This document shows, piece by piece, positions 1-64,000 of a stretch of DNA of 64,000 bases. How positions within the stretch are numbered: position 1 is the stretch's first letter; the number at the start of each line of letters is the position of its first letter. Origin of the DNA: Comamonadaceae bacterium (lineage in GTDB: Bacteria; Pseudomonadota; Gammaproteobacteria; Burkholderiales; Burkholderiaceae_C); contig CANJWZ010000017.1 of the NCBI GenBank assembly GCA_947478725.1, positions 5,901-69,900 on the forward strand, read 5' to 3'. A program made the translations under genes and the position numbers. The notes beneath the pieces were generated by a model. The model was not told where the DNA came from, searched no databases, and saw nothing but the letters and a program-made list of their open reading frames with translations.

Positions 1-40
1 AGCGCCACTGTGTCAGCAATTGGCTTGAAAAATTGATGTT

Positions 41-56
41 TGGCGTGAATATTGCA
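41..56 (+). promoter_or_regulatory. sigma-54 (-24/-12) promoter of nasT
   Basis: TGGCGTGAATATTGCA; GG at 42-43 and GC at 54-55 are 10 nt apart, the canonical spacing. Confidence 0.65.
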
Positions 57-66
57 AAGTGAACAC

Positions 67-696
67 ATGACCCCGTCACAGTCGCTTCGCCTTGTCGTTA
101 TTGCACCAGATCTGGCTGAATCAGATGACGACGAGCGGTCGGCAGCGTTGGCCGAACGCTCCCGCCAGTTGCGCATTGGCCTGCTTGAAAACGGCTACAA
201 CGTCATTGCCGTGCTCCCGGCAGACACCTTTCTTGACGAGCGGCTGGCGCAACTTCAGCCTGACATGATCATCATTGATGCCGAGAGTGAAGCGCGCGAC
301 AGCCTGGAACACGTGGTGATGGCGACCCGGTATGCGCGGCGGCCGATTGTGCTGTTTACCAACGACAACGACACCAGCCATGTCAAAGATGCGGTGGCCG
401 CAGGCGTATCGGCCTACATCGTGGCCGGCTTGTCGCCCGACCGCATTCGCCCGATTTTGGATGTGGCAATGGCCCGCTTTGAGCACGAACAGGGCTTGCG
501 CCTGGAACTGGCCCACGCCAAAACCGAGCTGCAAGACCGCAAGGTGATTGACCGCGCCAAGGGCCTGCTGATGCAGCGGCAGGGCCTGAGTGAGAAAGTC
601 GCCTACGACCGACTGCGCAAGGCTGCAATGGACAAAGGCCTGCGCCTAGGCGAAGTCGCGCAGCGCATGCTGGATGCGGCCGATCTGCTGGGCTGA
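67..696 (+). CDS. nasT: ANTAR-domain response regulator (nitrate-responsive antiterminator)
   Basis: Pseudo-receiver N-terminus plus C-terminal ANTAR motif (RKVIDRAKGLLMQRQGLSEKVAYDRLRKAAM); sits upstream of nitrate ABC genes. ATG at 67 chosen over the ORF-track start at 52. Confidence 0.9.
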   Translation: MTPSQSLRLVVIAPDLAESDDDERSAALAERSRQLRIGLLENGYNVIAVLPADTFLDERLAQLQPDMIIIDAESEARDSLEHVVMATRYARRPIVLFTNDNDTSHVKDAVAAGVSAYIVAGLSPDRIRPILDVAMARFEHEQGLRLELAHAKTELQDRKVIDRAKGLLMQRQGLSEKVAYDRLRKAAMDKGLRLGEVAQRMLDAADLLG

Positions 697-710
697 GCGC
701 CAGGCCGGGA

Positions 711-745
711 AATCCCTTATTGGTGCAGCGCACAAATGCGGTGCA
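711..745. promoter_or_regulatory. Tandem NtrC-type enhancer sites
   Basis: GCAC-N7-GTGC at 730-744 plus a TTGGTGCA half-site ending at 727, about 160 bp upstream of a sigma-54 promoter. Confidence 0.6.
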
Positions 746-902
746 GTCTTCAAGCTGGACAAGACCAGACTGCAAGACGCTATCAAGATAGTAGCTAGTC
801 ACCCAATCATATATAGGACCTCAGGCACTTTTTATTGATAAAAAAGCTGGTTTTACTGATTTCCAAAGCCATTCAAGGCTATGAAAGGCTCTTGAAGGTT
901 CT

Positions 903-918
903 TGGCACAGGTTTTGCT
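903..918 (+). promoter_or_regulatory. sigma-54 promoter of the nitrate transport operon
   Basis: TGGCACAGGTTTTGCT matches TGGCAC-N5-TTGC. Confidence 0.85.
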
Positions 919-940
919 CACACTGCTTTATCGGCCAGCG

Positions 941-982
941 ACTTCAACGGCGAAGTGACTGGCTCCATGAACAAAGGCGTTC
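941..982 (+). promoter_or_regulatory. Tandem ANTAR-target RNA hairpins
   Basis: ACTTC-AACGGC-GAAGT (941-956) and GAAC-AAAGGC-GTTC (969-982); both hexaloops have A1 and G4 with a C-G closing pair. Confidence 0.85.
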
Positions 983-1038
983 GAACCCTGCCCCCGCTTG
1001 ACTGCGGCGGCACCGGTCGAACGCCTTTTTTTCTTTTT
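973..1038 (+). terminator. Leader intrinsic terminator (attenuator) overlapping ANTAR hairpin 2
   Basis: AAAGGCGTTCGA (973-984) pairs with TCGAACGCCTTT (1017-1028), followed by a long T-tract. Confidence 0.85.
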
Positions 1039-1077
1039 GCTTCCCGACCTCTTTTTCAACTTTCCAGGAGTTTTTGA

Positions 1078-2322
1078 ATGACTGAACTGCTCAAACCTTC
1101 CATCACGCGCCGCCATGTGTTGCAAGCGGCCGCCGTTGGCGCTGTGGGTATCAGCCCCGCCCTGCGCGCTGTGGTGTACGCCCAGGGCTCTGATGCGCCT
1201 GAAAAGAAAGAGGTCAAAATTGGTTTTATTCCCCTGACAGACTGCGCGTCGGTGGTGATGGCCTCGGTGCTGGGCTTTGACAAAAAGCATGGCGTCACCA
1301 TCGTCCCCACCAAGGAAGCCAGTTGGGCCGGCGTGCGTGACAAGCTGGTCAGCGGCGAGCTGGACTTTGCCCATTCCCTCTACGGCCTGATCTACGGCGT
1401 GCACGCAGGCACCGCTGGCCCGAAAAAAGACATGGCCGTGCTGATGACGCTGAACAACAACGGCCAGGCCATCACGCTGAGCAAAAAACTGGCCGACAAG
1501 GGCGCGGTTGACGGCCCGTCACTGGCCAAGCTGATGAAGACCGACAAGCGTGAATACACCTTCGCCCAGACCTTCCCCACCGGCACCCACGCCATGTGGC
1601 TGTATTACTGGATGGCGGCCAATGGCATCAACCCCTGGAAAGACGCCAAAGTCATCACCGTGCCGCCACCGCAAATGGTGGCCAACATGCGGGTTGGCAA
1701 TATGGACGGTTTTTGCGTGGGCGAGCCCTGGAACCACCGCGCCATCATTGACGGCATTGGCGTGACCGCCATCACCACCCAGGACATCTGGAAAGACCAC
1801 CCAGAAAAAGTGCTGGGCAGCACAGCCGAGTTCGTCAAAAAGAACCCGAACACCGCGCGCGCCGTGACCGCCGCCATTCTGGAAGCGGGCAAGTGGATTG
1901 ATGCCAGCCTGAGCAACAAAGCCAAGATGGCCGAAACCATTGCCGACAAGAGCTACGTCAACACCAGCGTGGACGCCATCAACCAGCGCATTTTGGGCCG
2001 CTACCAAAACGGCATGGGCAAGACCTGGGACGACCCGAACTACATGAAGTTCTCAGGCGATGGCGCGGTCAACTTTCCGTACCTGTCTGACGGCATGTGG
2101 TTTTTGACCCAGCACAAACGCTGGGGCTTGATCAAAGACCATGTGGACTATCTGGCCATGGCCAAGCAGGTCAACCACATTGACATTTACAAGCAGGCCG
2201 CTAGCGCAGCGAAAGTCAGTGTGCCCAAAGACGTCATGCGCAGCAGCAAGATGATGGACGGCGTGGTGTGGGACGGCAAAGACCCTGCCAAGTACGCCGA
2301 CAGCTTCAAAGTCAAAGCCTGA
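1078..2322 (+). CDS. nrtA: Nitrate/nitrite ABC transporter substrate-binding protein (CmpA/NrtA family)
   Basis: Tat-like RRHVL signal; GFIPLTDCA, FPTGTH and DGFCVGEPWN motifs. Confidence 0.92.
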   Translation: MTELLKPSITRRHVLQAAAVGAVGISPALRAVVYAQGSDAPEKKEVKIGFIPLTDCASVVMASVLGFDKKHGVTIVPTKEASWAGVRDKLVSGELDFAHSLYGLIYGVHAGTAGPKKDMAVLMTLNNNGQAITLSKKLADKGAVDGPSLAKLMKTDKREYTFAQTFPTGTHAMWLYYWMAANGINPWKDAKVITVPPPQMVANMRVGNMDGFCVGEPWNHRAIIDGIGVTAITTQDIWKDHPEKVLGSTAEFVKKNPNTARAVTAAILEAGKWIDASLSNKAKMAETIADKSYVNTSVDAINQRILGRYQNGMGKTWDDPNYMKFSGDGAVNFPYLSDGMWFLTQHKRWGLIKDHVDYLAMAKQVNHIDIYKQAASAAKVSVPKDVMRSSKMMDGVVWDGKDPAKYADSFKVKA

Positions 2323-2360
2323 CATCCAGCAGCCGATTCACCTTTCATCAGGCACACACC

Positions 2361-3299
2361 ATGGTTGCTGCTGTTTTTCATGAGGTCAACAATGCAGGCA
2401 GCTCAGGCGCTACTGATTCAGGAGCTGCTCGCACACATAAACAGGGGTCTACAGCCCTAAAAGATATGTCAACTACCGAAAACACTGCGCCAGTAGCAGC
2501 CTCCAGGCCAACGCGCGACCTGTCGTTCATTTGGATGGGTATCATGCCGCCCATTTTGGGCTTTGCATTTTTGGTCTTGCTGTGGATGGCGATATCCATC
2601 AGCAGCAAAGGCAGCATTCCATCGCCGAGCGCCACCTTCAGCCAGGCGGTCACGATCTTCAGTGACCCGTTTTACAGCAAGGGGCCCAACGATCAGGGCA
2701 TTGGCTGGAACATCCTGTCGTCCCTCAAGCGGGTGGCGCTGGGTTTTGGCCTGGCCGCCATCGTCGGGATTCCGGTGGGTTTCATGATTGGCCGCTTCAA
2801 GTTTTTGAGCAGCATGTTCAACCCGCTCATCAGCTTGCTTCGCCCGGTGTCACCGCTGGCCTGGTTGCCGATTGGCTTGCTGGTGTTCAAGGGTGCCAAC
2901 CCGGCGGCCATCTGGACAATTTTTATCTGCTCGATCTGGCCGATGATCATCAACACCGCGGTGGGTGTTCAGCGCGTGCCGCAAGACTATATGAACGTGG
3001 CACGGGTGCTGAACCTGTCTGAATGGAAAATTTTCACCAAGATTTTGTTTCCGGCGGTGCTGCCCTACATGCTGACTGGGGTGCGACTGGCGGTGGGTAC
3101 CGCCTGGCTGGTGATTGTGGCGGCAGAGATGCTGACAGGCGGCGTCGGCATCGGCTTTTGGGTCTGGGACGAATGGAACAACCTGAATGTCAAGAACATC
3201 ATCATCGCGATTTTTGTGATTGGCGTTGTGGGTTTGATCCTAGAGTTTGCGCTGATCAAAATCGCCACCGCCTTCACGTTTGAAGAGGTAAGAACTTGA
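2361..3299 (+). CDS. nrtB: Nitrate ABC transporter permease
   Basis: Hydrophobic helices, PVSPLAWLP and AWLVIVAAEML motifs; start at MVAAVFH (2361) or 2466. Confidence 0.9.
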   Translation: MVAAVFHEVNNAGSSGATDSGAARTHKQGSTALKDMSTTENTAPVAASRPTRDLSFIWMGIMPPILGFAFLVLLWMAISISSKGSIPSPSATFSQAVTIFSDPFYSKGPNDQGIGWNILSSLKRVALGFGLAAIVGIPVGFMIGRFKFLSSMFNPLISLLRPVSPLAWLPIGLLVFKGANPAAIWTIFICSIWPMIINTAVGVQRVPQDYMNVARVLNLSEWKIFTKILFPAVLPYMLTGVRLAVGTAWLVIVAAEMLTGGVGIGFWVWDEWNNLNVKNIIIAIFVIGVVGLILEFALIKIATAFTFEEVRT

Positions 3300-3304
3300 A
3301 CCAC

Positions 3305-3380
3305 TCCCGAAGCGCCTTTGGCGCTTCCCCCTCAAGGGGGCGCCACCAGTGGCCCGGCAAAGCCGGTTCCACGGTCGCCA
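3305..3380. repeat. GC-rich multi-hairpin REP-like intergenic element
   Basis: Hairpins AAGCGCC-TTT-GGCGCTT, CCCCC-TCAA-GGGGG and CCGG-CAAAG-CCGG between nrtB and nrtD; one copy in this window. Confidence 0.5.
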
Positions 3381-3397
3381 TGAACTAGGAAAATACC

Positions 3398-4210
3398 ATG
3401 TCATCACTCACTTCCAAGTACATCGAAATCCAGAACGTCGAACAAACCTTCAAGACCAAAAAAGGGCCGTTCTGCGCCCTGAAAAACGTCAACCTGACAG
3501 TCGCCAAAGGCGAGTTTGTCGCGCTGATTGGCCACTCGGGCTGCGGCAAGTCAACCCTGCTCAACCTGATCGCCGGTTTGACCAGGCCCACCGAAGGCAG
3601 CCTGATTTGCGCCAACCGCGAAATCGCCGGCCCCGGGCCAGAGCGGTCAGTGGTGTTTCAAAACCATTCACTGCTGCCCTGGCTGACGTGTTTTGAAAAC
3701 GTATACCTGGCGGTTGAACGCGTTTTTAGCAGCAGCGAGAACAAAGCCCAACTCAAGGCCCGCACCGACGCCGTACTGGCCATGGTCGGCCTGACAGCCG
3801 CCGCCCAAAAGCGGCCCGGCGAAATCTCAGGCGGCATGAAGCAGCGCGTGGGCATTGCGCGTGCGCTGTCGATGGAGCCCAAAGTGCTGCTGCTCGACGA
3901 ACCCTTTGGTGCGCTTGACGCCTTGACCCGTGCCAAGTTGCAAGACGAACTGCTGGCCATTGTGGACAAAACCCACAGCACGGTGGTGATGGTGACCCAC
4001 GACGTGGACGAAGCCGTGCTGCTGAGCGACCGCATTGTGATGATGACCAACGGGCCGCAAGCCACGATTGGTGAAGTGCTGGACATCCAGCTGGCGCGTC
4101 CGCGCAACCGGGTAGCACTGGCTGAAAGCACCCAATACCTGGCTTACCGCAAAGCGGTGATTGACTTTTTGTACACCCGCCAGGCGCATGTTGAAAAGCT
4201 GACCGCTTGA
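3398..4210 (+). CDS. nrtD: Nitrate ABC transporter ATP-binding protein
   Basis: Walker A GHSGCGKS, signature ISGGMKQR, Walker B LLLDEPF. Confidence 0.9.
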   Translation: MSSLTSKYIEIQNVEQTFKTKKGPFCALKNVNLTVAKGEFVALIGHSGCGKSTLLNLIAGLTRPTEGSLICANREIAGPGPERSVVFQNHSLLPWLTCFENVYLAVERVFSSSENKAQLKARTDAVLAMVGLTAAAQKRPGEISGGMKQRVGIARALSMEPKVLLLDEPFGALDALTRAKLQDELLAIVDKTHSTVVMVTHDVDEAVLLSDRIVMMTNGPQATIGEVLDIQLARPRNRVALAESTQYLAYRKAVIDFLYTRQAHVEKLTA

Positions 4211-4230
4211 CGCTGCGCGATTGCCACCGC

Positions 4231-4277
4231 GCCCGGCCCAATGATTTCATGTGTGTGCAGCTATTAAAAAAATAGCA
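4231..4277 (+). repeat. Interspersed ~50-bp repeat, copy 1
   Basis: Ends in GCTATTAAAAAAATAGCA; similar to copies at 4984, 32299, 33967 and 46389. Confidence 0.5.
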
Positions 4278-4311
4278 GACTGCATCAATGAAATAACTTC
4301 AAGCAAATAAC

Positions 4312-4353
4312 TTGACCGACAGACCGACCCGGTTTAGTATTACATTCGTAATA
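4312..4353 (+). promoter_or_regulatory. sigma-70 promoter with palindromic TA operator
   Basis: TTGACC-17-TAGTAT; TATTAC-ATTC-GTAATA palindrome at 4338-4353 overlaps the -10. Confidence 0.65.
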
Positions 4354-4366
4354 ACGGAGTCACATC

Positions 4367-4591
4367 ATGCACATGCTCAAACTCACGCAAATTGGTAATT
4401 CGGTCGGCGCTATCTTTCCTAAAGACTTGCTGGCTCAAATGCGGCTTGAAAAAGGTGACGATTTTTATGTCACTGAAACGCCTGACGGCTTGCGCATCAC
4501 GACCTACAACCCTGAATTTGAAGAACAAATGCGCCTGGGTCGCGAGATCATGAAAGAGCGCCGTGCGGTGCTGCGCGAGCTGGCCAAATGA
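4367..4591 (+). CDS. AbrB/MazE-family antitoxin
   Basis: LTQIGNSVGAIFPK swapped-hairpin motif; ATGA overlap with the doc-like gene. Confidence 0.85.
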   Translation: MHMLKLTQIGNSVGAIFPKDLLAQMRLEKGDDFYVTETPDGLRITTYNPEFEEQMRLGREIMKERRAVLRELAK

Positions 4592-4983
4592 CAAGCTGGC
4601 GCTGGATAGACCGCACCGTATTGATCGCCATCCACGACATGCAGCTGGCCGAGCACGGAGGCGGCGCGGGCCTGCGCGACGGCAATCTGCTTGAATCAGC
4701 CTTGGCCAAACCGGAAAACCTGGCTGCCTACGGCAACCCTGATGCAGCAGCCCTAGCCGCTGCTTACGGTTACGGAATTTCGCGCAACCATGCATTTATC
4801 GACGGCAACAAGCGAACCGCGTTGGTGGCGGCAGAGCTGTTTTTACAGCTCAATGGTTGGCGCCTGGTTGTCGATGATGCGGATTGCGTATTCACCATGC
4901 TGGCCGTTGCTGCTGGCGAGATCACAGAAGACGCTTTTGCCGACTGGCTGCGCCTGCATACCCATAAAAAACCCGCCAAATAA
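4588..4983 (+). CDS. doc: Fic/Doc-family toxin
   Basis: HAFIDGNKRTA Doc motif; LESALAKP segment. Confidence 0.88.
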   Translation: MTSWRWIDRTVLIAIHDMQLAEHGGGAGLRDGNLLESALAKPENLAAYGNPDAAALAAAYGYGISRNHAFIDGNKRTALVAAELFLQLNGWRLVVDDADCVFTMLAVAAGEITEDAFADWLRLHTHKKPAK

Positions 4984-5032
4984 GGCTTTAGCCCAATAAA
5001 TACTTGAGTCATATGCTCATTTATTTATAGCA
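4984..5032 (+). repeat. Interspersed ~50-bp repeat, copy 2
   Basis: GGCTTTAGCCCAATAAATACTTGAGTCATATGCTCATTTATTTATAGCA, between convergent TA pairs. Confidence 0.55.
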
Positions 5033-5035
5033 ATT

Positions 5036-5458
5036 TTATAGTTTAACTAACGCTTCAGCAGGGCTGCAAACAAGCAGTTGATGACTGTCGTTCAGGCTTT
5101 CGGTTAACACCAGCAAGTCCTGGTCACCCGTGATCAACAGCCTTGCCTCGGCTGCGATGGCGGCGTGAATGAACATATCGTCCTTGGCGTCACGGCTGAA
5201 AGTCGTGTTAGCCATGCCCTGCGGCACATCGACCCAAATGGCCGCTGCACTGATGTCGTGCAAAACGGCTTTGCGTTCTTCCAGTGTGGTGTAGCGGTCA
5301 AACTTGGGTTTCCACAGGCGTGACTCAAGTTCTGCAAAAGTGGCGTTGGTGAACACCAAGTGGTGGTCCGTCAGCGCCTTGGCCAGCAGCTTTGCGGGCA
5401 CGCCGTCAGGCGACAGTGCGGCACTGATGATGACGTTGGTGTCGATGACAATTTGCAT
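5036..5458 (-). CDS. PIN-domain toxin
   Basis: VIDTNVIISA, E, RDAKDDMF and ITGDQDLL acidic PIN tetrad. Confidence 0.88.
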   Translation of the reverse strand: MQIVIDTNVIISAALSPDGVPAKLLAKALTDHHLVFTNATFAELESRLWKPKFDRYTTLEERKAVLHDISAAAIWVDVPQGMANTTFSRDAKDDMFIHAAIAAEARLLITGDQDLLVLTESLNDSHQLLVCSPAEALVKL

Positions 5459-5483
5459 GGCTTTGTCGCCAAAAGCCGAAAGT

Positions 5484-5741
5484 TCAGCTCTCGTCGCTCA
5501 GCAACTCGTCGAGTTTGTCTTGCGTCAATCCACGTTCGCGCGCCGAGTTAGCCGTGGCTTGCAGCGTTTGCTTGAGGCGGTCGGCATAAAACGCCCGCAT
5601 GTCGTCGTAGTCTTGCGCCGACACCATCACGCCCACGACACGGTTGTGACGTGTGATGCGAACAGGCTCTTTTTGAGCCATGTCGATCATTTGCCCGAAC
5701 TGGGTTTTGGCGTAGTTGGCGCTGAGAACTTGCATGAGCAC
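5484..5741 (-). CDS. Phd/YefM-family antitoxin
   Basis: SANYAKTQFGQMIDMAQKEPVRITRHNRVVGVMVS; probable start at 5735; AATCG-TT-CGATT palindrome upstream at 5764-5775. Confidence 0.85.
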   Translation of the reverse strand: MLMQVLSANYAKTQFGQMIDMAQKEPVRITRHNRVVGVMVSAQDYDDMRAFYADRLKQTLQATANSARERGLTQDKLDELLSDES

Positions 5742-5792
5742 ATGCTAGCAGATTATTGGCACGAATCGTTCGATTTGAGCGATATTTGAATA

Positions 5793-8099
5793 TTACTTGC
5801 CGACACAATCCGCGTAATACCGCAGCTTGCCTTTGGCATCGACCTGCTCCACCAAGCCGTGAATGTCGGTCTCAAAGCCCGGGCACTGGGCGTTGAACTC
5901 ACGCGCAAACTTCAAATAATCCACGATTTTTTTGTTGAATACTTCGCCCGGAATCAACAGCGGAATACCCGGCGGGTAAGGCGTGACCAGGCCAACCGTG
6001 ATGCGGCCTTCCAGGTGGTCAATCTCGACCCGCTCGGTGGTGCGGTGGGCAATGTGGGCGTAGGCGTCGCTGGGCTTCATGGCAGGCTGCAAATCGCTTT
6101 GGTAAACCTCGGTCGTCAGCCGGGCGATGTCGTACTTGGCGTACATGGTGTGAATGTGCTGGCACAAGTCGGCCAGGCCCATCTTTTCGTACTTGGGGTG
6201 CTTTTGGCAAAACTCGGGCAGGATGCGCCACATGGCGGCATTCTTGTCGTAGTCGTCCTTGAACTGCTGCAAGGCGGTCAGCAGCGTGTTCCACCGGCCC
6301 TTGGTGATGCCGATGGTGAACATGATGAAGAAACTGTACAGACCCGTTTTTTCAACGATCACGCCGTGCTCGGCCAAAAACTTGGTCACGATGCTGGCCG
6401 GAATGCCGGTTTTGGCAAACTTGCCATTGAGGTCCATGCCCGGCGTGACGATGGTCGCCTTGATCGGGTCGAGCATGTTAAAGCCGGTGGCCATTTGCCC
6501 AAAGCCGTGCCAGTTGTTGGCGCCGTTTTTGGCGGTCTTGGCGCTGCGCGATTCGCCTTTGATGATCCAGTCTTTGGCGTTGCCAATGCCCTCTTCGCCA
6601 ACGCCGTCGCCTTCAAACTTGTCCGGCCCCCAGACCTTGAACCACCAGTCGTCGCCATACTCGGCGTCGATTTTCTTCATGGCGCGGCGAAAGTCGAGCG
6701 CCTCGGCAATGCTTTCTTCTACCAAGGCGGTGCCGCCCGGCGGCTCCATCATGGCGGCAGCCACGTCGCAACTGGCAATGATGCTGTACTGCGGCGAGGT
6801 CGAGGTGTGCATCAAGTACGCCTCGTTGAACAAATGCCGGTCCAGCTTGACATCTTGCGAGTCCTGCACCAGCACGTGGCTGGCCTGGCTGATGCCGGCG
6901 AGCAGTTTGTGAATCGACTGGGTCGCATAAACCACGGCGTTTTTCGGGCGAATGCGGTTTTTGCCCATGGCGTGGTAACTGCCGTAAAACGGGTGAAACG
7001 CCGCGTGCGGCAGCCAGGCTTCGTCAAAGTGCAGGTTGTCGATATAACCGTCGAGCATGCCCTTGATGGTCTCGGTGTTGTACAGCACGCCGTCATAGGT
7101 GGACTGGGTCAGCGTCATCACCCGCGGCTTGATTTTGTTGATGCCCTTGACGCCCTTGAGCAGCGGGTTGGCTTCTATCTTGGCGCGAATCGCGTCGGGT
7201 TCAAACTCGCTTTGCGGAATCGGTCCGATGATGCCAAAGTGGTTGCGCGTCGGCTTGAGGAACACCGGAATCGAGCCGGTCATGATGATGGCGTGCAAGA
7301 CCGACTTGTGGCAGTTGCGGTCGACCACCACCACGTCGCCCGGTGCCACGGTGTGGTGCCACACAATCTTGTTGCTGGTCGAGGTGCCGTTGGTGACAAA
7401 AAAGCAGTGGTCAGCGTTAAAAATACGCGCCGCGTTGCGCTCACTGGCGCCAATCGCACCGTCGTGGTCCAGCAGCTGGCCCAGCTCTTCGACCGCGTTG
7501 CACACGTCAGCGCGGAGCATGTTTTCACCATAAAACTGGTGGTACATCTGGCCCACCGGGCTTTTCAAAAACGCCACGCCACCCGAATGGCCGGGGCAGT
7601 GCCAGCTGTAAGAGCCGTCTTCGGCGTAATCGAGCAGCGCCTTGAAGAACGGTGGCTGCACGCCTTCAAGGTAGCTTTTGGCCTCCCGCAGAATATGGCG
7701 CGCCACAAACTCGGGCGTGTCCTCAAACATGTGAATAAAGCCGTGCAGCTCACGCAGAATGTCGTTGGGGATATGGCGAGAGGTTTTGGTTTCGCCGTAA
7801 ACGTAAATCGGCACGTCCAAGTTTTTGCGGCGCACCTCTTCAATGAAGTTGCGCAAGTTCAAAACTGCCGGGTCCAGGTCAGGGCCGGGGGTGAATTCTT
7901 CGTCGTCAATTGACAAAATAAAGGCGCTCGCCCTGCTCTGCTGCTGGGCAAACTGGCTCAAGTCGCCGTAGCTGGTGACGCCAAGTACCTCAAAGCCCTC
8001 TGTCTCAATGGCTTGCGCGAGGGCACGAATCCCCAGGCCAGAGGTGTTTTCAGAACGGAAGTCTTCGTCAATGATGACGATGGGAAAGCGAAATTTCAT
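5793..8099 (-). CDS. Orn/Lys/Arg decarboxylase (PLP-dependent, fold I, with N-terminal wing domain)
   Basis: WHCPGHSGG, VTNGTSTSN, DRNCHKS, DEAW, TQSIHKLL (PLP lysine), YPPGIP; start trimmed to MKFRFPIV. Confidence 0.92.
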   Translation of the reverse strand: MKFRFPIVIIDEDFRSENTSGLGIRALAQAIETEGFEVLGVTSYGDLSQFAQQQSRASAFILSIDDEEFTPGPDLDPAVLNLRNFIEEVRRKNLDVPIYVYGETKTSRHIPNDILRELHGFIHMFEDTPEFVARHILREAKSYLEGVQPPFFKALLDYAEDGSYSWHCPGHSGGVAFLKSPVGQMYHQFYGENMLRADVCNAVEELGQLLDHDGAIGASERNAARIFNADHCFFVTNGTSTSNKIVWHHTVAPGDVVVVDRNCHKSVLHAIIMTGSIPVFLKPTRNHFGIIGPIPQSEFEPDAIRAKIEANPLLKGVKGINKIKPRVMTLTQSTYDGVLYNTETIKGMLDGYIDNLHFDEAWLPHAAFHPFYGSYHAMGKNRIRPKNAVVYATQSIHKLLAGISQASHVLVQDSQDVKLDRHLFNEAYLMHTSTSPQYSIIASCDVAAAMMEPPGGTALVEESIAEALDFRRAMKKIDAEYGDDWWFKVWGPDKFEGDGVGEEGIGNAKDWIIKGESRSAKTAKNGANNWHGFGQMATGFNMLDPIKATIVTPGMDLNGKFAKTGIPASIVTKFLAEHGVIVEKTGLYSFFIMFTIGITKGRWNTLLTALQQFKDDYDKNAAMWRILPEFCQKHPKYEKMGLADLCQHIHTMYAKYDIARLTTEVYQSDLQPAMKPSDAYAHIAHRTTERVEIDHLEGRITVGLVTPYPPGIPLLIPGEVFNKKIVDYLKFAREFNAQCPGFETDIHGLVEQVDAKGKLRYYADCVGK

Positions 8100-8309
8100 G
8101 GCGATAAAGATGGTGATGAATAAAGCGGCAACAAAAGCGTGAGCGAGAAGGACTTGCGAAGTGTACGGAGATAATATGGCATTGGACTGGCACGATGCTA
8201 CATTGGCCGCAAACTGTGTTTGACGGCCTGCAGACTGATCTCTCATGACCAAAGTATCGGCATCGACAAGCTCAGCCCCAAAAATGGTCCCGTCGAACAA
8301 GGCTTAAAA

Positions 8310-8684
8310 ATGGATGTCATCAATGTTTTAGGCAAACCACTGGTGCCCTGCTCGTACGACCCGCTGACGGGTTACTTCAGGGACGGCTGCTGCAAGACAG
8401 ACGAGACCGACACCGGCTCACACCTGATTTGCGCCCGAGTCACCGCCGAATTCTTGGCGTTTTCAATGGCGCGCGGCAACGACCTGACCACGCCCCGCCC
8501 CGAATACCGCTTTAAAGGCCTGCAGCCCGGCGACCGCTGGTGCCTGTGCGCCACCCGCTGGGCCGAGGCCCTGGCTGCAGGCGTGGCCCCACCCGTGGTG
8601 CTGGAAAGCACGCACGCAGCGGCTCTGCGCTTTGTGACGCTGGAACAGCTCGAAAACCACCGCTTTGGCGAAGCCGCGCAGTAG
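8310..8684 (+). CDS. DUF2237-family protein
   Basis: TGYFRDGCC and GLQPGDRWCLCATRW motifs. Confidence 0.85.
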   Translation: MDVINVLGKPLVPCSYDPLTGYFRDGCCKTDETDTGSHLICARVTAEFLAFSMARGNDLTTPRPEYRFKGLQPGDRWCLCATRWAEALAAGVAPPVVLESTHAAALRFVTLEQLENHRFGEAAQ

Positions 8685-8706
8685 CAAGCTAGAATGGAGA
8701 GCTAGC

Positions 8707-8796
8707 GGAAGGGTGGATGAGCGGTTTAAGTCATACGCCTGGAAAGCGTACGTGGGGTTAAACCCACCGCGGGTTCGAATCCCGCCTCTTCCGCCA
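8707..8796 (+). tRNA. tRNA-Ser (anticodon GGA)
   Basis: Acceptor stem GGAAGGG/CTCTTCC, anticodon arm TACGC-CTGGAAA-GCGTA, long variable arm, GTTCGAATC T-loop, encoded CCA. Confidence 0.97.
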
Positions 8797-8906
8797 GTTT
8801 GTCGATGCGAAAGGCTGCAAAAACAGCCTTACCCCCGGTAGAAGCCCCCAGACAAGCCCCCCAAATGCTTGCCTTTGGAACTCACGACATTGGTATGGAG
8901 GTAAAG

Positions 8907-9209
8907 ATGGTCAGACTATTGGTTTGCTTTCTGTTTGCACTCTTAACAGGGCCTACAGCCGCCTTGGCTGCCACAACAAAGCTCAAGCAGGCTAAAGTGC
9001 AGCCCGCCGTGCTTTCGTGCACCCCATCGAAGTTCAACTCAATGGCGCACACTGTTCACCATCCGGCCGAGCGCATGCGAACGTCGTTGGCTTGGCTGAA
9101 AGCCCGCAACAGCATATGCACCATGGAGGAGAAGTTGTACATTCGGTCAAATCTGGGACATTGGCTGGGATCAGCGCTGACTGCAGAAATCGAGAGTGCG
9201 CTGGACTGA
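8907..9209 (+). CDS. Small hypothetical exported protein
   Basis: GGAGG ribosome-binding site, signal-peptide-like N-terminus (MVRLLVCFLFALLTGPTAALA), followed by a terminator. Confidence 0.5.
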   Translation: MVRLLVCFLFALLTGPTAALAATTKLKQAKVQPAVLSCTPSKFNSMAHTVHHPAERMRTSLAWLKARNSICTMEEKLYIRSNLGHWLGSALTAEIESALD

Positions 9210-9248
9210 TCATTCAAAGTTCTGTGCAGGCAGCACAGCGAGAACATG

Positions 9249-9274
9249 AAAGCCCGGACATGTCCGGGCTTTTT
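9249..9274 (+). terminator. Intrinsic terminator, possibly bidirectional
   Basis: Perfect palindrome AAAGCCCGGACATGTCCGGGCTTT followed by Ts. Confidence 0.75.
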
Positions 9275-9363
9275 AGTGAATTGTGGGAATGCCAAGCCAG
9301 GCTTTGTCAGACATTTGTTAACGCATCAAACGCGCCATGTCATTGAAAAGACCATCTCGCTTA

Positions 9364-9983
9364 TCAGGTCAAAGCGGTTTTGACGCGTTGCGGCGACATC
9401 GGCAAAGCACGCAGTCGTTTACCCGTGATTTGAAACACGGCGTTGGCGATCGCCGGTGCCACAGGCAACACCCCAATTTTCCCCATGCCAGTAGGCGCCG
9501 CATCAGACTTGACGAGCTTGGTATGGATTTCAGGCATGTCACTCATTCGCAGCACGGGGTAGTCATTGAAGTTCGATTGAACCGGCGCTCCGTTTTGGAT
9601 GGTCAATTCCTCAAGCAGTGCCACCGACAAACCAAATACGGCTGCCCCTCAAGTTGGGCCAACACGTTGGTGGGTTGGATGGCCATGCGCAAGGGTTTGT
9701 AGTAGCCAGGTATGGCCTCGCTTGCAAGAGAGGCTTGTCCGCCATTTGACAAAGGCAGGGCAGTCAGGGTGCCTTGTCCCATTGCGGCAGTGGGCACCAT
9801 CAAGCTGATGCTGTTATCTGTGCGAATCGTGATCCAAGCATTCAGTTTGAATGCGTTGTCAGCGGCAAGTGCATCCTTGCCGTTCATGCTCACGCCACCG
9901 AGTGCCAAAGAAAAGGTCAAGCCGCTGGCGCTGGCCAAAAATGTTCAGTGCTTCATGGCGTTTGTCTGTTGAGTCGTGGATAT
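9364..9983 (-). pseudogene. Eroded isoquinoline 1-oxidoreductase beta-like (IorB-type) molybdopterin subunit
   Basis: N-terminal NAWITIRTDNSISLMVPTAAMGQG is joined to C-terminal AQLEG/AAVFGLS...QSNFNDY...PAIANAVFQITGKRLRALP; most of the gene is deleted; ATG-to-ATA start, internal TGA and a frameshift. Confidence 0.8.
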
Positions 9984-9986
9984 GAT

Positions 9987-10199
9987 TTACGCCTCCTTCG
10001 CAGCACCTTGCACAATTTACCCAGATTGGCAGCAGCCACATTGCGGCACTTACTCGGCCACCCAAGCTTTTTGTAATTTGTGCTCGCCATGAAGAGACGG
10101 ACCTTCAATCGTGGTGATTTTTTTATCCACTACCGAAGAGATTGGCGTGACACAAGAACGCGTTGACTTGCCGTTAACCTGGAGCGGCATGGTGCTCAT
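9987..10199 (-). pseudogene. Eroded IorA-type 2Fe-2S subunit
   Basis: Reads MSTMPLQVNGKSTRSCVTPISSVVDKKITTIEG...KLQKAWVAE*VPQCGCCQSG*; two TAA stops, and the first Cys cluster is deleted. Confidence 0.78.
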
Positions 10200-10329
10200 G
10201 CTTGACCTTTTATGTTTCAAATGAATTGTGTGTAAGAGATATTCTTAATTTAGCGTTTATTCTGATCAGGGTTTGCACTGGCCTGTGTCGCTCGTGTTTA
10301 AGTGACGCCTACAAAACACTACCAGCACG

Positions 10330-12645
10330 TCATGGCCTGCGCGGTGCGGCCAGCATGGCAGCCCATAACTTGGCTGGTGTGAAGGGCATGTCGATGGGCG
10401 GTGCGCCCACCTGGCGCAATGCGTCAGTGACTGCGTTGGCCAAGGCCGGTAACGAGCCCGAGCAACCCGACTCACCAACGCCTTTGGATCCCAACAAATT
10501 GAGCGCTGTGTGCACGGCATGGGTTTCGTGGTGAAAGTGGCGCACTAAACCGCCCGCACGCGGCATGGGGTAGTCCATGTAGGAGCCCGTCAACAGTTGG
10601 CCGGTTTCGCGGTCGTAAATGGCATGCTCGCCAAAGGCTTGCCCCATGCCCTGCACCACCCCGCCTTGCACTTGGCCCAGCACCTGCTCAGGTGAGATGA
10701 CCAGACCCACATCATCAACCGCCCAGTAGTGCGCCACCTCGGCCACGCCGGTGGCAATATGGATTTCGACCTCTGCGATATGGCAGCCATTGGGGAAGGT
10801 CATCCCAGAGGTGGCCTCACCCACGGCATGTACTTGGGCCGCTTGAGCGCCCAAGCTGGTGATCCAGTCGGCAAAGTGCAAACGGCGTTTTGCGCCACCC
10901 ACCTCTTGCCACTCACCTTTGACATGGGTGATGTCTGCTTCGACACATGTCCACAATGCCGCGATGGCGGGCTTGGTCTGGGTCATCAATTGTTGGCACA
11001 GGTTTTTGATCGCGCTGCCCACGCCGTACAAGGTGCGCGAGCCACCGGTGGTGTTGCCCACCAGGCCTTGTTGGGGCTCGCCAGCGAGATAGCGCACGGC
11101 ACTGGCGGGCAGGCCGATTTCGTTTTCCACAATTTGTGCAAAGCTGGTTTCGTGGCCTTGGCCCGAGGCACCGGTCAGGGCATGCAGCGACAGAACTCCT
11201 TGCGCGTCAAAGCTGCCACGCACTTGGTCTTTGGCAGCACCGCCTGGGCCAGACGCCTCCAAGTAATAAGCCAAGCCGCGTCCGAGCAAACAGCCGCGCT
11301 GTAAAGCATCGGCGCGGCGCTGGGCAAAGCCTTGGGGTTCGCTCATGCCGATGGCGTGGTCCATCACCGCCTCAAACTGGCCGCTGTCGTACACCGTTTG
11401 GTTTGCGGTAGTGTAGGGAAAGGCTTGGGGCGATATGAAGTTTTTCCGGCGAATGGCCAGGCCGTCCAGCCCGTGTTGGTGCGCAGCGTGGTCGATCAAG
11501 CGGTCGATGGCATAAGCAATATCAGGCCGCCCCGCGCCCCGGTAAGCAGACACCGGCACGGTGTTGGTGAAGTAGATGTGGGACGACATGTGAAGGGCCG
11601 GCACTTGATAGGCACCACCCATGGTGATGGACAGGTTGCGCGCCCCAATGTGGGTACTGTAGTAGACGTTATAGGCACCGACATCGACCTGATTTTCAAA
11701 CCGCATGGCCAAGATGTGGCCTAGCGCGTCCAGTGCAATATGCCCGTGCAAGCGCAGTGCACGGCCATGCCAATCGCTGACAAAAACCTCCGAGCGCGAG
11801 CCCACCCAACGCACCGGCTTTTTGAGTTGGCGCGTTGACAGCATCACCAAAAGATGCTCGCTGTAGGCCGTACCGCGCAGCCCAAACGAGCCTCCCACAT
11901 CATGGGTGTGCACTTCCATGCTTTCGTGCGGCCAACGCGTGATGGTTGCCAAAAACCCCGCCATGCCGCTTACCCCTTGGGTGGGGGTATGCACGTGAGT
12001 CACGCCCTTGGTCTCGTCATGCCAGGCCCATACCGTACGCGGCTCCATCGGCGAGCCCACCAAGCGTTGGCTCTCGATGGCGATATCGCTGACAAAATGG
12101 GCTTTGGCAAAGGCCGCATCCACGGCAGCGCGGTCGCCTGCTTCGAACTTGACCGAGGTGTTGCGCGGCGCTTTGGCGTGCAACTGCACCGCCCCAGCGG
12201 AGGTGGCGTCTTCAAAGGTGACCACCACGTCCAAGCTGTCATAGTCGATCTGCGCCAGTTCGGCTGCGTCTTGCGCTTGCAGGGCCGTGTCGGCCACCAC
12301 CCAGGCTACCGGTTGGCCAACGTACAAAACCTTGTCATGCGCCAACACCGGCATGTGGCACACCGTTTGCGGTTGTCCTTTCGGGTCATTGACCTGCACC
12401 ACATTAGGCAAGTCGGTAAAACCCGCGGCTTGCACGTCTTGTGCGGTCAGCACCTGTCGCACACCTGTGGCGGTATGCACCGCGCTCATGTCCAAGCGGG
12501 TGATGCGTGCATGCGCATGGGGCGAACGGATGACATGGCCAAAGAGCATGCCCGCCGCCTGTGCGTCGGCACTGAACTGACCGGTGCCTGTGATCAGACG
12601 TTGGTCTTCTTTGCGCAGCAAAGCGTGTGGGGTGACGGCGTTCAT
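10330..12645 (-). CDS. Xanthine dehydrogenase-family molybdopterin large subunit (CoxL form II-like)
   Basis: RKEDQRLITGTGQF, GGSFG, AYRGAGR active-site loop, GQGHETSFAQ, KGVGESG; start at MNAVTPH. Confidence 0.9.
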   Translation of the reverse strand: MNAVTPHALLRKEDQRLITGTGQFSADAQAAGMLFGHVIRSPHAHARITRLDMSAVHTATGVRQVLTAQDVQAAGFTDLPNVVQVNDPKGQPQTVCHMPVLAHDKVLYVGQPVAWVVADTALQAQDAAELAQIDYDSLDVVVTFEDATSAGAVQLHAKAPRNTSVKFEAGDRAAVDAAFAKAHFVSDIAIESQRLVGSPMEPRTVWAWHDETKGVTHVHTPTQGVSGMAGFLATITRWPHESMEVHTHDVGGSFGLRGTAYSEHLLVMLSTRQLKKPVRWVGSRSEVFVSDWHGRALRLHGHIALDALGHILAMRFENQVDVGAYNVYYSTHIGARNLSITMGGAYQVPALHMSSHIYFTNTVPVSAYRGAGRPDIAYAIDRLIDHAAHQHGLDGLAIRRKNFISPQAFPYTTANQTVYDSGQFEAVMDHAIGMSEPQGFAQRRADALQRGCLLGRGLAYYLEASGPGGAAKDQVRGSFDAQGVLSLHALTGASGQGHETSFAQIVENEIGLPASAVRYLAGEPQQGLVGNTTGGSRTLYGVGSAIKNLCQQLMTQTKPAIAALWTCVEADITHVKGEWQEVGGAKRRLHFADWITSLGAQAAQVHAVGEATSGMTFPNGCHIAEVEIHIATGVAEVAHYWAVDDVGLVISPEQVLGQVQGGVVQGMGQAFGEHAIYDRETGQLLTGSYMDYPMPRAGGLVRHFHHETHAVHTALNLLGSKGVGESGCSGSLPALANAVTDALRQVGAPPIDMPFTPAKLWAAMLAAPRRP

Positions 12646-13112
12646 GGCGCGCCCCCTAGCATGGCTTGGCTGGCTTGCTGCACTGCGTGGATGATGTTGA
12701 CATACCCCGTGCAGCGGCACAGGTTGCCCGACAAGCCCTCGGCAATTTCCGCCGGCGTTGGTTTGGGGTTTCGCCTCAACAAGTCGACCGATGCCATCAC
12801 CATGCCTGGTGTGCAAAAGCCGCATTGCAAACCATGGCACTGCGAAAACGCTTGCTGTACAGGGTGCAAGCCATTGGCACCCAAGCCTTCGATGGTGGTG
12901 ACCGTGCACCCATCGGCTTGCATTGCCAGCATGGTGCACGACTTGACTGCTTGGTTGTCCACATGCACGGTGCAACAACCGCATTGCGAGGTGTCGCAAC
13001 CCACATGGGTGCCGGTCATGCCAAAGGTGTCGCGCAACAAGTCGGCCAACAAAGTGCGCTCGGGCACATCGGCGTCGCGGGGTGTGCCATTGAGGGTAAG
13101 GTTGATTTTCAT
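12642..13112 (-). CDS. 2x[2Fe-2S] small subunit (CoxS-like)
   Basis: GCDTSQCGCC, QCGFCTPG, NLCRCTGY. Confidence 0.92.
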   Translation of the reverse strand: MKINLTLNGTPRDADVPERTLLADLLRDTFGMTGTHVGCDTSQCGCCTVHVDNQAVKSCTMLAMQADGCTVTTIEGLGANGLHPVQQAFSQCHGLQCGFCTPGMVMASVDLLRRNPKPTPAEIAEGLSGNLCRCTGYVNIIHAVQQASQAMLGGAP

Positions 13113-13152
13113 CCGAGGGTATGGCGCTGCTCAGCAACGCGGTTTTGAGTTG

Positions 13153-13947
13153 TCAAAAAGCTTGGCAGGCTTGCACCAGCATCAGCATGGCCAAGTGGGT
13201 GCGATAAGCCGCTGGCGCATGCACGTCGTCAATCACGTCATCGCGCTGCAAGGCGGGCGTGGTCGTGCCCTTTGCCAAGGCTTGCTCGGCTTCATGCCAA
13301 CGAAACACGCCATTGGCAACGCCCGTGACGGCCACCCGCCACCCACCATGATCTGCGCCCGCAGGAGGGTACTGCGCCACAAACACGCCGGCCATTGCAT
13401 AGCCCGATGCAGGGTGTTTGAATTTGGCGTAGGCACTGCGCAGTGGGGTGCGAAAGCGCACGCCAGTGATGATTTCATCGGGTTGCAAAGCAGTTGCAAA
13501 CATACCCAGAAAAAAATCGTCGGCCGCAATGCTGCGCTGATCGGTGACGATGTCCGCTTGCAAGGCCAATGCGGCAGCGGGGTAATCTGCACTGGGGTCG
13601 TTGTTGGCCAACGAGCCGCCCAAGGTGCCGCGTGCACGCACCTGCGGGTCGCCAATCAACCCTGCCAGTTGCGCCAAGCCGGGCATGGCTTTTTGCAAGC
13701 CCACATGAGCGGCCACGTCTTGGTGGCGCGTGGCCGCACCCACCCACCAATGATCGACTTGTTCACGCACACCGATCAGGTCAGGTAAGCGCGCCAAGTC
13801 AATCAGCGCGGTAGGCGCGGTCAAGCGGTGCTTCATCGACGGTAACAAAGTCATCCCCCCCGACAAAACCTTGGCTGCGTCGTCGGCACGCAAGGCCGCT
13901 GCCGCCGAGGTCACCGATTCGGCGCGTTGATATTTAAATGCATACAC
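13153..13947 (-). CDS. FAD-binding medium subunit (CoxM-like)
   Basis: LSGGMTLLP, RARGTLGGSLANNDPSADYP; GTG start behind GGAGGAG. Confidence 0.9.
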   Translation of the reverse strand: MYAFKYQRAESVTSAAAALRADDAAKVLSGGMTLLPSMKHRLTAPTALIDLARLPDLIGVREQVDHWWVGAATRHQDVAAHVGLQKAMPGLAQLAGLIGDPQVRARGTLGGSLANNDPSADYPAAALALQADIVTDQRSIAADDFFLGMFATALQPDEIITGVRFRTPLRSAYAKFKHPASGYAMAGVFVAQYPPAGADHGGWRVAVTGVANGVFRWHEAEQALAKGTTTPALQRDDVIDDVHAPAAYRTHLAMLMLVQACQAF

Positions 13948-14102
13948 CTGCAACTCCTCCATAAAACCGGGTCTCCGGCTCAGCTTGCAATCTAACCTAA
14001 ATGCGGGCACACCTTGTAAACGGTTGCGACTGGGGGTGTACTGAATTTTTAGAAGTCTACGCCAACAAATAAGGTAGGCCTGATAAATTCAGCATTGCAG
14101 CG

Positions 14103-14306
14103 TTAGGCTAATTTGTTGAAGTGGCGTTGGTGCCGGATCGACAGCAAGTAAATGGTGGTGTCAAAGCGTACGTACAGCAGAAGGTCATGTGAGATCACAT
14201 ATTTGCGTATCTCACCATCTTTAGCCATTTGACCGAAAACCTGACGGGGATTGAGGACTCCGAGCTGATCAACTTCTTGGTCATCCGTCAGTCCTGAAAA
14301 AACCAA
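14103..14306 (-). pseudogene. RelE/ParE-like toxin C-terminal fragment
   Basis: IRKYVISHDLLLYVRFDTTIYLLSIRHQR resembles a RelE/ParE C-terminus; no N-terminus and no antitoxin. Confidence 0.5.
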
Positions 14307-14308
14307 TG

Positions 14309-14348
14309 TTGACGGATAAGTGCGTGGTATATATCATGTAGCATACCA
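14309..14348 (+). promoter_or_regulatory. vapBC promoter and operator
   Basis: TTGACG-17-TATCAT; inverted repeat TGGTAT-N12-ATACCA spans the -10. Confidence 0.65.
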
Positions 14349-14367
14349 TCCAGTAAAGGGGCTCAAA

Positions 14368-14619
14368 ATGCAGCAAACCGCAAAAATATTCGCCACAGGT
14401 CGCAGTCAGGCTGTGCGCTTGCCGCTGGAGTTTCGTTTCGACGTGTCGGAAGTTTTTATCCGCCACGACCCTGTCACGGGCGATGTGGTGCTGTCGCGTA
14501 AACCAACAGACTGGCAAGGCTTGCTCGACGTGGTGGCAAACAACAAAGATGATGACCTGTTGATCGAGCGCCGCCAAACCCATGCGCGACGTGACCCCTT
14601 TGAGGGCGTGGACGAATGA
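14368..14619 (+). CDS. vapB: VapB antitoxin (AbrB fold)
   Basis: [21 protein letters not shown]. Confidence 0.9.
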
Positions 14620-15020
14620 GCCAGCGCTACATGCTTGACACCAACGTCGTCAGCCACATCATGCAAGGGCGCGATGCCCAATTACTGGCGCACTTGACGA
14701 AAGTACCCGTGGGACAGGCCGTCATGTCGAGCGTCACCCTTGCAGAGCTGGAATACGGTTTGCACCGCAAGGGGCAACCCGTTCGTTTGCGCAATGCCCT
14801 GAGGCAAGTGCTACTTCGAATAGACGTGTTGCCTTGGGATGAAGGCGTAGCAACTTGTTATGGTGAGTTTTGTGTCACGCTGGAAGCCCAAGGCATCAAC
14901 CTCAGCGACTTTGACATGATGATCGCTGCCCACGCGGTCACAGCAGATGCAACGCTGGTCAGCCGTGACAAGGCGTTTGCACAGGTGCCCGGGGGCCGCT
15001 TGAGGCTGGAGATTTGGTAG
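14616..15020 (+). CDS. vapC: VapC PIN toxin
   Basis: [30 protein letters not shown]; ATGA overlap with vapB. Confidence 0.9.
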
Positions 15021-15144
15021 CCACAATGACGTGCGCCCTGCTCTACAGCGCGGCCGCCGCTCAGACCTGGGCCTTTACCGCACGGCAGCGCATCGCACAT
15101 TTGGATTCGAATGGTCGGCGGGTGCTTAGCGCTTTGTCGCCGGG

Positions 15145-16614
15145 TCAGAGACTGCCGTCGTCAAACGTTCCGTAAGCGAGATTCTCCGGTCGCATGGTTC
15201 CGGCACCTGGCAGAGGCGCCTTCAATATCGCTTCGATGTTGAGAACACCCGCTCCGTAGTTGCCCTCGTCATCTGCAGTCCAGTTGCCGGGAGTAACGTA
15301 TCTCGTTGCCAAGTATTTGAATACCTTTGGTATCTGCCAGAGGCCAGTTGGTCCATATTTATCGCGAAGCGCATCTATGCCGTGCCATGCAAGCCAAAGG
15401 GCTGCTGCACCAGAGCAGCAAGCAGTTGCATAGGATGTGCCATCTCCAGTCTGGTCTGCTAATTCGGTGGCGGTTGTCTTTGGGGGCAATGACTCAGCCC
15501 GAATCCGCCTGATGCTGTCGGCAGGCCCCGACAAATCGACATGGATGCCTTTTGCGGCGCTGCGCCAAGGCTTCAGCCCCGGGCCCACTCCTCCCATCGT
15601 GACACAACGATTGAATCGCCCGGGATAAATGACCTCGCCCCAAACCTGCCCCGCAGCGCAAACAACAATCAATCCCGCTTCATAGGCGGCGTCGAGTGAA
15701 GCCGCCAAGCTCTTTGATGGTCGAAGGGCACCCAGCGAAATGTTCACCACATGGCAGTTTGTCGCGATGGCCTTGTCAATGGCATCTCTGACACTGTTTT
15801 GCACATGGTCAATGATCACAGAATCCGTGACCCGAAAAGGAATGATTTGGACGCCCGGCGCAACACCATAAAAAGGCCCCCCGTTTGCCGTCGGGTAGTA
15901 CCCTGCAATGGCGGCGCTGATGCGCGTACCGTGCCCAGGAAAGCCGGGCAGGAACGGGTCTCTTGGGCCATCCGTATCAGCAGAACCGTCCCAGAAGTCT
16001 TTGCCTTCATCAGCACGCACGGTACTGCTTTGGCCATGTTCCCAGCCAAGTGCGGCATGCTCGGTATATCCAGTATCGATGTGTGCCACACGGATTCCCG
16101 CCCAAGGCAGGGAGCCCGCAAAGTGCGGGTCGGCTGCAAACATGCGCCATGCGGCAACCGCATTGACTCCCCTGTCATCAATATGCCAGTCATACGGACC
16201 GGCAAAGCGTTCTGGAACGAAGGCCGCCTCGTCGATTTTCTGTGGGGGCGGATTGACCGCTATCACCTTGGGTGAACTCATCAATTCCCCATCCACCACC
16301 ATCGAACCACGTGTTGTCAGCGCGACGTATGCGTCCATCAACAAGCGATTGGTGTGCGTGGCACCCCAATTTAGCAAGCAGGCATTCCAGGCATCGGAAG
16401 ATGCCAAATTCAGTTTTTGGCAGATGCTTTGTTCCACCGCATGTGGAATCACAAACACGTTCGCAGAAGGCCCCGCGACAAGCGCGGACATAGTGCCCTC
16501 AGGAGAAAGCACAGCCTGTAGTCGCTTCAGGAACTGGAGTTGCTTGGTCTTGCTGTCTGGTAACAGTACGGTCGTGATTTCGACATTTGTAAGGTCATTG
16601 ACATAGTCACTCAT
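15145..16614 (-). CDS. S8 (subtilisin-like) serine protease, no signal peptide
   Basis: Catalytic triad motifs HIDTG, GHGT and GDGTSYA; oxyanion-hole region VCAAG; AGGAGG ribosome-binding site. Confidence 0.88.
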   Translation of the reverse strand: MSDYVNDLTNVEITTVLLPDSKTKQLQFLKRLQAVLSPEGTMSALVAGPSANVFVIPHAVEQSICQKLNLASSDAWNACLLNWGATHTNRLLMDAYVALTTRGSMVVDGELMSSPKVIAVNPPPQKIDEAAFVPERFAGPYDWHIDDRGVNAVAAWRMFAADPHFAGSLPWAGIRVAHIDTGYTEHAALGWEHGQSSTVRADEGKDFWDGSADTDGPRDPFLPGFPGHGTRISAAIAGYYPTANGGPFYGVAPGVQIIPFRVTDSVIIDHVQNSVRDAIDKAIATNCHVVNISLGALRPSKSLAASLDAAYEAGLIVVCAAGQVWGEVIYPGRFNRCVTMGGVGPGLKPWRSAAKGIHVDLSGPADSIRRIRAESLPPKTTATELADQTGDGTSYATACCSGAAALWLAWHGIDALRDKYGPTGLWQIPKVFKYLATRYVTPGNWTADDEGNYGAGVLNIEAILKAPLPGAGTMRPENLAYGTFDDGSL

Positions 16615-16642
16615 GAAATACCTCCTGTGGTTGAATAAATTT

Positions 16643-16795
16643 CTAAATAAGCCTGAACACCTTCATCACCTCATCCCCCAGGTGATTGATCACCTTCACC
16701 GCCACCCGCACCGCTTTGTTGTTGGTGTACGGCTTGTCGTACAGCAACACCAACTAGGCCATGGCAGCGCTCGCCGCGTCGATCTTTTTCTGGCG
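16643..16795 (-). pseudogene. Relic of a second type III mod methyltransferase gene (two fused distant segments)
   Basis: Reads RQKKIDAASAAMA*LVLLYDKPYTNNKAVRVA-VKVINHLGDEVMKVFRLI*; parallels RQKMQAEMDRSIAAQADSETLYDQP and the C-terminal AVKIVDDRGIESLKVMRL of the intact Mod. Confidence 0.7.
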
Positions 16796-16843
16796 ACTGC
16801 TGCGCGGTTGCATTGGCGCGTACGCCCAAAATTTCGTGATGGT

Positions 16844-19623
16844 TCATTTGTCATCTGCCCCTGTACCGTGCCTATCGACCACATCCCGCAGCCCCGCGGC
16901 ATCACCCACCACCACGTCCCATGCCCAGGTGCCAAACCCGCCATGCACATTGACTGCCTCAACCCATTGCGCCAGTGCGGCTCGCTTTGCCTGGTCTTGC
17001 GGTGAATCCACGCCTTTGATCTCCAGCACCAAAGTTTTGCCAGTCACGTAGCGCACCAAAAAGTCTGGAATGTATTTGCGCTTGGAGCCGTTCCACAAAT
17101 ACAAAATGTGAAAGCCCAGGTGATCGTTCTTCGCCCAAGCCGCCACCGAGGGGTGCGCCTCGACAACGTTGGCCGCGTACTTTTCCCAACCACTGTCCAC
17201 CACGATGTGGCTCACCTGGCAGCGCGCTGTGGGTTCTGCAATCCGGGTCGTGTACCAGGTGCGCATGTCGCGGGTGCTGCCGATGGGGCGCTCACCGTCA
17301 AATACCGGCTCCAGCTTGTGGGTGTTTTGCTCAAACACGTTTTGCATCAGGTGCTGCGTGATCAGGTCAATGTGCAGCGAATACAAAATTCGCTTGCGCA
17401 GCGGGTCTTGGTGAAACAAGGACGGAATATCGATCTTGTCAGACGCCAAAAACACTTCGACCAGCCGCACCAGCTGAAACACCAAATATTCGCGTTGGCC
17501 TTTGAACTGCTCTTGCAGCAGCTCAAAGGCCCGCTGCGCCGCTTTGAACACCAGCCGTTGCAGACGAAATTCTTCGGGCAGCTTTTCCAGGTCAATTTTT
17601 ACCACCTGGCTCCAGTCGGCAGCACCGCCTAAAGCGGGCGCAATGTCGGCGTGCAGGGCAACTGTGGCCGGGTCGATTTTGAGCACGCCAACTTTGGTCC
17701 ATTCCACCACCAGTTGCGGGCGCACCACCTGGTCCACGCGCAAGATGTTGGGCCACTTGATCTCAAACAAATGGCGGGTGCTCAGAGATTCAATTTGCGT
17801 GCTGGGCTTGGGTGGTGGCGGGCTGCTGTCGCCATCGCCGGGCTGCATGGCAATCGACAGCGGCACACCAAACACGTTGACAAACTCGGGCAGGTACAGG
17901 CCTTTTTCGTCCTTGTCATAGGCCACGCGCCGCAGGCCCCGGCCAATCACCTGTTCGCACAGCAGTTGGCTGGTAAAGGCACGCAGGCCCATGATGTGGG
18001 TCACGTTTTTGGCATCCCAGCCTTCAGACAGCATCGCCACAGACACCACGTTTTGCAGGTCTTGCCCAGCCTGTCCGCGCTTGCCCACCGTGTCCACCAG
18101 TTCGCGCAGCAGCTCTTCCTTTTTCATGCCGCGCAGGGCCGCTTTGCGGCTTTCAGGAATGCGCGCCGCTTCGATGATCTCTTTCAAGCGCAGCTCGTAG
18201 TCTTTGTCAGAACTGGCGGTTTCGCCCAACTCGGCTTTTTCCAGCACCTTGGAATCGACCCGAAAGGTGCGGGCAGCATCATGCAGCTCTGGCCATTGGG
18301 CATGACCCTTGGCAAAGTAGTGTTCTACCCGCGCGGCGGTCTCGGTGCGGTTGCACACCGTCAACAACACCGGCGGCGACAAATGGCCCTGTGCTGCCCA
18401 GTCGGCGGCTGTTGCGCGCCAGTCGGCCCCCAGCAGGGTGTACGCCTGCTGCACCAAGGCAGGCAGCGCTTCATGAGCCTCCGCTTTACGGTTCAAGTCA
18501 TTGGCCACATTGGGCTCGCGGTACAGGTGGTACAGCTGGGGCCGCAGCGTTTGTGCATTGGGCAGCGCAGCGGCGCGCACCACCACACGCGGGGTTTTAA
18601 CCAAGCCGGCCTCAATCGCATCGTTCAGGCCAAAGTCAGACACCACCCAGCTGAACAAGCCCGCTTCGGTGTTGGTGCGCCCGGTGGGGGCAAAGGGCGT
18701 GGCAGACAAGTCATAGCAGCGGGTAATGCGCCGGGTCTTGTGCAGGCGGTCCAGGCCCTCAACCCAGCGGGTGGCTTCGTCGGAGTCAAAGCCTGCTGCT
18801 TCAGCATCTGCCTTGCTCATCTTGAAATCGGCGGGCGTGCGGTACGCATGGTGCGCCTCGTCGTTGATCACCACCAGGTCTTTGTAGGTGGCGAGCTTGC
18901 CCAACACCCGCTTGGTAAAGGCTTCGTCGCTTTCCTTGCCCTTTTTGACCACCGAACGGTCTTGCTGCTTGAGCGGCATCAGCGTGTGCCAGTTCTCAAT
19001 CAACACATCGGCACGGTTCAACTTTTGGCGCATCGCCTCAGACGGGCACAGTTCAAAACTGTCGTAATAGTTCTCCAGGTGGCCGGGCATCAGCACCTGC
19101 AAGCGCGACTTGACCGTCAAGCCCGGTGCCACCAAAAAGATAGCGCTTGAATACTTGCGCGGCGACTTGGGGTAGGTCAACGCGTTCAGAACCTGCCAGG
19201 TGATGATCATCGCCATCACGGTGGTTTTGCCGCTGCCAGTTGCCATCTTGTTGCACAGCCGTTCAAATGCCCCGCCATCGCCTTGCACGTTAATACCCTG
19301 ACGGAACTCGGGCAGCGCCTCCAGCATCCAGATCAGGGTTTCAATCGCTTCGAGCTGACAAAAATAAAACGGGTACTGGCGGCGCGACACGCCGTCTTTG
19401 TCCCACCAGTGGGTCAGCAATTCGAGCGTGACCGCAGTCACGCCGGGCCAACCAGCGGGATGGCCACTTGGCGGCGCGTGTTCTCGCGGGTGTCGATGAT
19501 CTCGTAGCCTGCCGGGCGGCGCGTGGGTTCTTGGCGCAGGGTGCGGTCGGTGTTTTCAGCCCAATGCTGCTGCGGCTCAACAAAAGCCGAATTGATGATG
19601 AGCGATTGCGGGGCAGTCATCAC
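16844..19623 (-). pseudogene. res: Type III restriction endonuclease Res subunit, frameshifted near the 5' end
   Basis: ORF 19438-19623 encodes the N-terminus (LIINSAFVEP...RRPAGY). ORF 16844-19441 holds MATGSGKT, INDEAHH, SEGWD, QVIGRGLR and the nuclease motif PDF...LEIKG. The frames join at GCTGGT near 19450-19457. Confidence 0.8.
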
Positions 19624-19630
19624 GCGCCCC

Positions 19631-22600
19631 TCAAAGCGCAGTGGCGGCCACCAGCCGCATCACCTTGAGCGACTCAATGCCGCGGTCATCGACAATTTTG
19701 ACGGCCACCGCTTGGTTGGCTCCCGCCTCAAACGGCAGCGACACGGTGCCCACAAAGTGTTTGAGCAAGTCCTCGTCCAGCTCGGCACGGATGTCTTTTT
19801 TGAGCTTCATCCAGCCTTCGTCTTTGCCCGCCATCGGGAAAAAGAACTGGTGCGGAAACAAACTGCGCCCGTCATAGTCGGTGTCCAGCGACCAGGCTGC
19901 AATCTTGGCCTTGCCGCCCGACACCAACTCGCCCTTGGCGGTGTCAAAGTAGTCAAAGCCATTGACTTCAACTTGCCACAGGCCGTCTGGCAAGGTCGTC
20001 AACTGCACATCGGGTTGCCCCATCAGCCAGAAGCTCTGGTTGGTGGTCGATTTGGAGGTGGCCTTCTTCAGGTCTTCGGTCAGCAGGTCGGTGTTCATTT
20101 GCGCCTTGAGCGCGGTGATGCCTTTGAGCGCATCAATGTCTTTGGCGGCTTCAGGGTCAAACGCAAAGGCACAAAACACAATCATCTTGGGCCGCGGGAA
20201 CAAGTCACCCGCCTCGTCCAGTGCGTGCTCGACCTGGCGCTGCTCCAGCGCGCCATGCTCGGGGCCAAAGCTGATCACCACCCGCTCGCCAGTGTCTAGG
20301 TGGCCGCTGGCGTGCAGGCAACTGGTGCCGGGCAACACCTCCAGCTCGGCAAACTTCAGCATCTGGCCGCCCTTGCCGCGAATGCCTGCTTTAAGAAGTT
20401 CGTCGCGCCACGCATGCTGGCGGCTGGTGTTGCCGCTGCGGGCCACCGACATATCGGCCAAATTGGTCAAATTGGCCTCATGCCCTTGCGGAACTTGGGC
20501 AGCGTGCTCTTGTAACGATAGCACGGTAGGAAAAGGCACAGCCTCCACCGTGAACGGGCCGGTGATGCGCAGCTTGTCCTTGGTCTTCTCGGGCTGGTCG
20601 TACAGGGTTTCGCTGTCGGCTTGGGCGGCGATGGAGCGGTCCATCTCGGCCTGCATTTTTTGGCGGGCGGCATGAAAGCCAGCAAGCCAAGGCTGCACCG
20701 CTGCGGGCCAGTCTTGGGGCAGGTCAAACGGCACCTCCCACTCCAGCAAGGCCGCACCTTTTTTGCCCAGCGCCAGTTGTTGCCCCTTGCGGGCGCCTTC
20801 GGTCACGGTGAACGCATGAGCAGGCGGCGTGGCTGCCAGCCCGGCGTTGAGCGCAGCCAGCGCCGCCTCAATGCCGGGGTGCAGTCGCTCGTAAATGGCG
20901 TCAATCTCAGGGTTGTTGGCAATGCTTTTGAGCGTGACGTGCGGCACGGTTTTGTAGATAAAGCCGCCCTTGAGCCCTTCGTGCGGGTAGCGCAGCGCAA
21001 AGTAGTCAAAGCTGGCCGTCATCAGCCGCTGCTTGGCCAGGGTGACGGCCACCCGCGAGGTGTCGCAGGTGATCCAGCGGCGGCCCCATTTTTCGGCGAC
21101 GTAGGCCGTGGTGCCGCTGCCGCATGTCGGGTCCAGCACTAGGTCGCCGGGATCCGAACACATCAACATGCACCGCTCTATGACTCTTTCATTAGTCTGA
21201 ACAACATAAATCAGCCCCGAAGCCCCCATTAGGTCAGTCCAGATATTTGCAATGGGCGTAACTGAAAAGTCAGCCAAGTACTTCTTGAACCTTAGCTTCT
21301 TCGTTGTACGTAACACTCGCCCAGCTTTTACAGTGCGATAAACACCTGGCGAAGTTGTACTCCAGTGGCGTGTGGGCGCGGGCCTGAACTCAACGCCATC
21401 GACAATAAGTGGGAAGTGAAATGACTCTGAGTAGCCGTTGGATTCAATAGAAACCGATTGATAAGCGCCTAAATCGTCTTCGAGTCGATATTGGGATTCG
21501 GCGGCTCCAGTGTCAGCCTTGTCGCTAAAGAGTTGTCGATACTTCATTACCGCTTTATCTTTGGCGTACCAAACAATGAAATCACCAATTGTTGCCAATG
21601 AATTCAGCCTCGCATCTGGGCTGCTAACCGCCCCAGTTTTTCTGACTGTGATAACCGACACAAAATTTTCCAGCCCAAGAATCTCATCGCAAATTTGTCG
21701 AACCAAATGCAGGTTCTCATCCGAAATCTGCACAAACACGCTACCCGTCTCACTCAGCAAATCCTTCGCCAGCAGCAGCCGGTCGCGCAGATAGGTCAGG
21801 TAAGAGTGAATCCCCAGCTCCCAAGTGTCGCGAAACGCCTTGATCATTTCGGGCTCTTGGGTCAGGTCGGCGTCGCTGCGGTCTTTCACGTCGCGCTTGT
21901 TGGTAAACGGCTGAAAGTTGCTGCCGTACTTGATGCCGTAGGGCGGGTCGATGTAGATCATTTGCACCTGCCCGGCCATGCTTTCTTTTTGCAGCAGGCT
22001 GTTCATCACCAGCAGGCTGTCGCCCGCCACCAGGCGGTTGGCCCAGCCCCGGTCGTGTTTGTAAAACTCCAACGCCGAGCGCAAAGGAAGGCTTTCGAAC
22101 GGGGCTTCAAACAGGCCGGGCTGTAACCCGGCGGGCGCCGCCTTGCCATTTTTCTGGCTGTTCTTTTTGTCCTGCCGCTTGCTGACAGCAGACAAGATGC
22201 TCACAGTGTCAATCCGCTCGTGCACATGCAGGCTGACCGTGTCAATCTCAAAGCTGGTGCGCTCGGCCTTGCCCGTCCATTGCAGATAAGGCGCGCTCAT
22301 GCGGCGCAGCTCTTCTAGCGCTTGGCGCATGGCGGCAGGGTCGTCACCGGCCAGCGCGTCTTCAATCAGCTTTTCAGCGCCGGCGCGGGCGGCGTCAAAT
22401 TGCAGGGCGGGGTCCAGATGCGGGTCGTAAGCCCACGGGGTTTTGGCCTGCTCGGGGTCGCGGGCCACGTTGACCAGACCGGCCTCAGGATTGTTCTTGC
22501 GGCGGTCTGGGTGGCGGTAGGCCAGCACTTGTGCAGCACCGGCACCGGCGGGCTTGGCAGTTGGCTTGTGTTGGGCGGGTTTGGGGCCTTTGGCAGCTGG

Positions 22601-22897
22601 CAGCGCAGCCACCACAACTGGCACAAAGGCATCGCCCAGCAAGTCAGGGCCTGATGTGTAACCCGGCGTTACACGTGCAGTAGCACCACCCCGGCCTTTG
22701 CCTTTGACCGCCTGCCCCGACTCAAGCAAGGTGTTGCGTGTTGTTTGAAAGTCTGATTCAACGACAGCTTTTAACCCGGCTGCCTTGGCAGCTGGTAAAA
22801 ACTGTGACTTCAAACTGGCGTTGCCAACCGCCGCGCCATCGGCTGGCAGCAGCTGCAAAAGAATGTTTTTCAAGCGTTGTTGTCTGGACTCCGGCAT
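19631..22897 (-). CDS. mod: Type III RM N6-adenine methyltransferase (Mod)
   Basis: IYIDPPYG (motif IV) and DPTCGSGTT (motif I) in beta-class order; directly upstream of res; start at MPESRQQ. Confidence 0.92.
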   Translation of the reverse strand: MPESRQQRLKNILLQLLPADGAAVGNASLKSQFLPAAKAAGLKAVVESDFQTTRNTLLESGQAVKGKGRGGATARVTPGYTSGPDLLGDAFVPVVVAALPAAKGPKPAQHKPTAKPAGAGAAQVLAYRHPDRRKNNPEAGLVNVARDPEQAKTPWAYDPHLDPALQFDAARAGAEKLIEDALAGDDPAAMRQALEELRRMSAPYLQWTGKAERTSFEIDTVSLHVHERIDTVSILSAVSKRQDKKNSQKNGKAAPAGLQPGLFEAPFESLPLRSALEFYKHDRGWANRLVAGDSLLVMNSLLQKESMAGQVQMIYIDPPYGIKYGSNFQPFTNKRDVKDRSDADLTQEPEMIKAFRDTWELGIHSYLTYLRDRLLLAKDLLSETGSVFVQISDENLHLVRQICDEILGLENFVSVITVRKTGAVSSPDARLNSLATIGDFIVWYAKDKAVMKYRQLFSDKADTGAAESQYRLEDDLGAYQSVSIESNGYSESFHFPLIVDGVEFRPAPTRHWSTTSPGVYRTVKAGRVLRTTKKLRFKKYLADFSVTPIANIWTDLMGASGLIYVVQTNERVIERCMLMCSDPGDLVLDPTCGSGTTAYVAEKWGRRWITCDTSRVAVTLAKQRLMTASFDYFALRYPHEGLKGGFIYKTVPHVTLKSIANNPEIDAIYERLHPGIEAALAALNAGLAATPPAHAFTVTEGARKGQQLALGKKGAALLEWEVPFDLPQDWPAAVQPWLAGFHAARQKMQAEMDRSIAAQADSETLYDQPEKTKDKLRITGPFTVEAVPFPTVLSLQEHAAQVPQGHEANLTNLADMSVARSGNTSRQHAWRDELLKAGIRGKGGQMLKFAELEVLPGTSCLHASGHLDTGERVVISFGPEHGALEQRQVEHALDEAGDLFPRPKMIVFCAFAFDPEAAKDIDALKGITALKAQMNTDLLTEDLKKATSKSTTNQSFWLMGQPDVQLTTLPDGLWQVEVNGFDYFDTAKGELVSGGKAKIAAWSLDTDYDGRSLFPHQFFFPMAGKDEGWMKLKKDIRAELDEDLLKHFVGTVSLPFEAGANQAVAVKIVDDRGIESLKVMRLVAATAL

Positions 22898-23003
22898 AGG
22901 CTCCCTCTTGTAAGATTTTGTATCTAGCTTACACGAGGTTGATAAACCAGCAGCCAAGAGCCGTAGCGAGCCCTGCCCCTGACAGCCGCCTACACTCAAG
23001 CCC

Positions 23004-24794
23004 ATGACCTCTGAACGCGCCAAAGCCAAAAGCCCCAAATCATTGTCTGGACTGCTACCGTTTTTGCGGCCTTACCGGGGCCGGATTGCGCTGGCGGGGT
23101 TTTTTCTGGTGATGGCGGCTGTGTCGACGCTGGTGTTTCCGCTGGCGCTGCGCAGTTTGATTGACGGTGGCCTGGTCAATGGCGACACCGGTGCTGCGGG
23201 CAAAGGCGGCCAGTTGATGGCGCTGCGCAACCATTTTTTTGAGCTGTTTGGCGTGGCGGCTGCGCTGGGCTTGTTTTCTGCCGGGCGGTTTTACATGGTC
23301 AGCTGGCTGGGCGAGCGGGTGACCGCCGACTTGCGTAACGCGGTGTACGGCCACGTGCTCAAGCAAAGCCCGCAGTTTTTTGAAACCACCCAAACCGGTG
23401 AGGTCTTGAGCCGCCTGACGGGCGACACCACGCTGGTGCAAACAGTGGTGGGCTCGTCGCTCAGCATGGGGCTGCGCAACATGGTGATGGGCATCGGTGC
23501 CATCGGCATGCTGGTCTACACCAATCCGTATTTGATGCTGCAAATCGTTGGCGCGCTGATCTTGATCGTGGCACCGACGGTTATTTTTGGCCGGCGGGTA
23601 CGCAAGCTGTCGCGCGCCAGCCAAGACCGGGTGGCTGACTCCAGTGCCATTGCTGCTGAAGTATTGAACGCCATACCGGTGGTGCAAAGCTATGCGGCTG
23701 AGGGGCGCGAGGCAGAGCGCTTTAACCAGTCGTCAACCAAGGCGTTTAATGTGGCGATTCGGCGATCTTTGGCACGCACGGTGCTGGTGGCGTTCATCAT
23801 CATTGCCACGTCAGCCGCATTGCTGTGGGGCCTGTACCAAGGCACGCAGGCGGTGATGCGCGGCGACATCACGGCGGGGCATTTGGGCCAGACGGTGGTG
23901 TATGTGATTATTTTGGCCAGCGCGTCTGCGGTGCTGGGCGAAACCTACGGCGACCTGCTGCGAGCCGCGGGTGCCACCGAGCGGCTGATGGAACTGCTGG
24001 ACTCGGCATCGCCGATTCGTTCGCCTGCCAACCCAACGCCAGCCCCGCTGATTGAAGCCGGCAGCGCGGTTGAATTTGACGCGGTTAGTTTTAATTACCC
24101 GTCGCGGCCGCTGCAGTCGGCGCTTGGCAACTTCAGCATGCGGGTGACGCCGGGCGAAACCGTGGCCATTGTTGGCCCCAGCGGTGCCGGCAAAAGCACG
24201 GTGTTTCAGCTGTTGCTGCGCTTTTATGACCCGCAGTCAGGCCGCATTGCGCTGGACGGCGTTGCCACGCGTGACATGGCTTTGTCAGAGCTGCGCCAGC
24301 GGGTAGGCATCGTGCCGCAGGACGCGGTGATTTTTTCAAGCAGCGCTTTAGAAAACATTCGCTACGGCAAACCCGACGCCACCGACGATGAGGTCAAGGC
24401 CGCCGCTACAGCAGCGTTTGCCGATGAGTTCATCCAGCGGCTACCCGAAGGCTACGACACCTTTTTGGGCGAGCGGGGTGTGCGCCTGTCGGGTGGGCAG
24501 CGCCAGCGCATTGCGATTGCGCGGGCGATGCTGAAAAACTCGCCCCTGCTGCTGCTGGACGAAGCCACCAGCGCCCTTGACGCCGAAAGCGAACGCATGG
24601 TGCAGGCGGCGCTTGAATCGGCAATGAAGGGCCGCACCACGCTGGTGGTGGCGCACCGACTGGCAACAGTGCAGCAAGCCGACCGCATTTTGGTGCTGGA
24701 CCACGGCCAACTGGTGGAACAAGGCACGCACACCGAGTTGGTGGCACGCGGCGGCGTTTACGCCCGGCTGGCGGCTTTGCAATTTACCAGCTAG
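23004..24794 (+). CDS. ABC exporter, fused permease and ATPase (MsbA-like)
   Basis: Six-helix membrane domain, GPSGAGKS, LSGGQRQR, LLLDEATS. Confidence 0.9.
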   Translation: MTSERAKAKSPKSLSGLLPFLRPYRGRIALAGFFLVMAAVSTLVFPLALRSLIDGGLVNGDTGAAGKGGQLMALRNHFFELFGVAAALGLFSAGRFYMVSWLGERVTADLRNAVYGHVLKQSPQFFETTQTGEVLSRLTGDTTLVQTVVGSSLSMGLRNMVMGIGAIGMLVYTNPYLMLQIVGALILIVAPTVIFGRRVRKLSRASQDRVADSSAIAAEVLNAIPVVQSYAAEGREAERFNQSSTKAFNVAIRRSLARTVLVAFIIIATSAALLWGLYQGTQAVMRGDITAGHLGQTVVYVIILASASAVLGETYGDLLRAAGATERLMELLDSASPIRSPANPTPAPLIEAGSAVEFDAVSFNYPSRPLQSALGNFSMRVTPGETVAIVGPSGAGKSTVFQLLLRFYDPQSGRIALDGVATRDMALSELRQRVGIVPQDAVIFSSSALENIRYGKPDATDDEVKAAATAAFADEFIQRLPEGYDTFLGERGVRLSGGQRQRIAIARAMLKNSPLLLLDEATSALDAESERMVQAALESAMKGRTTLVVAHRLATVQQADRILVLDHGQLVEQGTHTELVARGGVYARLAALQFTS

Positions 24795-24929
24795 CGATGG
24801 GGTGAATTGAAGCGCTGCCCTAACTATGCGTTTTTTGCATAGCTATAACCAAAGCTGGCCTTGGACTTTTGACAGGCAGGCTCCTACAGTCTGGACTTCT
24901 TTGCAAGATGCCCAACCCCGGAGTTATGA

Positions 24930-26249
24930 ATGTCATACGCAAGCGCCGCCCAGCCAGTCGCCGTCGATCACGGCCAACACCCCCTGCCCTCGTACTTGGA
25001 CGCCAGCAACTTAGGGCCCTGGGGCAACTACCTGCAACAAGTTGACCGCGTCATACCGCACCTGGGCAGCCTGGCGCGTTGGGCCGAAACACTCAAGCGG
25101 CCCAAGCGGGTGCTGATTATCGATGTGCCGATTCACATGGACGACGGCACGGTGGCGCACTTTGAAGGCTACCGGGTGCAGCACAACGTCTCGCGCGGGC
25201 CCGGCAAAGGCGGCGTGCGATTCCACCAGGACGTGACACTGTCTGAGGTGATGGCGCTGTCGGCCTGGATGTCTGTGAAAAACGCAGCCGTCAATGTGCC
25301 CTACGGCGGGGCCAAAGGCGGCATTCGGGTGGACCCGAAAAAGCTATCGCTTGGTGAGCTGGAGCGCATGACGCGCCGCTACACCAGCGAGATCGGCATC
25401 ATCATTGGCCCGAACAAGGACATCCCCGCACCAGACGTGAACACCAACGAGCAAATCATGGCCTGGATGATGGACACCTATTCGATGAACACCGGCTCCA
25501 CCTCAACCGGCGTGGTGACGGGCAAGCCGATTGATTTGGGCGGCTCGCTCGGCAGGCGTGAAGCCACCGGGCGCGGCGTGTACACGGTGGGCTGCGAAGC
25601 GGCGCATCACATCGGCATGGAGATCAAGGGCGCGCGCGTGGCGGTGCAGGGCTTTGGCAATGTGGGCGGTGTGGCGGGCAAACTGTTTGCCGAGGCTGGT
25701 GCGCGCATTGTGGCGGTGCAAGACCACAGCGGCACGATTTACCAGGGCGCTGGCCTGGACGTGCCGGCGCTGCTGCAACATGTGTTGGCAACCGGCGGTG
25801 TGGGCGGCTTTGCCAAAGCGGAAGTGATGGCGAACGACACTTTCTGGGACGTGGACTGCGACATCTTGATCCCCGCTGCGCTGGAGCAACAAATCACCGC
25901 TGACAACGCAGGCCGCATCAAAGCCCGCATGATCATCGAAGGTGCCAACGGCCCGACCACACCAGCTGCCGATGACATCTTGCAGTCACGTGATATTTTG
26001 GTGCTGCCCGACGTGATTGCCAATGCAGGCGGCGTGACCGTCAGCTACTTTGAATGGGTGCAGGACTTTTCGAGCTTTTTCTGGGACGAAGAAGAGATCA
26101 ACGCACGGCTGGTCAAAATCATGAAGCATGCTTTTGCAGCCGTGTGGGATGTCGCGCAAGACCAAAAAGTCAGCTTGCGCACCGCCACCTTTATTGTGGC
26201 CTGCAAGCGAATTTTGCACACCCGCGAGTTACGCGGTTTGTACCCTTAA
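24930..26249 (+). CDS. gdhA: Glu/Leu/Phe/Val dehydrogenase (glutamate dehydrogenase)
   Basis: [37 protein letters not shown]. Confidence 0.92.
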
Positions 26250-26280
26250 CCCTTAACCCTTCAACGGGTTGATGACCGAC

Positions 26281-27840
26281 TCACTCCAGATTCAGCTCCT
26301 GAATCTTGCGCGTGATGGTGTTGCGGCCAATGCCCAGTTTTTGCGCGGCTTCAATGCGGCGGCCACGGGTATTGAGCAATGCGGTTTGAATCAGTTTGGA
26401 TTCAAACCTGCGGCTGAGCACGTCCCACACGTCGCCACAGCCTGTGGCCAGCAGGGCTTGCGCCTCCAGTTCCAGGTCGGCCTCCCAGCCGTTGCTGGCA
26501 GATCCACTCGCGTTGCCGCTCAACACGATCGGTTTGGCCCCTAGCGCCGTATTGAATGGCTCTGGCGTTGACGTGACGAAAGGCTCATCAACGTCGGTCA
26601 CAGGCTCAGTCACAAGGGCAGTCGCCGCTGCCGCATGCGCCGATGCCACTGGCGGCCTGGCCAACTCTGCGCCAGCAGTGCCTATCACTTCGGGCGGCAG
26701 GTCCTTGGACTCAATCACCTGTGACGGTGCCATCACGGTGAGCCAGTGGCAAATGTTTTCCAGTTGGCGCACATTGCCCGGAAAGCCAAATTTGCTAAGC
26801 TGCTGCAAGGCCGAATCTGAAATGCGCTTGGGCTCGACGCCGAGCTGCTTGGCGCTTTGCTGCAAAAAGTGGCGGGTCAAAGTGAACACGTCTTCACGCC
26901 GCTCGCGCAGCGCAGGCAGGCGCAAACGGATCACGTTCAGGCGGTGGTACAGGTCCTCGCGGAACACCCCGTCCTTGACGCGTTGCTCGAGGTCTTGGTG
27001 GGTAGCGGCAATCACGCGCGGGCTGGCCTTGATGGCGATGTGCCCGCCCACCCGGTAAAAATGCCCGTCGCTCAGCACACGCAGCAAGCGGGTTTGCAGG
27101 TCAAACGGCATGTCGCCGATTTCATCGAGAAACAGCGTGCCACCCTCGGCTTGTTCGAAGCGGCCGCGGCGCATGGTTTGCGCGCCGGTAAACGCGCCGC
27201 GTTCATGACCAAACAACTCGCTTTCCAGCAACTCCTTGGGAATGGCTGCGGTATTGATGGCAATAAACGGGCCGTTGGCACGGCTTGAATGCTTGTGCAG
27301 CGCCTTGGCCACCAGCTCTTTGCCCGAACCCGATTCACCCGTGATCATCACCGTCACATTGCTCTGGCTCAGACGGCCGATGGCGCGAAACACGTCCTGC
27401 ATGGCGGGGGCCTGACCCAGCATTTCAGGGGCTTCGGCCATGCGCTCTTCGGAGACCTCTTCGCGCTGGCTTTCTTCCACCGCCCGGCGAATCAGCTCGA
27501 CCGCTTTGGGCAGGTCAAACGGCTTGGGCAGGTATTCAAACGCACCGCCCTGAAAGGCTGACACAGCGCTGTCCAGGTCAGAAAACGCCGTCATGATGAT
27601 GACCGGCAGGCCTGGCAGTTTTTGTTTGACCTTGTCGAGCAGTTCCAGTCCAGAACCACTGGGCATGCGAATGTCGCTGACCAGAACTTGCGGGCCGTCG
27701 TCTTCGCCCGCCTCGGCCAGCGCAGCCAGCACCTCGCGTGGGTTGGTGAAGCTGCGCGTGGGCAGGTTTTCGCGCAACAAGGCTTTTTCCAGTACGAACC
27801 GGATCGACTGGTCATCGTCAACAATCCAGATGGGCTTCAT
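26281..27840 (-). CDS. ntrC: Nitrogen regulation response regulator NtrC
   Basis: Receiver domain, [15 protein letters not shown]-terminal [15 protein letters not shown]; downstream of ntrB and glnA. Confidence 0.95.
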
Positions 27841-27925
27841 GCTGCTTTGTCCCTTTGGAGTTCATCCACTGTGTGTCTGTCAAAAAATCAGGCGCCAGAC
27901 ATCAAGCGAGCTGTCACATCAAGCC

Positions 27926-29017
27926 TCAGGGCAGGGGTATCAGCAACTTGAAGTCGGTTCGCCCCGGGACACTGTCGCACTCTATCAAGCCGTGGTGTTG
28001 CTGCACAAAGGTTTGCGCAAGCGTCAATCCCAGCCCAGAACCGCCTTCCCGACCCGATATCAGCGGGTAAAAAATACGGTCCTTCAAAGAGTCCGGCACG
28101 CCCGGTCCATTGTCAATGACATGCAATTCCAGTGCCAAGCGGTAGCGCTGCTTGCCAAATGTCACTTGCCGGGCGATTCGCGTCTTGAAAGTGATGTGTG
28201 CGTCGCCTGCCGCAATGCGCTCGCTCAAGGCCTGCGCCGCGTTGTGGGCGATGTTGATGACCGCCTGAATCAACTGCTCACGGTCGCCGCGAAATTCAGG
28301 AATCGACACGTCATAGTCGCGGCTAAAGCTCAGCCCTTTGGGGAACTCGGCCAATATCAGTGAGCGAACCCGCTCGCACACCTCATGAATGCTCACATCG
28401 CCCACCAGGTGCGGCCTGCGATGCGGGGCCAGCAGGCGGTCCACCAGCGACTGCAGCCGGTCTGCTTCATGGATGATGACCTGGGTGTACTCGGTCAGCG
28501 ACTTGTCAATGTCCATCTGCAGCAACTGCGCCGCACCCCGAATGCCGCCCAGCGGGTTTTTGATTTCATGCGCCAGATTGCGAATCAGCTCTTTGTTGGC
28601 CTGGGCCTGGTCCATCAGGCGCTCTTCACGGTCTTGTTTGGCTTGTTGTTCCAGCGGCAGCAATTCGATGATGGCTTCGCCAGGCGTGTCTGTTTGCGCC
28701 ACCACCACGTGCACCGACAAGGGCTCATGACCCATGCGTTTGAGCCAGGCGTCGTAGCGCAAGGCGGCAAACTCGTTGCTGCCCGCACCTTCCAGAGCGT
28801 TTTGCAGAATATGCGGCTCGGTAAAGCAGTCTGGCAACTGCGAGCCTTCAATGGTGCGGCGCGACATGCCCAGGGCGACTTCGAGTGCCGCGTTGGCAAA
28901 CAGCACCACGCCGTCAGTGCGCACCACCGCCACCAGCGTGGCCAGCAGGTCAAAGGCGTGAAAGCGGTCCGCCACTGATGGCGGCGATTTGCTGGGGAGA
29001 AATAAAGGCTTTTTCAA
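27926..29017 (-). CDS. ntrB: Nitrogen regulation sensor kinase NtrB
   Basis: PAS domain, LAHEIKNPLGGIRGAAQLL, DNGPGV, GSGLGL. Confidence 0.95.
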   Translation of the reverse strand: MKKPLFLPSKSPPSVADRFHAFDLLATLVAVVRTDGVVLFANAALEVALGMSRRTIEGSQLPDCFTEPHILQNALEGAGSNEFAALRYDAWLKRMGHEPLSVHVVVAQTDTPGEAIIELLPLEQQAKQDREERLMDQAQANKELIRNLAHEIKNPLGGIRGAAQLLQMDIDKSLTEYTQVIIHEADRLQSLVDRLLAPHRRPHLVGDVSIHEVCERVRSLILAEFPKGLSFSRDYDVSIPEFRGDREQLIQAVINIAHNAAQALSERIAAGDAHITFKTRIARQVTFGKQRYRLALELHVIDNGPGVPDSLKDRIFYPLISGREGGSGLGLTLAQTFVQQHHGLIECDSVPGRTDFKLLIPLP

Positions 29018-29062
29018 GCTTTCGATTTTGGCGCAGAAAGTCGGCCCCAGGCGGGCAGATGG

Positions 29063-29593
29063 TCAATTGTTGTTGGGCAAGCGGGAAATTTCCCGCTTCA
29101 GGCCAGCGATGTCGCTGACCTGGCGGGCAATGCTGTCTTTGAGCTCCGCCACGCGGTCAAGGTAGCGCTGGTGGTTGCGCCCTTCTATGCCCTGCTTTTC
29201 AGGTTCGCCGTTGTTGTACTCTTTTTGCTGCTCAACCAGCCTGGCTTCGGCTTTTTTGAGTTCAGATTCAAGGATTCTGCGTGCGTCACTGTCACGTGCT
29301 TTTTGCTCTGCGCTGCCAGACGATTTTGATGAAGACGGTGATGAAGTCGGTGATGAAGAAGCAACGCGCACGGCCGCTTTTTGCACCGGGGCAGACTGCA
29401 CCACCGTGACGTTGCCGCCTTCCATGATTTTGCAAGCGCGTTGCTGCGCTTCTTTGGCATTGTTGATGTACTCGGTGCTTTTGCCGTCGGCAGCCTGGCA
29501 ACGGTAAACCTGCGCTGACGCCGGGCCACAAGCCAAGGCCAGCAGCACAGTTGCGAACGGAATCATGGTCGAGATCAAGAATGTGTGTTTCAT
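29063..29593 (-). CDS. Exported protein, DUF4124-like N-terminus with coiled coil
   Basis: Signal peptide ending ASA-Q, VYRC motif, Ser-rich linker; lies between glnA and ntrB. Confidence 0.7.
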   Translation of the reverse strand: MKHTFLISTMIPFATVLLALACGPASAQVYRCQAADGKSTEYINNAKEAQQRACKIMEGGNVTVVQSAPVQKAAVRVASSSPTSSPSSSKSSGSAEQKARDSDARRILESELKKAEARLVEQQKEYNNGEPEKQGIEGRNHQRYLDRVAELKDSIARQVSDIAGLKREISRLPNNN

Positions 29594-29693
29594 GCGGAAC
29601 CCCAGTTGCCATGGATGGCCAAGATGGCCGATGAGTATGCGGCAAATGCGTGAAAAAGCAAAGTTGTCTGCCCATATCCCCCACCGGCCAACG

Positions 29694-29724
29694 AAAAAAG
29701 GACGGCTTGTGCCGTCCTTTTTTT
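29694..29724. terminator. Bidirectional terminator after glnA
   Basis: AAAAAAGGACGGC-TTGT-GCCGTCCTTTTTTT. Confidence 0.85.
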
Positions 29725-29749
29725 AACCACAAAAGTGGTTTGGGCCGCT

Positions 29750-31165
29750 TTACAGCGAGTAGTACATGTCGTATTCGACCGGGTGAGTGGCCATGCGGAA
29801 GCGGGTCACCTCCTGCATTTTCAGCTCGATGTAGGCGTCGATCATGGAGTCGGTGAACACACCACCTTTGGTCAGGAAGCCGCGGCCCGTGTCCAGGTAG
29901 TCCAGCGCCTGATCCAGGCTGTGGCACACGGTTGGGATTTTTGCGTCTTCTTCGGGCGGCAGATGGTACAAATCCTTCGTGGCCGCTTCGCCGGGGTGGA
30001 TTTTGTTCTCCACGCCGTCCAGACCCGCCATCATCAATGCCGAGAAGGCCAGGTAAGGGTTGGCCAGTGGATCAGGGAAACGCGCCTCAATGCGGCGACC
30101 TTTGGGGTTGGCCACATACGGAATGCGAATTGATGCCGAGCGGTTTTTGGCTGAGTAAGCCAATTTGACCGGTGCCTCAAAACCAGGAACCAGGCGCTTG
30201 TAGCTGTTGGTGCCGGGGTTGGTGATGGCGTTCAGGGCGCGTGCATGCTTGATGATGCCGCCGATGTAGTACAGCGCAAAGTCTGACAGACCTGCATAGC
30301 CGTCGCCAGCAAACAGGTTTTTGCCGTCTTTCCAGATCGACTGGTGCACGTGCATGCCGCTGCCGTTGTCGCCAACGATGGGTTTGGGCATGAAGGTGGC
30401 GGTTTTGCCGTAAGCGTTGGCCACGTTGTGCACCACATACTTCAGCAAAATGGTCCAGTCAGCGCGCTGAACCAGCGTGCTGAACCTGGTGCCCATCTCG
30501 TTTTGGCCTGCACCAGCGACTTCGTGGTGGAACACTTCAACCGGAATGCCAAGGGACTCAAGCACCAGCGACATTTCGGCGCGCATATCTTGCGTGCTAT
30601 CGACCGGCGGTACAGGGAAGTAACCACCCTTGACGGTCGGGCGATGGCCGCGGTTGCCGCCTTCGAGTTTTTTACCGGAGTTCCATGGTGCTTCGTATTC
30701 GTCCACTTCAAAGAAAGCGCCCGACATCTCGTTGGCCCAGCGAACGCCATCAAAAATGAAAAACTCTGGCTCGGGGCCAAAGAAAGCGGTGTCGCCCAGG
30801 CCAGATGCCTTCAGGTAGGCTTCTGCGCGCTTGGCGATCGAGCGTGGATCACGGTCATAGGCCTTGCCGTCGGTGGGGTCCAGAACGTCGCAGCTCAAAA
30901 ACAGCGTTGTCTCTTCGTAAAACGGGTCAAGATTGGCGGTATTGGCATCCGGCATGAGCAACATGTCAGACGCTTCAATACCCTTCCAGCCGGCGATAGA
31001 CGAGCCATCAAATGCGTGACCAGAGGTGAATTTTTCTTCGTCAAAGTGAGACACGGGCACGGTGACGTGCTGCTCTTTGCCACGGGTGTCGGTGAAGCGG
31101 AAGTCAACAAACTTGACTTCGTTTTCCTTGACCATTTTCATGACGTCTGCGACGGTCTTTGCCAT
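29750..31165 (-). CDS. glnA: Glutamine synthetase type I
   Basis: [32 protein letters not shown]-terminal EYDMYYSL. Confidence 0.97.
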
Positions 31166-31235
31166 CAAAATCTCCAGTAAATAGGTTGTGGATGGGTTGC
31201 GAGAGGGTTGTAACTATATTCTCAGCAGCCTTGAA

Positions 31236-31251
31236 TGCACTTTTTATGCCA
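31236..31251 (-). promoter_or_regulatory. sigma-54 promoter of glnA
   Basis: Minus strand TGGCATAAAAAGTGCA, canonical GG-N10-GC. Confidence 0.8.
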
Positions 31252-31378
31252 AAACAAGGCCGCTTGGATTAAAAAGAACACCACGGATTGTGCCGTGAAT
31301 TTTGACCGTAGCCGCAGGTTTCTGGTTTTGACAAGCCAGAAAAGCCGATCAGCGCACGTTTTCGTGCGCCGAATAAAT

Positions 31379-31395
31379 TGCACAACTATGGTGCA
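31379..31395. promoter_or_regulatory. NtrC binding site upstream of the glnA promoter
   Basis: TGCAC-AACTATG-GTGCA, about 130 bp upstream of the sigma-54 site. Confidence 0.8.
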
Positions 31396-31399
31396 AAAA

Positions 31400-32221
31400 C
31401 TACCGCACCAATTCAGGGCCAAGTACGACGTTAAACGGCCCAAGCCCCGCCAGCAAGGCCGGGTAAGCCAGATCAACCGCCGCTGGCGCACCCTTGACGC
31501 CCAGCTCGATATGCCTGCCATAGGTCGGGTGGTCCACACTCGGCAGGCTGAAAACCTTGACGCCAGCATGTGCGGCCTCGATCGCTTCCATCAGCGGCGT
31601 GAGGGTGGCCTCCATCGAGCCTGACACGATGACCGACTTTTCAACATAGGCTGACTTTTGGTGCAGGTGGGCGTAGTGGGTGTCCAAGACCCAGGCCATC
31701 ATCGGCCAGGCCATCACCGGGAAACCGGGGAGGAAATGAACCGCGCCTTGCCCCACCTTGCAGGTAAAGCCAGGAATTTTGTTGTAAGGGTTCGGAATAA
31801 TGTGTGCGCCCACCGGAAACACGCCCATGTTCAGGCGGTGGATGTTGTCGTGCCGGTCTGGGTCAAACGGCACGCCCTGCTCTTTGGCGGTGTCTTTCAT
31901 GCGCTCGGTGATCAGCACCTTGGCTTCGGGGTGCAGAGCCAGCTCGACGCCCAGGGCAGCGGCTGCACACTGGCGGGTGTGGTCATCTGGCGTGGCACCA
32001 ATGCCGCCGCATGAAAACACCACGTCGCCGGATTCCCGCGCAGCCGCAAACGCGCGTGCCAATGTCGCCGTGATGCGGGGCTTGTCGTCGCCCACATAGT
32101 CGGCATGGGCCAGTTGCAGGCCGCGCTCGCCCAGCAGTTCAATGGCCTTGGGCAGGTGCTTGTCGGCACGTTTGCCAGACAGGATTTCGTCGCCGATGAT
32201 GATGATTGCAAAGTGAGTCAT
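31400..32221 (-). CDS. CinA-like molybdopterin-binding domain protein
   Basis: IIIGDEILSG, VGDD, GGIGATPDDHT, LPGFP. Confidence 0.85.
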   Translation of the reverse strand: MTHFAIIIIGDEILSGKRADKHLPKAIELLGERGLQLAHADYVGDDKPRITATLARAFAAARESGDVVFSCGGIGATPDDHTRQCAAAALGVELALHPEAKVLITERMKDTAKEQGVPFDPDRHDNIHRLNMGVFPVGAHIIPNPYNKIPGFTCKVGQGAVHFLPGFPVMAWPMMAWVLDTHYAHLHQKSAYVEKSVIVSGSMEATLTPLMEAIEAAHAGVKVFSLPSVDHPTYGRHIELGVKGAPAAVDLAYPALLAGLGPFNVVLGPELVR

Positions 32222-32247
32222 GAAAAAAACAAAGGTAAAAAAAAGAT

Positions 32248-33144
32248 TCAGGGATGCGCCGCGGGCGGGGGTAGTTCAGGCGTTGGTAAAGTTTTATCAG
32301 CTATTAATTCAGGAGCTGCTGGCACAGTCATTGGCGGGTCTGCAGCACTGTTCTTCTTGCGCAGTTGCTCTAGCGCGTCCAGTGTGAAGTGCGCAAACCA
32401 GAGCGACGAGAAGGCGAACACCAGCGTGTAGATCCAGATCGCAAGAGGCACCAAGAGGGGTGCTGCCACCACAAACATCGCACCCGATGCCCACACCAGG
32501 CTGGGCGCAGCGCCCAGATAGCCGCTGATCACGCCGATGGCCAGCAAGGAGCCCCGGTGCGCTTTGAAAATCTGCCTGCGCTCCTCCATGCTGGCATGGT
32601 CGACCAGCGCGTCGTACGACATGACGCGATAGGTCAACCAACCCCAGATCAGCGGCGGCAGCACCAGAATCAGCGGCGGAATCAGCCAGAGCGGCACAGA
32701 CAGTACCAGCGCCACCACCGCCAGCAGCGTAGAGCCCAGCGACAACAGCAGACTGGCCAGCATCGAGCCGCCTTTTTTTCGCTCCAGCGCTGGAAAGCGC
32801 CGTTCGGCCACCAGCGCTACCATGGTCGGCGTCATGAAAATCGCCACAAACAGCAGCGACACGATCACGATCACCGGGATCGACAAAAACAGCAGCACGG
32901 CTGGCGCCAACACCGACCGCAGCCGGCTTAAACCCAGCCCCTCCAGCCAGCGCACCAGCATGTTGAGCAACTCAAAGCTCTCCAGCAGGCGGCCTAGCGC
33001 GGCAGCGGCGTCCCAAAAAAAGAAATACCCCAACCCCAACGCCAGCACCGCCATGATGATCAGCGGTAGCACCGACAGCGCAATCACCCGCGGGTGCAGG
33101 CAGTACACCGCAGCGCGCCAGAAGGAGTTGATGAGTTTGCCCAT
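32248..33144 (-). CDS. EI24/CysZ-like membrane protein
   Basis: Multiple membrane helices, YRVMSYDAL motif; the C-tail contains a repeat copy. Confidence 0.75.
   Translation of the reverse strand: MGKLINSFWRAAVYCLHPRVIALSVLPLIIMAVLALGLGYFFFWDAAAALGRLLESFELLNMLVRWLEGLGLSRLRSVLAPAVLLFLSIPVIVIVSLLFVAIFMTPTMVALVAERRFPALERKKGGSMLASLLLSLGSTLLAVVALVLSVPLWLIPPLILVLPPLIWGWLTYRVMSYDALVDHASMEERRQIFKAHRGSLLAIGVISGYLGAAPSLVWASGAMFVVAAPLLVPLAIWIYTLVFAFSSLWFAHFTLDALEQLRKKNSAADPPMTVPAAPELIADKTLPTPELPPPAAHP
32299..32348 (-). repeat. Interspersed ~50-bp repeat, copy 3 (inside a CDS)
   Basis: Minus strand GTGCTGCAGACCCGCCAATGACTGTGCCAGCAGCTCCTGAATTAATAGCT. Confidence 0.5.
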
Positions 33145-33192
33145 GGCCTAAGAATAACGCCTTGACCAGACGTGTTGCATTAGGATGAGGCC

Positions 33193-33966
33193 ATGCCATG
33201 TTTAAACATCAACGGCCAGCAGCTTGAGGTCAGGCGCATCGAAGGGTCTGCCGCGCTGGCCCCGCTTGTTTTTTTGCACGAAGGCCTGGGCAGCGTCAGC
33301 CTGTGGACGCAGCGCGGACTGGACTGGCCGCTGGCCCTTTGCCAGGCGACCGGGCGCGCCGGGGTGGTCTATTCACGGCGTGGTTATGGGCAGTCTGAAG
33401 CGGCGCCGCCGGGCCGCCAAGAGCTGGGGCCCGACTACTTGCACAGCGAAGCCTGGGACGTGCTGCCCGCCTTGCTGGCCCAACTCGGCATTGGGCATCC
33501 AGTGCTGCTGGGCCATTCAGACGGGGCAACGATTGCCCTGCTTTACGCCAGCCGCCACCCGGTCGCGGCCTGCATCGCGATGGCCCCGCATGTGCTGGTT
33601 GAACCTGTTGCAAAAACGGCCATCATGGCGGCCAAAGCAGCCTTTGAGACCGGCGGCCTGCGCGAGCGCTTGGCCAAACACCATGACGACGTAGACGGCG
33701 CGTTCTGGCAATGGAACGACGTGTGGCTGTCAAAAGCCTTTGCCAGCTTTGACATTCGCCCTGACTGCCAACGCATCACCGCCCCCCTGCTGCTGGTCCA
33801 AGGCCTGAACGACGAGTACGGCACCATGCTGCAACTCGACGAAATCGCGCTGGCCGCACCGCATGCGCAGCAACTCAGGCTGGCCGACTGCGGGCATTCA
33901 CCCCACCGTGATCAGCCACAGCCTTGCATCGAAGGCGTGATCGAGTTTTTGAACAAAGTTGGTTAA
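33193..33966 (+). CDS. Alpha/beta-fold hydrolase
   Basis: HEGLGS, GHSDG nucleophile elbow, DEYG, GHSPH. Confidence 0.88.
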   Translation: MPCLNINGQQLEVRRIEGSAALAPLVFLHEGLGSVSLWTQRGLDWPLALCQATGRAGVVYSRRGYGQSEAAPPGRQELGPDYLHSEAWDVLPALLAQLGIGHPVLLGHSDGATIALLYASRHPVAACIAMAPHVLVEPVAKTAIMAAKAAFETGGLRERLAKHHDDVDGAFWQWNDVWLSKAFASFDIRPDCQRITAPLLLVQGLNDEYGTMLQLDEIALAAPHAQQLRLADCGHSPHRDQPQPCIEGVIEFLNKVG

Positions 33967-34015
33967 TGCTCTATTTTTAGGAGCTGATGGGGCAGGTATT
34001 ATTTGGCCTAGAGCC
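33967..34015 (-). repeat. Interspersed ~50-bp repeat, copy 4
   Basis: Minus strand GGCTCTAGGCCAAATAATACCTGCCCCATCAGCTCCTAAAAATAGAGCA aligns with copy 2. Confidence 0.55.
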
Positions 34016-34048
34016 TGACTTGATGCGGGCTGTCAAAGCCTCACCCCT

Positions 34049-35038
34049 TCATTCAGCCTGAATATTGGCTTCTTTCGCAACAACGCCAAGTCGCTCCGCA
34101 TCCACGCGGATCAGCTTCATCATGTTGGTTGAATTCATGACGTAGGGCTCCAAACCGGCGGCCTCGAGTCGCGCTTTCATGTCGGGATCGGTGAAGGTTT
34201 TGGCAACTGTCGCAATATCGGCTTCGATCTTCTTTTGAACCGCTGGCGGCGTGGCGCGTGGTGCCATAAAGCCGTAGTAGTTGTCTAAAGACATGTCCTT
34301 GAGCTCAGGGATGCCAGACTCTCGCGCCGTCGGGACATCCGGCAGGGTTGGGCTTCGTTTGGATGACATCATGGCGATGGGCTTGAGCGAACCCTGCTTG
34401 ACAAATGCGCTCATGGCTGTGACGTTGGCCATGACGATGCTGATCTGTCCGCCAAGCGCATCCATGACTGCGGGTGTGCAACCGCGGTAAGGGATGTTTT
34501 GTGCTTCCAGCTTCAGGGCGTGCTTGTACATTTCCATCGAAAAATGCTGGGGGCTGGCCATGTTGCAGGCAGAGTATTGGTACTTGCCGGGGGCGGCCTT
34601 GAGGATATCGGTCAGTTCTTTGAGGTTCGTCGCCTTGATCGATGGTGTGACCGCCAGCATGGTGGCCGTCGAGGTGACCAAGCCCAGCGGCGCAAAGTCC
34701 TTGGTGTAGTCGTACGGCAGGTTTTTCAGCAGCACGTGATTGATGACGTGGGTGTTGGTCGCCAGCAGCAGCGTGTAGCCATCGGCTGGTGCGCGAAACA
34801 CGAACTCGGCACCGATGGAGCCGCCACCGCCAACGCGGTTTTCTACCGTGACAGGCTGCTTCCACAGGGCAGATAGTTTTTCTGCAAAAAGGCGTGCCGT
34901 TGCATCAGCAGCACCGCCTGGCGTGAAGGTGGCCACGATCCTGACTGGCCGGCTGGGGAAGTCCTGAGCCTGAGCGAAAGGATGCAGAAAATTAAAGCTG
35001 AGCGCTACAAAAAGAAGTATTTTTTTAGACCAAGGCAT
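34049..35038 (-). CDS. Bug/TctC-family solute receptor
   Basis: FPSRPVRIVATFTPGGAAD, VENRVGGGGSIG, DGYTLL, YRG motifs. Confidence 0.9.
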   Translation of the reverse strand: MPWSKKILLFVALSFNFLHPFAQAQDFPSRPVRIVATFTPGGAADATARLFAEKLSALWKQPVTVENRVGGGGSIGAEFVFRAPADGYTLLLATNTHVINHVLLKNLPYDYTKDFAPLGLVTSTATMLAVTPSIKATNLKELTDILKAAPGKYQYSACNMASPQHFSMEMYKHALKLEAQNIPYRGCTPAVMDALGGQISIVMANVTAMSAFVKQGSLKPIAMMSSKRSPTLPDVPTARESGIPELKDMSLDNYYGFMAPRATPPAVQKKIEADIATVAKTFTDPDMKARLEAAGLEPYVMNSTNMMKLIRVDAERLGVVAKEANIQAE

Positions 35039-35163
35039 ATGAAGTTCCTGAAAAATTAAAAGTACAAAATGAATGTTTTGATGAATGTTTTGAAAACGAG
35101 AGAAAGACAGAACGAGATAGAGAGGGAGCAGGCGTCAGCGCTGTCGACGACACATGCGATGAA

Positions 35164-36156
35164 TCAATTTTTAGCCAACTCAAGCGCCGGCCCATAAAAC
35201 AATTCCTCGGCGTTCACCCTGCGGGGCGATATGCCTTGCTCGTGGTGGTAGCGTGTGAAGGTGTCAAGAACGTGCTTGTTTTCGGCAAAGCCGTAGCTCC
35301 AGTAATCCTCGCCCATCAGGCGTTGGGTCACCTCCAGCTCGGCCACGCTCCATGGCAAGGTCACTGCAAGATGGCCAATCTGTTTGAGCTCTTCGGTTGC
35401 CAGTTTTTTGGCCTCAAGAAAGCCTTTGTAGATGCTCACAGGCAGCCACGGATGCTTGTCAACCAGGCTTTGACGGATGCCCACAACATGCATGGTCGGA
35501 AAAATCCGCGTCTTTGAAAAGTAATCCTGCTCGGCTTGTCTGAAGTCGGGAAAAAGCCGAACCACGTTGGGGTTGCCGTTCAAGAAACACGAGGGTGCCT
35601 TCGCGCCAAACACGGCATCGAGCTCGCCGCTTTCGAGTAACTGCGACAAGGTGGCATCACCGGGGATTTGCTCAACCTCAATGCCTTCAGGCAAGGTGAT
35701 GGGCGAGCGCTCCTGGCGGCCGGGTTGCTCCAGGCCGCCGCGACGCCAGCGTATGTCTTCAGGCCGCACGCCGTACTCATCAAGCAGCATGCCGCGTATC
35801 CACACATTGGCGGTGATCTGGTATTCAGGAATGCCGACCTTTTTGCCTTTCAGGTCTGACGGGCTACGGATGCCGCGGTCAGCGCGAACGTAAATGCCAG
35901 AGTGACGAAACGCGCGCGATAAAAACGCCGGAACCGCTACATACTTGGCTGTGGAGCGGGCAATATTGAGGGTGTGGCTGCTCAAGGACATTTCGCAAAC
36001 ATCGAATTCTTGGCCGCGAAAGACGCGGTGAAAAATCTCTTCAGGTTCCAGCGCAAAGGGAATCAGCGAACAGCCTTCCATCCTGACCCGTCCATCAAAA
36101 ATACCTTTGGTTCTGTCGTAGTTGCAGCAGCCAAGGCTGAGTTCAAGTGTCTTCAT
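35164..36156 (-). CDS. 4,5-dihydroxyphthalate decarboxylase-like protein (periplasmic-binding-protein fold)
   Basis: YDRT, EEIFHR, FDVCEMSLSS, FRHSGIY, FPTMHVV, YHHEQG. Confidence 0.75.
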   Translation of the reverse strand: MKTLELSLGCCNYDRTKGIFDGRVRMEGCSLIPFALEPEEIFHRVFRGQEFDVCEMSLSSHTLNIARSTAKYVAVPAFLSRAFRHSGIYVRADRGIRSPSDLKGKKVGIPEYQITANVWIRGMLLDEYGVRPEDIRWRRGGLEQPGRQERSPITLPEGIEVEQIPGDATLSQLLESGELDAVFGAKAPSCFLNGNPNVVRLFPDFRQAEQDYFSKTRIFPTMHVVGIRQSLVDKHPWLPVSIYKGFLEAKKLATEELKQIGHLAVTLPWSVAELEVTQRLMGEDYWSYGFAENKHVLDTFTRYHHEQGISPRRVNAEELFYGPALELAKN

Positions 36157-36270
36157 ATCTTCTTTTAAACGTCACGGTTGTTAATCTGCATAGTTGTTTT
36201 GTCAATCATCCCGTGGGGTGGAAGTTTTAAACACAGCCTGGCTAGCACGCAAGGCGCATGCCACAAAGCA

Positions 36271-36536
36271 TCACGTCTTTAACGCGTCGAATGCGCCAGC
36301 GATTTTAGACCCAGCCAAGCTGCAGGCCGCCAAATCCCCAGCCGTCAACCAGCGCCACTGCCCGGCCTTCAAATCCGCTGGTAAATCAAGCGAGCCAATC
36401 CGCGAGCGGTGCAAGCCACCAACGCCGCCCTCGCCTTCAACCCGGTTCCCCACCGCTGCAATCATGCGTTTGACCTGGTGGTATTTGCCTTCTGTCAGCG
36501 TCAGGCTCAATTGGTTGGGGCCAGTTTGAACGCAGG
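36271..36536 (-). pseudogene. Displaced 3' end of rsuA (direct-repeat copy)
   Basis: 36326-36536 matches 43229-43439 at 199 of 211 nt; continues to a different C-terminus (CSLAGSKIAGAFDALKT*). Confidence 0.92.
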
Positions 36537-37083
36537 TTGAGAGTGAATTGGAATCTGACCCCGATTCTTGTCATCGAGCATTCAGTGTTTGACTGGGGAT
36601 TGGCCTTGTTCTGCCCATCAAAAGCAGTAGAAACCGTTTTTTGCCTGTCTTCAACTATGTTTTAGGCCTTCAATCCAAGAGATATCCTCACGACCAGCTC
36701 CCGAATCAATAGCAGCCAACAATGAATTGGAATCTGACTAGACTTGTTTCAAATTGTTTTTATACTAGTGAAAGCTTTTCGGCACCGCTTTGCAAGATTC
36801 CGGCACTTGTTGAAACTTACCAAGCTGGCCGACTTTAGTTAAGCGTAGGGAAAAGCTTTCCATCGGCACCGTCTGCCAGATTGGGAGTTGACTGAGCTCC
36901 GCAACCCAAAGCGAGTAAAAAATACTTTTTTGCGTTTTTAATATGCTTTTGGCCTGTAACCAAATAGATACCAGATTGCAACGCTTCTTTATTGATAGCT
37001 AATCTGATTTTTTGACCTAACAATTGGAATAATTAGCTATGGCCTCGCTAATTGAAGGATTTCAAATTCGTTGTTTCTTCGTG

Positions 37084-37190
37084 CAAAGAGAATCGCCCGA
37101 TGAGCGAGCTCATCGGGCGATCGGTTATGGCACTTGGTTAGTGCTTAGTTGCCAAGACAAATTTAGTTGCCAGCGGCTTACTTGATAGAA
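37084..37190 (-). ncRNA. Predicted tracrRNA
   Basis: Anti-repeat TCTATCAAGTAAGCCGCTGGCA pairs with repeat positions 13-34 and GTCTTGG-C-AAC with positions 1-10; then TAAG, a GCACT/AGTGC hairpin, and a perfect 14-bp terminator stem at 37092-37121. Confidence 0.85.
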
Positions 37191-37195
37191 ACAGG

Positions 37196-37223
37196 ATGTT
37201 ACCACATGAAAAGTAAAAATCAA
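37196..37223 (-). promoter_or_regulatory. Putative tracrRNA promoter overlapping the cas9 start
   Basis: Minus strand TTGATT-16-TAACAT with an extended TG; predicted +1 near 37189-37190, the anti-repeat start. Confidence 0.55.
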
Positions 37224-40200
37224 ACTTCATACCGCTTGGGTATAGATATTGGTACGGGTTCAGTTGCATGGGCAGCTATGGCATTGGATGAAAAAAATCA
37301 GCCAACCCGCCTGATGGCCAGTGGCACGACGATCTTCGGCGAGCCAGTTCTTCCCAAAGAAATGAAGCTCAAAAACGAAGAGCGTCGTCGCGCGCGGCTC
37401 ATGAGAAGGCAGACAGAGCGCAAGCGGGAACGTATATCCAAAATCATGCACTTGGCTGCTGCGCTGCAAGTCACACCTGAAAAATTAGCCTCTGCTCTGC
37501 TTGCACACAAAGAAACGCAAACCCTTTGGCAACTACGCGTTAAAGCTTTGGATAACCGGGTATCGCTCGAAGAGTTTTTTCTAATCGTATTGCGACTGGC
37601 AAAGAACCGCGGTTACAACGGTGACGCCCCAAAACCTAACCAAAAAGGAGATCTTGGAAAAGTGGGCCAAGGTCTCGAAGCAACTAAAAAATTAGTTGAA
37701 AGTCTCAAGACTACACAAGAAATCCGTACTGTCTCCGAAGCAATATGGCTCAGCCAGGCGATGTTGCCGCTAAACCAGAAGAAGTTTCGCAAGCGGGTTG
37801 AAACTGGCACCTACGTCCTGCGGAGTGACATCAAAAATGAATTTGATCTCATACTAAAGGAGCAGTTAAAACATCACGACATGTTGGGCAAGCCTTTGGA
37901 TTTAATTTATCCCCCGCGAAAAGAATCATCCATAAAAACTGCGGATGGCAGGCCAAATCCGCACCCGGGCACACGATATTTCTGGGGGCACACGCCCGAA
38001 ACGATTGGCGAGGCCGTCAAAGTGGCCGTGTTCTACCAAAAGCCGCTGCAACCCTTCAAAGACAAAATTGGAACTTGTACTCTTGATAAAACCAGCTTGC
38101 GCGTGGTGGCGGCGCACCCAGCACATCAAGCATTCAGAATCGAAAAGTTATTGGCCGATCTGCGCTGGGGTGACTCAAAAAGCACAGATCGACTGACATC
38201 AGATCAAAAAAACTTCTTGCGAGAAAAACTCGAATTAACCGAAAACGCTAGCTTTTCAGCAATCTACAAGGAACTCGATAAAGCGGGTCTGATGCAGCCA
38301 GATGGATTGATTCTGAATTTTCATACGCCAAGACGCGACCATTTGAGAGGCAATACAACTCGCGCGCGCTTACGGGGCCTGAAACTCCTTGAAGCGTTTG
38401 AGTTACTGACTTTGCAGGAACAAAGCGACGTATTTCTTGCTCTTGCAGATGATGTGAATTCACCAGAAACCTGGCGGCACGACGGTGCACGAGATTTTGT
38501 CGTTTCAGAATATGGTGCGGCTGTCGCTAGTTTTATAGACTTTATTGCAGATTCAAAAGACGGTCTTGACCGCTTGCGCGCCATGGCTTTTGATGCAGGT
38601 CGCGTTAGTTATGGCGCACCCGCATTGGTGGCGCTAACCAAAGCTATGAGGGATGAAAATATTGATGAGCATTCAGCCATCAACAAGCTGTATCCGCATC
38701 ATCATAAAAAGCAAAATGCGACAGGCTACTTGGCGGAAGTTTCGACACTAGAACTGCGCTCGCCGGTAGTTGAGCACGCACTGCTCTACACGCGCCGCGA
38801 ACTGATGGCGGCTGTGAAGCGTCTTGGCCCACCGCAATCAATGGTAATCGAGCTGGCCAAGGAGGTTAAATCAACGCTGGAGCAGCGAGACAAAACGACA
38901 AGCAAGCAGCGGTATGAGGAGAGTCAAAACAAAAAAGCCAGAGAAGCCATTCTGGATGCGAATTGTAAAATTACCAACACCAGCATACTGCGGTACAAGT
39001 TGTGGAAAGAGCAAGCTGAACACTGCCCGTACAGCGGCAAAAGGATAGGCTCGGTTGCTGACGCAGTAAGCGGCACAAACTACGACATAGAGCACATCGT
39101 CCCCAAAAGACTCCACGGTGTTGGCAATCGTTTCGAAGAAATCGTACTCGCTTCGAAACAATTCAACACCCTAAAAGCTGGTCATGAAACGCCTTATTTA
39201 GCATCCAAGCGGGTTGGGAATACCGTGTGGAACTGGGCAGATACAGAACAGGCTTTGAAGTTTATTGAAAAAGAAAACAAACAGTTCATCAAAAAGGCCA
39301 AGCTCATCCGCGACAAGACTGAATTCAGAGTTGACGAGTTGGATGACGACGCCTTTGTAGACCGCCAACTGCAAGAGACGCAGTGGATTGGCCGGATTGT
39401 GCAAAACTGGTGTTCGCAACTTTGTAACGATGTAACGGTGGTACGCGGTGGCCTGACGGCAGAATTGCGCCGAGACTGGGGCTTCCATACTGTGCTTGAA
39501 CAGGTGCGCATCGCCGAGGGCAGGCACGGCAGTGAGAAAGCAAAAACGCTTTTCTATAAACCCAACCGTGTTGGTGAGTTGATATTTGACAAACGCTCAG
39601 ATCACAGACACCACCTGATTGACGCATGCGTCATTGCACTGTCTACAAGGCAAAACTACACAGATGCGGTGAAAGCCAGAAATGCCCGCGCTGCTGGCCG
39701 CAAAGCTAGTTATGCAGCCCCTGAATGCCCTATCCCCAGTTTGCGCGAACATCTGGTCAAGATGCTGAATGGCTACTGCGTATGGCATGCACCAGATCAC
39801 AAAGTGGCAGGTTTGATGTTTGATCAAATGCCATTCGGACTTGGTAAAGATGGCCAATCATTGTTCAAAAACAACACCAAAACCAGCAACAAGTTCAATC
39901 CCAAAATTGACAAGCTTATTGCCCATACAGATCGCCACGGCCGAAAACATCAGAAAGCTGTTTTAAAAAGCGAAGCTGCTTGTTTTCGCGTGACCGCAGC
40001 AGATGGAATTGAATCGGTAAATATTGCCCAGTTTATGCAAACGTACATGAGTGATGGGGTTCTCTACGTTCCAAGAAATGAGCGCCTGATATTCAAAGGC
40101 GATCTTTTAATCTTTAAAGATGAAGCCCAGGTTTACAAAGTCGCACAATTGAAAGAAGGTGAAGGTGTTTGCGCTGTACATGCTGTCGAAACTGCAACAT

Positions 40201-40328
40201 TTGACGATTTAAAAACAACTGGTCTGAACAGAAGATTTAGCAGGGTAAAAGACCTGCTTGAAGCGCTCGTTGTTTGTCACCCAATTGAACTCGCCATTCA
40301 CGCTAAAGCGCACAAACAGGCTCGATGA
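37206..40328 (+). CDS. cas9: Type II-C Cas9, 1040 aa
   Basis: RuvC-I LGIDIG, Arg-rich bridge helix, KNRGY, RuvC-II VIELAKE, HNH DIEHIVP...FNTLK, RuvC-III HRHHLIDA; followed by cas1 and cas2 only. Confidence 0.95.
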   Translation: MKSKNQTSYRLGIDIGTGSVAWAAMALDEKNQPTRLMASGTTIFGEPVLPKEMKLKNEERRRARLMRRQTERKRERISKIMHLAAALQVTPEKLASALLAHKETQTLWQLRVKALDNRVSLEEFFLIVLRLAKNRGYNGDAPKPNQKGDLGKVGQGLEATKKLVESLKTTQEIRTVSEAIWLSQAMLPLNQKKFRKRVETGTYVLRSDIKNEFDLILKEQLKHHDMLGKPLDLIYPPRKESSIKTADGRPNPHPGTRYFWGHTPETIGEAVKVAVFYQKPLQPFKDKIGTCTLDKTSLRVVAAHPAHQAFRIEKLLADLRWGDSKSTDRLTSDQKNFLREKLELTENASFSAIYKELDKAGLMQPDGLILNFHTPRRDHLRGNTTRARLRGLKLLEAFELLTLQEQSDVFLALADDVNSPETWRHDGARDFVVSEYGAAVASFIDFIADSKDGLDRLRAMAFDAGRVSYGAPALVALTKAMRDENIDEHSAINKLYPHHHKKQNATGYLAEVSTLELRSPVVEHALLYTRRELMAAVKRLGPPQSMVIELAKEVKSTLEQRDKTTSKQRYEESQNKKAREAILDANCKITNTSILRYKLWKEQAEHCPYSGKRIGSVADAVSGTNYDIEHIVPKRLHGVGNRFEEIVLASKQFNTLKAGHETPYLASKRVGNTVWNWADTEQALKFIEKENKQFIKKAKLIRDKTEFRVDELDDDAFVDRQLQETQWIGRIVQNWCSQLCNDVTVVRGGLTAELRRDWGFHTVLEQVRIAEGRHGSEKAKTLFYKPNRVGELIFDKRSDHRHHLIDACVIALSTRQNYTDAVKARNARAAGRKASYAAPECPIPSLREHLVKMLNGYCVWHAPDHKVAGLMFDQMPFGLGKDGQSLFKNNTKTSNKFNPKIDKLIAHTDRHGRKHQKAVLKSEAACFRVTAADGIESVNIAQFMQTYMSDGVLYVPRNERLIFKGDLLIFKDEAQVYKVAQLKEGEGVCAVHAVETATFDDLKTTGLNRRFSRVKDLLEALVVCHPIELAIHAKAHKQAR

Positions 40329-41245
40329 GGACTGAGCGCGTCATCGCCATTGAAAATCCCTGCCGCTTAAGCATTGATACAGCACGACTAAAAATAGATC
40401 GGGAAGGTAGCAGCACTTTTGTAGCAATCGTGGACATGGCGGTACTGGTCATTGATACCGTACAGATTGAGCTGACTGCCGGCGTCCTACGCGAACTGGC
40501 GCAATCGGATGTCGCAGTCATCGTTACTGATTCACGTCACTATCCGGTTGCGCTGGTTGCACCAGTCAAAGCACATACGCACACAGTCCGACGTCAACGC
40601 CTGCAAGCGGCACTTTCCCAAACGTTTGCAGACGTAATGTGGGCCACCACTATTCGCGCAAAGTTAAGAAATCAGGCGCGATTTTTATCAGCCCAAGGTA
40701 CAACTGCGCCGCTTGCCCGCCTAGAACGCATGGCAGCGACCATTGCGCCAGGTGACCCTGAAAATTTTGAGGCGCAAGGCGCAAAGCTTTATTGGAAAGA
40801 TGTTTTCAAAGACAGCTTCAAAAGAGCAAAGCAGGATGCGCCCGACACACGCAACGCAGCTCTGAACTTTGGTTATGCCATCTTGCGCGGACTGTTCAGC
40901 CGGTATATCGCCATCGCTGGTCTGTCACCCGTATTTGGGTTTGGGCATAGCAATTTTGAGAACCCTTGCTGTTTGGTCGATGACTTGATTGAGCCCTTTC
41001 GCCCATGCGTTGATGCGCTGGTAGCAACCGCTATCTATATCGAAAATGAATTCGATTCCAAGGCCAAGAAAACAATGCTCAGACTATTGGAATGCGAGGC
41101 GTTGTTTGAGCGTAAAGATGTGCAGGTTCGCTACAGAATGCACGCGGCAGTATCTGAAACCGTAAACGCTTATGTCAGAGCGCTGGAGACGCAATGTGAA
41201 AACGCAATGGCTTTCCCAAGCGGTTTCGTCCTCCCACTTGGCTGA
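40325..41245 (+). CDS. cas1: Type II Cas1
   Basis: ENFEAQGAKLYW, RNAALNFGYAILR, GH...LVDDLIEPFRP; ATGA overlap with cas9. Confidence 0.95.
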   Translation: MRTERVIAIENPCRLSIDTARLKIDREGSSTFVAIVDMAVLVIDTVQIELTAGVLRELAQSDVAVIVTDSRHYPVALVAPVKAHTHTVRRQRLQAALSQTFADVMWATTIRAKLRNQARFLSAQGTTAPLARLERMAATIAPGDPENFEAQGAKLYWKDVFKDSFKRAKQDAPDTRNAALNFGYAILRGLFSRYIAIAGLSPVFGFGHSNFENPCCLVDDLIEPFRPCVDALVATAIYIENEFDSKAKKTMLRLLECEALFERKDVQVRYRMHAAVSETVNAYVRALETQCENAMAFPSGFVLPLG

Positions 41246-41291
41246 TAACGGCGAGAACGATGGCTACGACCCTGGTCCATTTTTCCGCACC

Positions 41292-41603
41292 ATGTGGCTA
41301 ATCTGCGCTTTCGATTTGCCAACCGACAGCAAGCTTGCGCGTCGCAGATACACGCAATATCGAAAACTATTATTGACCCACGGATTTGATCATTTGCAGC
41401 ACTCGGTGTATTGCAGGCACTTCCCTAATTTTGAACAAGCCCGAAATATGGCAACGCGCATGGGTACAGCAACACCGGAAGACGGAAAGGTTGATTTTTT
41501 GTTTTTGACAGACAAGCAACTAGGTCTTACGCTAAGTTTTCTTGGCCCCAAGGCACGTGATGAACCCTTATTTGAAGAGCCCGAGCAGGGTGCCTTGTTC
41601 TAA
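41292..41603 (+). CDS. cas2: Cas2
   Basis: MWLICAFDLP, GFDHLQHSVY; an in-frame TTG at 41238 is an alternative start. Confidence 0.9.
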   Translation: MWLICAFDLPTDSKLARRRYTQYRKLLLTHGFDHLQHSVYCRHFPNFEQARNMATRMGTATPEDGKVDFLFLTDKQLGLTLSFLGPKARDEPLFEEPEQGALF

Positions 41604-41608
41604 TACGG

Positions 41609-41646
41609 AAACTAAAATCCCCGCTAAATCAACGACTTAGCGGGGA
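41609..41646 (-). terminator. Terminator for the minus-strand array transcript, within the leader
   Basis: Perfect 10-bp stem TCCCCGCTAA/TTAGCGGGGA; followed by TTTTAGTTT on the minus strand. Confidence 0.7.
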
Positions 41647-41649
41647 CAT

Positions 41650-43073
41650 AGTCTATCAAGTAAGCCGCCGACAGAGCCTTGGAACAATGGTCTTGAGGTG
41701 AAGGTCACGCCTGTCAGTCTATCAAGTAAGCCGCCGACAGAGCCTTGGAACGGCAGAGGGTGTTCATGCCACACCTCCAATAGTCTATCAAGTAAGCCGC
41801 CGACAGAGCCTTGGAACGGTAAAGGGTGTTCATGCTGCACCTCCAATAGTCTATCAAGTAAGCCGCCGACAGAGCCTTGGAACTCCTCCTCCTGCAACAA
41901 CTAGATAGTCAACAGTCTATCAAGTAAGCCGCCGACAGAGCCTTGGAACGGCAAGTACGATGTGGTGGCAACCACTGGCAGTCTATCAAGTAAGCCGCCG
42001 ACAGAGCCTTGGAACAGCAATCTTTAACCCAGCCACGTTTGCCGGAGTCTATCAAGTAAGCCGCCGACAGAGCCTTGGAACCAGTGGAAAAGAGATGCTC
42101 TCCCTGACCTACAGTCTATCAAGTAAGCCGCCGACAGAGCCTTGGAACAACGCGAGGGCGATGTAGGCACTTACCACTAGTCTATCAAGTAAGCCGCCGA
42201 CAGAGCCTTGGAACACCGGGCGCAGCGGGTTGTCTCATGGTTCAAGTCTATCAAGTAAGCCGCCGACAGAGCCTTGGAACAAGTTCCTCTTGCGAGAATG
42301 TCTTGCTTGGAGTCTATCAAGTAAGCCGCCGACAGAGCCTTGGAACGTGTTGGGTGCCAGGTCCGCCGTGGTGGCTAGTCTATCAAGTAAGCCGCCGACA
42401 GAGCCTTGGAACCTGGCGCGTGACATTGACAAAAACGCGACCAGTCTATCAAGTAAGCCGCCGACAGAGCCTTGGAACCTGCGTCAATGGCGTAGCGCAC
42501 GTCACCAAAAGTCTATCAAGTAAGCCGCCGACAGAGCCTTGGAACCCGTGGTGGGCGAGCTGGTCTGACTTCAAGAGTCTATCAAGTAAGCCGCCGACAG
42601 AGCCTTGGAACAATAGCTGGAAATGGCGGTGCAGGACTTACAGTCTATCAAGTAAGCCGCCGACAGAGCCTTGGAACGAGGGCTTCACGGTGGGGTCAGA
42701 GTGATTGAGTCTATCAAGTAAGCCGCCGACAGAGCCTTGGAACTTTGTGAGCTTTTTTGACCAGCTTGAACTCAGTCTATCAAGTAAGCCGCCGACAGAG
42801 CCTTGGAACAGGGCGGGCGGGCTTTGGGTGAGCAGCGCAAGTCTATCAAGTAAGCCGCCGACAGAGCCTTGGAACGGCGGCGACGGTGACGATGTGGCCT
42901 TTTCGAGTCTATCAAGTAAGCCGCCGACAGAGCCTTGGAACTGACATGCACGTCTCCTTTCCTAGCGCCCAAGTCTATCAAGTAAGCCGCCGACAGAGCC
43001 TTGGAACATCGCTGGCATAGCGCCGTCACTGGGCGAGAGTCTATCAAGTAAGCCGCCGACAGAGCCTTGGAAC
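41650..43073 (-). CRISPR. CRISPR array, 22 identical 36-bp repeats and 21 spacers (30 nt; two of 31 nt)
   Basis: Repeat on + is AGTCTATCAAGTAAGCCGCCGACAGAGCCTTGGAAC; crRNA sense is GTTCCAAGGCTCTGTCGGCGGCTTACTTGATAGACT. Orientation inferred from the 5' GTT, the anti-repeat and the terminator. Confidence 0.98.
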
Positions 43074-43206
43074 AGTGACTTCAAACGTATGCGTCCGGCT
43101 ACCACACATTGCGGGAATGCTGACATCCAGAGATAGTGTGAGCGATAAACATCATGCACACCATGGCGAGCGAGACTCGCACCACCCAAGCCCCAAAACG
43201 TCAGTT

Positions 43207-43953
43207 CTACTTCCCAGAGCCCGCAATAGCCGCCAAATCCCCACCCGTCAACCAGCGCCACTGCCCGGCCTTCAAATCCGCTGGTAAATCAAGCGAGCCT
43301 ATCCGCGAACGGTGCAAGCCTCCCACGCCGCCTTCGCCTTCAACGCGATTGCCAACCGCTGCAATCATGCGTTTGACCTGGTGGTATTTGCCTTCTGTCA
43401 GCGTCAGGGTCAATTGGTTGGGGCCAGTTTGCACGCAGGCTGCGGCTTTGACGGGCTTGGGGTCGTCGTCCAGCACCACGCCGCTCAGCAGTTTTTGCAC
43501 CTGCTTGTCGTCTACCGCGTGCTTGGCCGTGACCTCGTACACCTTGGGCACATGGTGTTTGGGTGAGCTCATGCGGTGGATGAACTTGCCGTCGTCTGAC
43601 AGCAGCAGCAGGCCTGTGGTGTCCTGGTCGAGCCGCCCAACCGCTTGCACGCCCGCTGCAGCGCCGCCGCCGCGCTGGCGAATGGGCGCGGGCAACAAGG
43701 TGTAGATGCTCGGGTAGGTGCTGGGCTTTTGCGAGCATTCGTAGCCTGCGGGTTTGTGCAGCATCAAATAGGCTTTTTCGTGGTACTGCCAGTCAACGCC
43801 CTGCACTTTGAAGTTCAGGCCCGCTGCCGCAAAATCAGCCGTTGGGTCATCGACCACCACGCCCGCCACCACCACCAGGCCTTGCTGCACCAGCCCCGAG
43901 CAAACGCGCCGCGTGCCAAAGCCTTGAGAAAAAAGAATGTCTTGAAGTTGCAT
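43207..43953 (-). CDS. rsuA: 16S rRNA pseudouridine synthase, RsuA family
   Basis: S4 domain, LHKPAGY, VGRLDQDTTGLLL, TEGKYHQVKRM. Confidence 0.92.
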   Translation of the reverse strand: MQLQDILFSQGFGTRRVCSGLVQQGLVVVAGVVVDDPTADFAAAGLNFKVQGVDWQYHEKAYLMLHKPAGYECSQKPSTYPSIYTLLPAPIRQRGGGAAAGVQAVGRLDQDTTGLLLLSDDGKFIHRMSSPKHHVPKVYEVTAKHAVDDKQVQKLLSGVVLDDDPKPVKAAACVQTGPNQLTLTLTEGKYHQVKRMIAAVGNRVEGEGGVGGLHRSRIGSLDLPADLKAGQWRWLTGGDLAAIAGSGK

Positions 43954-44024
43954 GGCCGATATTGTCGCCGCACGCTAACCGGCGCAAAGCGTGAAAATAG
44001 CGCTTCTCGCATCACAAAGATTTC

Positions 44025-45398
44025 ATGTCCGCAACCCTTCCGCAACCGCCGCCGCTGGCGGCCCCCATCCAGGGCAAATTCGTCACCGGCTCTACCCTCA
44101 AACATGTTTTAAACATGACCGCCGCAGGCTCGGTCGGGCTGATTGCGATCTTTGCGGTGGACTTGCTGAACCTGTTTTACATCTCGCTGCTGGGCCAAAA
44201 AGAGCTGGCTGCCGCCGTTGGCTATGCGGGGACGCTGCTGTTTTTTGTGCTGTCGGCCGGCATCGGCCTGGCCATCGCGGTGAGCGCCGTCACCTCGCGC
44301 GCGCTGGGCCAGGGTGACCGGGAGCGCGCCAAAAGCCTGGCCGGTGCGTCGCTGGTGTTGATGGTCAGCAGCATGACAGTCGTGGCGGCTGTGGCCTTTC
44401 CTTTTTTAGACCCGCTGCTGCGGCTGCTGGGGGCCACTGGCGTGACGGCCGAGCTGGCGCTGCGATTTAGCCGCATCGTGATGCCGTCTGCACCGCTGTT
44501 GGGTGCGGGCATGTGCCTGGGCGCGCTGCTGCGTGCGCTGGGCGACGGCAAACGGTCGATGTATGTGACGCTGGGCGCGGGTGCGGCCACGGCCGTGCTG
44601 GACCCCTTGCTGATCTTTGGCCTGGGGCTGGGCCTGGACGGTGCGGCGATTGCCACCGTGCTGGCCCGCTTTGTGATGCTGGGTATCGGGCTGTATGGCT
44701 TGCTGCGCGTGCACAAGCTGTTTGCCTGGCCCAGCGGGGCGGTGCTGCGCAGCACGTTCAAGCCATTTTTTTCGATTGGCCTGCCGTCGGTGTTGACGCA
44801 AATCGCCACGCCCGTGGGCAACTCCTTCGTCACCGCCGCCATTGCGCCGTATGGTGACGATGCAGTCGGCGGCTGGGCGGTGGTGGGGCGGATCATTCCT
44901 GTCGCCTTTGCCGCGCTGTTTGCCCTGTCAGCGGCGGTTGGCCCGATCCTTGGGCAAAACCTGGGGGCGAAGCGCTACGACAGGCTGCAGTCGACCATGC
45001 GCGATGCCTTGAAAGTCGTGGTGCTTTACGTGCTGGCTGTGTGGCTGCTGATGGGCCTATGCAGCACGCTGATTGCCAGCGTGTTTGGCGCGGTGGGCCA
45101 GGGCCGCGAGGTGATTGTGTTTTTCTGTGTGTTTGTGGCGGGCAGCTACGTGTTTAACGGGGCTGTGTACGTGGCCAACGCCGCTTTCAACAACCTCGGC
45201 TACGTGCTGTATTCAACCGCCCTGAATTGGGGCCGCGCCACCCTGGGCGTGGTGCCGTTCATCTGGCTCGGCGGGCATTACTTCGGCATCAAAGGCGTGC
45301 TGGCAGGCTATGGGCTGGGGGTGGTGTTGTTTGGTGTGGTGGGCATTTGGGGCTGCTTCAAGGTGCTCGCGCAAATCGAGCGCAAGGCGGCAGCTTGA
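44025..45398 (+). CDS. MATE-family efflux transporter
   Basis: About 12 membrane helices, LRALGDGKR, LDPLLIFG. Confidence 0.9.
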   Translation: MSATLPQPPPLAAPIQGKFVTGSTLKHVLNMTAAGSVGLIAIFAVDLLNLFYISLLGQKELAAAVGYAGTLLFFVLSAGIGLAIAVSAVTSRALGQGDRERAKSLAGASLVLMVSSMTVVAAVAFPFLDPLLRLLGATGVTAELALRFSRIVMPSAPLLGAGMCLGALLRALGDGKRSMYVTLGAGAATAVLDPLLIFGLGLGLDGAAIATVLARFVMLGIGLYGLLRVHKLFAWPSGAVLRSTFKPFFSIGLPSVLTQIATPVGNSFVTAAIAPYGDDAVGGWAVVGRIIPVAFAALFALSAAVGPILGQNLGAKRYDRLQSTMRDALKVVVLYVLAVWLLMGLCSTLIASVFGAVGQGREVIVFFCVFVAGSYVFNGAVYVANAAFNNLGYVLYSTALNWGRATLGVVPFIWLGGHYFGIKGVLAGYGLGVVLFGVVGIWGCFKVLAQIERKAAA

Positions 45399-45433
45399 CG
45401 GCTGCCTTCGGGTTCATCAAGGCATAGATCGCA

Positions 45434-45820
45434 TCAAGGTACAGAGCGCATCACCGCACCGACCAGACCAGCGAGCCCCAGCAACACCGTGGGCAAGAAC
45501 GTCAGCCCAAAGCCCAAACCGCGCTTGGCAGGGTCAGCCACATAAGCGCGCTGGTAAATGGCCCGCCCGACCAGATACACCACACCGACAGAGGCCACAT
45601 ACACGGGCGGCCAGTAGGCGGCGGCGATCAGCAGTGCCGGCAGAAAGCAAACCAATTGCTCAAGGGTGTTCATCTGCACCCGGGCGGCACGCTCAAAATG
45701 CTCGTTACCCGTCATGGCCGGGGCCTTGATGCCGTACTTGCCGCGCGCTTGGCCGACCAGAATGCCGAAGTAAATGAACTGAAAAACAGCCAGCAAGGCG
45801 ACGATGTGGACGGAATTCAT
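45434..45820 (-). CDS. MAPEG-family membrane protein
   Basis: FERAARVQMNTLEQL, GRAIY. Confidence 0.88.
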   Translation of the reverse strand: MNSVHIVALLAVFQFIYFGILVGQARGKYGIKAPAMTGNEHFERAARVQMNTLEQLVCFLPALLIAAAYWPPVYVASVGVVYLVGRAIYQRAYVADPAKRGLGFGLTFLPTVLLGLAGLVGAVMRSVP

Positions 45821-45856
45821 GGCTTTCCTTTGGGTTGATGACAGGCCTGAAGGCTA

Positions 45857-46437
<581 letters not shown>

Positions 46438-46499
46438 ATTGTGGGTGCCAAAAACGACATTTTTTAACCACCACAGACGGCCACACAAGGCTGGGGCGG

Positions 46500-47141
46500 T
46501 CAGTTTTTCGATTGCGCCAGTTTGTCCATCCATTTGGCCAGTTCGCGTTCGCTGTCATTGCCTTGGCTGTAAAGCGCGTGCATGGCAGCTTGTGCTTCTG
46601 GCCGATGCTGGTTGAGTTTGACCTTGCATTGCATGGCGAGCACCCGCAGCTCAAAGGCCACGATGCCGCCCATCATCTTGTGTTGATAGTCTTCGCCCAG
46701 GCCGCGCCACTGGTCGGCGTAGGCCGGGTCGTGGTCGGCAATCAGGTGCTTGAGCAGCCGGTCTTTGTCGTCAAAGCTTTCAATGATGCTGGCCTCAACG
46801 GTGCAGTGCACCATCAGGTAGTTCCAGGTCGGCACACGGGCTAGGTCGGGGTAGACGCGGGGCGTCATGTAAGCGTGTGGGCCCATGAAAGTGACCACCG
46901 CCTTGGGCCGCGCTGCCAGGTAGCGCCAATGCGGGTTAGGTTTGGCGCAGTGGCCGAGCAACAGGGTTTGGCCGCCCTCACCTTCCCCGGCCAGCAAGTG
47001 CAAAGGCAGTGGCGTGACAAACGGCTGGCCATCGTCGTCAACTGAAATCAGGCTGGCCAGCGGATGCGTGCGTATCAGCTCATGGGCGGTGGCGTTGCCC
47101 GTTGTGCTGTCTTTGGCGATGAATTGTGGCGGCAGGTACAT
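46500..47141 (-). CDS. paiB: FMN-binding negative transcriptional regulator (PaiB family)
   Basis: MYLPPQF, GPHAYMTP, VPTWNY, KLNQH. Confidence 0.85.
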   Translation of the reverse strand: MYLPPQFIAKDSTTGNATAHELIRTHPLASLISVDDDGQPFVTPLPLHLLAGEGEGGQTLLLGHCAKPNPHWRYLAARPKAVVTFMGPHAYMTPRVYPDLARVPTWNYLMVHCTVEASIIESFDDKDRLLKHLIADHDPAYADQWRGLGEDYQHKMMGGIVAFELRVLAMQCKVKLNQHRPEAQAAMHALYSQGNDSERELAKWMDKLAQSKN

Positions 47142-47206
47142 GGTGACTTATTTTGCCAGTCAACAGGGTCAGTCCGGATAGTCAGTCGGCCAGCCGGGCC
47201 GCGCCG

Positions 47207-47392
47207 TCAACACCTTTCAAGCAAGTCGCCAAAACCGGGCACGCGGTCGGTCAGGCCCAGCTGGCGCAGCGTGTACCAGTAACAGGCCACGTTGCAGGCA
47301 ATGACGGGCTTGCCCAGCCAGACCGACGCGGTGGCGGCAAATGCGGCGGTGGCGGTGTTGGTGCCGCACTGCACGATGGCATCCACATCGCC
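47207..47392 (-). pseudogene. C-terminal fragment of a maleate isomerase / arylmalonate decarboxylase-like gene
   Basis: GDVDAIVQCGTN...WLGKPVIACNVACYWYTLRQLGLTDRVPGFGDLLERC*; the 5' part is missing at an abrupt change in base composition. Confidence 0.7.
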
Positions 47393-47513
47393 ATATTTTC
47401 TTTTGCTTTAAAACATACCCGCAGATGTATCGAGCAGGACAACCCCTCTTTGGCCAAAGTGCCTTAAGCACCCACCAAAAACATTGCGACGGGAATTCTC
47501 GTTACAAAATTTC

Positions 47514-49091
47514 TCATTCAAACAAACTGGCGAGATTTAATCGGTTTACCTTTCGAGAGGCAGTTTGTGGAATTTCATCCATAGTTATGAAGCGTATCGC
47601 CTGCGGAACTTTGTATGCAGCAAGCTGCGATCTGCAATGAAGAATTAACTCATCTTGATCTAGGCTGGCCCCTTCTTCTAGAACAATAACAGCTGCTACG
47701 ACTTGCTCCCGAATCGGATCAGGAAGGCCCGTCACGAAAGCCTCGCGGACCGCAGGATGTTTTAACAAGACCTCTTCCACTTCAATGGGTGAAACATTAA
47801 TACCCCCCGTCTTCAACATTTCTTTATATCTACCCATAAACACCAGGTAGCCCTCAGCGTCAATTTTTCCTATATCCCCTGTTTTGAAGAAGCCATCCTC
47901 ATCAAAGGAATTAATGGTGCCGACAGGATCCTTGTAATAGCCTTTCATGATTCGGCCGCGCAAGCGAATTTCGCCTATCTCCCCAGGACTAAGGATTTTG
48001 CCGCTTTCTGGCGAGGTGATACGTAACTCAAATCCCGGCATGAGCCGACCATCAGTACTCGCTCGTTTTTCCAAAGTATCCATTGCATCGTGCATTGCGG
48101 CGAAGCCGTGACTCTCGGTCAGGCCATATATTCGTACGCCAAGGGGCATCACCGTTTGCATAAGCTCCAAGCTGACTGCTGGCGCACCAAGCGGAGTACC
48201 TTTGCGTATTGAGGTCAAGTCATAACGATAGCATTCAGGATGTTGAAAAATCGCATGAATGATATTTGCAGTACCCGCAAAAACTGTGCATCGATAGGAC
48301 TGAATCAAATTAAGGCCTTCTATGGCATCAAAGTGTTCCTGTAAAACGATGTGCATTCCATGAGTCCAAGGGCCCAAGAGCATGTTCATGCAACCCATAC
48401 CCCAGAAGAGCGACAAAGGCATGTAGCAGACATCATCTTCATTGAAGTGCAAGCGCACACCTATATCAAACATGTTACCGATCAGGTGTTTGTGAATAAG
48501 CATGACACCCTTAGGACGAGAAGTTGATCCAGAGGTGTACAAAAGATAGGCGACATCTTCGCCAGTAACTTCGTGGTGTAGCTTAAGGATTACATCGTCT
48601 GACACGCTTTTGCCGGACGATAAAAAGGTTTCATAAATTAGGGCATCCTGTGCAGACCGTTTTCCGAGGGTAACAACTTTACGTAATAGTGGAACTGAAT
48701 TCGAATGCGGCTGCATGGCGTCCAGCATCGCTGTGAAGTCGATATTCAGAAAACCATCAGCGCAAAATAGAATGCTCACATCAGATTGGACAAGGACATA
48801 CTCGAGTTCGGTCTTTGTATACCAGGTATTGAGACCTACCATCGTCGCACCTAGGTATTGAGTAGCAAAATTTATTACGAGCCACTCGATACAATTGACC
48901 ATCAGAATGCCGACTTTGTCCCCTCGTCTGACACCCTGAGAATGAAGTGCTTTGGCACAATCAATGGTTAACCGTCTAAACTCCCAAAAAGTCACAGTTC
49001 GACCCTTGAAAGAAACGGCTGCTCGCTTTGGATAACGTTCTGCCATTTCTTCAATTAAAGCAGACAGTGTTTGACTCAAAGGTTCTCTCAT
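47514..49091 (-). CDS. AMP-binding acyl-CoA synthetase
   Basis: YTSGSTSRPKG, YGLTE, KTGD, GRYKEMLKTGGINV, YKVP; TAATG coupling with the upstream gene. Confidence 0.92.
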   Translation of the reverse strand: MREPLSQTLSALIEEMAERYPKRAAVSFKGRTVTFWEFRRLTIDCAKALHSQGVRRGDKVGILMVNCIEWLVINFATQYLGATMVGLNTWYTKTELEYVLVQSDVSILFCADGFLNIDFTAMLDAMQPHSNSVPLLRKVVTLGKRSAQDALIYETFLSSGKSVSDDVILKLHHEVTGEDVAYLLYTSGSTSRPKGVMLIHKHLIGNMFDIGVRLHFNEDDVCYMPLSLFWGMGCMNMLLGPWTHGMHIVLQEHFDAIEGLNLIQSYRCTVFAGTANIIHAIFQHPECYRYDLTSIRKGTPLGAPAVSLELMQTVMPLGVRIYGLTESHGFAAMHDAMDTLEKRASTDGRLMPGFELRITSPESGKILSPGEIGEIRLRGRIMKGYYKDPVGTINSFDEDGFFKTGDIGKIDAEGYLVFMGRYKEMLKTGGINVSPIEVEEVLLKHPAVREAFVTGLPDPIREQVVAAVIVLEEGASLDQDELILHCRSQLAAYKVPQAIRFITMDEIPQTASRKVNRLNLASLFE

Positions 49092-49996
49092 TATTGATTT
49101 CCTTTGCTGCACTGAGCTTTCCAACGAAAGAGTCGGCGAGCGCTTCCACCCAGGACCCAGTCGCGGTCGCTTGGCGATAAAAATGCGTTGTCTTGCACGA
49201 AAGCAAGAAGCTCAGGCCAGGTGGCATCGGACTCTTCATGGCTTGCGTCACTTGCCCAAAGTACTCTGTCTGGGCCAAACGCACCAACTGCACGTAAAAA
49301 CTCTCGATTTTGAGATTCTGATGAGTCTGAAAATCGCCTGAAAGAACGACTCGCGTGACTCCATTTGAGCCAAACATTAGGAAAACGCGCAAGGCCAAGC
49401 ACTAACTGCCACTGTTCAAAATTTCGAGGTAAACCGCAATGGTCTACGACGAACTGAAGACCAACATATTTTTTTGCTACGTATGAAACAAAATCACCAG
49501 CATCTCGCGTGTAGATGCATACAGGAAATTCGTGGAGCTGTGCTAGTTGAAGAACGTTGTCCCAGTCTCCGGTGGTGAATCGATTTCGCTCGTCATCATT
49601 TAATAGGGTTATTCGAATAGCGCGACAACTTGGTGTACTCGCTAGAATCGCGAGCAATTCAGCCAGTTGTGGGTCTAGCCGGTTGACACGCTGCATAAAG
49701 GAAAATCTGTCCGGGTACTGCAGCGAGGCAGCAAGTGCGAGCGCACTTTGGGGTCGGTAACTGCCATTTCTTAATATGACATGCGGTTGCGGAATACCGT
49801 TTTCATCAAAGCCCCAAAGCTCGTCCAGTAATGCGCTGCGTATTCCCAAGCTATCCATAGCCGCTATCAAAAACCCCACATCTTGCTCAATAGAAATGTG
49901 GAGTTGGGCATCCAAGATATTTTGGCCTTCCTGCCCGCCCAATCCTGGCAGCCGTTTAAACTTATTTACCAACTCCATTTGCTCAAAACGCGTCAT
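49091..49996 (-). CDS. Amidohydrolase_2-family protein
   Basis: LDAQLH, VVDHCG, NVWLKWS, FGPDRVLWASD. Confidence 0.8.
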   Translation of the reverse strand: MTRFEQMELVNKFKRLPGLGGQEGQNILDAQLHISIEQDVGFLIAAMDSLGIRSALLDELWGFDENGIPQPHVILRNGSYRPQSALALAASLQYPDRFSFMQRVNRLDPQLAELLAILASTPSCRAIRITLLNDDERNRFTTGDWDNVLQLAQLHEFPVCIYTRDAGDFVSYVAKKYVGLQFVVDHCGLPRNFEQWQLVLGLARFPNVWLKWSHASRSFRRFSDSSESQNREFLRAVGAFGPDRVLWASDASHEESDATWPELLAFVQDNAFLSPSDRDWVLGGSARRLFRWKAQCSKGNQ

Positions 49997-50042
49997 GCTG
50001 CCAGCCAGTCACTAACTCTTCCGTGTTAAAGGCTTTTGAATT

Positions 50043-51026
50043 TCAATCCATTGAAATCCGGCCAGAACGCAAAAGCGCGGTAAAGCGCTCATCCTCACGT
50101 TTCAAGACTTCAGATGCATGCTGTGGGGTTGAAGGTGGTGCAATCGTAATACCGCCAAGAGCCTTGAATCTAGAACCGAACGATTCGCGGGCTATAACCG
50201 TATTTACCGCATTGTTTATATTGCTAACAATATCCGGAGGCGTTCCTTTTGGAGCAGTAACCAAATAATGAATTGGGGCCTCAAATCCTTTTAAGCCCTC
50301 TTCGTCCATCGTCGGAATTTCCGGGTAGGAGGGATCGCGTTTAAGACCTGCTGCTCCGAGGACCTTCAACTTTCCAGCCTTTGCGAATTGAATGGCGCTC
50401 ATCGGAAGAAAACTATAAGTCACTTCGCCGCTTGTCACATCTGGAATAATCATTTGGAATGACTTGTACGGAACATGGACCGACTGCGTCTGAGCCATGT
50501 AATTGAACATTTCAAGGTACATATGCATTGGCGTGCCAACACCAGCGGATGCATACATATACTTTCCCGGGCTAGTCTTTAAGAGAGCAATAAAGTCACG
50601 TAGATTTGCTACGGGGAGGGAATTAGACACACACATCACGGTCGTAATCCAGAGGATGTGCGAAACAGCAGCAAAATCCGTATTTCCATTAAAACCTTGC
50701 GCTTTTAGCAAGCTAGGTGCGATAACGTTCGGCATGGCACTGATCATCAAAGTGTATCCATTTGGGGCGGCACGCGCTAATAAACTGCTGGCTACTATCT
50801 GACTTGCAGATGGACGATTTTCTACGATGACCGGTTGCATAAAGATTGGCGACAGTTCGTCAGCCAAGGCTCTAGCGACGAGATCGGCAACAGTTCCTGG
50901 GGGTAGCGGTACGATAATTGTGATGGGGCGACTTGGGAAGCTTTGAGCGCTCGCAAGGCCATTTGACATTAAGGTAAAAATCGCTAACACCCAAAACAGC
51001 AATCCCCGTTTGACTTTTCCGGACAT
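50043..51026 (-). CDS. Bug/TctC-family solute receptor
   Basis: FPSRPITIIVPLPPG, VENRP, YASAGVGTPMH. Confidence 0.88.
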   Translation of the reverse strand: MSGKVKRGLLFWVLAIFTLMSNGLASAQSFPSRPITIIVPLPPGTVADLVARALADELSPIFMQPVIVENRPSASQIVASSLLARAAPNGYTLMISAMPNVIAPSLLKAQGFNGNTDFAAVSHILWITTVMCVSNSLPVANLRDFIALLKTSPGKYMYASAGVGTPMHMYLEMFNYMAQTQSVHVPYKSFQMIIPDVTSGEVTYSFLPMSAIQFAKAGKLKVLGAAGLKRDPSYPEIPTMDEEGLKGFEAPIHYLVTAPKGTPPDIVSNINNAVNTVIARESFGSRFKALGGITIAPPSTPQHASEVLKREDERFTALLRSGRISMD

Positions 51027-51150
51027 AATTTCCTCCTTTGTTGCACTACAGTAAATGTTGATTAGCAGTACGAGATAAATTTACTTTAAGTCAAGGCACG
51101 CTTGTGTTGGGTTATGGTTGCCATCAGGAAAGGTAATGGGTGCAATTTTT

Positions 51151-52101
51151 ATGGGCTATGAGATAGATTTGACGGATCTTCGAGTGGTGGTCGCGATTGC
51201 TACTCATGGCAGCTATACCCGCGCAGCGCAAAAGTTGGGGGTTTCTCAACCGGCTGTGAGCCGGCGAGTAACATCAATTGAGCAAATGCTTCATGTGAGG
51301 TTGTTCAGAAGTGAGGGCCGAAATTTAGTTCTATCTGAGGCAGGGCTCGCTTTTTGCGATCAAGCTAAGGAGGTTCTTCAATTGATGAAGGAACTTCCAT
51401 TGTCTACTGCAAATTTGTCTCATAACCCAAGCGGAACAGTTGCACTGGGGTTGCCTCCCACTACCGGTGAGCTACTAGCTCCAAAGCTCCTACCGGAATA
51501 CCGATTGGCCTACCCTGACGTATTTGTTCGTCTGGAGCAAGGTTATGTCAACGACCTATTTGAAATGCTGATTGACAAGAGAATTGATGTCGCGCTGCTG
51601 ACGGGGAACTTCAGTTCAGTATCTATCGACATTGAGCCACTCTATGATCACCACATTGGCATTGTCTATCCACTTGCTTGGAGAGAAAAATCTCCGCTGG
51701 ATGGGGGACCGATGCCGAGCAAACTTACTCTATCTGAAGCCGCTCGCCTTCCATTAATACTACAGAGCCCCAACCAAAATACGCGCCAGATAATTGATGC
51801 GGCGTTCAGAGCCGGCGGACTCAAACCCAATGTAGTGATGGAAGTAAATAGCTTCATTCTTCAAAAAAGTCTGGTGATGCCTGAGATCGGCTGTATGTTC
51901 ATGTCAAGAGCAGCTGTTACACAGGCTGACCGCTCCAGGCTAGGGTTCGCTCCCATATCAGACGCACCAATGATTTATTCAGTTTCTATAGCAACCAGGA
52001 AAACTGGCCAGCCTACCCTTGCGGCAAAGTTGATGATTCAAATGATAAAACGGCATATGGTGCAGGTATCCAAATATTACGAGCAGCTTGTGGTTGGCTG
52101 A
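51151..52101 (+). CDS. LysR-family regulator
   Basis: HTH GSYTRAAQKLGVSQPAVSRRV; start could be 51136; divergent from the Bug gene. Confidence 0.92.
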   Translation: MGYEIDLTDLRVVVAIATHGSYTRAAQKLGVSQPAVSRRVTSIEQMLHVRLFRSEGRNLVLSEAGLAFCDQAKEVLQLMKELPLSTANLSHNPSGTVALGLPPTTGELLAPKLLPEYRLAYPDVFVRLEQGYVNDLFEMLIDKRIDVALLTGNFSSVSIDIEPLYDHHIGIVYPLAWREKSPLDGGPMPSKLTLSEAARLPLILQSPNQNTRQIIDAAFRAGGLKPNVVMEVNSFILQKSLVMPEIGCMFMSRAAVTQADRSRLGFAPISDAPMIYSVSIATRKTGQPTLAAKLMIQMIKRHMVQVSKYYEQLVVG

Positions 52102-52111
52102 TACGCGTGCC

Positions 52112-52128
52112 TGCATTACCGCAATGCA
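52112..52128. promoter_or_regulatory. Palindromic LysR-type box upstream of the OB-fold/thiolase operon
   Basis: TGCATT-ACCGC-AATGCA, contains T-N11-A. Confidence 0.45.
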
Positions 52129-52229
52129 TGCCAGATATAAACATCAACGCAGCTTATTGGTAATAAAGTTCTCCTGAATGATAGAGTTTTGTCCAACAGA
52201 ATTTCGAATTGGACCAAGGAGAGCTTTAA

Positions 52230-52661
52230 ATGACTGCCACCCCAACACTGCAAAGTGGACTTTTCAAATTTGGAGCCGATGGACTACCACACCTGCTCGC
52301 CAATTTTTGTAGCCAATGTGACTTAGTCTTTTTTCCAAGCCGCGTTTTCTGCGGGCGTTGCAGTTCATCAGAGCTGACAAGTCTGAATCTATCCCGTTTT
52401 GGCAAAGTTCATAGCTTCAGCTTTATTGATCGAAAACCGACTTACGCCGTGATCGATGCACCCTACATTCAGGCAGAGGTAAAAATGCCAGAAGGAGTCA
52501 GTGTTTTTACTGTACTTGACCATTGTTCGTTAAATGATGTTTTCGTCGGACTTGAGGTGGAAATCTATGTGGATGAAGTGAATTCACCCAAAAGTCAGGG
52601 CAAAGTGCTGGCTTACAAATTCAGACCTGCCTCGGTTCATTCAACTGAGGAGGTCAAATGA
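52230..52661 (+). CDS. Zn-ribbon/OB-fold (DUF35/ChsH2-like) protein
   Basis: CSQC...CGRC zinc ribbon, then an OB fold; ATGA overlap with the thiolase. Confidence 0.88.
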   Translation: MTATPTLQSGLFKFGADGLPHLLANFCSQCDLVFFPSRVFCGRCSSSELTSLNLSRFGKVHSFSFIDRKPTYAVIDAPYIQAEVKMPEGVSVFTVLDHCSLNDVFVGLEVEIYVDEVNSPKSQGKVLAYKFRPASVHSTEEVK

Positions 52662-53824
52662 AACGCGAAGTCGTTGTCAGTGGCATCGGTATCCATCCAT
52701 TCGGCAAGTGGCCGAACAAGTCCACTTTTGACCTAACTGAGGTCGCGATCACCGGTGCAATGAGGGATGCGAACGTACAGTTTAGTGAGGTTCAAGCAGC
52801 CTATCTAGGTGCCGAATTCGCCGGCTTTTTCGATGCCAGAATGATTATCCAACGCTTTGGCTGGACCGGCATTCCAGTAAGCCAAATGCAGCAAGCCTGT
52901 GCGAGTGGTTCTGCAGCTTTTCGCGAGGCCTATCAGGCCATTGAGTTAGGACGCTATGACACTATTCTGGTGGTCGGGTATGAGAAGATGGACAGCGGTG
53001 GCCTGATACCCGGTGGCAACCCGGCACTTGATCACGAGTACCACCTGCATCACATGGGCCTTGCCGTAACGCCAGCCCGAATTGCCATGTCACTTCAGCA
53101 CAGGATGCAAACCTATGGCGAGACTCCTGAAATGCTTGCTGTCGAAGCAGCACAGGCTTATGAGTATGGCTGGCACAATCCAAATGCGCAGCGCCGGATG
53201 CAAGTAACAGTTGAAGATGTCTTGTCTTCTCCTGTCATTTGTTCACCACTAACGAAATTGATGTGCTGCCCAAATAGTAGCGGCTCGGCCGCAGTGATAA
53301 TTACGACGCGGGAAAAAGCACAGTCACATGGCAGCGCGCCACGTGCAATCACAATAGCTGGACATGCAGCTGGCACACCAGATTCAACTGAATTAATGGG
53401 TGGCCCCGGTGCTCATATTGGCGGAGACTATCGCTCGGGATTTCTGACTAAGCGCGTAACTGCGCAAGCCTATGAAGCCGCTGGAATCGGGCCAGAAGAT
53501 GTGGATGTAGTGCAGTGCCATGCTCCATTTGCAGGTGGTGGAATCGTCTGCGCCGAGGCACTCGGCTTCTGTGCCGTTGGCGAAGGGGGGCGTTTCTTTC
53601 TCGAAGGACACGCTCGACTTGAAGGCAAGACACCGTTTAATACTGATGGTGGACTTCTGTCCCGCGGCCACCCACTGGGAGCGACAGGCATCGCTGAGAT
53701 TTACGAGCTGGTCCGCCAGTTGCGAGGGGAAGCCGGGGTATTGCAAGTTCCCAACCAACCCAAGGTCGCGCTTGCACACAACACTGGTCTCGGCTCTCTT
53801 AACACCCACATTTTAAAGAGGTGA
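52658..53824 (+). CDS. SCP2-type (non-classical) thiolase
   Basis: QACASG, CCPNSSGSAA, GGLLSRGHPLGATG, AHNTG. Confidence 0.88.
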   Translation: MKREVVVSGIGIHPFGKWPNKSTFDLTEVAITGAMRDANVQFSEVQAAYLGAEFAGFFDARMIIQRFGWTGIPVSQMQQACASGSAAFREAYQAIELGRYDTILVVGYEKMDSGGLIPGGNPALDHEYHLHHMGLAVTPARIAMSLQHRMQTYGETPEMLAVEAAQAYEYGWHNPNAQRRMQVTVEDVLSSPVICSPLTKLMCCPNSSGSAAVIITTREKAQSHGSAPRAITIAGHAAGTPDSTELMGGPGAHIGGDYRSGFLTKRVTAQAYEAAGIGPEDVDVVQCHAPFAGGGIVCAEALGFCAVGEGGRFFLEGHARLEGKTPFNTDGGLLSRGHPLGATGIAEIYELVRQLRGEAGVLQVPNQPKVALAHNTGLGSLNTHILKR

Positions 53825-53828
53825 GTAA

Positions 53829-54641
53829 ATGAATTTGAATCTTCAAGGCAAGAACGCCTTGGTCACAGGAGCTGGACAAGGGGTTGGCAGACGTATAGCA
53901 ATGGAGTTGGCTGGTGAAGGATGCAATGTAATTGTGAACGACTTATTCCAGGACCGAGCCAATAATGTGGCGCAAGAAATACTTGAATCAGGATACGTTG
54001 CTCTTGCATTGCAAACCGACATTTGCGACCCTATCCAGGTTGCCTCAATGTTTGCCAAGTCTCGCGATGCCTTTGGGCCAATCGACATCCTGATAAACAA
54101 TGCAGGTGTTCCACCACAAATCCGGGATGGAACCGCCGGGCGGCCAATGTTCATCAGCAGCACAGTTCTAGAGCAACAAGAGATGGTTAATCTTAATGTG
54201 CACGGAACCATGCACTGCTGCAGAGAAGCGCTACCTGACATGGTAGCGAGGCGCAACGGCAGGATTGTTAATATTATTTCTGAAGCGGGACGTGCTGGTG
54301 AGCCAAGGCTAGCGATCTATTCGGGCGCAAAGGCGGCGATCCTAGGATTCTCGATGGCGCTCGCGCGAGAACTTGGTCCTGAAGCAATCACCGTGAACTG
54401 TATTGCCTTAGGGGCAACAGAGCATGAAGGAATTAAAAGTGGCCCGCTCAATCCCTCCGCTGGGCCAGAGTTCGACGAGCAACGCGCTAAGATTTTTAAA
54501 TCGTATCCAGCTGCGCAGGGTTTAGGTCGACTCTGTAGTCCAGAAGATGTTTCTGCTGCAGTAGCATTCTTGGTTTCGTCGCGGGCGGCCTTCATCACAG
54601 GTCAGAGTCTTGGTGTCAGCGGCGGTTTTCATATGCAGTAA
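53829..54641 (+). CDS. Short-chain dehydrogenase/reductase
   Basis: TGAGQGVG, NNAG, YSGAK. Confidence 0.92.
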   Translation: MNLNLQGKNALVTGAGQGVGRRIAMELAGEGCNVIVNDLFQDRANNVAQEILESGYVALALQTDICDPIQVASMFAKSRDAFGPIDILINNAGVPPQIRDGTAGRPMFISSTVLEQQEMVNLNVHGTMHCCREALPDMVARRNGRIVNIISEAGRAGEPRLAIYSGAKAAILGFSMALARELGPEAITVNCIALGATEHEGIKSGPLNPSAGPEFDEQRAKIFKSYPAAQGLGRLCSPEDVSAAVAFLVSSRAAFITGQSLGVSGGFHMQ

Positions 54642-54648
54642 GCGGTTT

Positions 54649-55644
54649 TCAATGATTAGAACTACCGACTAAGCGCAGAGTTTCAACGATCAATTCCGCT
54701 ACCTCAATTGTTCCAGCCGCAAGTCTCCTCTTACGATCCGCATCAGATCTTTCAAAGGGTATACGGACTGGTGTGGATGAATCCATTGGGCGCGATTCAC
54801 GCACGGTTGCTGCGAAAGCGGATACGCGATTGCAAAAGTCTTCTGCCCCTCCAAAAAGTTCTGGGTCAATCACCACGATAAAGAACCCGCAGTCTGCCAA
54901 TAGCTCCTCGGAGTTGATTTGTCCTGCGAGCATTGCAAGAAGCTGTATTGAAAGCGCTAGTCCTGAACCCCTTGCCCCCCCCCAAACTGCCAAGGCCCCC
55001 TTTAATGCTTCACCAGGGTCGACTGTGGGACTACCATCAATATCGAACGCAACACCCTCTGGCAGGGGCTTTCCAAGCCTCCAGCTTAGAAGTACCTCAG
55101 CGTGCGCAATAGCTGAAGTTCCGATATCCCAAATGACTGGTGTTCCTTTTGAAGGAAAGCCAAACCCAATCGGATTCGTGCAGAATTTTCGATCAGTGCC
55201 GCCAAACGGCGCCACAAATGGGCCGCCACTCCCAGCAATCATGCCAACTAACCCTCTTCTAGTAACCATTTCCAAATAGTAGGAGAACATGCCCGTACAC
55301 CAAGTATTGGATGCGCCGACAGCTGAAATTCCGGAGCTTTGCGCTTTTGAAATTGCTATTTCCGTAGCGTGGCGAGCGACAAGATACCCGACCTGGTTGC
55401 CGCCGTCAAATTGTGCGCTGATGGCTGACTCGCGAAGCAATTCGATCGGTCGGCGCTGCCGGGACATTGCTTTTATCTGCTCAGTAATGAAGATAGCACG
55501 TGCCAAGCCGCCGTAATCCAGACCCCGCAGTTCGCAGTCAATGAGGTGATCGGCTATGATTTTAGCGTCGGCATTCGTATGACTCACAGCAATCATTGCG
55601 CTTTCAACAAGCCGCCGAGCCTCATGGATGGTGAGGGTAATCAT
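54649..55644 (-). CDS. Ldh_2 (malate/L-lactate/sulfolactate dehydrogenase family) oxidoreductase
   Basis: FDGGNQVG, TNPIGFGFP, WDIGTS, GGARGSGLAL. Confidence 0.85.
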   Translation of the reverse strand: MITLTIHEARRLVESAMIAVSHTNADAKIIADHLIDCELRGLDYGGLARAIFITEQIKAMSRQRRPIELLRESAISAQFDGGNQVGYLVARHATEIAISKAQSSGISAVGASNTWCTGMFSYYLEMVTRRGLVGMIAGSGGPFVAPFGGTDRKFCTNPIGFGFPSKGTPVIWDIGTSAIAHAEVLLSWRLGKPLPEGVAFDIDGSPTVDPGEALKGALAVWGGARGSGLALSIQLLAMLAGQINSEELLADCGFFIVVIDPELFGGAEDFCNRVSAFAATVRESRPMDSSTPVRIPFERSDADRKRRLAAGTIEVAELIVETLRLVGSSNH

Positions 55645-55812
55645 GTCATCTCCATGAATGAGTCTAAGTCACTCAACTTTAGTACGACGTTGACTACTCA
55701 GCAAGCATCACCAAGTTATAACTATCATCAATCACGGACATGTTGATATCAAATTTTTATTGTGAGCTGCCCACCCTGCCGTACCCAAACGATGGAACAA
55801 GGCCTGCTTGTT

Positions 55813-56193
55813 TTAGAGAATATCGCCTATGTCCGAGACTGGGGCAGTCTCAGTGAAAGGTGGGGACGCATCGCGAACAGGGTCGTTCAAATCTTCTGGT
55901 TCAAACTTGTCAGTGCGGTGCGATTCACGTAGTTTGTAATCAGCCAAAACCAACTGATTGAAGTTATTCTTTTTTTGAAATAGGTCAGGCAGGTGAGGCC
56001 TGACATAGATCGCCCCCTTTTTATCCGCGCCAAGATTGGCCCAGTAGCCTCGTGGAGGTTTCGGCACCAATTGCTCATTGGACATCTTGCCAAGCATCAG
56101 ATCAAAGATACCCAAGTCATTGGCTACATGCGCCATGGGCTTGGACCAAACCAATTCGTACAGTGCTTCGCGGCTGATATTCTTTGCCGCGGT
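55813..56193 (-). pseudogene. Truncated hypothetical protein with an HTH-like N-terminus at the island edge
   Basis: ISREALYELVWSKPMAHVANDLGI...VPKPPRGYW; no in-frame start codon, and the reading ends early. Confidence 0.45.
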
Positions 56194-56516
56194 TCACTTT
56201 CTTAAACAAACAAAAAATCCGTTTAAAAAATATTTTTCTCATACGGAACAACGGCTTATAGGTCATGGGCGTGCTTGCGCTCGAAGCGCTGATCAACATT
56301 GAACATCGCGCAGCGCGCCGGCAGCATGCGTGACAGCGTCGCAGCAACTGGCCGCGACCCTGTCACGCGCTGAGGGCATGCCCTGCGCGTAAAGCGCCCT
56401 GAATTGGCGCATGGCCCGCATCAAATCCGGGCATCCTTTTTGCTTTAGATTGGTGCGTAAAAGCCTAATATGGACTTTACGCACCAAAATTAATCAAAAC
56501 CGAATGAGAGACTTCA

Positions 56517-57719
56517 ATGGAAGCACTGAAACAGGGCGCGGATACGCTTTTTATTTTGTTGGGCGGCGTCATGGTGTTGGCCATGCACGCAGGGTTTGCC
56601 TTTTTAGAGCTGGGAACGGTCCGAAAAAAAAACCAGGTGAATGCCTTGGTCAAAATTCTGGTGGACTTTTCGGTGTCCGCCGTGATGTATTTTGTGATCG
56701 GCTACAGCGTGGCCTATGGCACGACCTTTTTTGTCGGCGCCGAGCAATTGGCCGCCAAAAATGGCTATGAGTTGGTCAAGTTCTTTTTCTTATTGACCTT
56801 TGCGGCCGCCATACCGGCCATCATTTCTGGCGGCATTGCCGAGCGCGCCAAGTTTTGGCCTCAGTTGATCGCCACGGCGGTGATTGTGGGCTTTGTCTAT
56901 CCCTTCTTTGAGGGCATTGCGTGGAACCAGCACTTTGGCGTTCAGGCTTGGATCAAGGCCTTCACAGGCGACGAGTTCCATGACTTTGCCGGCTCGGTGG
57001 TGGTGCACGCGGTGGGCGGTTGGATTGCTTTGCCTGCGGTGGTGTTGCTGGGCGCACGTTACAACCGTTACCGCAAAGACGGCCAGGTGTCGGCGCATCC
57101 CCCATCGAGCATCCCGTTCCTTGCCTTGGGCGCCTGGATTTTGATCGTGGGCTGGTTCGGCTTTAACGTCATGAGCGCGCAGACTTTGGACAAGATTTCG
57201 GGCTTGGTCGCCGTCAACTCCTTGATGGCCATGGCCGGTGGCACGATCACCGCTTTGCTGATGGGCAAGAACGACCCCGGTTTTGTGCACAACGGGCCCC
57301 TGGCGGGCTTGGTGGCGGTGTGTGCAGGCTCTGACTTGATGCATCCTTTGGGTGCGCTGTTGGTGGGCTGCATCGCCGGCGCTTTGTTTGTGGTCATGTT
57401 CACCTTGACGCAAAACAAATGGAAAATTGACGATGTGTTGGGCGTCTGGCCCTTGCATGGTTTGTGCGGCACTTGGGGCGGCATTGCAGCGGGTATTTTT
57501 GGCAGCAAGTCCTTGGGAGGCTTGGGTGGCGTGAACCTGACTGCGCAACTGATGGGCACCGCCCTGGGCGTGGCTTGGGCGCTGCTGGGTGGGCTGGTGG
57601 TCTACGGCACCCTGAAATGGACCATGGGCATCAAGATGAGCGCTGACGAAGAATACGAGGGCGCCGACCTCACGGTGCACAAGATCAGCGCCACGCCAGA
57701 CCGTGAAGTGAGTTGGTAG
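56517..57719 (+). CDS. amt: Ammonium transporter (Amt family)
   Basis: MHAGFAFLELG, SGGIAER, DFAGSVVVH, GWFGFN, PLHG. Confidence 0.92.
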   Translation: MEALKQGADTLFILLGGVMVLAMHAGFAFLELGTVRKKNQVNALVKILVDFSVSAVMYFVIGYSVAYGTTFFVGAEQLAAKNGYELVKFFFLLTFAAAIPAIISGGIAERAKFWPQLIATAVIVGFVYPFFEGIAWNQHFGVQAWIKAFTGDEFHDFAGSVVVHAVGGWIALPAVVLLGARYNRYRKDGQVSAHPPSSIPFLALGAWILIVGWFGFNVMSAQTLDKISGLVAVNSLMAMAGGTITALLMGKNDPGFVHNGPLAGLVAVCAGSDLMHPLGALLVGCIAGALFVVMFTLTQNKWKIDDVLGVWPLHGLCGTWGGIAAGIFGSKSLGGLGGVNLTAQLMGTALGVAWALLGGLVVYGTLKWTMGIKMSADEEYEGADLTVHKISATPDREVSW

Positions 57720-57869
57720 CTTCCACAATTCGTGGCGTATTTCAGGCGCGGCCGTCGCGGGCTGCAATTTGAAGCGTTCGAAGCCCTTTTTACCCCGGTC
57801 AGCGCCAGTACCAAGGTTCATGATGACATGTGCATGGCGAGATATCGCCCATTGACAAAATCGCTGTCT

Positions 57870-57898
57870 TTGACACTTGGTCAACACATCCCTAGAAT
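57870..57898 (+). promoter_or_regulatory. Near-consensus sigma-70 promoter with operator palindrome
   Basis: TTGACA-17-TAGAAT; TTGAC-N5-GTCAA overlaps the -35. Confidence 0.75.
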
Positions 57899-57904
57899 TT
57901 GACC

Positions 57905-58645
57905 ATGGAGTCAAAGATGCAAACACCTGAGGGGTGTGATTTTGCGGAAACCGCCGTTGCCAGCGCCCGGTTGTGGAGCGGAAGGCGGATGCCCAAAGAT
58001 TTGCGGCGGGCGCAAATCCTGCGCAGTGTTGGTGACGTGCTCAGCGCTTCGCGCTTGTCCTCGCTCAGCATGGTCGACATCGCAGCCCGGCTAGGCATCA
58101 CCAAGGGCAACCTTTACTACTACTTCAACGACAAGCAGGACATCCTCTACCACTGCCACATGCGAAGCGTTGGCATCAGCCTTGATGCGCTGGCCACGCT
58201 CGACCCAGCTGACAGCCCCGATCAGCAACTGCGCCTGCTGCTGGTGCGCCACATCATGGGCATCATCGATGGCGGTATGGCTGGCGTGCTGCTGACCGAT
58301 CTGGAAAGCCTGAGCGAGCAGCAGCGAGAAAGCTACGTGAAGCGCCGTGATGAGTTCGAGGCTGGCGTGCGTCGGCTGATCAAGGCCGGCGTTGAACAAG
58401 GCGTCATGGCCTGCGCCGATGTCAATCTGGCAGGGCGAACAATATTGGGCGCGATCAACTGGATACCCAAATGGTATTGCCCAAGCGGCCCGCTCAGCTC
58501 CAAAGAAATTGCAACAGGAATGGCAGATCAACTGGTGCGATCGGTTCAGCCGGCGCATCCTTTGGATAGACGCCCTAGGACCAAGGCCGCCAAAGCGACC
58601 CCGAAAGTCACAGCAAAACCGGATGCAAGATTGCCGTCGCTATAA
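57905..58645 (+). CDS. TetR/AcrR-family regulator
   Basis: HTH SMVDIAARLGITKGNLYYYFNDKQDIL; alternative start at 57989. Confidence 0.9.
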   Translation: MESKMQTPEGCDFAETAVASARLWSGRRMPKDLRRAQILRSVGDVLSASRLSSLSMVDIAARLGITKGNLYYYFNDKQDILYHCHMRSVGISLDALATLDPADSPDQQLRLLLVRHIMGIIDGGMAGVLLTDLESLSEQQRESYVKRRDEFEAGVRRLIKAGVEQGVMACADVNLAGRTILGAINWIPKWYCPSGPLSSKEIATGMADQLVRSVQPAHPLDRRPRTKAAKATPKVTAKPDARLPSL

Positions 58646-58682
58646 GACGGTCAAGATGTCAAACAGGACGAGATACAAAACC

Positions 58683-59120
58683 ATGGATATTCAAATCGGC
58701 GACATCTTCCACGGCCCCTCTAAAACGCTTACAGATGCCCACTTTCTGCTGTTTTCAGGCGTGACGGGCGACGTGCACCCGATCCATTACGACATTGAAT
58801 ACGCCAAGCAGAGCCATCACGGTAAACCGTTAGCGCACGGCCTCCTCCTGTCGTCTCTGACGGCACTGGGCGCCTCATCGGGGCGCGATTTGATCGAGGG
58901 CTTCATTTTTGTCGAGCAGGGCTGCCGGTTTCTGATGCCGGCGATGGTTGGCGATACGGTGCGACCGGAGTTCTTAGTCGAAAAAATATGGGCCGAAGAG
59001 CACCGACGCTTTTGCCGCTTCACGACGAGCCTGAAAAACCAGCGCGGCGAAAGACTGCTCGAAGGTTTTCATATTTACCGCGTGATGGAACATAAATCAA
59101 CCGAGGGCCGTGGCCTATGA
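58683..59120 (+). CDS. MaoC-like dehydratase
   Basis: FSGVTGDVHPIHYD, AHGLL, MVGDTV. Confidence 0.88.
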   Translation: MDIQIGDIFHGPSKTLTDAHFLLFSGVTGDVHPIHYDIEYAKQSHHGKPLAHGLLLSSLTALGASSGRDLIEGFIFVEQGCRFLMPAMVGDTVRPEFLVEKIWAEEHRRFCRFTTSLKNQRGERLLEGFHIYRVMEHKSTEGRGL

Positions 59121-59563
59121 CGCAGGAACGTGAAGTATTGACTGCTGGCAAGGCGTGGCCTGCCCACTACACCTATGTGCCTGCGTTACGCGTAGGCAAC
59201 ATGATCTGGTTTTCCGGCACGACAGGCACTGACGACACTGGCAAGATCACCGCCCCTGGCGACATCGCCGAACAGACACGGCAAATTTTCCGAAAATTCG
59301 AGGCCTTGTTGAAGTCAGCAGGCGGCTCATGCGACGACATCGTCCAGACCCATGATTTTTTCACCACCACCGAAAACTACAAGGCCACCGCCGCAGTGCG
59401 CCGCGAGTTCTTCAAGAACGCGGTCCCCACCTCCGCCGGGGTACTGGTCGCCGGATTGTTGCGCAAGGATGCGCTGATAGAGATTTCTGCAGTCGCTGTG
59501 CTGCGCAGCTCGCTTGTGGGGGCCGACCATGCATTCAGCCAGCCTGTGCGAGCGGCGTCATGA
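59117..59563 (+). CDS. Rid/YjgF-family protein
   Basis: IWFSGTTG, QTRQIF, LIEISAVA. Confidence 0.85.
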   Translation: MTQEREVLTAGKAWPAHYTYVPALRVGNMIWFSGTTGTDDTGKITAPGDIAEQTRQIFRKFEALLKSAGGSCDDIVQTHDFFTTTENYKATAAVRREFFKNAVPTSAGVLVAGLLRKDALIEISAVAVLRSSLVGADHAFSQPVRAAS

Positions 59564-60798
59564 GACAAACGGGACAGCAGGTTTCGCCTCAGCCAGGCAT
59601 GCTGGCAGGGCTTGTCGTTGTCGATTTGACGACGGTGGTGTTTGGCCCGCTGACCACGCAGATACTGGCCGACTATGGCGCCGATGTCATCAAAATAGAG
59701 CCCCCCGGCGGCGACACCATGCGCCATGCCGGCTGTTCGACTGTCAAAGGCATGGGTGCGATTTTCCTGAACTTAAATCGTGGGAAACGCTCGGCCTGCG
59801 TAGACCTGAAAACAGCGGGCGGGCTTGAAGTGATGTTGCGGCTGTTGAGCAAGGCCGACGTGTTTGTGCACAACGTTCGGCGCGGCGCGATGGACCGGCT
59901 GGGCCTGTCTTATGCCGCCGTATCTGCCATCAATCCGAAAATTCTTTACTGCACGGCAACCGGGTTTTCAGAAAACAACAGCCGCGCCGACGCGGCGGCG
60001 ATTGACGATGTCATACAGTCTGCCGCCGGGATTGCATCGCTCAATGCAAATGCCGATGGCGTCCCCCAATTTGTGCAAATGCTGCTGGCCGACAAGGTTG
60101 CAGGCCTCGGATTAGCGTGTGCGGTTTTGGCCGCCTTGCACCGGCGTTCGGTGACCGGTAAAGGCGGGCTGATAGATGTCCCCATGTTTGAAACGCTTGC
60201 TGGCTTCACCTTACTCGAGCACTTGCAGGGCGAGAGTTACGAGCCAGCCATAGGCGGCGTCGGCTATCCCCGCGTCATGGCAGGCGGCGGGCGGCGCGTA
60301 TACCGCGCAAGAGACGGCTACTTGTCCATGACGCCGTACAGTGGCCCGCAATGGGCAGAATTTTTTCGCGAGACCGGCCGGCCGGAGTTGGCGACGGATG
60401 CTCGCATTACCGATCCGGCAACGCGCAATGCGCATGTGTCAGAGCTTTATGACTTGATTGCAGCTGTCGCCGGTGATCGCAGCGTGCAGGAATGGGTGGC
60501 TTTGGCCGCGCGCTTGGGCTTTCCAGCACAACGCGTCAACGCACTGGCCGATGTCGCCGTCGATCCAGACTTGCAGCGCTCGGGCGCGCTGGTCACCCGC
60601 AACCATCCAGGCCTAGGCAAAACCCGGATGCTGGCTTCTCCCGGTTTTTTTGATGGCAAACCCGCTCGCCACCCTGGACTGGCGCCCAAACTTGCGGAGC
60701 ATACCGCGCAGATCCTGGCAGAAGTCGGCTTCACACAGGCCGAGGTCGATGCCCTCGCCGCAGACCGTGCCATTAGCCTGGGAGAGGCGCTTTCATGA
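59560..60798 (+). CDS. CaiB/BaiF family III CoA-transferase
   Basis: LADYGADVIKIEPPGGD, LNRGKRS, IDDVIQ, APKLAEHT. Confidence 0.92.
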   Translation: MRQTGQQVSPQPGMLAGLVVVDLTTVVFGPLTTQILADYGADVIKIEPPGGDTMRHAGCSTVKGMGAIFLNLNRGKRSACVDLKTAGGLEVMLRLLSKADVFVHNVRRGAMDRLGLSYAAVSAINPKILYCTATGFSENNSRADAAAIDDVIQSAAGIASLNANADGVPQFVQMLLADKVAGLGLACAVLAALHRRSVTGKGGLIDVPMFETLAGFTLLEHLQGESYEPAIGGVGYPRVMAGGGRRVYRARDGYLSMTPYSGPQWAEFFRETGRPELATDARITDPATRNAHVSELYDLIAAVAGDRSVQEWVALAARLGFPAQRVNALADVAVDPDLQRSGALVTRNHPGLGKTRMLASPGFFDGKPARHPGLAPKLAEHTAQILAEVGFTQAEVDALAADRAISLGEALS

Positions 60799-61238
60799 GC
60801 AACTTTTATGAGGACTTTGAAGTCGGCGCTATCCACACGACCCGAAGCCGCCTGGTGACCGACGCCGACCATGACGCCTTCTGCAAGCTGGTTGGCTACG
60901 ACGTACCACTGTTTCTGGACAATGCCTATGCGCAGGATCGGGGGCTGGCTGGTCGTATCTGTCCCAGCCACTTGGTGATGTCCTTCTCAACCGCAATGAC
61001 GGGCGGTCTGTTCGCAGACAGTGTGATTGCGCTGGCAGGGATAGAGAACGCCAAGTTCCTGCGAAACGTCAGCCCCGGTGACACGCTGAGCACTGAGGTC
61101 GAGGTCATGAGCAAACGTCTGACTTCCAAACCCGATCGCGGCCTTGTGGTCTTTCGCGACCATGTCTACAACCAACATGGCCAGGAAGTTTTTCGCAACG
61201 ACAAACACGCTCTTATCAAGCGCCGTGCTGGGGCTTGA
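60795..61238 (+). CDS. MaoC-like dehydratase
   Basis: YEDFEVG, PLFLD, VSPGDTL hot-dog fold. Confidence 0.85.
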   Translation: MSNFYEDFEVGAIHTTRSRLVTDADHDAFCKLVGYDVPLFLDNAYAQDRGLAGRICPSHLVMSFSTAMTGGLFADSVIALAGIENAKFLRNVSPGDTLSTEVEVMSKRLTSKPDRGLVVFRDHVYNQHGQEVFRNDKHALIKRRAGA

Positions 61239-61276
61239 GCCGCATCTGAAATTTAGTCTATCAACACAAGCACAAG

Positions 61277-61690
61277 ATGAAGAAAACCGCTGCAACCCCA
61301 CCCGACGTTAAAACAAATCGTCACTACGTCGTGCGCCCGCAGGAGATGGCGTCCTACTCGCCAGCAAACCACACCGGAACAAAAAACACCCGACTGGTGT
61401 CCGCCGCGCTGAACGGCGCGCAGCACATGGAGGTGGTGCTGGGCGAGGTCGACAAGGGTGCTGGCGTTTCTATGCACGCCCACCCGGGTATGGAGCAGGC
61501 GCAGTATTTCATTGAGGGCGAGGCAGAAGTCGTCATCGATGGTGAGCTTTATCACGCGCGTGCCGGTGACTTGTGCTTTTTCCCGGCTGATGTCTTTCAC
61601 TCGGTGCGCGTGACAAGCGAGCGAATGAAAGTGCTGATCATCTATTCGCCCCCTTACGCGGAAGACCCCGCCAAAATTGTTCGTCAATAA
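61277..61690 (+). CDS. Cupin-domain protein
   Basis: HAHPGMEQAQY and FFPADVFH cupin motifs. Confidence 0.88.
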   Translation: MKKTAATPPDVKTNRHYVVRPQEMASYSPANHTGTKNTRLVSAALNGAQHMEVVLGEVDKGAGVSMHAHPGMEQAQYFIEGEAEVVIDGELYHARAGDLCFFPADVFHSVRVTSERMKVLIIYSPPYAEDPAKIVRQ

Positions 61691-61706
61691 GCCTCTGGAG
61701 CCTGAA

Positions 61707-62693
61707 ATGCAAATGAAACTGAAACTGAAACTGAAAATAAATGGCATTGCCACTGTCGCGCTCACATCACTCATGCTGTTCACAGCAACCCAGGCCTTGG
61801 CGCAGGCCTACCCGACGAAGCCCATACGCATGGTGGTCGGTTTTGTCGCAGGGGGTCCAACCGACGCTCTGGCACGGCTTTACGCGCAACGGCTCAGTAC
61901 AGTGCTCGGCCAGCAGGTCACCGTCGACAATCGCGGCGGCGCCGATGGCGTCATCGCCGCAGAACTTGTCTCCAAGGCCATCCCCGACGGCTACACGATC
62001 TATTTCGCGTCGGCAGGTCATGCCATCAACGCCAGCTTTTACCCCAAGGTTCCCTATCGCACGATTGAAGATTTTGCGCCTGTGACGATGGTCGGCGAAT
62101 CGCCCAACATCATCGCAGTCACCCCCTCTTTACCCGTCAAGGACCTGCGCGAGTTCATCGCCCTGGCAAAAGCCAAGCCCGGCGCTCTGAACTACGGCGC
62201 CACGTCAAGCCCAACACTGCTGGCGACCGAGCTTTTCGACCAGATGGCAGGTATCCAGATTACTCGCATCCCTTTCAAGGGTGCAGCACCAGCCATGACC
62301 GCAGTCATCGCCGGTGACGTTCAGTTGGTTGTCTCGGGTATAGGAACCACGCTGCCGCAAGTCAAGGCAGGCAAGCTCAAGGGCTTGGCTGTGACGAGTG
62401 AGAAACGCTCGCCGCTTGCGCCAGAGATCCCGACGGTGTCTGAACTGGGCATCAACTATGTTGCAACGACCTGGTATGGGGTACTGGCGCCAGCGGGTAC
62501 GCCTAAAGCAGTGATTGACCGTCTGAACAGCGCATCGCGCACCTTGATTGAAGACCCGGAAACCAAGGCTTTGGCGACCCCGCAGGGCGTGGAATTGACC
62601 GCATCGACGCCGGAAGAGTTCGGCAACTTCATGCGCAGAGAAGTCACGCGCTGGGCCAAGGTTGTCAAGGATGCTGGCGTCAAGGCCGAATAA
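61707..62693 (+). CDS. Bug/TctC-family solute receptor
   Basis: YPTKPIRMVVGFVAGGPTD, VDNRGGADG, PFKGAAPA; start at 61707 or 61713. Confidence 0.92.
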   Translation: MQMKLKLKLKINGIATVALTSLMLFTATQALAQAYPTKPIRMVVGFVAGGPTDALARLYAQRLSTVLGQQVTVDNRGGADGVIAAELVSKAIPDGYTIYFASAGHAINASFYPKVPYRTIEDFAPVTMVGESPNIIAVTPSLPVKDLREFIALAKAKPGALNYGATSSPTLLATELFDQMAGIQITRIPFKGAAPAMTAVIAGDVQLVVSGIGTTLPQVKAGKLKGLAVTSEKRSPLAPEIPTVSELGINYVATTWYGVLAPAGTPKAVIDRLNSASRTLIEDPETKALATPQGVELTASTPEEFGNFMRREVTRWAKVVKDAGVKAE

Positions 62694-62873
62694 TCTGCCC
62701 TCAACCAGGACCTCTGCCAAAGATACCGAGTCACCTTTAAAACTCTGTCGGCACTACTCCACTCCGCTATTTTCTGAGGTTTGACTACCTGCGGTCTGGA
62801 CCCTTGTTCATACGCCACAAGCTTTGTTTTCGAGGCATGCTGTCGCCACTAATCTTTTGCACAGTGAAGTTAT

Positions 62874-63968
62874 TCAGCTCGGGGAAGGGTTCGAATAAAG
62901 GCCGTGGCGAGGCTGGACACCCGCAAGTACGTCCCTGATATTTTCCAGGACTTCGATGACTTCATCCGCGATCGCGAGTCGCGAACCGCCACCCAGGTGA
63001 GGCGTCAGCACGACGTTCGGAAGGCTGAGAAACGGATCTGAACTCGGCCTTGGTTCCCTGCGGTGGACATCCAGGCCGGCACCGGCAATGCCACCCGAAG
63101 CAAGCGCGTAATACAGAGCATCCTCATCAAGCAACTGACCACGACTGGTGTTGATGAAAAAGGCAGTCGGTCGCATCTTCTGGAATTTCGACGCGTTCAT
63201 GAACGACTCGTTTTCGGCGCTGTTGTTCAGATGCAGGGATACGAAGTCCGAGCTCTTGAGCAGGTCGTCCAGGCTTACATGGTGAATGCCCAATGCATGC
63301 TCCTCTTCGATCGGACGCCGGGTGCGGCTGTAGTAGATCACCCGCATGCGCAGCCCGCGTACGGCTTCGGCCACCATGGTTCCTACCTCGCCCATTCCGA
63401 TGATTCCAAGCGTACGGCCGTACAAGCCAGAGAGATTCGTCAGCGGTACCCAGTTGTATTGGACACTACCATCCGCGCTTTCGTGTGCCGGGCTCATGCC
63501 TTTGCGAACCGCCGCATCGGCAGCAAGGAGCCGCTTCCCCAGGGCCAGCATCAGGAGGACGACATGTTCGGCTGCAAAAATCAAGGTGCGTCTTGGCAGG
63601 CATGCGATCGACACATTTTTTTCCGCGGCAGCCATGAGGTCTATGCGATGCGGATGCGAACCCAGTTTCTGGATCAACCGGAGTCCTGGACTTGCCTCGA
63701 TCAGCTCCCTGGTCACGACGCCCCTGCGAAGCAGGAAGACCGTGGCACCGGTGATTTTGTCTTGCGGCTCGATTACTTCGATTGCATCTAGGTCCACGAT
63801 CTGCTTCGCAATCGACCACAGCCGATCGAGATCGCAGACCTCTGGCGCAAAAAATGCCTCCAGCTCACGGCGTGTGTTCGTTGAATCTCCCACAAGCACA
63901 TTGCGAACTACGCGCAGAACATGGTCGTTGTCCAAGACTGCAATTCTTGCGCGCTTAGATTCGTTCAT
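62874..63968 (-). CDS. D-isomer-specific 2-hydroxyacid dehydrogenase
   Basis: GIIGMGEVG, FINTSRG, AGLDV, TPHLGG. Confidence 0.9.
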   Translation of the reverse strand: MNESKRARIAVLDNDHVLRVVRNVLVGDSTNTRRELEAFFAPEVCDLDRLWSIAKQIVDLDAIEVIEPQDKITGATVFLLRRGVVTRELIEASPGLRLIQKLGSHPHRIDLMAAAEKNVSIACLPRRTLIFAAEHVVLLMLALGKRLLAADAAVRKGMSPAHESADGSVQYNWVPLTNLSGLYGRTLGIIGMGEVGTMVAEAVRGLRMRVIYYSRTRRPIEEEHALGIHHVSLDDLLKSSDFVSLHLNNSAENESFMNASKFQKMRPTAFFINTSRGQLLDEDALYYALASGGIAGAGLDVHRREPRPSSDPFLSLPNVVLTPHLGGGSRLAIADEVIEVLENIRDVLAGVQPRHGLYSNPSPS

Positions 63969-64000
63969 GGTTCATTTTTCTCCTGTCTCAGCAGCCTTCG

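What the first reader, a model, noticed from the sequence alone, without database searches (positions are those of the whole stretch)
36271..43439. Cas9 cassette bracketed by two 211-bp direct copies of the rsuA 3' end, with no integrase
Seen: 36326-36536 and 43229-43439 are direct repeats with 12 differences. In the rsuA frame 10 of these are synonymous; the other two are S/T and A/G. Each copy leads into a different rsuA C-terminus. Between them lie only tracrRNA, cas9, cas1, cas2, the array and short AT-rich spacer DNA. Established: elements that integrate into a gene's 3' end displace the native tail and supply a replacement. Inference: the immunity module arrived as a circle carrying a foreign rsuA allele segment and integrated Campbell-style, through RecA or a recombinase acting in trans. 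The synonymous bias fits two selected alleles better than decay of a duplicate. Recombination between the copies could excise the cassette while keeping rsuA intact, giving a pop-in/pop-out CRISPR module.
Basis: partly seen in the sequence, partly recalled or inferred. Interest (0 to 1): 0.88.

Follow-up and report, generated by a model that had tools for sequence, protein, structure and literature searches.

The report
CRISPR-Cas9 cassette docked in rsuA tail
A complete Cas9 immunity module sits inside a 6.9-kb insertion at the end of the rsuA gene of a Polaromonas bacterium. The insertion brought its own copy of the gene's end, so rsuA stays intact. The same broken-gene junction also occurs next to other DNA in related strains, so the cassette looks like swappable cargo at a docking site and not a self-moving element.

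Summary
Copies 36326-36539 (A) and 43229-43442 (B) are 94% identical direct repeats of the rsuA 3' end. They differ at 12 sites, 10 of them synonymous (P about 1e-4). Between them lie only a type II-C module (tracrRNA, cas9, cas1, cas2, 22 repeats), 128 bp, and about 500 bp of non-coding DNA. No recombinase gene lies within 10 kb.

The predicted empty site exists. Related Polaromonas contigs carry an uninterrupted rsuA ending ...CSLAGSKIAGAFDALKT, followed directly by the same neighbour genes. The B tail (IAGSGK) is the ancestral Polaromonas type, so copy B came from another lineage. Both junctions are seen in independent assemblies.

The Campbell-circle story is only partly supported, for three reasons:
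- The 214-bp segment is a hypervariable, recombining part of rsuA, so the synonymous bias does not date or explain the insertion.
- Homologous cassettes in at least five other genomic contexts have no bracketing repeats.
- The junction of the displaced fragment (a 23-nt MITE-like arm plus 8 nt, then rsuA') recurs in two other contigs with a different neighbour and no cassette.

The cassette is best read as passive cargo at a reusable rsuA docking site. Excision was not testable with these tools.

The parts
33193..33966 (+). Alpha/beta hydrolase gene, the ancestral convergent neighbour of rsuA.
   Evidence: A homologue lies within 300 bp of the rsuA stop in 17 of 80 related genome loci and overlaps it by 1-12 bp in 2 more. 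It is 0.9-3.6 kb away in 9 loci. Pfam Abhydrolase_1.
34049..36156 (-). tctC (Bug-family receptor, 34049-35038) and p330 (NMT1/phosphonate-binding-like, 35164-36156). This is an older insertion between rsuA and the hydrolase. It is native to this lineage and linked to the A tail.
   Evidence: Pfam. Neither gene is found downstream of rsuA in any of the 80 other genome loci. They are 97-100% identical in L082-L087 and L097-L101.
36271..36539 (-). Displaced rsuA 3' fragment: copy A (36326-36539) plus the lineage-specific tail CSLAGSKIAGAFDALKT and its stop (36271-36325).
   Evidence: The same tail ends full-length rsuA in the empty-site contigs L082 and L102.
36540..37040 (.). About 500 bp of non-coding, A+T-rich DNA found only at this locus. 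It carries a 23-nt MITE-like arm (36544-36566, read on the minus strand as AATCGGGGTCAGATTCCAATTCA) 4-8 nt from copy A, and a 16-nt partial copy at 36723-36738.
   Evidence: No ORF has a family hit. The region is absent from all other cassette loci. The 16-mer occurs twice here against 0.05 expected by chance. The arm family gave 57 metagenome matches, some as inverted pairs.
37085..37192 (-). tracrRNA: anti-repeat, small hairpin, and terminator hairpin with a U tract.
   Evidence: The anti-repeat 37168-37189 is 91% complementary to every repeat. The predicted duplex with the minus-strand repeat is -79.6 kcal/mol. A terminator-like site lies at 37093-37107 on the minus strand. Similarity among all cassette relatives starts at 37041-37085.
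37206..41603 (+). cas9 (37206-40328, 1040 aa), cas1 (40325-41245) and cas2 (41196-41603).
   Evidence: PADLOC hits: Cas9 4e-64, Cas1_II 3e-83, Cas2_II 4e-30. Pfam Cas9_a and RuvC_III on homologues. Gene calls in L097.
41650..43074 (-). CRISPR array of 22 identical 36-nt repeats and 21 spacers of 30-31 nt, probably transcribed on the minus strand.
   Evidence: The minus-strand repeat starts GTTCCAAGG and ends TGATAGACT, which resembles an extended -10 element (orientation is inferred).
43079..43228 (-). Incoming tail of rsuA (IAGSGK and stop, 43207-43228) and the 128 bp that came with it.
   Evidence: This stretch is found only here and in L081. The tail is of the ancestral DLAAI[AS]G type.
43229..43442 (-). 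Copy B, the 3' end of the working rsuA.
43207..43953 (-). Complete rsuA (16S rRNA pseudouridine-516 synthase, 248 aa).
   Evidence: Pfam PseudoU_synth_2. 80 homologous loci.

Best explanation
The window comes from a Polaromonas genome. The interval between rsuA and a convergent hydrolase gene is a recurrent insertion site in this genus.

Proposed history:
1. In this lineage an older insertion (p330-tctC) had already replaced the ancestral RsuA tail with CSLAGSKIAGAFDALKT.
2. A 6.9-kb block now lies within the last 214 bp of that gene. The block carries its own rsuA 3' end with the ancestral-type tail, taken from another Polaromonas.
3. The result is an insertion-duplication. rsuA is rebuilt from native 5' DNA plus the incoming 3' end (copy B). 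The native 3' end (copy A) is displaced 6.9 kb downstream as a dead fragment.

The cargo of the block is a complete, apparently functional type II-C CRISPR-Cas module with no mobility gene. It is carried passively. Entry, or later exchange of the cargo, went through recombination in the rsuA homology, and the host or a helper supplied the enzymes.

The junction of the displaced fragment is a fixed point: a 23-nt MITE-like arm, 8 nt, then rsuA'. Other strains have this same junction next to different DNA. So the duplication is a reusable docking structure that probably predates or is independent of the cassette. It is not a scar made by the cassette's own arrival.

The two copies, and the rsuA alleles of other strains, keep exchanging sequence. 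That explains why the differences between the copies are mostly synonymous and clustered.

Shown: the anatomy, the empty site, the ancestral type of the B tail, the shared junction, and the absence of mobility genes. Inferred: the direction and order of events, the recombination mechanism, and the ability to excise.
For: - The repeat and its codon pattern are confirmed.
- Empty site: L082 has an uninterrupted rsuA with the A tail followed by p330-tctC. Its identity to the window is 97.3% on the MATE/rsuA 5' side and 97-99% on the p330 side. L102/P0051 is a 259-aa RsuA with the same type of tail, in a cluster of 54 sequences.
- 119 of the 120 listed RsuA clusters lack the A tail, and nearly all of them end in the ancestral DLAAI[AS]G-like tail. 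Only the P0051 cluster has the A tail.
- Hotspot: the hydrolase abuts rsuA in 19 of 80 loci and is separated by other inserts in 9. L002, the closest genome, has a different 3.6-kb insert.
- The cassette's G+C is well below the flanks. Cas9, Cas1 and Cas2 are intact, and all 22 repeats are identical.
- No recombinase family appears among the neighbouring genes.
- Shared junction: L165 and L166 have the arm + 8 nt + rsuA' + A tail + p330. Similarity to the window ends at 36569, the outer end of the arm, and a different ORF end (...GKLGYSWISF*) lies upstream. L084 starts with TCTCAAC and continues into an L082-like rsuA'.
- Allele exchange: the rsuA' fragments carry three different alleles that mirror full-length alleles. 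L084 resembles L082, L165 resembles L102, and L166 resembles the window.
- Presence/absence in one sample: in run X5 the flanks are at 22-27x and the cassette at 4-8x.
- Both junctions are seen in independent assemblies.
Against: - No donor was found. No contig shows rsuA with the IAGSGK tail next to this cassette without copy A.
- The 128 bp and the 500 bp of the block occur nowhere else in what was fetched.
- The left side of the L165/L166 arrangement is unseen. It is not shown that their fragment lies downstream of a full rsuA. It could be at another locus, or it could be a circle junction.
- The L084 evidence is only 7 nt at a contig end.
- The window's copy A differs from all five sampled empty-site-lineage alleles in the LDLPAD block, which it shares with B. 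This needs either an unsampled recipient allele or later conversion.
- Similarity of L082-L085 to the window also ends at 34038, just after tctC. The p330-tctC side therefore has its own breakpoint, which leaves room for the reverse polarity of events.
Confidence: 0.5

Rival explanations
1. One event made everything. A circular DNA carrying 214 bp of a foreign rsuA allele, its tail, the array, the cas genes and the tracrRNA integrated by a single RecA-type crossover within rsuA (Campbell insertion). That event created the duplication, and the reverse crossover can pop the cassette out.
For: The architecture is exactly that of an insertion-duplication. The empty site has the predicted tail. The B tail is a foreign, ancestral type. 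There is no recombinase gene. 214 bp at 94% identity, with identical runs of 54 and 55 bp, is a workable RecA substrate by general knowledge.
Against: The rsuA' junction recurs with a different neighbour and no cassette sequence in L165/L166. The junction is therefore not a private scar of this cassette unless a second event later replaced everything outside the 23-nt arm. No reciprocal hybrid pattern can be read, because both copies differ from the sampled recipient-type alleles. No circle, donor or vehicle was found. Close Cas9 relatives are absent from plasmid, phage and viral collections. Other members of the cassette family show no such brackets.
Confidence: 0.22
2. The block is a non-autonomous member of a family of site-specific elements. 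These elements insert at one fixed nucleotide of rsuA, supply a replacement 3' end, share a conserved right end (the 23-nt arm + 8 nt), and carry different cargo. A recombinase or transposase encoded elsewhere moves them.
For: The fragment starts at the same nucleotide in the window, L165, L166 and L084, with three different fragment alleles. That is expected if several recipients were hit independently. The boundary between conserved and variable sequence lies exactly at the outer end of the arm. The arm belongs to a widespread inverted-repeat element family. Precedent: the MccH47 island has extensive imperfect direct repeats and no recombinase of its own, and both excision and integration were shown experimentally (PMC3191183).
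Against: The conserved end is only about 31 nt. Judged by complete inverted pairs (L121, L131), the polarity of the arm points its outer end away from rsuA', which is the wrong way round for an element terminus abutting the target. The second half-site is in direct, not inverted, orientation and on the same side of the cassette. No candidate recombinase was identified. A single ancient junction followed by homologous allele exchange explains the same data.
Confidence: 0.15
3. Reverse polarity. The native state was rsuA (IAGSGK tail) followed by the cassette. The piece that moved in is arm - rsuA' - A tail - p330 - tctC (34038-36569), taken from a strain of the empty-site lineage.
For: The B tail is the ancestral type. 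The arm-rsuA'-p330 unit occurs in at least two outer contexts, with the break at the arm's outer end. Similarity to L082-L085 also stops sharply at 34038 after tctC, so the unit has two breakpoints. The polarity of the arm fits an element whose interior is the rsuA' side.
Against: The MATE/rsuA 5' flank is as close to the empty-site contig L082 (97.3%) as the p330 side is (97-99%), so both flanks look like the same lineage. No cassette-bearing genome without p330-tctC was found. The tctC-hydrolase junction is shared by contigs over 99% identical (L097-L101). This model needs two illegitimate joins.
Confidence: 0.1
4. The repeat is an assembly or binning artefact that joins two strains.
For: The window is probably from a metagenome assembly. 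Several related strains coexist in the same samples.
Against: L097 (10.6 kb, 99.99%) runs from the hydrolase through copy A into cas2. L081 (11.9 kb of a 28.7-kb contig, 99.97%) runs from the array through copy B into the MATE side. Contigs from three further runs cross the A junction.
Confidence: 0.02

Closest known systems
Type II-C CRISPR-Cas loci (Neisseria meningitidis / Campylobacter jejuni type; a betaproteobacterial example is Bordetella pseudohinzii, PMC4624362)
   Same: The module has only cas9-cas1-cas2. The tracrRNA lies next to cas9. Repeats are 36 nt and spacers 30 nt. The array is read opposite to the cas genes, and each repeat ends in an extended -10-like motif. G+C is lower than in the host.
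   Different: The Cas9 is distant from characterised ones. The best plasmid-borne hit is 25% identical, and database relatives of 75-89% identity are all unnamed metagenome proteins. Here the array abuts the 3' end of a rebuilt housekeeping gene.
Insertion-duplication by Campbell integration of a non-replicating circle (as used for suicide-plasmid mutagenesis; general knowledge)
   Same: The inserted DNA is bracketed by direct copies of the homologous segment. When the segment includes the gene's end, the gene stays intact. The insertion is reversible by the same recombination.
   Different: No vector or circle was seen. The copies are 6% diverged and mosaic. The distal junction is shared with other, non-cassette DNA.
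MccH47 genomic island of E. coli (PMC3191183; also PMC5426353)
   Same: It is a small island with one functional cargo, extensive imperfect direct repeats, and no integrase or excisionase of its own. Mobility functions are supplied by the host. Its attachment sequences are widespread in other strains.
   Different: For H47, excision and integration were shown experimentally and are RecA-independent. Here nothing is shown experimentally. Here the repeats are the coding 3' end of a housekeeping gene.
Integrase-driven islands and prophages that target the 3' end of a gene and carry a replacement end, and their integrase-less derivatives (cis-mobilisable elements; general knowledge)
   Same: There are attL/attR-like direct repeats made of the target's 3' end. 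A displaced native end is present. An empty site exists in relatives. The insertion point is fixed across strains.
   Different: There is no recombinase gene, no recognisable arm-site organisation, and the homology is long (214 bp) and diverged.
Core-gene-flanked defence hotspots (general knowledge of defence-island work in E. coli and Pseudomonas)
   Same: A variable interval between conserved genes holds different inserts in different strains. One of those inserts is a defence system without mobility genes.
   Different: Hotspot turnover is usually pictured as double crossover in both flanking genes, which leaves no duplication. Here one flank is a duplicated gene end.

Membership tests
Type II-C CRISPR-Cas | cas9, cas1 and cas2 present, with no csn2 or cas4 | tested here: met
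   PADLOC hits to Cas9, Cas1_II and Cas2_II. There are no other ORFs with family hits between 36540 and 43206.
Type II-C CRISPR-Cas | tracrRNA with an anti-repeat and a terminator | tested here: met
   A 22-nt anti-repeat is 91% complementary to all repeats. The duplex and terminator hairpin are predicted. The feature is conserved in all relatives. No Rfam family matched.
Type II-C CRISPR-Cas | Regular repeat-spacer array | tested here: met
   22 identical 36-nt repeats and 21 spacers of 30-31 nt.
Integrase-mediated island at a gene's 3' end | Tyrosine or serine recombinase gene inside the element | tested here: not met
   There is none between the repeats and none among the called genes within about 10 kb.
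Integrase-mediated island at a gene's 3' end | Direct repeats made of the target gene's 3' end, and an empty site in relatives | tested here: met
Integrase-mediated island at a gene's 3' end | Excised circle and precise empty site in the same strain | not testable with these tools
   Only Logan contigs built from 31-nt words were available, and they cannot phase a 214-bp repeat.
RecA-type Campbell insertion-duplication | Insert bracketed by the homologous segment, with the gene reconstituted | tested here: met
RecA-type Campbell insertion-duplication | The two copies are reciprocal hybrids of the donor and recipient alleles | tested here: inconclusive
   Both copies are 87-90% identical to the sampled recipient-lineage alleles and 94% identical to each other. 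The recipient allele is unknown and conversion is likely.
RecA-type Campbell insertion-duplication | The distal junction is private to this insert | tested here: not met
   The same junction occurs in L165/L166 with a different outer neighbour.
Integrase-less island moved in trans (MccH47-like) | Extensive imperfect direct repeats, no own recombinase, and junction sequences present in other strains | tested here: met
   The comparison rests on PMC3191183.
Integrase-less island moved in trans (MccH47-like) | Demonstrated excision and integration | not testable with these tools
   This needs an isolate or long reads.
MITE- or IS-bounded (composite) transposon | Inverted terminal repeats at both ends and a target-site duplication | tested here: not met
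   Both arm copies are on the same side of the cassette and in direct orientation. There are no shared words of 9 nt or more at the cassette boundaries here or in 6 related loci.
CRISPR-associated transposon or casposon | Tn7-like tns/tniQ genes, or a Cas1 casposase with a polymerase and terminal inverted repeats | tested here: not met
   The gene content is only cas9, cas1 and cas2.

The most novel reading that the evidence does not exclude
The end of rsuA in these Polaromonas is the attachment point of a family of small elements that lack a recombinase gene. Each element inserts at one fixed nucleotide and repairs the gene with its own 3' end. Each ends in a 23-nt arm of a widespread inverted-repeat element and carries interchangeable cargo, one of which is a complete CRISPR-Cas9 system. 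A helper enzyme encoded elsewhere, possibly the transposase that moves the inverted-repeat elements, would insert and excise them. That would give a true pop-in/pop-out route for CRISPR-Cas.
Probability: 0.15. Interest if true: 0.75.

Novelty: new variant of a known kind. Interest (0 to 1): 0.45.

Why it matters
How complete CRISPR-Cas loci move between genomes without mobility genes of their own is still poorly documented case by case. This locus offers four things together: a documented empty site, a donor-type gene end, an intact cassette, and a junction shared with other cargo. That makes the entry route concrete and testable, with one-sided homology in a housekeeping gene and duplication in place of replacement. 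If the fixed junction reflects a trans-acting enzyme, it would be a new way to mobilise defence systems. If not, it is a clean natural example of insertion-duplication and gene conversion at a defence hotspot. That would be useful but not surprising.

Tried and rejected
- **Donor search.** I scanned the genome collection with RsuA. The 80 loci returned are Polaromonas and other Comamonadaceae, and none has cas9, cas1, cas2 or p330. P0057, whose RsuA C-terminal region is identical to copies A and B, was looked up, but no DNA was available for its contig.
- **Vehicles.** No relative of this Cas9 turned up in the IMG/VR contigs. Plasmid records hold only hits of 32% identity or less.
- **Other cassette copies.** At least five other contexts share no rsuA piece, no bracketing repeats of 40 nt or more, no shared words of 9 nt or more at the boundaries, and no spacers with the window.
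- **Protospacers.** Two spacer patterns gave no exact match in viral contigs. I did not pursue this further.
- **The 500-bp region.** It has no ORF with a family hit, no Rfam match, and no copy elsewhere among the fetched loci.
- **The ORF end upstream of the arm in L166.** No Pfam hit passed its cut-off. There was no PADLOC, plasmid or phage match, and no copy in the window or in other loci.
- **Circles and excision.** Two 'skip' joints of 6950 and 7015 bp were seen in Logan contigs of X3 and X4. They are out of register (an in-register skip is 6903 bp) and have only 21-36 nt on one side. I read them as diverged empty-site strains, not as excision products.
- **A possibly converted copy A.** An X7 contig links B-type bases at the nine clustered sites to the 500-bp region. 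This could be a converted copy A or a bubble-popping artefact of the assembler, so I do not count it as evidence.
- **Literature.** Searches found no report of rsuA as an integration site or of Campbell-type acquisition of CRISPR-Cas.

Full report
**1.

The repeat finder returns 36326-36539 and 43229-43442 as a two-copy direct repeat of 214 nt at 94% identity, 6903 bp apart (aligned). Both copies lie on the minus strand in the frame of rsuA.

Copy B is the end of a complete 248-aa rsuA (43207-43953) ending ...WRWLTGGDLAAIAGSGK. Copy A is a fragment that starts inside the gene and ends ...WRWLTAGDLAACSLAGSKIAGAFDALKT.

Of the 12 differences, 10 are synonymous and 2 are conservative (S/T and A/G). 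A Nei-Gojobori count that also takes in the junction codon gives 10 synonymous and 3 non-synonymous differences, pS 0.19, pN 0.019. The chance of so many synonymous changes is about 1e-4.

**2. What lies between the copies**

- About 500 bp of non-coding DNA (36540-37040).
- A tracrRNA on the minus strand (about 37085-37192). Its 22-nt anti-repeat is complementary to every repeat. It has a long predicted duplex with the minus-strand repeat and a terminator hairpin with a U tract.
- cas9 (1040 aa from 37206), cas1 and cas2 (PADLOC E-values 4e-64, 3e-83 and 4e-30).
- 22 identical 36-nt repeats with 21 spacers.
- 128 bp up to the rsuA stop codon.

This is a complete type II-C module and nothing else. 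G+C is 0.43-0.52 over the tracrRNA and cas genes and 0.51-0.56 over the array, against roughly 0.55-0.70 in the flanks. The precomputed Pfam families of the genes about 10 kb to either side include no integrase or transposase.

**3. It is not an assembly artefact**

An independent ENA contig (L097, 10.6 kb) matches 31069-41685 at 99.99%. It runs from the hydrolase gene through tctC, p330, copy A and the cas genes. Another contig (L081) matches 42099-53953 at 99.97% and runs from the array through copy B and beyond. Logan contigs of three further runs cross the copy A junction.

**4. Organism and ancestral locus**

The 80 genome loci found with RsuA are Polaromonas and other Comamonadaceae. The closest is a Polaromonas MAG with 95% amino-acid and 85% nucleotide identity in rsuA.

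In 19 of these loci a convergent alpha/beta-hydrolase gene abuts rsuA. This gene is the homologue of window 33193-33966. In 9 loci it is 0.9-3.6 kb away with other genes in between. The closest genome, L002, has two unknown genes and a tctC paralogue there. None of the 80 loci has cas genes or p330. The interval downstream of rsuA is therefore a recurrent insertion site. In the window it holds two nested insertions: p330-tctC and the cassette block.

**5.

Looking up the exact p330 protein returned contig L082. It reads MATE (partial) - rsuA - p330 - tctC with no cassette. Its RsuA ends ...DLAACSLAGSKIAGAFDALKT. Its identity to the window is as follows:

| Segment | Identity to window |
|---|---|
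| MATE / rsuA 5' side | 97.3% |
| A tail and spacer | 98.2% |
| p330 | 98.9% |
| tctC | 96.9% |

A second empty-site allele (L102, protein P0051, 259 aa, cluster of 54 sequences) has the same type of tail.

Of the 120 listed RsuA clusters, 119 lack the A tail and nearly all of those end DLAAI[AS]G-like. The B tail, IAGSGK, is of that ancestral type. The A tail is therefore native to the lineage that owns p330-tctC. Copy B with its tail and the 128 bp behind it came from a Polaromonas without that older insertion.

**6. The synonymous bias carries less weight than it seems**

The 214-bp segment is the most variable part of the gene among close strains. Copies A and B are each only 87-90% identical to the empty-site alleles L082, L084 and L102. 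Those alleles are themselves only 89-91% identical between the two allele types (L082/L084 against L102). Meanwhile the DNA on both sides of the segment is 97-99% identical.

The divergence drops sharply at the DLAA boundary. That boundary is where homology with ordinary rsuA genes ends. This is what is expected if the segment is repeatedly overwritten by rsuA alleles from other Polaromonas.

Nine of the twelve A/B differences lie in one 55-bp patch (36397-36451). Both window copies share an LDLPAD-coding block that all five sampled alleles of the empty-site lineage lack.

Differences between two sequences that are both drawn from, or converted by, working alleles will be synonymous whatever the history of the duplication. 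No reciprocal donor/recipient hybrid pattern can be read.

**7. The cassette family moves, but not with these brackets**

Cas9 proteins of 75-89% identity are all unnamed metagenome proteins. They sit in at least five other contexts:
- between an AraC regulator and a SpoU methylase gene (L088/L089)
- after an amine-oxidase gene (L090, with a DUF8196 gene in between in L104; L091 and L105-L107 are shorter contigs of these cassettes)
- before a ketopantoate reductase gene (L092-L096)
- in one further context (L103)

Similarity to the window always begins at 37041-37085, just beyond the tracrRNA terminator, and ends with the last repeat.

None of these loci has an rsuA piece, a bracketing repeat of 40 nt or more, a shared word of 9 nt or more at the boundaries, or a spacer in common with the window. 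The 500 bp and the 128 bp are private to the window's locus. No close relative is on a plasmid, phage or viral contig.

**8. The key new result concerns the copy A junction**

Four nucleotides from copy A lies TGAATTGGAATCTGACCCCGATT (36544-36566). A 16-nt partial copy lies 179 bp further on. Two such matches are found against 0.05 expected by chance.

Read on the minus strand this is AATCGGGGTCAGATTCCAATTCA. A scan of metagenome contigs found 57 matches to this pattern. Many are one arm of a short inverted-repeat element in unrelated contigs. It is therefore a MITE- or REP-like arm.

A search with the copy A peptide returned two short proteins (P0171, 96 aa; P0172, 79 aa). Their contigs, L166 and L165, come from glacier-stream metagenomes. 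Both carry the same arm, the same 8 nt, rsuA' starting at the same nucleotide, the A tail, and p330.

Their similarity to the window stops at 36569, the outer end of the arm. Upstream lies the end of an unrelated ORF (...GKLGYSWISF*) in place of the 500 bp and the cassette. That ORF end matched no family, plasmid or phage.

The three fragment alleles differ and mirror full-length alleles. L084 resembles L082, L165 resembles L102, and L166 resembles the window. A Logan contig in run X5 shows the same junction with yet another continuation.

The truncated rsuA' and its junction are therefore not a private scar of the CRISPR cassette.

**9. Interpretation**

The anatomy is an insertion-duplication at the end of rsuA. 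The gene is rebuilt with an incoming 3' end, and the native end is displaced. The cassette has no mobility gene and behaves as cargo.

Alternatively it existed before, and the cassette was swapped in by recombination using rsuA on one side and the arm-rsuA' junction on the other. This cannot be settled here. The shared junction makes the second reading at least as likely as the first.

A site-specific or transposase-mediated mechanism acting at the fixed nucleotide is possible. It fits the sharp boundary at the arm. However, the polarity of the arm, the direct orientation of the two half-sites and the lack of any candidate enzyme argue against it.

The reverse polarity, with p330-tctC and rsuA' moving in beside a native rsuA-cassette locus, is kept as a minor rival. 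Two facts support it: similarity to L082-L085 also ends sharply at 34038, just after tctC, and those contigs continue with a related arm, a REP-like sequence and a permease gene in place of the hydrolase.

**10. Excision**

In run X5 the flanks are at 22-27x and the cassette at 4-8x, so cassette-free and cassette-bearing relatives coexist in one sample. This is strain-level presence and absence, not shown excision.

All available runs are kept as contigs built from 31-nt words, which cannot phase a 214-bp repeat. Two out-of-register skip joints and one contig with B-type bases linked to the copy A side are not reliable evidence.

With identical runs of 54 and 55 bp in the repeat, RecA-mediated loss is plausible on general grounds. 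It would leave an intact rsuA with the A tail.

**11. Comparison with known systems**

- The module is a regular type II-C system.
- The architecture equals a Campbell insertion-duplication.
- The closest described natural analogue is the MccH47 island of E. coli: a small single-function island with extensive imperfect direct repeats and no recombinase of its own, moved by host functions (PMC3191183).
- It also resembles integrase-less derivatives of islands that target a gene's 3' end, and defence hotspots flanked by core genes.
- It is not a composite transposon, a CRISPR-associated transposon or a casposon.

I found no report of rsuA as an insertion site or of this route for CRISPR-Cas.

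**12. Verdict**

It is a new variant of a known kind, of moderate interest. It would become more interesting if the fixed junction proves to be the handle of a trans-mobilised cargo family.

Noticed in passing
window 36544-36566 and 36723-36738; L082 3407, L083 2337, L084 2532, L085 2413; L121, L131: A 23-nt arm, AATCGGGGTCAGATTC[CG]AATTCA, belongs to a widespread short inverted-repeat (MITE/REP-like) element, with 57 metagenome matches. In this Polaromonas lineage it was seen only at the rsuA-downstream locus, each time at or near a boundary between conserved and variable DNA.
   Followed up: partly
window 34038 (just after the tctC stop); L082-L085: Similarity between the window and the empty-site-lineage contigs ends sharply at 34038. 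Those contigs continue with a related arm, a REP-like TAGCTGC... sequence and the end of an amino-acid permease gene in place of the hydrolase. This is a second, independent breakpoint at the locus.
   Followed up: partly
window 43290-43345 / 36390-36450; L082 about 990-1040: The RsuA loop ...NRVEGEGGVGGLHRSRIG... is hypervariable among close strains. Alleles include GEGAEKGSGGGS with indels in L082/L084, GGGGAGG in L102, and shorter EDVGG or EG forms in other Polaromonas. Recombination or diversifying change is concentrated in about 60 bp of a housekeeping gene.
   Followed up: partly
window 41753-41782 and 41819-41848: Two neighbouring spacers near the cas2 end of the array (second and third) differ at only 5 of 30 positions. 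This suggests repeated acquisition from variants of one target. Logan contigs also show alternative spacers at this end (loose ends at 41883-42154), which suggests the array is active there.
   Followed up: partly
window 41650-43074, minus strand: Each repeat ends in TGATAGACT on the minus strand. This resembles an extended -10 element, as in Neisseria type II-C arrays where every repeat carries its own promoter. rsuA transcription would also read into the array in the same direction.
   Followed up: no
run X5 on window 35000-44500: The flanks are covered at 22-27x but the cassette only at 4-8x, and 36634-37218 is not covered at all. The dominant strain lacks the cassette, and the cassette-bearing minority may have different DNA between the arm and the tracrRNA.
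   Followed up: partly
window 43440-43446 and 36322-36330: The word GC(A/G)GCCTGC occurs both at the 5' edge of the 214-bp segment in full-length rsuA and at the point where copy A runs into the A tail. This could be a microhomology linked to how the older p330-tctC insertion replaced the tail, or it could be chance.
   Followed up: no
L088/L089 about 11014-11036: In another member of the cassette family the last CRISPR repeat lies within about 20 bp of the stop codon of a convergent SpoU methylase gene. As with rsuA here, the array end abuts the 3' end of an RNA-modification gene.
   Followed up: no

Follow-up and report, generated by a model that had tools for sequence, protein, structure and literature searches.

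The short stretch of DNA immediately upstream of cas9 in the region analysed here (the window, 64,000 nt in length, from a Polaromonas-like betaproteobacterium) raises the question of whether it encodes a tracrRNA and, if so, what is to be made of the oversized, one-sided bulge that the RNA appears to form when paired with the CRISPR repeat. An earlier note on this DNA had proposed, from pairing the bases by hand, both a tracrRNA and an unusually large asymmetric bulge within it. ORFs and protein family matches place the stretch in a cas9-cas1-cas2-array locus with no csn2 and no cas4, laid out as follows:

37084 to 37190, minus strand: predicted tracrRNA gene, about 105 to 107 nt (from co-folding with the repeat, fold z-score and homologous RNA in 19 related loci)
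37206 to 40328, plus strand: cas9, 1,040 aa (TIGR01865, E = 2.5e-105; Pfam RuvC_III, Cas9_a and HNH_4)
40325 to 41245, plus strand: cas1 (TIGR03639 cas1_NMENI, E = 4e-70)
41172 to 41603, plus strand: cas2 ORF (Cas2, PF09827)
41617 to 41647, minus strand: intrinsic terminator between the array and cas2, which fits minus-strand transcription of the array
41650 to 43074, minus strand: CRISPR array of 22 identical 36-nt repeats with 30- to 31-nt spacers

The cas9 and tracrRNA genes lie on opposite strands and are transcribed divergently, with 15 nt separating the tracrRNA gene, upstream, from the cas9 start codon. Judged by its gene content (cas9, cas1 and cas2 only) and its compact Cas9 of 1,040 aa, the locus is a type II-C CRISPR-Cas system. 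Its Cas9 is distant from those with solved structures, the best PDB sequence matches having E values of about 1e-30 to 1e-33 (best, 4.5e-33). The array repeat, 36 nt in length, reads AGTCTATCAAGTAAGCCGCCGACAGAGCCTTGGAAC on the plus strand and GUUCCAAGGCUCUGUCGGCGGCUUACUUGAUAGACU in the crRNA sense. Two adjacent spacers of the array, numbers 2 and 3 (window positions 41752 to 41847), are near-identical variants of each other, GGCAGAGGGTGTTCATGCCACACCTCCAAT and GGTAAAGGGTGTTCATGCTGCACCTCCAAT. The entire tracrRNA-cas9-cas1-cas2-array cassette is flanked by two 214-nt direct repeats that are 94% identical (36326 to 36539 and 43229 to 43442).

Pairing between the two RNAs was tested by ViennaRNA co-folding of the repeat (sense orientation, GUUCCAAGG...GAUAGACU) with the minus strand from 37190 to 37084. 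The predicted complex has an energy of -79.6 kcal/mol and 32 intermolecular pairs. The elements of the gene, in the direction of transcription and starting with its putative promoter, are the following:

37196 to 37204, minus strand: extended -10 box TGgTAACAT of the putative tracrRNA promoter, with TAnnnT conserved in 19 loci
37168 to 37189, minus strand: upper-stem strand of the anti-repeat, partner of repeat positions 13 to 34, four of its pairs with compensatory changes
37159 to 37167, minus strand: oversized tracrRNA-side loop ACUAAAUUU, opposite repeat positions 11 and 12 (UC)
37148 to 37158, minus strand: lower-stem strand of the anti-repeat (GUCUUGG, a bulged C at 37151, then AAC), partner of repeat positions 1 to 10
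37130 to 37144, minus strand: nexus-like hairpin GCACU-AACCA-AGUGC, four of its five pairs with compensatory changes across relatives
37091 to 37122, minus strand: terminator hairpin of 14 bp, followed by the tail UCUCUUUG at 37084 to 37090

The co-fold, a check that the earlier note had itself suggested, reproduced the hand-drawn structure base for base. Repeat positions 13 to 34 form 22 contiguous base pairs, two of them G-U, with tracrRNA positions 37189 to 37168; the UC at repeat positions 11 and 12 then faces the nine bases from 37167 to 37159 in a 2x9 internal loop. Below the loop, repeat positions 4 to 10 form 7 bp with GUCUUGG (37158 to 37152), one of them G-U, and after the single bulged C the duplex is closed by 3 bp between GUU of the repeat and AAC (37150 to 37148). 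UAA leads into the nexus-like hairpin, with 5 bp between GCACU and AGUGC and the loop AACCA (37144 to 37130), and one 14-bp hairpin (37122 to 37091) ends the RNA; the first pair of this terminator is a G-U, which corrects the drawing in that detail. The U tract that follows is weak in the window (UCUCUUU), and the relatives carry UUUUCUUU.

In the ensemble of duplex structures, the pairs that flank the large loop have probabilities of 0.92 to 0.99, and the 107-nt RNA folded alone gives a z-score of -6.1 against shuffles. Within the window, the 22-mer of the anti-repeat, at up to three mismatches, matched nothing but the 22 repeats and 37168 to 37189, where shuffled sequence leads one to expect 0 occurrences; no second anti-repeat was found elsewhere in the whole genome. 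A search for tracrRNA families of Rfam within 36000 to 44000 returned no match, even at E values of up to 10.

The order of the modules (anti-repeat, hairpins, terminator) is that of a tracrRNA only on the minus strand, and the array would then also have to be transcribed from the minus strand. Read in the crRNA sense, every repeat finishes with TGATAGACT, which resembles an extended -10 box (TGnTAnnnT) and is kept in diverged repeats of the related loci, namely as TGCTAACCT in L005, TGCTACAAT in L006 and TGTTAGACT in L008. These boxes, together with the minus-strand terminator near cas2, probably reflect crRNA promoters located inside the repeats, in the manner of Neisseria.

The tracrRNA appears to have a promoter of its own. 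The hexamer TAACAT (37201 to 37196), preceded by TGG, lies 7 nt upstream of the anti-repeat core, and a TAnnnT hexamer is present 5 to 9 nt upstream of the core in all 19 related loci. Transcription likely starts at 37189 to 37190, 7 nt past the -10 box. No -35 box was identified for this promoter, whose -35 region would overlap cas9 codons. The distance from the -10 box to the cas9 start codon is 4 nt in the window, and 4 to 5 nt in the 15 loci of the large-loop clade and L013 (an intermediate relative, see below) in which the codon was located. The ribosome-binding site of cas9, AGGA (about 37191 to 37194, plus strand), sits between the -10 box and the start of the tracrRNA, so that any cas9 mRNA would overlap the tracrRNA in antisense, at least over its 5' end. 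The tracrRNA and cas9 promoters probably compete.

Public data contain about 30 relatives of this Cas9, at 42 to 89% identity and nearly all of them metagenomic. DNA was recovered for more than 20 of the related loci, and a homologous RNA gene was found at the same place in every one; the 17 with known repeats each co-fold into the same modules. Across 14 distinct repeat/tracrRNA versions, 98.2% of the cells of the pairing alignment form standard pairs, and compensatory changes are seen at eight base pairs, of which four belong to the upper stem and the other four to the nexus, with its five pairs; the earlier note had suggested such a comparison with the tracrRNAs of related loci as a check. 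None of 500 shuffles reached the observed values, and sliding the partner strand by 1 to 3 columns left pairing at 25 to 46%. Pairing is kept in 98.6% of cells in the lower stem, with one-sided changes only, and covariation is for this reason silent on that stem. A strong terminator hairpin occupies the same place in every relative, and its stem sequence differs between subgroups.

Conservation of the RNA can be gauged from five loci (L003, L004, L021, L022 and L024) whose Cas9 proteins are 71 to 87% identical and whose cas9 DNA is mostly 60 to 85% identical: their tracrRNAs differ at only 0 to 5 of the 98 nt outside the loop (95 to 100% identity), the RNA outside the loop being far more conserved than the Cas9 protein it serves. 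The cas9 genes of two of these loci, L004 and L021, are 95 to 100% identical at the DNA level from about +800 to +2700, 65 to 88% identical at the 5' end and 45 to 54% identical from about +2800 to +3200, a pattern that looks like that of mosaic genes produced by recombination. A further observation concerns L008 (Cas9 26% identical), where the anti-repeat lies between cas2 and the array (about 10478 to 10511, minus strand) and not upstream of cas9; its position implies that the tracrRNA gene has moved within the wider Cas9 group.

Locus context, strand logic, the conserved promoter box, the nexus and terminator, and the compensatory changes all bear out the original call of a tracrRNA. On these sequence comparisons, the minus strand from 37190 to 37084 very probably encodes the real tracrRNA of a working type II-C locus.

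How unusual is its bulge? As a yardstick, we folded in the same way 34 of the 79 biochemically validated Cas9 guide RNAs listed in Supplementary Data 2 of Gasiunas et al. 2020 (PMC7606464), a sample comprising one guide of clade I, seven of clades II and III, all those listed of clades VI to IX, and two of clade X, their structures being predicted rather than solved. Within repeat bases 1 to 16, i.e., the part that is retained in working sgRNAs, neither side of any loop in the 34 exceeded 3 nt, and loops larger than 3 nt were found only beyond position 18, in the distal duplex. The 2x9 loop of the window RNA lies at repeat position 11. The description of the bulge as unusually large and asymmetric thus stands, as does, for the 34-guide sample, the statement that characterised duplexes usually have small bulges; the predicted loop is about three times the size of the largest one among the 34 tested Cas9 guides examined. 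The minimum-energy fold of the S. pyogenes duplex did not reproduce its known 2x4 bulge. Variation of the bulges from clade to clade, and their absence from clade X, have been described previously (Gasiunas et al. 2020, PMC7606464), and the same general point on bulge variation was made by Dooley et al.

The proposal that the RNA represents a distinct scaffold also fits what was found: it has no match in Rfam, its sequence is in no paper or catalogue entry that we found, and the closest tested guide, Ghc1, comes with a Cas9 that is only 27% identical over its N-terminal 388 aligned residues. We found no paper containing the repeat or anti-repeat string and no literature combining Polaromonas, Cas9 and tracrRNA, and that string is absent from the supplements of Gasiunas et al. 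2020.

The large loop is a property of the lineage rather than of this locus alone. It is present on the tracrRNA side in all relatives for which Cas9 is at least 57% identical and the repeat is known; their minimum free energy structures leave 6 to 10 nt unpaired on the tracrRNA side and 0 to 3 nt on the repeat side, and the insert measures 7 to 11 nt when anchored on the conserved flanks. The remaining relatives, in order of decreasing Cas9 identity, were as follows:

L027, 50% identical, repeat unknown: comparable insert, UCAAAUACAA
L013, 45% identical: 5-nt bulge ACUAA, four pairs, then a 2x2 loop
L016, 44% identical, repeat unknown: tracrRNA without the insert
L005 and L017, 41 to 42% identical, repeats known: 2x1 loop
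L006 and L008 (outgroups), 25 to 28% identical: loops of at most 3 nt

Since the distant relatives and the outgroups have small loops, the large loop is a derived, tracrRNA-side insertion at the position of the canonical bulge.

Thirteen versions of the loop are known, of which 11 carry the full 7- to 11-nt insert. In the five loci with nearly invariant tracrRNAs mentioned above, the loops (ACAAAAAUUU, ACAGAAUUUUU, AAUUUUUAU, AAGAAAUAU and AUAAAUUUAU) are 9 to 11 nt long and unrelated in sequence. G+C content is 14% over the 11 versions, compared to 48% for the tracrRNA and cas9. By this comparison, only length (7 to 11 nt) and A/U-richness are conserved in the insert, which is hypervariable in sequence within an RNA that is otherwise almost invariant.

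The clade itself is rare. Four of 401 genomes of the bacterial family matched at E values up to 1e-50, three of them belonging to the clade and one, at 31% identity, lying outside it. Among 200 close relatives, 2 gave a match at E values up to 1e-100; no match was obtained in 400 additional genomes of the order, and a metagenome scan for more members added nothing useful.

An insertion in Cas9 that might match the insert in the RNA was also sought. The large-loop clade and L013, the intermediate, carry a four-residue insertion, GDLG (148 to 151), that the small-loop relatives lack; the second difference that tracks the loop is a deletion of 8 residues close to position 199, and these are the sole Cas9 differences that do so. 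Both lie in the N-terminal part of the protein, in what would be the region of the recognition lobe. Because the insertion and deletion represent a single phylogenetic event, they are suggestive at most of a link between Cas9 and the loop.

Comparison with known systems places the RNA within a familiar type. The bulge of the S. pyogenes sgRNA is reportedly 2x4 with more bases on the tracrRNA side, and is said to be functionally required and to contribute to orthogonality. As in the window RNA, it is an asymmetric internal loop between the lower and upper stems with the longer side contributed by the tracrRNA; however, the S. pyogenes system is of type II-A, and its loop, which has a conserved sequence, is not half as large. 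The window RNA falls outside the Streptococcus-type tracrRNA family of Rfam, to which it has no match. The bulge and nexus are both said to govern the exchangeability of guides, and orthogonality of the scaffold to common Cas9s, as the earlier note had suggested, is plausible on such general grounds.

The resemblance to the II-C systems of Neisseria meningitidis (Nme1/Nme2) is closer. These share the cas9-cas1-cas2 locus with an array read toward cas2 (in the window, probably so), a Cas1 of the NMENI subtype, repeats with GUU at the start and an extended -10 box (TGnTAnnnT) at the end, an internal loop about 9 to 12 nt into the repeat, and the same tracrRNA modules (anti-repeat, AAG junction, nexus hairpin and terminator); their crRNA promoters are reportedly embedded in the repeats. 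At the level of sequence, the window RNA has every hallmark of a Neisseria-type II-C tracrRNA. It differs in its position, upstream of cas9 in divergent orientation and 15 nt from the start codon, and in having one 3' hairpin instead of two, and the window Cas9 is only distantly related to that of N. meningitidis. The loops differ as well: in Nme2, folded in the same way, they are symmetric and small (2x2 plus 2x2; PMC7606464 Supplementary Data 2), in contrast to the 2x9 loop found here, with its excess entirely on the tracrRNA side.

The most similar tested guide that we found is that of Ghc1 Cas9 (clade IX, from a Crystal Geyser groundwater metagenome; PMC7606464). Its repeat (GUUCCGG...CUAGACU) resembles the window repeat (GUUCCAAGG...GAUAGACU) at both ends. 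In both guides a single bulge on the tracrRNA side comes three or four pairs into the duplex, and both have an AAC-AAG junction and a short nexus, with a single terminator. The Cas9 proteins are of nearly the same length (1,038 aa in Ghc1, 1,040 aa here), with 27% identity over the N-terminal 388 aligned residues. Unlike in the window RNA, the loops of the Ghc1 guide are only 1x2 and 1x1.

Overall, the data are best explained by a tracrRNA gene of a type II-C CRISPR-Cas9 locus that carries a lineage-specific insertion on the tracrRNA side, read as a flexible, unpaired spacer; from the sequence data we put the probability of this explanation at roughly 0.85. A different role for the insert would be to cap a hairpin internal to the tracrRNA (GGCAA / loop / UUGUC, extended by GCCG:UGGC and AGU:ACU), which could keep the lower-stem strand hidden until invasion by the repeat, starting at the single-stranded 5' end, or could remain in the complex as a three-way junction. 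All large-loop members indeed have a free tracrRNA that folds in this way, two arm positions that are free of repeat constraint show compensatory changes in L012 (UA/UA) and L027 (UU/AA), and in L013 this place is taken by a different stem of 5 bp; moreover, an A-to-U change in L012 and L021 breaks the pair with repeat U13. The arms are, however, broken in L021 and L023 and partly so in L022 and L024, and the hairpin is only marginally better than in shuffled sequences (z = -1.4; 12 of 200 shuffles as good). Since most of its stem consists of bases already fixed by pairing with the repeat, its conservation adds no independent information. We therefore regard a self-hairpin as an unlikely function of the insert, and its persistence as a three-way junction in the duplex was rejected, this structure being 10.7 kcal/mol worse and its pairs having probabilities below 0.003. 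A palindromic repeat as the source of the hairpin was also rejected, as the repeats alone are unstructured (z = 0.3 and 0.8).

The insert might, on the other hand, be an A/T patch kept for a role at the DNA level or on the sense strand, as part of the cas9 promoter or leader, with the RNA loop as a by-product. The patch lies 39 to 47 bp upstream of the cas9 start codon on the plus strand and is strongly A/T-biased within a window of 56% G+C. As the tracrRNA gene fills the space upstream of cas9, the cas9 promoter must lie in or beyond that gene, and the location of the cas9 ribosome-binding site between the tracrRNA -10 box and start is also in keeping with such a role. Against it, the plus strand of the loop provides no consistent TAnnnT across the 13 versions and no -35 at a suitable spacing, a promoter scan was negative at the loop, and the hypervariable sequence argues against a defined protein-binding site. 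A DNA-level role is accordingly very unlikely, and a plus-strand cas9 promoter in the loop was discarded as the main explanation for want of a consistent -10 or -35 across the 13 versions. Another candidate -10 element for cas9, a TGATAGnnn box on the plus strand of the anti-repeat, was rejected because the conserved final T is missing. That the whole stretch is just a decayed CRISPR repeat or a chance match, with no functional RNA gene, is exceedingly improbable: the chance expectation is 0, the promoter box, nexus and terminator are conserved and accompanied by compensatory changes, and the RNA hardly varies even where the cas9 DNA of two loci is no more than 60 to 85% identical.

Some of these elements could be combined in a regulatory scheme that we consider quite unlikely. 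In the free tracrRNA, a self-hairpin capped by the A/U insert would keep the Cas9-critical lower-stem strand out of reach, and the tracrRNA gene, being antisense to the only possible site of the cas9 leader, would link the amount of tracrRNA to cas9 expression, through antisense pairing or through promoter occlusion at the divergent start with its 4-nt spacing, the hypervariable loop serving to tune the switch. If true, this coupling would be a II-C counterpart of tracrRNA-based autoregulation.

According to the preferred reading, i.e., a tracrRNA with a flexible, unpaired spacer, the RNA would be transcribed from its own predicted promoter and end at the 14-bp terminator hairpin. Its 5' 42 nt would pair with the CRISPR repeat, itself transcribed from the minus strand, probably by way of Neisseria-like promoters inside the individual repeats, and the nexus hairpin and terminator would form the handle bound by Cas9. 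Placed between the 10-nt lower stem and the 22-bp upper stem, the insertion would turn the usual bulge of 1 to 3 nt into the 2x9 loop. Because the insert keeps only its length and A/U-richness while its sequence drifts, we read it as a flexible unpaired spacer and not as a sequence-specific element, and the Cas9 of this clade may either tolerate it or grip its backbone without reading the sequence. The nine loop bases, unpaired in the predicted duplex, would also be unpaired and exposed in the Cas9 complex. Thermodynamic folding ignores Cas9, and the nine bases could make non-canonical or tertiary contacts in the protein; the strong A/U bias in itself indicates some constraint on the loop, so that reading it as a passive spacer may be incomplete.

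The general understanding of how Cas9 systems work is unchanged by these data, which describe an unusual variant of a well-known RNA and no new type of system. What they add is a guide-RNA architecture outside the range of tested Cas9 orthologs, from a rare and uncharacterised II-C clade, and a dated example of the evolution of the bulge module, from a small loop through a 5-nt bulge to 7 to 11 nt. The 13 variable loops in an otherwise frozen RNA point to a position that would tolerate arbitrary A/U sequence, and that might serve as an insertion site for aptamers or as a handle for orthogonality.

What the first reader, a model, noticed from the sequence alone, without database searches (positions are those of the whole stretch)
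37206..40328. Compact, divergent type II-C Cas9 with short C-terminal domains
Seen: 1040 aa with RuvC D/E/H/D and HNH H and N residues in place. The usual NKVL asparagine of HNH reads EIVL here. There is an apparent insertion in the REC lobe (LIYPPRKESSIKTADGRPNPHPGTRYFW), and only about 200 aa follow RuvC-III. Identical repeats and intact cas1/cas2 suggest an active system. Inference: a small ortholog whose PAM cannot be read from this window, possibly useful as an editing enzyme.
Basis: partly seen in the sequence, partly recalled or inferred. Interest (0 to 1): 0.68.

Follow-up and report, generated by a model that had tools for sequence, protein, structure and literature searches.

The report
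New clade of type II-C Cas9
This is a real and apparently working CRISPR-Cas9 immune system of a freshwater Polaromonas-like bacterium, whose 1040-residue Cas9 belongs to a small uncharacterised branch of the known type II-C family; it is useful as one more editing-enzyme candidate but works in the ordinary way.

Summary
The ORF 37206-40328 (+) encodes a 1040-aa Cas9 (TIGR01865 354 bits, cutoff 100). All six catalytic residues are invariant across relatives. It is followed by type II cas1 and cas2 and by 22 identical 36-nt repeats.

The EIVL substitution, the REC insertion and the short C-terminus are not lesions. They are shared signatures of a clade of about 29 metagenomic proteins (42-89% identity), mostly from Polaromonas and other Burkholderiales genomes assembled from metagenomes. 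The next relatives are about 25% identical.

It lies on the minus strand at about 37197-37083, divergent from cas9, and compensatory changes support it. The array is therefore read on the minus strand.

Six cas-proximal spacers match phage contigs, five of them in the same lakes. All six share a 3' flank of 5'-NNYGC-3'.

The enzyme is not unusually compact: SaCas9 is 1053 aa and CjCas9 984 aa, lengths quoted from memory. The C-terminal 215 aa has no sequence relative and no convincing fold relative among solved structures. No trace of this Cas9 was found in the literature searched.

Verdict: a new member of a known kind, of moderate interest.

The parts
37083..37197 (-). tracrRNA gene; both ends are approximate. 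It comprises an anti-repeat (37189-37148), a nexus stem-loop (37144-37130), and a 14-bp terminator hairpin (37122-37091) with a U-rich tail. A TAACAT -10-like box lies just upstream, inside the first codons of cas9.
   Evidence: The anti-repeat is complementary to the repeat. It is conserved in 5 related loci, with compensatory changes in the duplex, nexus and terminator. Cofolding with the repeat gives -81.5 kcal/mol: 22 bp, an internal loop, then 10 bp. The terminator scan finds the hairpin. Rfam has no match.
37206..40328 (+). cas9, 1040 aa. Domains: RuvC-I about residues 1-55 (D14); Arg-rich bridge helix 56-86; REC lobe about 87-505; RuvC-II (E549); HNH about 600-665 (H630, N654); RuvC-III 714-829 (H803, D806); C-terminal module 830-1040.
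   Evidence: TIGR01865 at 353.8 bits. Pfam RuvC_III, Cas9_a and HNH_4. PADLOC Cas9. AF2 model pLDDT 80; the best Foldseek hits are Nme1Cas9, AceCas9 and ThermoCas9.
37902..37985 (+). Clade-specific REC-lobe insertion, residues 233-260. The N-terminal part varies; it ends in a conserved G-T-x-Y-F-W-G motif.
   Evidence: 45-64 residues between Q220 and Q278 in the clade, against 21-22 in 11/12 outgroup proteins. Length and sequence vary within the clade. Low pLDDT.
39084..39194 (+). HNH core, residues 627-663: DIEH(630)IVP ... GN(641)RFEE(645)IVL ... FN(654)TLKAGHETP.
   Evidence: H630 and N654 are invariant. Position 645 is E/D/G in the clade and N in the outgroup; position 641 is N in the clade and D in the outgroup. 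The beta-beta-alpha elements are predicted at 626-630, 646-650 and 651-656.
39693..40325 (+). C-terminal module, residues 830-1040. It starts with a conserved C841-P842...L846-R847 segment, followed by a beta-rich putative PAM-interacting domain and a terminal helix.
   Evidence: No Pfam or PDB sequence match, even with the E-value limit raised to 10. The AF2 model has pLDDT 77. The best Foldseek hits are only E 0.01 and TM 0.28, to Cas9d and SaCas9. The profile finds 44 representatives among 1.84 billion.
40325..41245 (+). cas1 (type II), 306 aa; overlaps the cas9 stop codon.
   Evidence: TIGR03639 at 236 bits against a cutoff of 120. PADLOC Cas1_II at 277 bits.
41196..41603 (+). cas2 (type II), 135 aa. 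An alternative ATG at 41172 would give 143 aa.
   Evidence: PF09827 and TIGR01573. PADLOC Cas2_II at 102 bits. The gene call in the public contig is 135 aa.
41617..41647 (-). 14-bp hairpin followed by TTTAGTTT on the minus strand, between the array and cas2. It is the likely terminator of minus-strand array transcripts.
   Evidence: Terminator scan.
41650..43074 (-). CRISPR array of 22 identical 36-nt repeats and 21 spacers of 30-31 nt. The repeat in crRNA sense is GUUCCAAGGCUCUGUCGGCGGCUUACUUGAUAGACU. Its 3' end, TGATAGACT, fits an extended -10 box (TGnTAnnnT).
   Evidence: Strand assignment rests on the tracrRNA strand, the placement of mismatches and the side of the PAM. New spacers are added at the cas2-proximal end: all protospacer matches fall in spacers 4-10, and the degenerate repeat is at the distal end in L005.
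36326..36539 (.). Left copy of a 214-nt direct repeat. It is a detached 3'-end fragment of the pseudouridine synthase gene and marks the left edge of the low-GC CRISPR-Cas island.
   Evidence: 94% identical to 43229-43442. GC is 0.48-0.49 inside the island and 0.55-0.63 outside.
43229..43442 (.). Right copy of the 214-nt direct repeat. It is the 3' end of the intact pseudouridine synthase gene at 43207-43953 (-).

Best explanation
The locus is a complete, functional type II-C CRISPR-Cas9 adaptive immune system. It sits on a low-GC island of about 6.7 kb in a freshwater Polaromonas-like betaproteobacterium.

**Proposed mechanism**
1. The array is transcribed on the minus strand. This follows from the tracrRNA strand and the protospacer evidence. 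Transcription probably starts at an extended -10 box inside each repeat, as in Neisseria and Campylobacter II-C systems; that step is inferred.
2. The transcript ends at the hairpin at 41647-41617 (inferred from the terminator scan).
3. The tracrRNA is transcribed divergently from just inside the cas9 start. It pairs with the repeat in two helices of 22 bp and 10 bp separated by an internal loop. It also carries a nexus stem-loop and a terminator hairpin. These features are shown by complementarity and covariation.
4. Cas9 loads the duplex and uses roughly the 24 repeat-proximal nucleotides of the spacer as guide. This is inferred from where the mismatches lie.
5. Cas9 recognises a 3' PAM of about 5'-NNYGC-3' through a short, sequence-orphan C-terminal domain. 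The PAM is inferred from six natural protospacers.
6. Cas9 cuts both strands with HNH (H630, N654) and RuvC (D14, E549, H803, D806). The residues are shown to be present; cleavage itself is inferred.
7. Cas1 and Cas2 add spacers at the cas2-proximal end (inferred from spacer polarity).

The Cas9 belongs to a distinct, uncharacterised II-C clade. The clade is defined by a REC insertion, a D/N to N/acid swap in HNH, and a C-terminus 35-150 aa shorter than in its nearest relatives.
For: **Family and architecture:**

**Catalytic residues:** invariant over 37 sequences.

**Clade and its signatures:**

**tracrRNA:**
- It is conserved in 5 loci. Compensatory changes occur in the duplex (crRNA GUCGGCGGC with tracr GCCGCUGGC in the window; GUUGACGGC with GCCGUUGGC in L004 and L005), in the nexus and in the terminator.
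- Cofolding with the repeat gives -81.5 kcal/mol.
- A terminator lies downstream of the array on the minus strand.

**Natural targeting:**
- Spacers 41884, 41950, 42149 and 42281 match one IMG/VR phage family. One match is 30/30; shuffled spacers give 0 hits.
- In the same lake metagenomes, contigs that run on into non-array sequence carry protospacers for 41884, 41950, 42016, 42149 and 42215; short contigs also match 42281 but lack a PAM-side flank. Several reach 40-160x depth, against 3-8x for the host.
- The targets lie in phage portal and scaffold genes.

**PAM:** YGC occupies positions 3-5 of the 3' flank in 6/6 protospacers. The background frequency of YGC in these phages is 0.043, giving P about 6e-9, or about 2e-7 after correcting for offsets and sides. 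For 41950 and 42281, whose PAM-proximal 24 nt match perfectly, mismatches sit in the 5' six nucleotides of the guide.

**Polarity of adaptation:** no protospacers were found for the distal half of the array.
Against: - No RNA data exist for this organism. The transcription start sites, the repeat-internal promoters and the length of the mature crRNA are therefore inferred.
- Cleavage has not been tested.
- The Pfam HNH_4 match only just reaches its cutoff (22.0 against 22). The canonical structural Asn is missing in the whole clade.
- The PAM rests on six protospacers. One IMG/VR variant of the 42149 target has GCCTCG instead.
- The C-terminal model is of moderate confidence and has no convincing structural homologue. 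The mode of PAM reading is therefore unknown.
Confidence: 0.8

Rival explanations
1. The Cas9 binds its target but has an impaired HNH domain. It would then act as a nickase, or as a binder only, because the clade lacks the canonical Asn of the HNH motif and has Glu in place of the Asp next to the catalytic His.
For: Position 645 is E/D/G in 25/25 clade members against N in 12/12 outgroup proteins. Position 629 is E in the clade against mostly D in the outgroup. The Pfam HNH_4 score sits exactly at its cutoff.
Against: The general base H630 and the metal ligand N654 are invariant, and Glu629 keeps the carboxylate. The beta-beta-alpha fold is predicted. The change is paired with D-to-N at position 641, which looks compensatory. 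The clade is conserved, keeps its RuvC residues, and carries spacers against co-occurring phages. None of this fits a disabled effector.
Confidence: 0.1
2. The locus is a recently acquired but silent or decaying cassette, so the spacer matches reflect past activity in a donor.
For: The island has foreign GC content and is flanked by a duplicated gene end. Island-free relatives appear more abundant in one run. There are no expression data.
Against: All three genes are intact, with full-length family matches. All 22 repeats are identical. The matched phages are abundant in the same samples as the host. Matches are confined to the leader-proximal spacers, which indicates recent acquisition.
Confidence: 0.06
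3. The enzyme, or a relative more than 80% identical, has already been characterised (for example in a patent or an ortholog screen), so nothing here is new.
For: Thousands of Cas9 orthologs have been mined, and the tools here cannot search patents or most supplementary sequence files.
Against: No solved structure gives more than a partial sequence match (E 4.5e-33 or weaker). The repeat and signature peptides are absent from 8.3 million full texts. They are also absent from the supplements of three large surveys. Database members carry only automatic names.
Confidence: 0.04

Closest known systems
Neisseria meningitidis Nme1Cas9 (type II-C; PDB 6JDQ, 6KC8, 6JE4)
   Same: It is the best structural match of the full-length model (Foldseek E 7e-30 to 3e-28, TM up to 0.54). 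Both have the same domain order, similar size (1082 aa), a cas9-cas1-cas2 locus, 36-nt repeats and 30-nt spacers. In both, the repeat's 3' end resembles an extended -10 box; the Neisseria part of this comparison is from memory of Zhang et al. 2013.
   Different: Structure-based identity is only 16-17%. The PAM here is NNYGC, not N4GATT. The C-terminus is about 100 aa shorter. The REC insertion and the HNH D/N swap are absent from Nme1Cas9-like proteins. The tracrRNA lies upstream of and divergent from cas9.
GeoCas9 / ThermoCas9 (type II-C; PDB 8JTJ, 8UZA, 9AR4)
   Same: These are the best sequence matches among solved structures (E 4.5e-33). They align over RuvC-I and the bridge helix, and over RuvC-II, HNH and RuvC-III.
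   Different: The alignments are partial. The query has about 32 more residues between query positions 223 and 284. It has no alignable C-terminal domain.
Sister group of 1100-1360-aa metagenomic Cas9s (for example P0067, 1240 aa)
   Same: 27% identity over 966 residues. They share the KRSDHRHH RuvC-III motif, the WHxPD segment, and a distantly homologous C-terminal core.
   Different: They carry about 170 extra residues between the equivalents of residues 874 and 897, which the window's clade lacks. They are uncharacterised as well.
Campylobacter jejuni CjCas9 (type II-C, 984 aa)
   Same: From memory, not tested here: it is a small II-C enzyme with a small WED/PI module, and its crRNAs start from promoters inside the repeats.
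   Different: Sequence similarity is very weak (E 1.4e-7, N-terminus only). Its PAM differs (N3VRYAC, from memory).

Membership tests
Cas9 (TIGR01865 cas_Csn1) | Whole-protein profile score above the curated cutoff | tested here: met
   353.8 bits against a cutoff of 100, covering residues 9-909.
Cas9 (TIGR01865 cas_Csn1) | Split RuvC domain (motifs I, II, III) with D/E/H/D, and an inserted HNH domain with a catalytic His and a metal-binding Asn | tested here: met
   D14, E549, H803, D806, H630 and N654 are invariant in alignments A1 and A2.
Cas9 (TIGR01865 cas_Csn1) | Arginine-rich bridge helix and an alpha-helical REC lobe | tested here: met
   Helix 56-86 with invariant R60, R61, R64, R67, R72 and R76. 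Pfam Cas9_a covers residues 285-496.
Cas9 (TIGR01865 cas_Csn1) | C-terminal PAM-interacting domain related to a known PI or WED fold | tested here: inconclusive
   No sequence match was found. The best fold matches are Cas9d and SaCas9 C-terminal regions, but only at E 0.01-0.4 and TM 0.2-0.28.
Canonical HNH motif of Cas9 (H...N...N) | Middle structural Asn (SpCas9 N854 equivalent; numbering from memory) | tested here: not met
   E645 in the window; E/D/G in 25/25 clade members against N in 12/12 outgroup proteins. This residue is structural rather than catalytic, a point taken from established knowledge.
Type II-C CRISPR-Cas | Operon of cas9, cas1 and cas2 only, with no csn2 (II-A) and no cas4 (II-B) | tested here: met
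   Only three genes lie between 37206 and 41603. No other ORF of 60 aa or more with a family match lies in the island. The related loci share this layout.
Type II-C CRISPR-Cas | tracrRNA with an anti-repeat, and an adjacent CRISPR array | tested here: met
Type II-C CRISPR-Cas (Neisseria/Campylobacter style) | crRNAs start from promoters inside each repeat, independently of processing | not testable with these tools
   The motif TGnTAnnnT is present at the 3' end of the repeat in the window (TGATAGACT) and in the divergent L006 repeat (TGCTAACCT). No RNA-seq exists for this organism.
Active adaptive immunity | Spacers match mobile elements, with a consistent PAM | tested here: met
   Six protospacers share the 3' flank NNYGC; P about 2e-7.

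The most novel reading that the evidence does not exclude
The clade's shortened, sequence-orphan C-terminal module may be a PAM-interacting fold unlike those solved so far. It would read a compact three-base YGC motif at PAM positions 3-5. The paired HNH change (D...N to N...E/D) might also alter cleavage behaviour, for example metal dependence, strand bias or cut position. If so, this would be a new structural subclass of II-C Cas9 with practical value as an editor of about 1.04 kaa with a short PAM.
Probability: 0.15. Interest if true: 0.55.

Novelty: new member of a known kind. Interest (0 to 1): 0.4.

Why it matters
- **As an editing candidate.** The work turns a sequence-only hunch into a testable reagent: a defined Cas9 ORF, crRNA orientation, tracrRNA boundaries, an sgRNA architecture and a candidate PAM of NNYGC. 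At 1040 aa the enzyme is in the size range generally considered to fit AAV vectors. A three-base PAM would be less restrictive than that of most II-C enzymes.
- **Biologically.** It documents a live CRISPR-phage interaction in lake Polaromonas populations. Leader-proximal spacers match abundant co-occurring phages.
- **For the family.** A whole Cas9 clade dispenses with the 'conserved' middle Asn of HNH.
- **Limit.** None of this changes how Cas9 is thought to work.

Tried and rejected
- **Rfam** scan of 36000-44000 found no tracrRNA family.
- **blastn of the whole array** against the INPHARED phages and the PLSDB plasmids found no match at E <= 1.
- **Exact-match spacer scans.** Spacers 1, 2/3 (degenerate pattern), 6, 7, 9 and 12 gave nothing in IMG/VR. 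Spacers 1 and 2/3 gave nothing in the JGI metagenomes.
- **Self-targeting.** No spacer matches the window itself.
- **RNA runs** for this locus: none.
- **Literature.** There is no paper on a Polaromonas Cas9. The repeat and peptide strings are absent from the texts and from three supplement sets. The 2026 II-C preprint describes different, Neisseria-like enzymes.
- **Plus-strand crRNA with the PAM on the other side** was considered and rejected.
- **The TTG at 37167 as start codon** was considered and rejected. It lies inside the anti-repeat, and homologues start at the ATG.
- **Empty-site allele.** A search of the metagenome contigs gave one weak, out-of-register joint (36509 to 43460, 21-nt side). 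I treat this as inconclusive.
Full report
**1. The observation**

The ORF runs from the ATG at 37206 to the stop at 40326-40328 and encodes 1040 aa. An in-frame TTG at 37167 would add 13 residues. It lies inside the anti-repeat, however, and the homologues align from the ATG.

The protein scores 353.8 bits on NCBIfam TIGR01865 (Cas9), against a cutoff of 100. It hits Pfam RuvC_III (residues 714-829), Cas9_a (285-496) and, just at its cutoff, HNH_4 (607-663). PADLOC also calls it Cas9.

D14, E549, H803 and D806 (RuvC) and H630 and N654 (HNH) are invariant. This holds in a 25-sequence clade alignment and in a 37-sequence alignment that includes relatives about 25% identical.

- **EIVL.** The motif is at residues 645-648. 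The position that is Asn in 12/12 outgroup Cas9s is E, D or G in 25/25 clade members. Four residues upstream, position 641 changes in the opposite sense: Asn in the clade (24/25) and Asp in the outgroup (10/12). The acid beside the catalytic His is Glu rather than Asp.
- **REC insertion.** The clade has 45-64 residues between invariant Q220 and Q278, against 21-22 in 11 of 12 outgroup proteins. The region is variable and poorly predicted.
- **Short C-terminus.** After D806 the clade has 231-239 residues, against 269-386 in the outgroup.

Downstream lie a type II cas1 (40325-41245; TIGR03639, 236 bits) and cas2 (41196-41603). The array follows, with 22 identical 36-nt repeats and 21 spacers of 30-31 nt at 41650-43074.

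**2. Relatives and host**

A search of 5.8 billion proteins found 29 relatives at 42-100% identity. Identity then drops abruptly to about 25%. Most are unnamed metagenomic proteins.

In the genome collection, the clade occurs only in genomes assembled from metagenomes. These are labelled Polaromonas (81-84%), Burkholderiaceae (59%), Betaproteobacteria (41%) and, in one case, 'Cytophagales' (58%). The window's own contig comes from a freshwater metagenome. The locus is present in lake and freshwater sequencing runs.

Among solved structures, the best sequence matches are ThermoCas9, GeoCas9 and Nme1Cas9, at E 1e-33 to 1e-29 and only as partial alignments.

An AlphaFold2 model (pLDDT 80) matches Nme1Cas9, AceCas9, ThermoCas9 and SaCas9 best. 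The E-values run down to 7e-30, with TM up to 0.54 and 16-17% identity.

It is therefore a bona fide II-C Cas9 on a separate branch.

**3. The C-terminal module**

Residues 826-1040 have no Pfam or PDB sequence match, even with the E-value limit raised to 10. No Cas9 profile extends beyond about residue 819, except TIGR01865, which reaches 909.

Modelled alone (pLDDT 77), the module is beta-rich with a terminal helix. The best Foldseek hits are C-terminal regions of Cas9d and SaCas9. They are weak, at E 0.01-0.4 and TM 0.2-0.28.

A profile of this module was searched against 1.84 billion representatives. It found 44 proteins at E <= 1e-3 and 7 at E <= 1e-30. The distant hits are the C-termini of Cas9s of 1100-1360 aa. 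One of these, P0067, is 27% identical overall. It carries about 170 extra residues between the equivalents of residues 874 and 897.

The clade thus has a pared-down C-terminus. The whole protein is not unusually small, because the REC lobe and the HNH-to-RuvC-III segment are longer.

**4. The guide RNAs**

The anti-repeat lies on the plus strand as ...GCGGCTTACTTGATAGA... at 37172-37189. The tracrRNA is therefore transcribed on the minus strand, divergently from cas9, and the crRNAs are minus-strand transcripts.

The same arrangement is conserved upstream of cas9 in five related loci. [quoted passage not shown]

Cofolding of repeat and tracrRNA gives -81.5 kcal/mol. The predicted structure has a 22-bp helix, an internal loop and a 10-bp helix. 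A nexus stem-loop (37144-37130) and a 14-bp terminator (37122-37091) with a U-rich tail follow.

A strong hairpin-plus-T-run on the minus strand at 41647-41617 sits exactly where minus-strand array transcripts would need to stop before cas2.

In crRNA sense the repeat ends in TGATAGACT. The divergent L006 repeat ends in TGCTAACCT. Both fit TGnTAnnnT, an extended -10 box. From memory, Neisseria and Campylobacter II-C systems use such boxes to start crRNAs inside each repeat. This step is inferred, because no RNA run holds the locus.

**5. Targets, PAM and activity**

The first 24 nt of spacer 41950 hit five IMG/VR contigs. Extending that phage family brought in 80 more loci.

Four window spacers (41884, 41950, 42149, 42281) match this family. 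Spacer 42281 matches 30/30. Shuffled spacers gave no hits. The targets lie in the portal and head-scaffold genes and in a Gly-rich structural gene.

Laying contigs from the lake metagenomes on the array showed contigs that run on into non-array sequence. They carry protospacers for spacers 41884, 41950, 42016, 42149 and 42215. Short contigs also match spacer 42281, but they begin at the protospacer and give no PAM-side flank. Several of these contigs reach 40-160x depth, against 3-8x for the host. None was found for the distal half of the array.

The 3' flanks in crRNA sense are:

| Spacer | 3' flank |
|---|---|
| 41884 | GGCGCT |
| 41950 | CACGCC / GACGCC |
| 42016 | GGCGCG |
| 42149 | GCCGCG |
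| 42215 | GGCGCG |
| 42281 | GATGCT / GACGCT |

This gives 5'-NNYGC-3': C preferred over T at position 3, G at position 4 and C at position 5. The opposite flank shows no consensus.

The background frequency of YGC in these phages is 0.043. Six of six therefore has P about 6e-9, or about 2e-7 after correcting for offsets and sides.

For spacers 41950 and 42281, mismatches fall in the 5' six nucleotides of the 30-nt guide. This fits a mature guide of about 24 nt.

Three observations place acquisition at the cas2-proximal end and indicate recent activity.
- Matches are confined to spacers 4-10.
- Two near-duplicate spacers sit at positions 2-3.
- The degenerate repeat is at the distal end in L005.

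**6. Mechanism and rivals**

The best explanation is a canonical, active II-C system (confidence 0.8). Its components and PAM are as described above.

The main rival is a weakened HNH domain, giving a nickase or a binder only. I consider it unlikely, for three reasons:
- the catalytic His and the metal-binding Asn are invariant;
- the lost Asn is accompanied by a reciprocal change four residues away;
- the clade is under evident purifying selection and in use against phages.

A silent relic and an already-characterised enzyme are each given about 5%.

**7. Novelty**

No trace of the repeat or of signature peptides was found in 8.3 million full texts. None was found in the supplements of three large Cas9 or PAM surveys either. 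The 2026 preprint on compact II-C enzymes concerns different proteins.

This is a new, uncharacterised clade of a very well known family: a new member of a known kind. Interest is moderate. It offers a defined and testable editor candidate with a short inferred PAM, and a clean natural example of CRISPR-phage interplay. It does not offer a new mechanism.

Noticed in passing
window 36326-36539 and 43229-43442: The whole CRISPR-Cas cassette (GC 0.48, against 0.55-0.63 in the flanks) is bracketed by a 214-nt direct repeat at 94% identity. The right copy is the 3' end of an intact pseudouridine synthase gene (43207-43953, -). The left copy is a detached fragment of the same gene end. This looks like the footprint of an island inserted at a gene's 3' end, yet no integrase lies inside it. 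In run X5 the flanks are 22-26x deep and the island 4-7x, so island-free relatives appear more abundant. One weak joint (36509 to 43460) was seen in X3.
   Followed up: partly
window 36540-37082; 36545-36559 and 36724-36738: About 540 nt with no convincing ORF lie between the left repeat copy and the tracrRNA. The stretch contains an exact 15-nt direct repeat, GAATTGGAATCTGAC, that occurs twice (0.14 expected by chance). Its function is unknown; it may be a remnant of the element that moved the cassette.
   Followed up: no
window 41752-41781 and 41818-41847: Spacers 2 and 3 differ at only 4 of 30 positions, so the same phage site was acquired twice from sequence variants. No protospacer for them was found in IMG/VR or in the JGI metagenomes.
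   Followed up: partly
L010-L094 (IMG/VR contigs); window spacers 41884, 41950, 42149, 42281: The targeted phage belongs to a very abundant freshwater family: more than 600 IMG/VR contigs encode the head-closure protein used as probe. The protospacers lie in the portal and scaffold genes. Some variants carry changes at PAM positions 2 and 4 (GCCTCG for the 42149 target). An 86x contig in run X3 has mismatches 2 and 5 nt from the PAM. These could be CRISPR-escape variants.
   Followed up: partly
window 39126-39140 (Cas9 residues 641-645): A reciprocal swap in the HNH domain. Outgroup Cas9s have D at position 641 and N at 645. The clade has N at 641 and E/D at 645. This suggests that a structural hydrogen-bonding pair was inverted rather than lost.
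   Followed up: partly
L002 374-465, 4664-4755, 9756-9847: In a Polaromonas genome assembled from a metagenome, the homologous cassette sits in a different genomic context. It is bracketed by copies of a 92-nt repeat, with a third copy nearby. This again suggests that the cas9-cas1-cas2-array unit moves as a module.
   Followed up: no
L005 (metagenome-assembled genome labelled Cytophagales): A 58%-identical Cas9 with an almost identical repeat sits in a genome bin labelled Cytophagales (Bacteroidota), while all other clade members come from Betaproteobacteria. This is either transfer between phyla or a binning error.
   Followed up: no
window 41648 and 41884 in run X5: In a different lake study, the first repeat is preceded by different sequence, and one repeat is followed by 4.4 kb of non-array DNA. 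Variant arrays or locus contexts therefore exist in related strains.
   Followed up: no
window 47500-55700: A second low-GC stretch (0.47-0.51) is not a defence or phage island. It is a catabolic cluster: an AMP-binding ligase, an amidohydrolase, a TctC-family binding protein, a LysR regulator, a thiolase-like protein, a short-chain dehydrogenase and an Ldh_2 dehydrogenase.
   Followed up: partly
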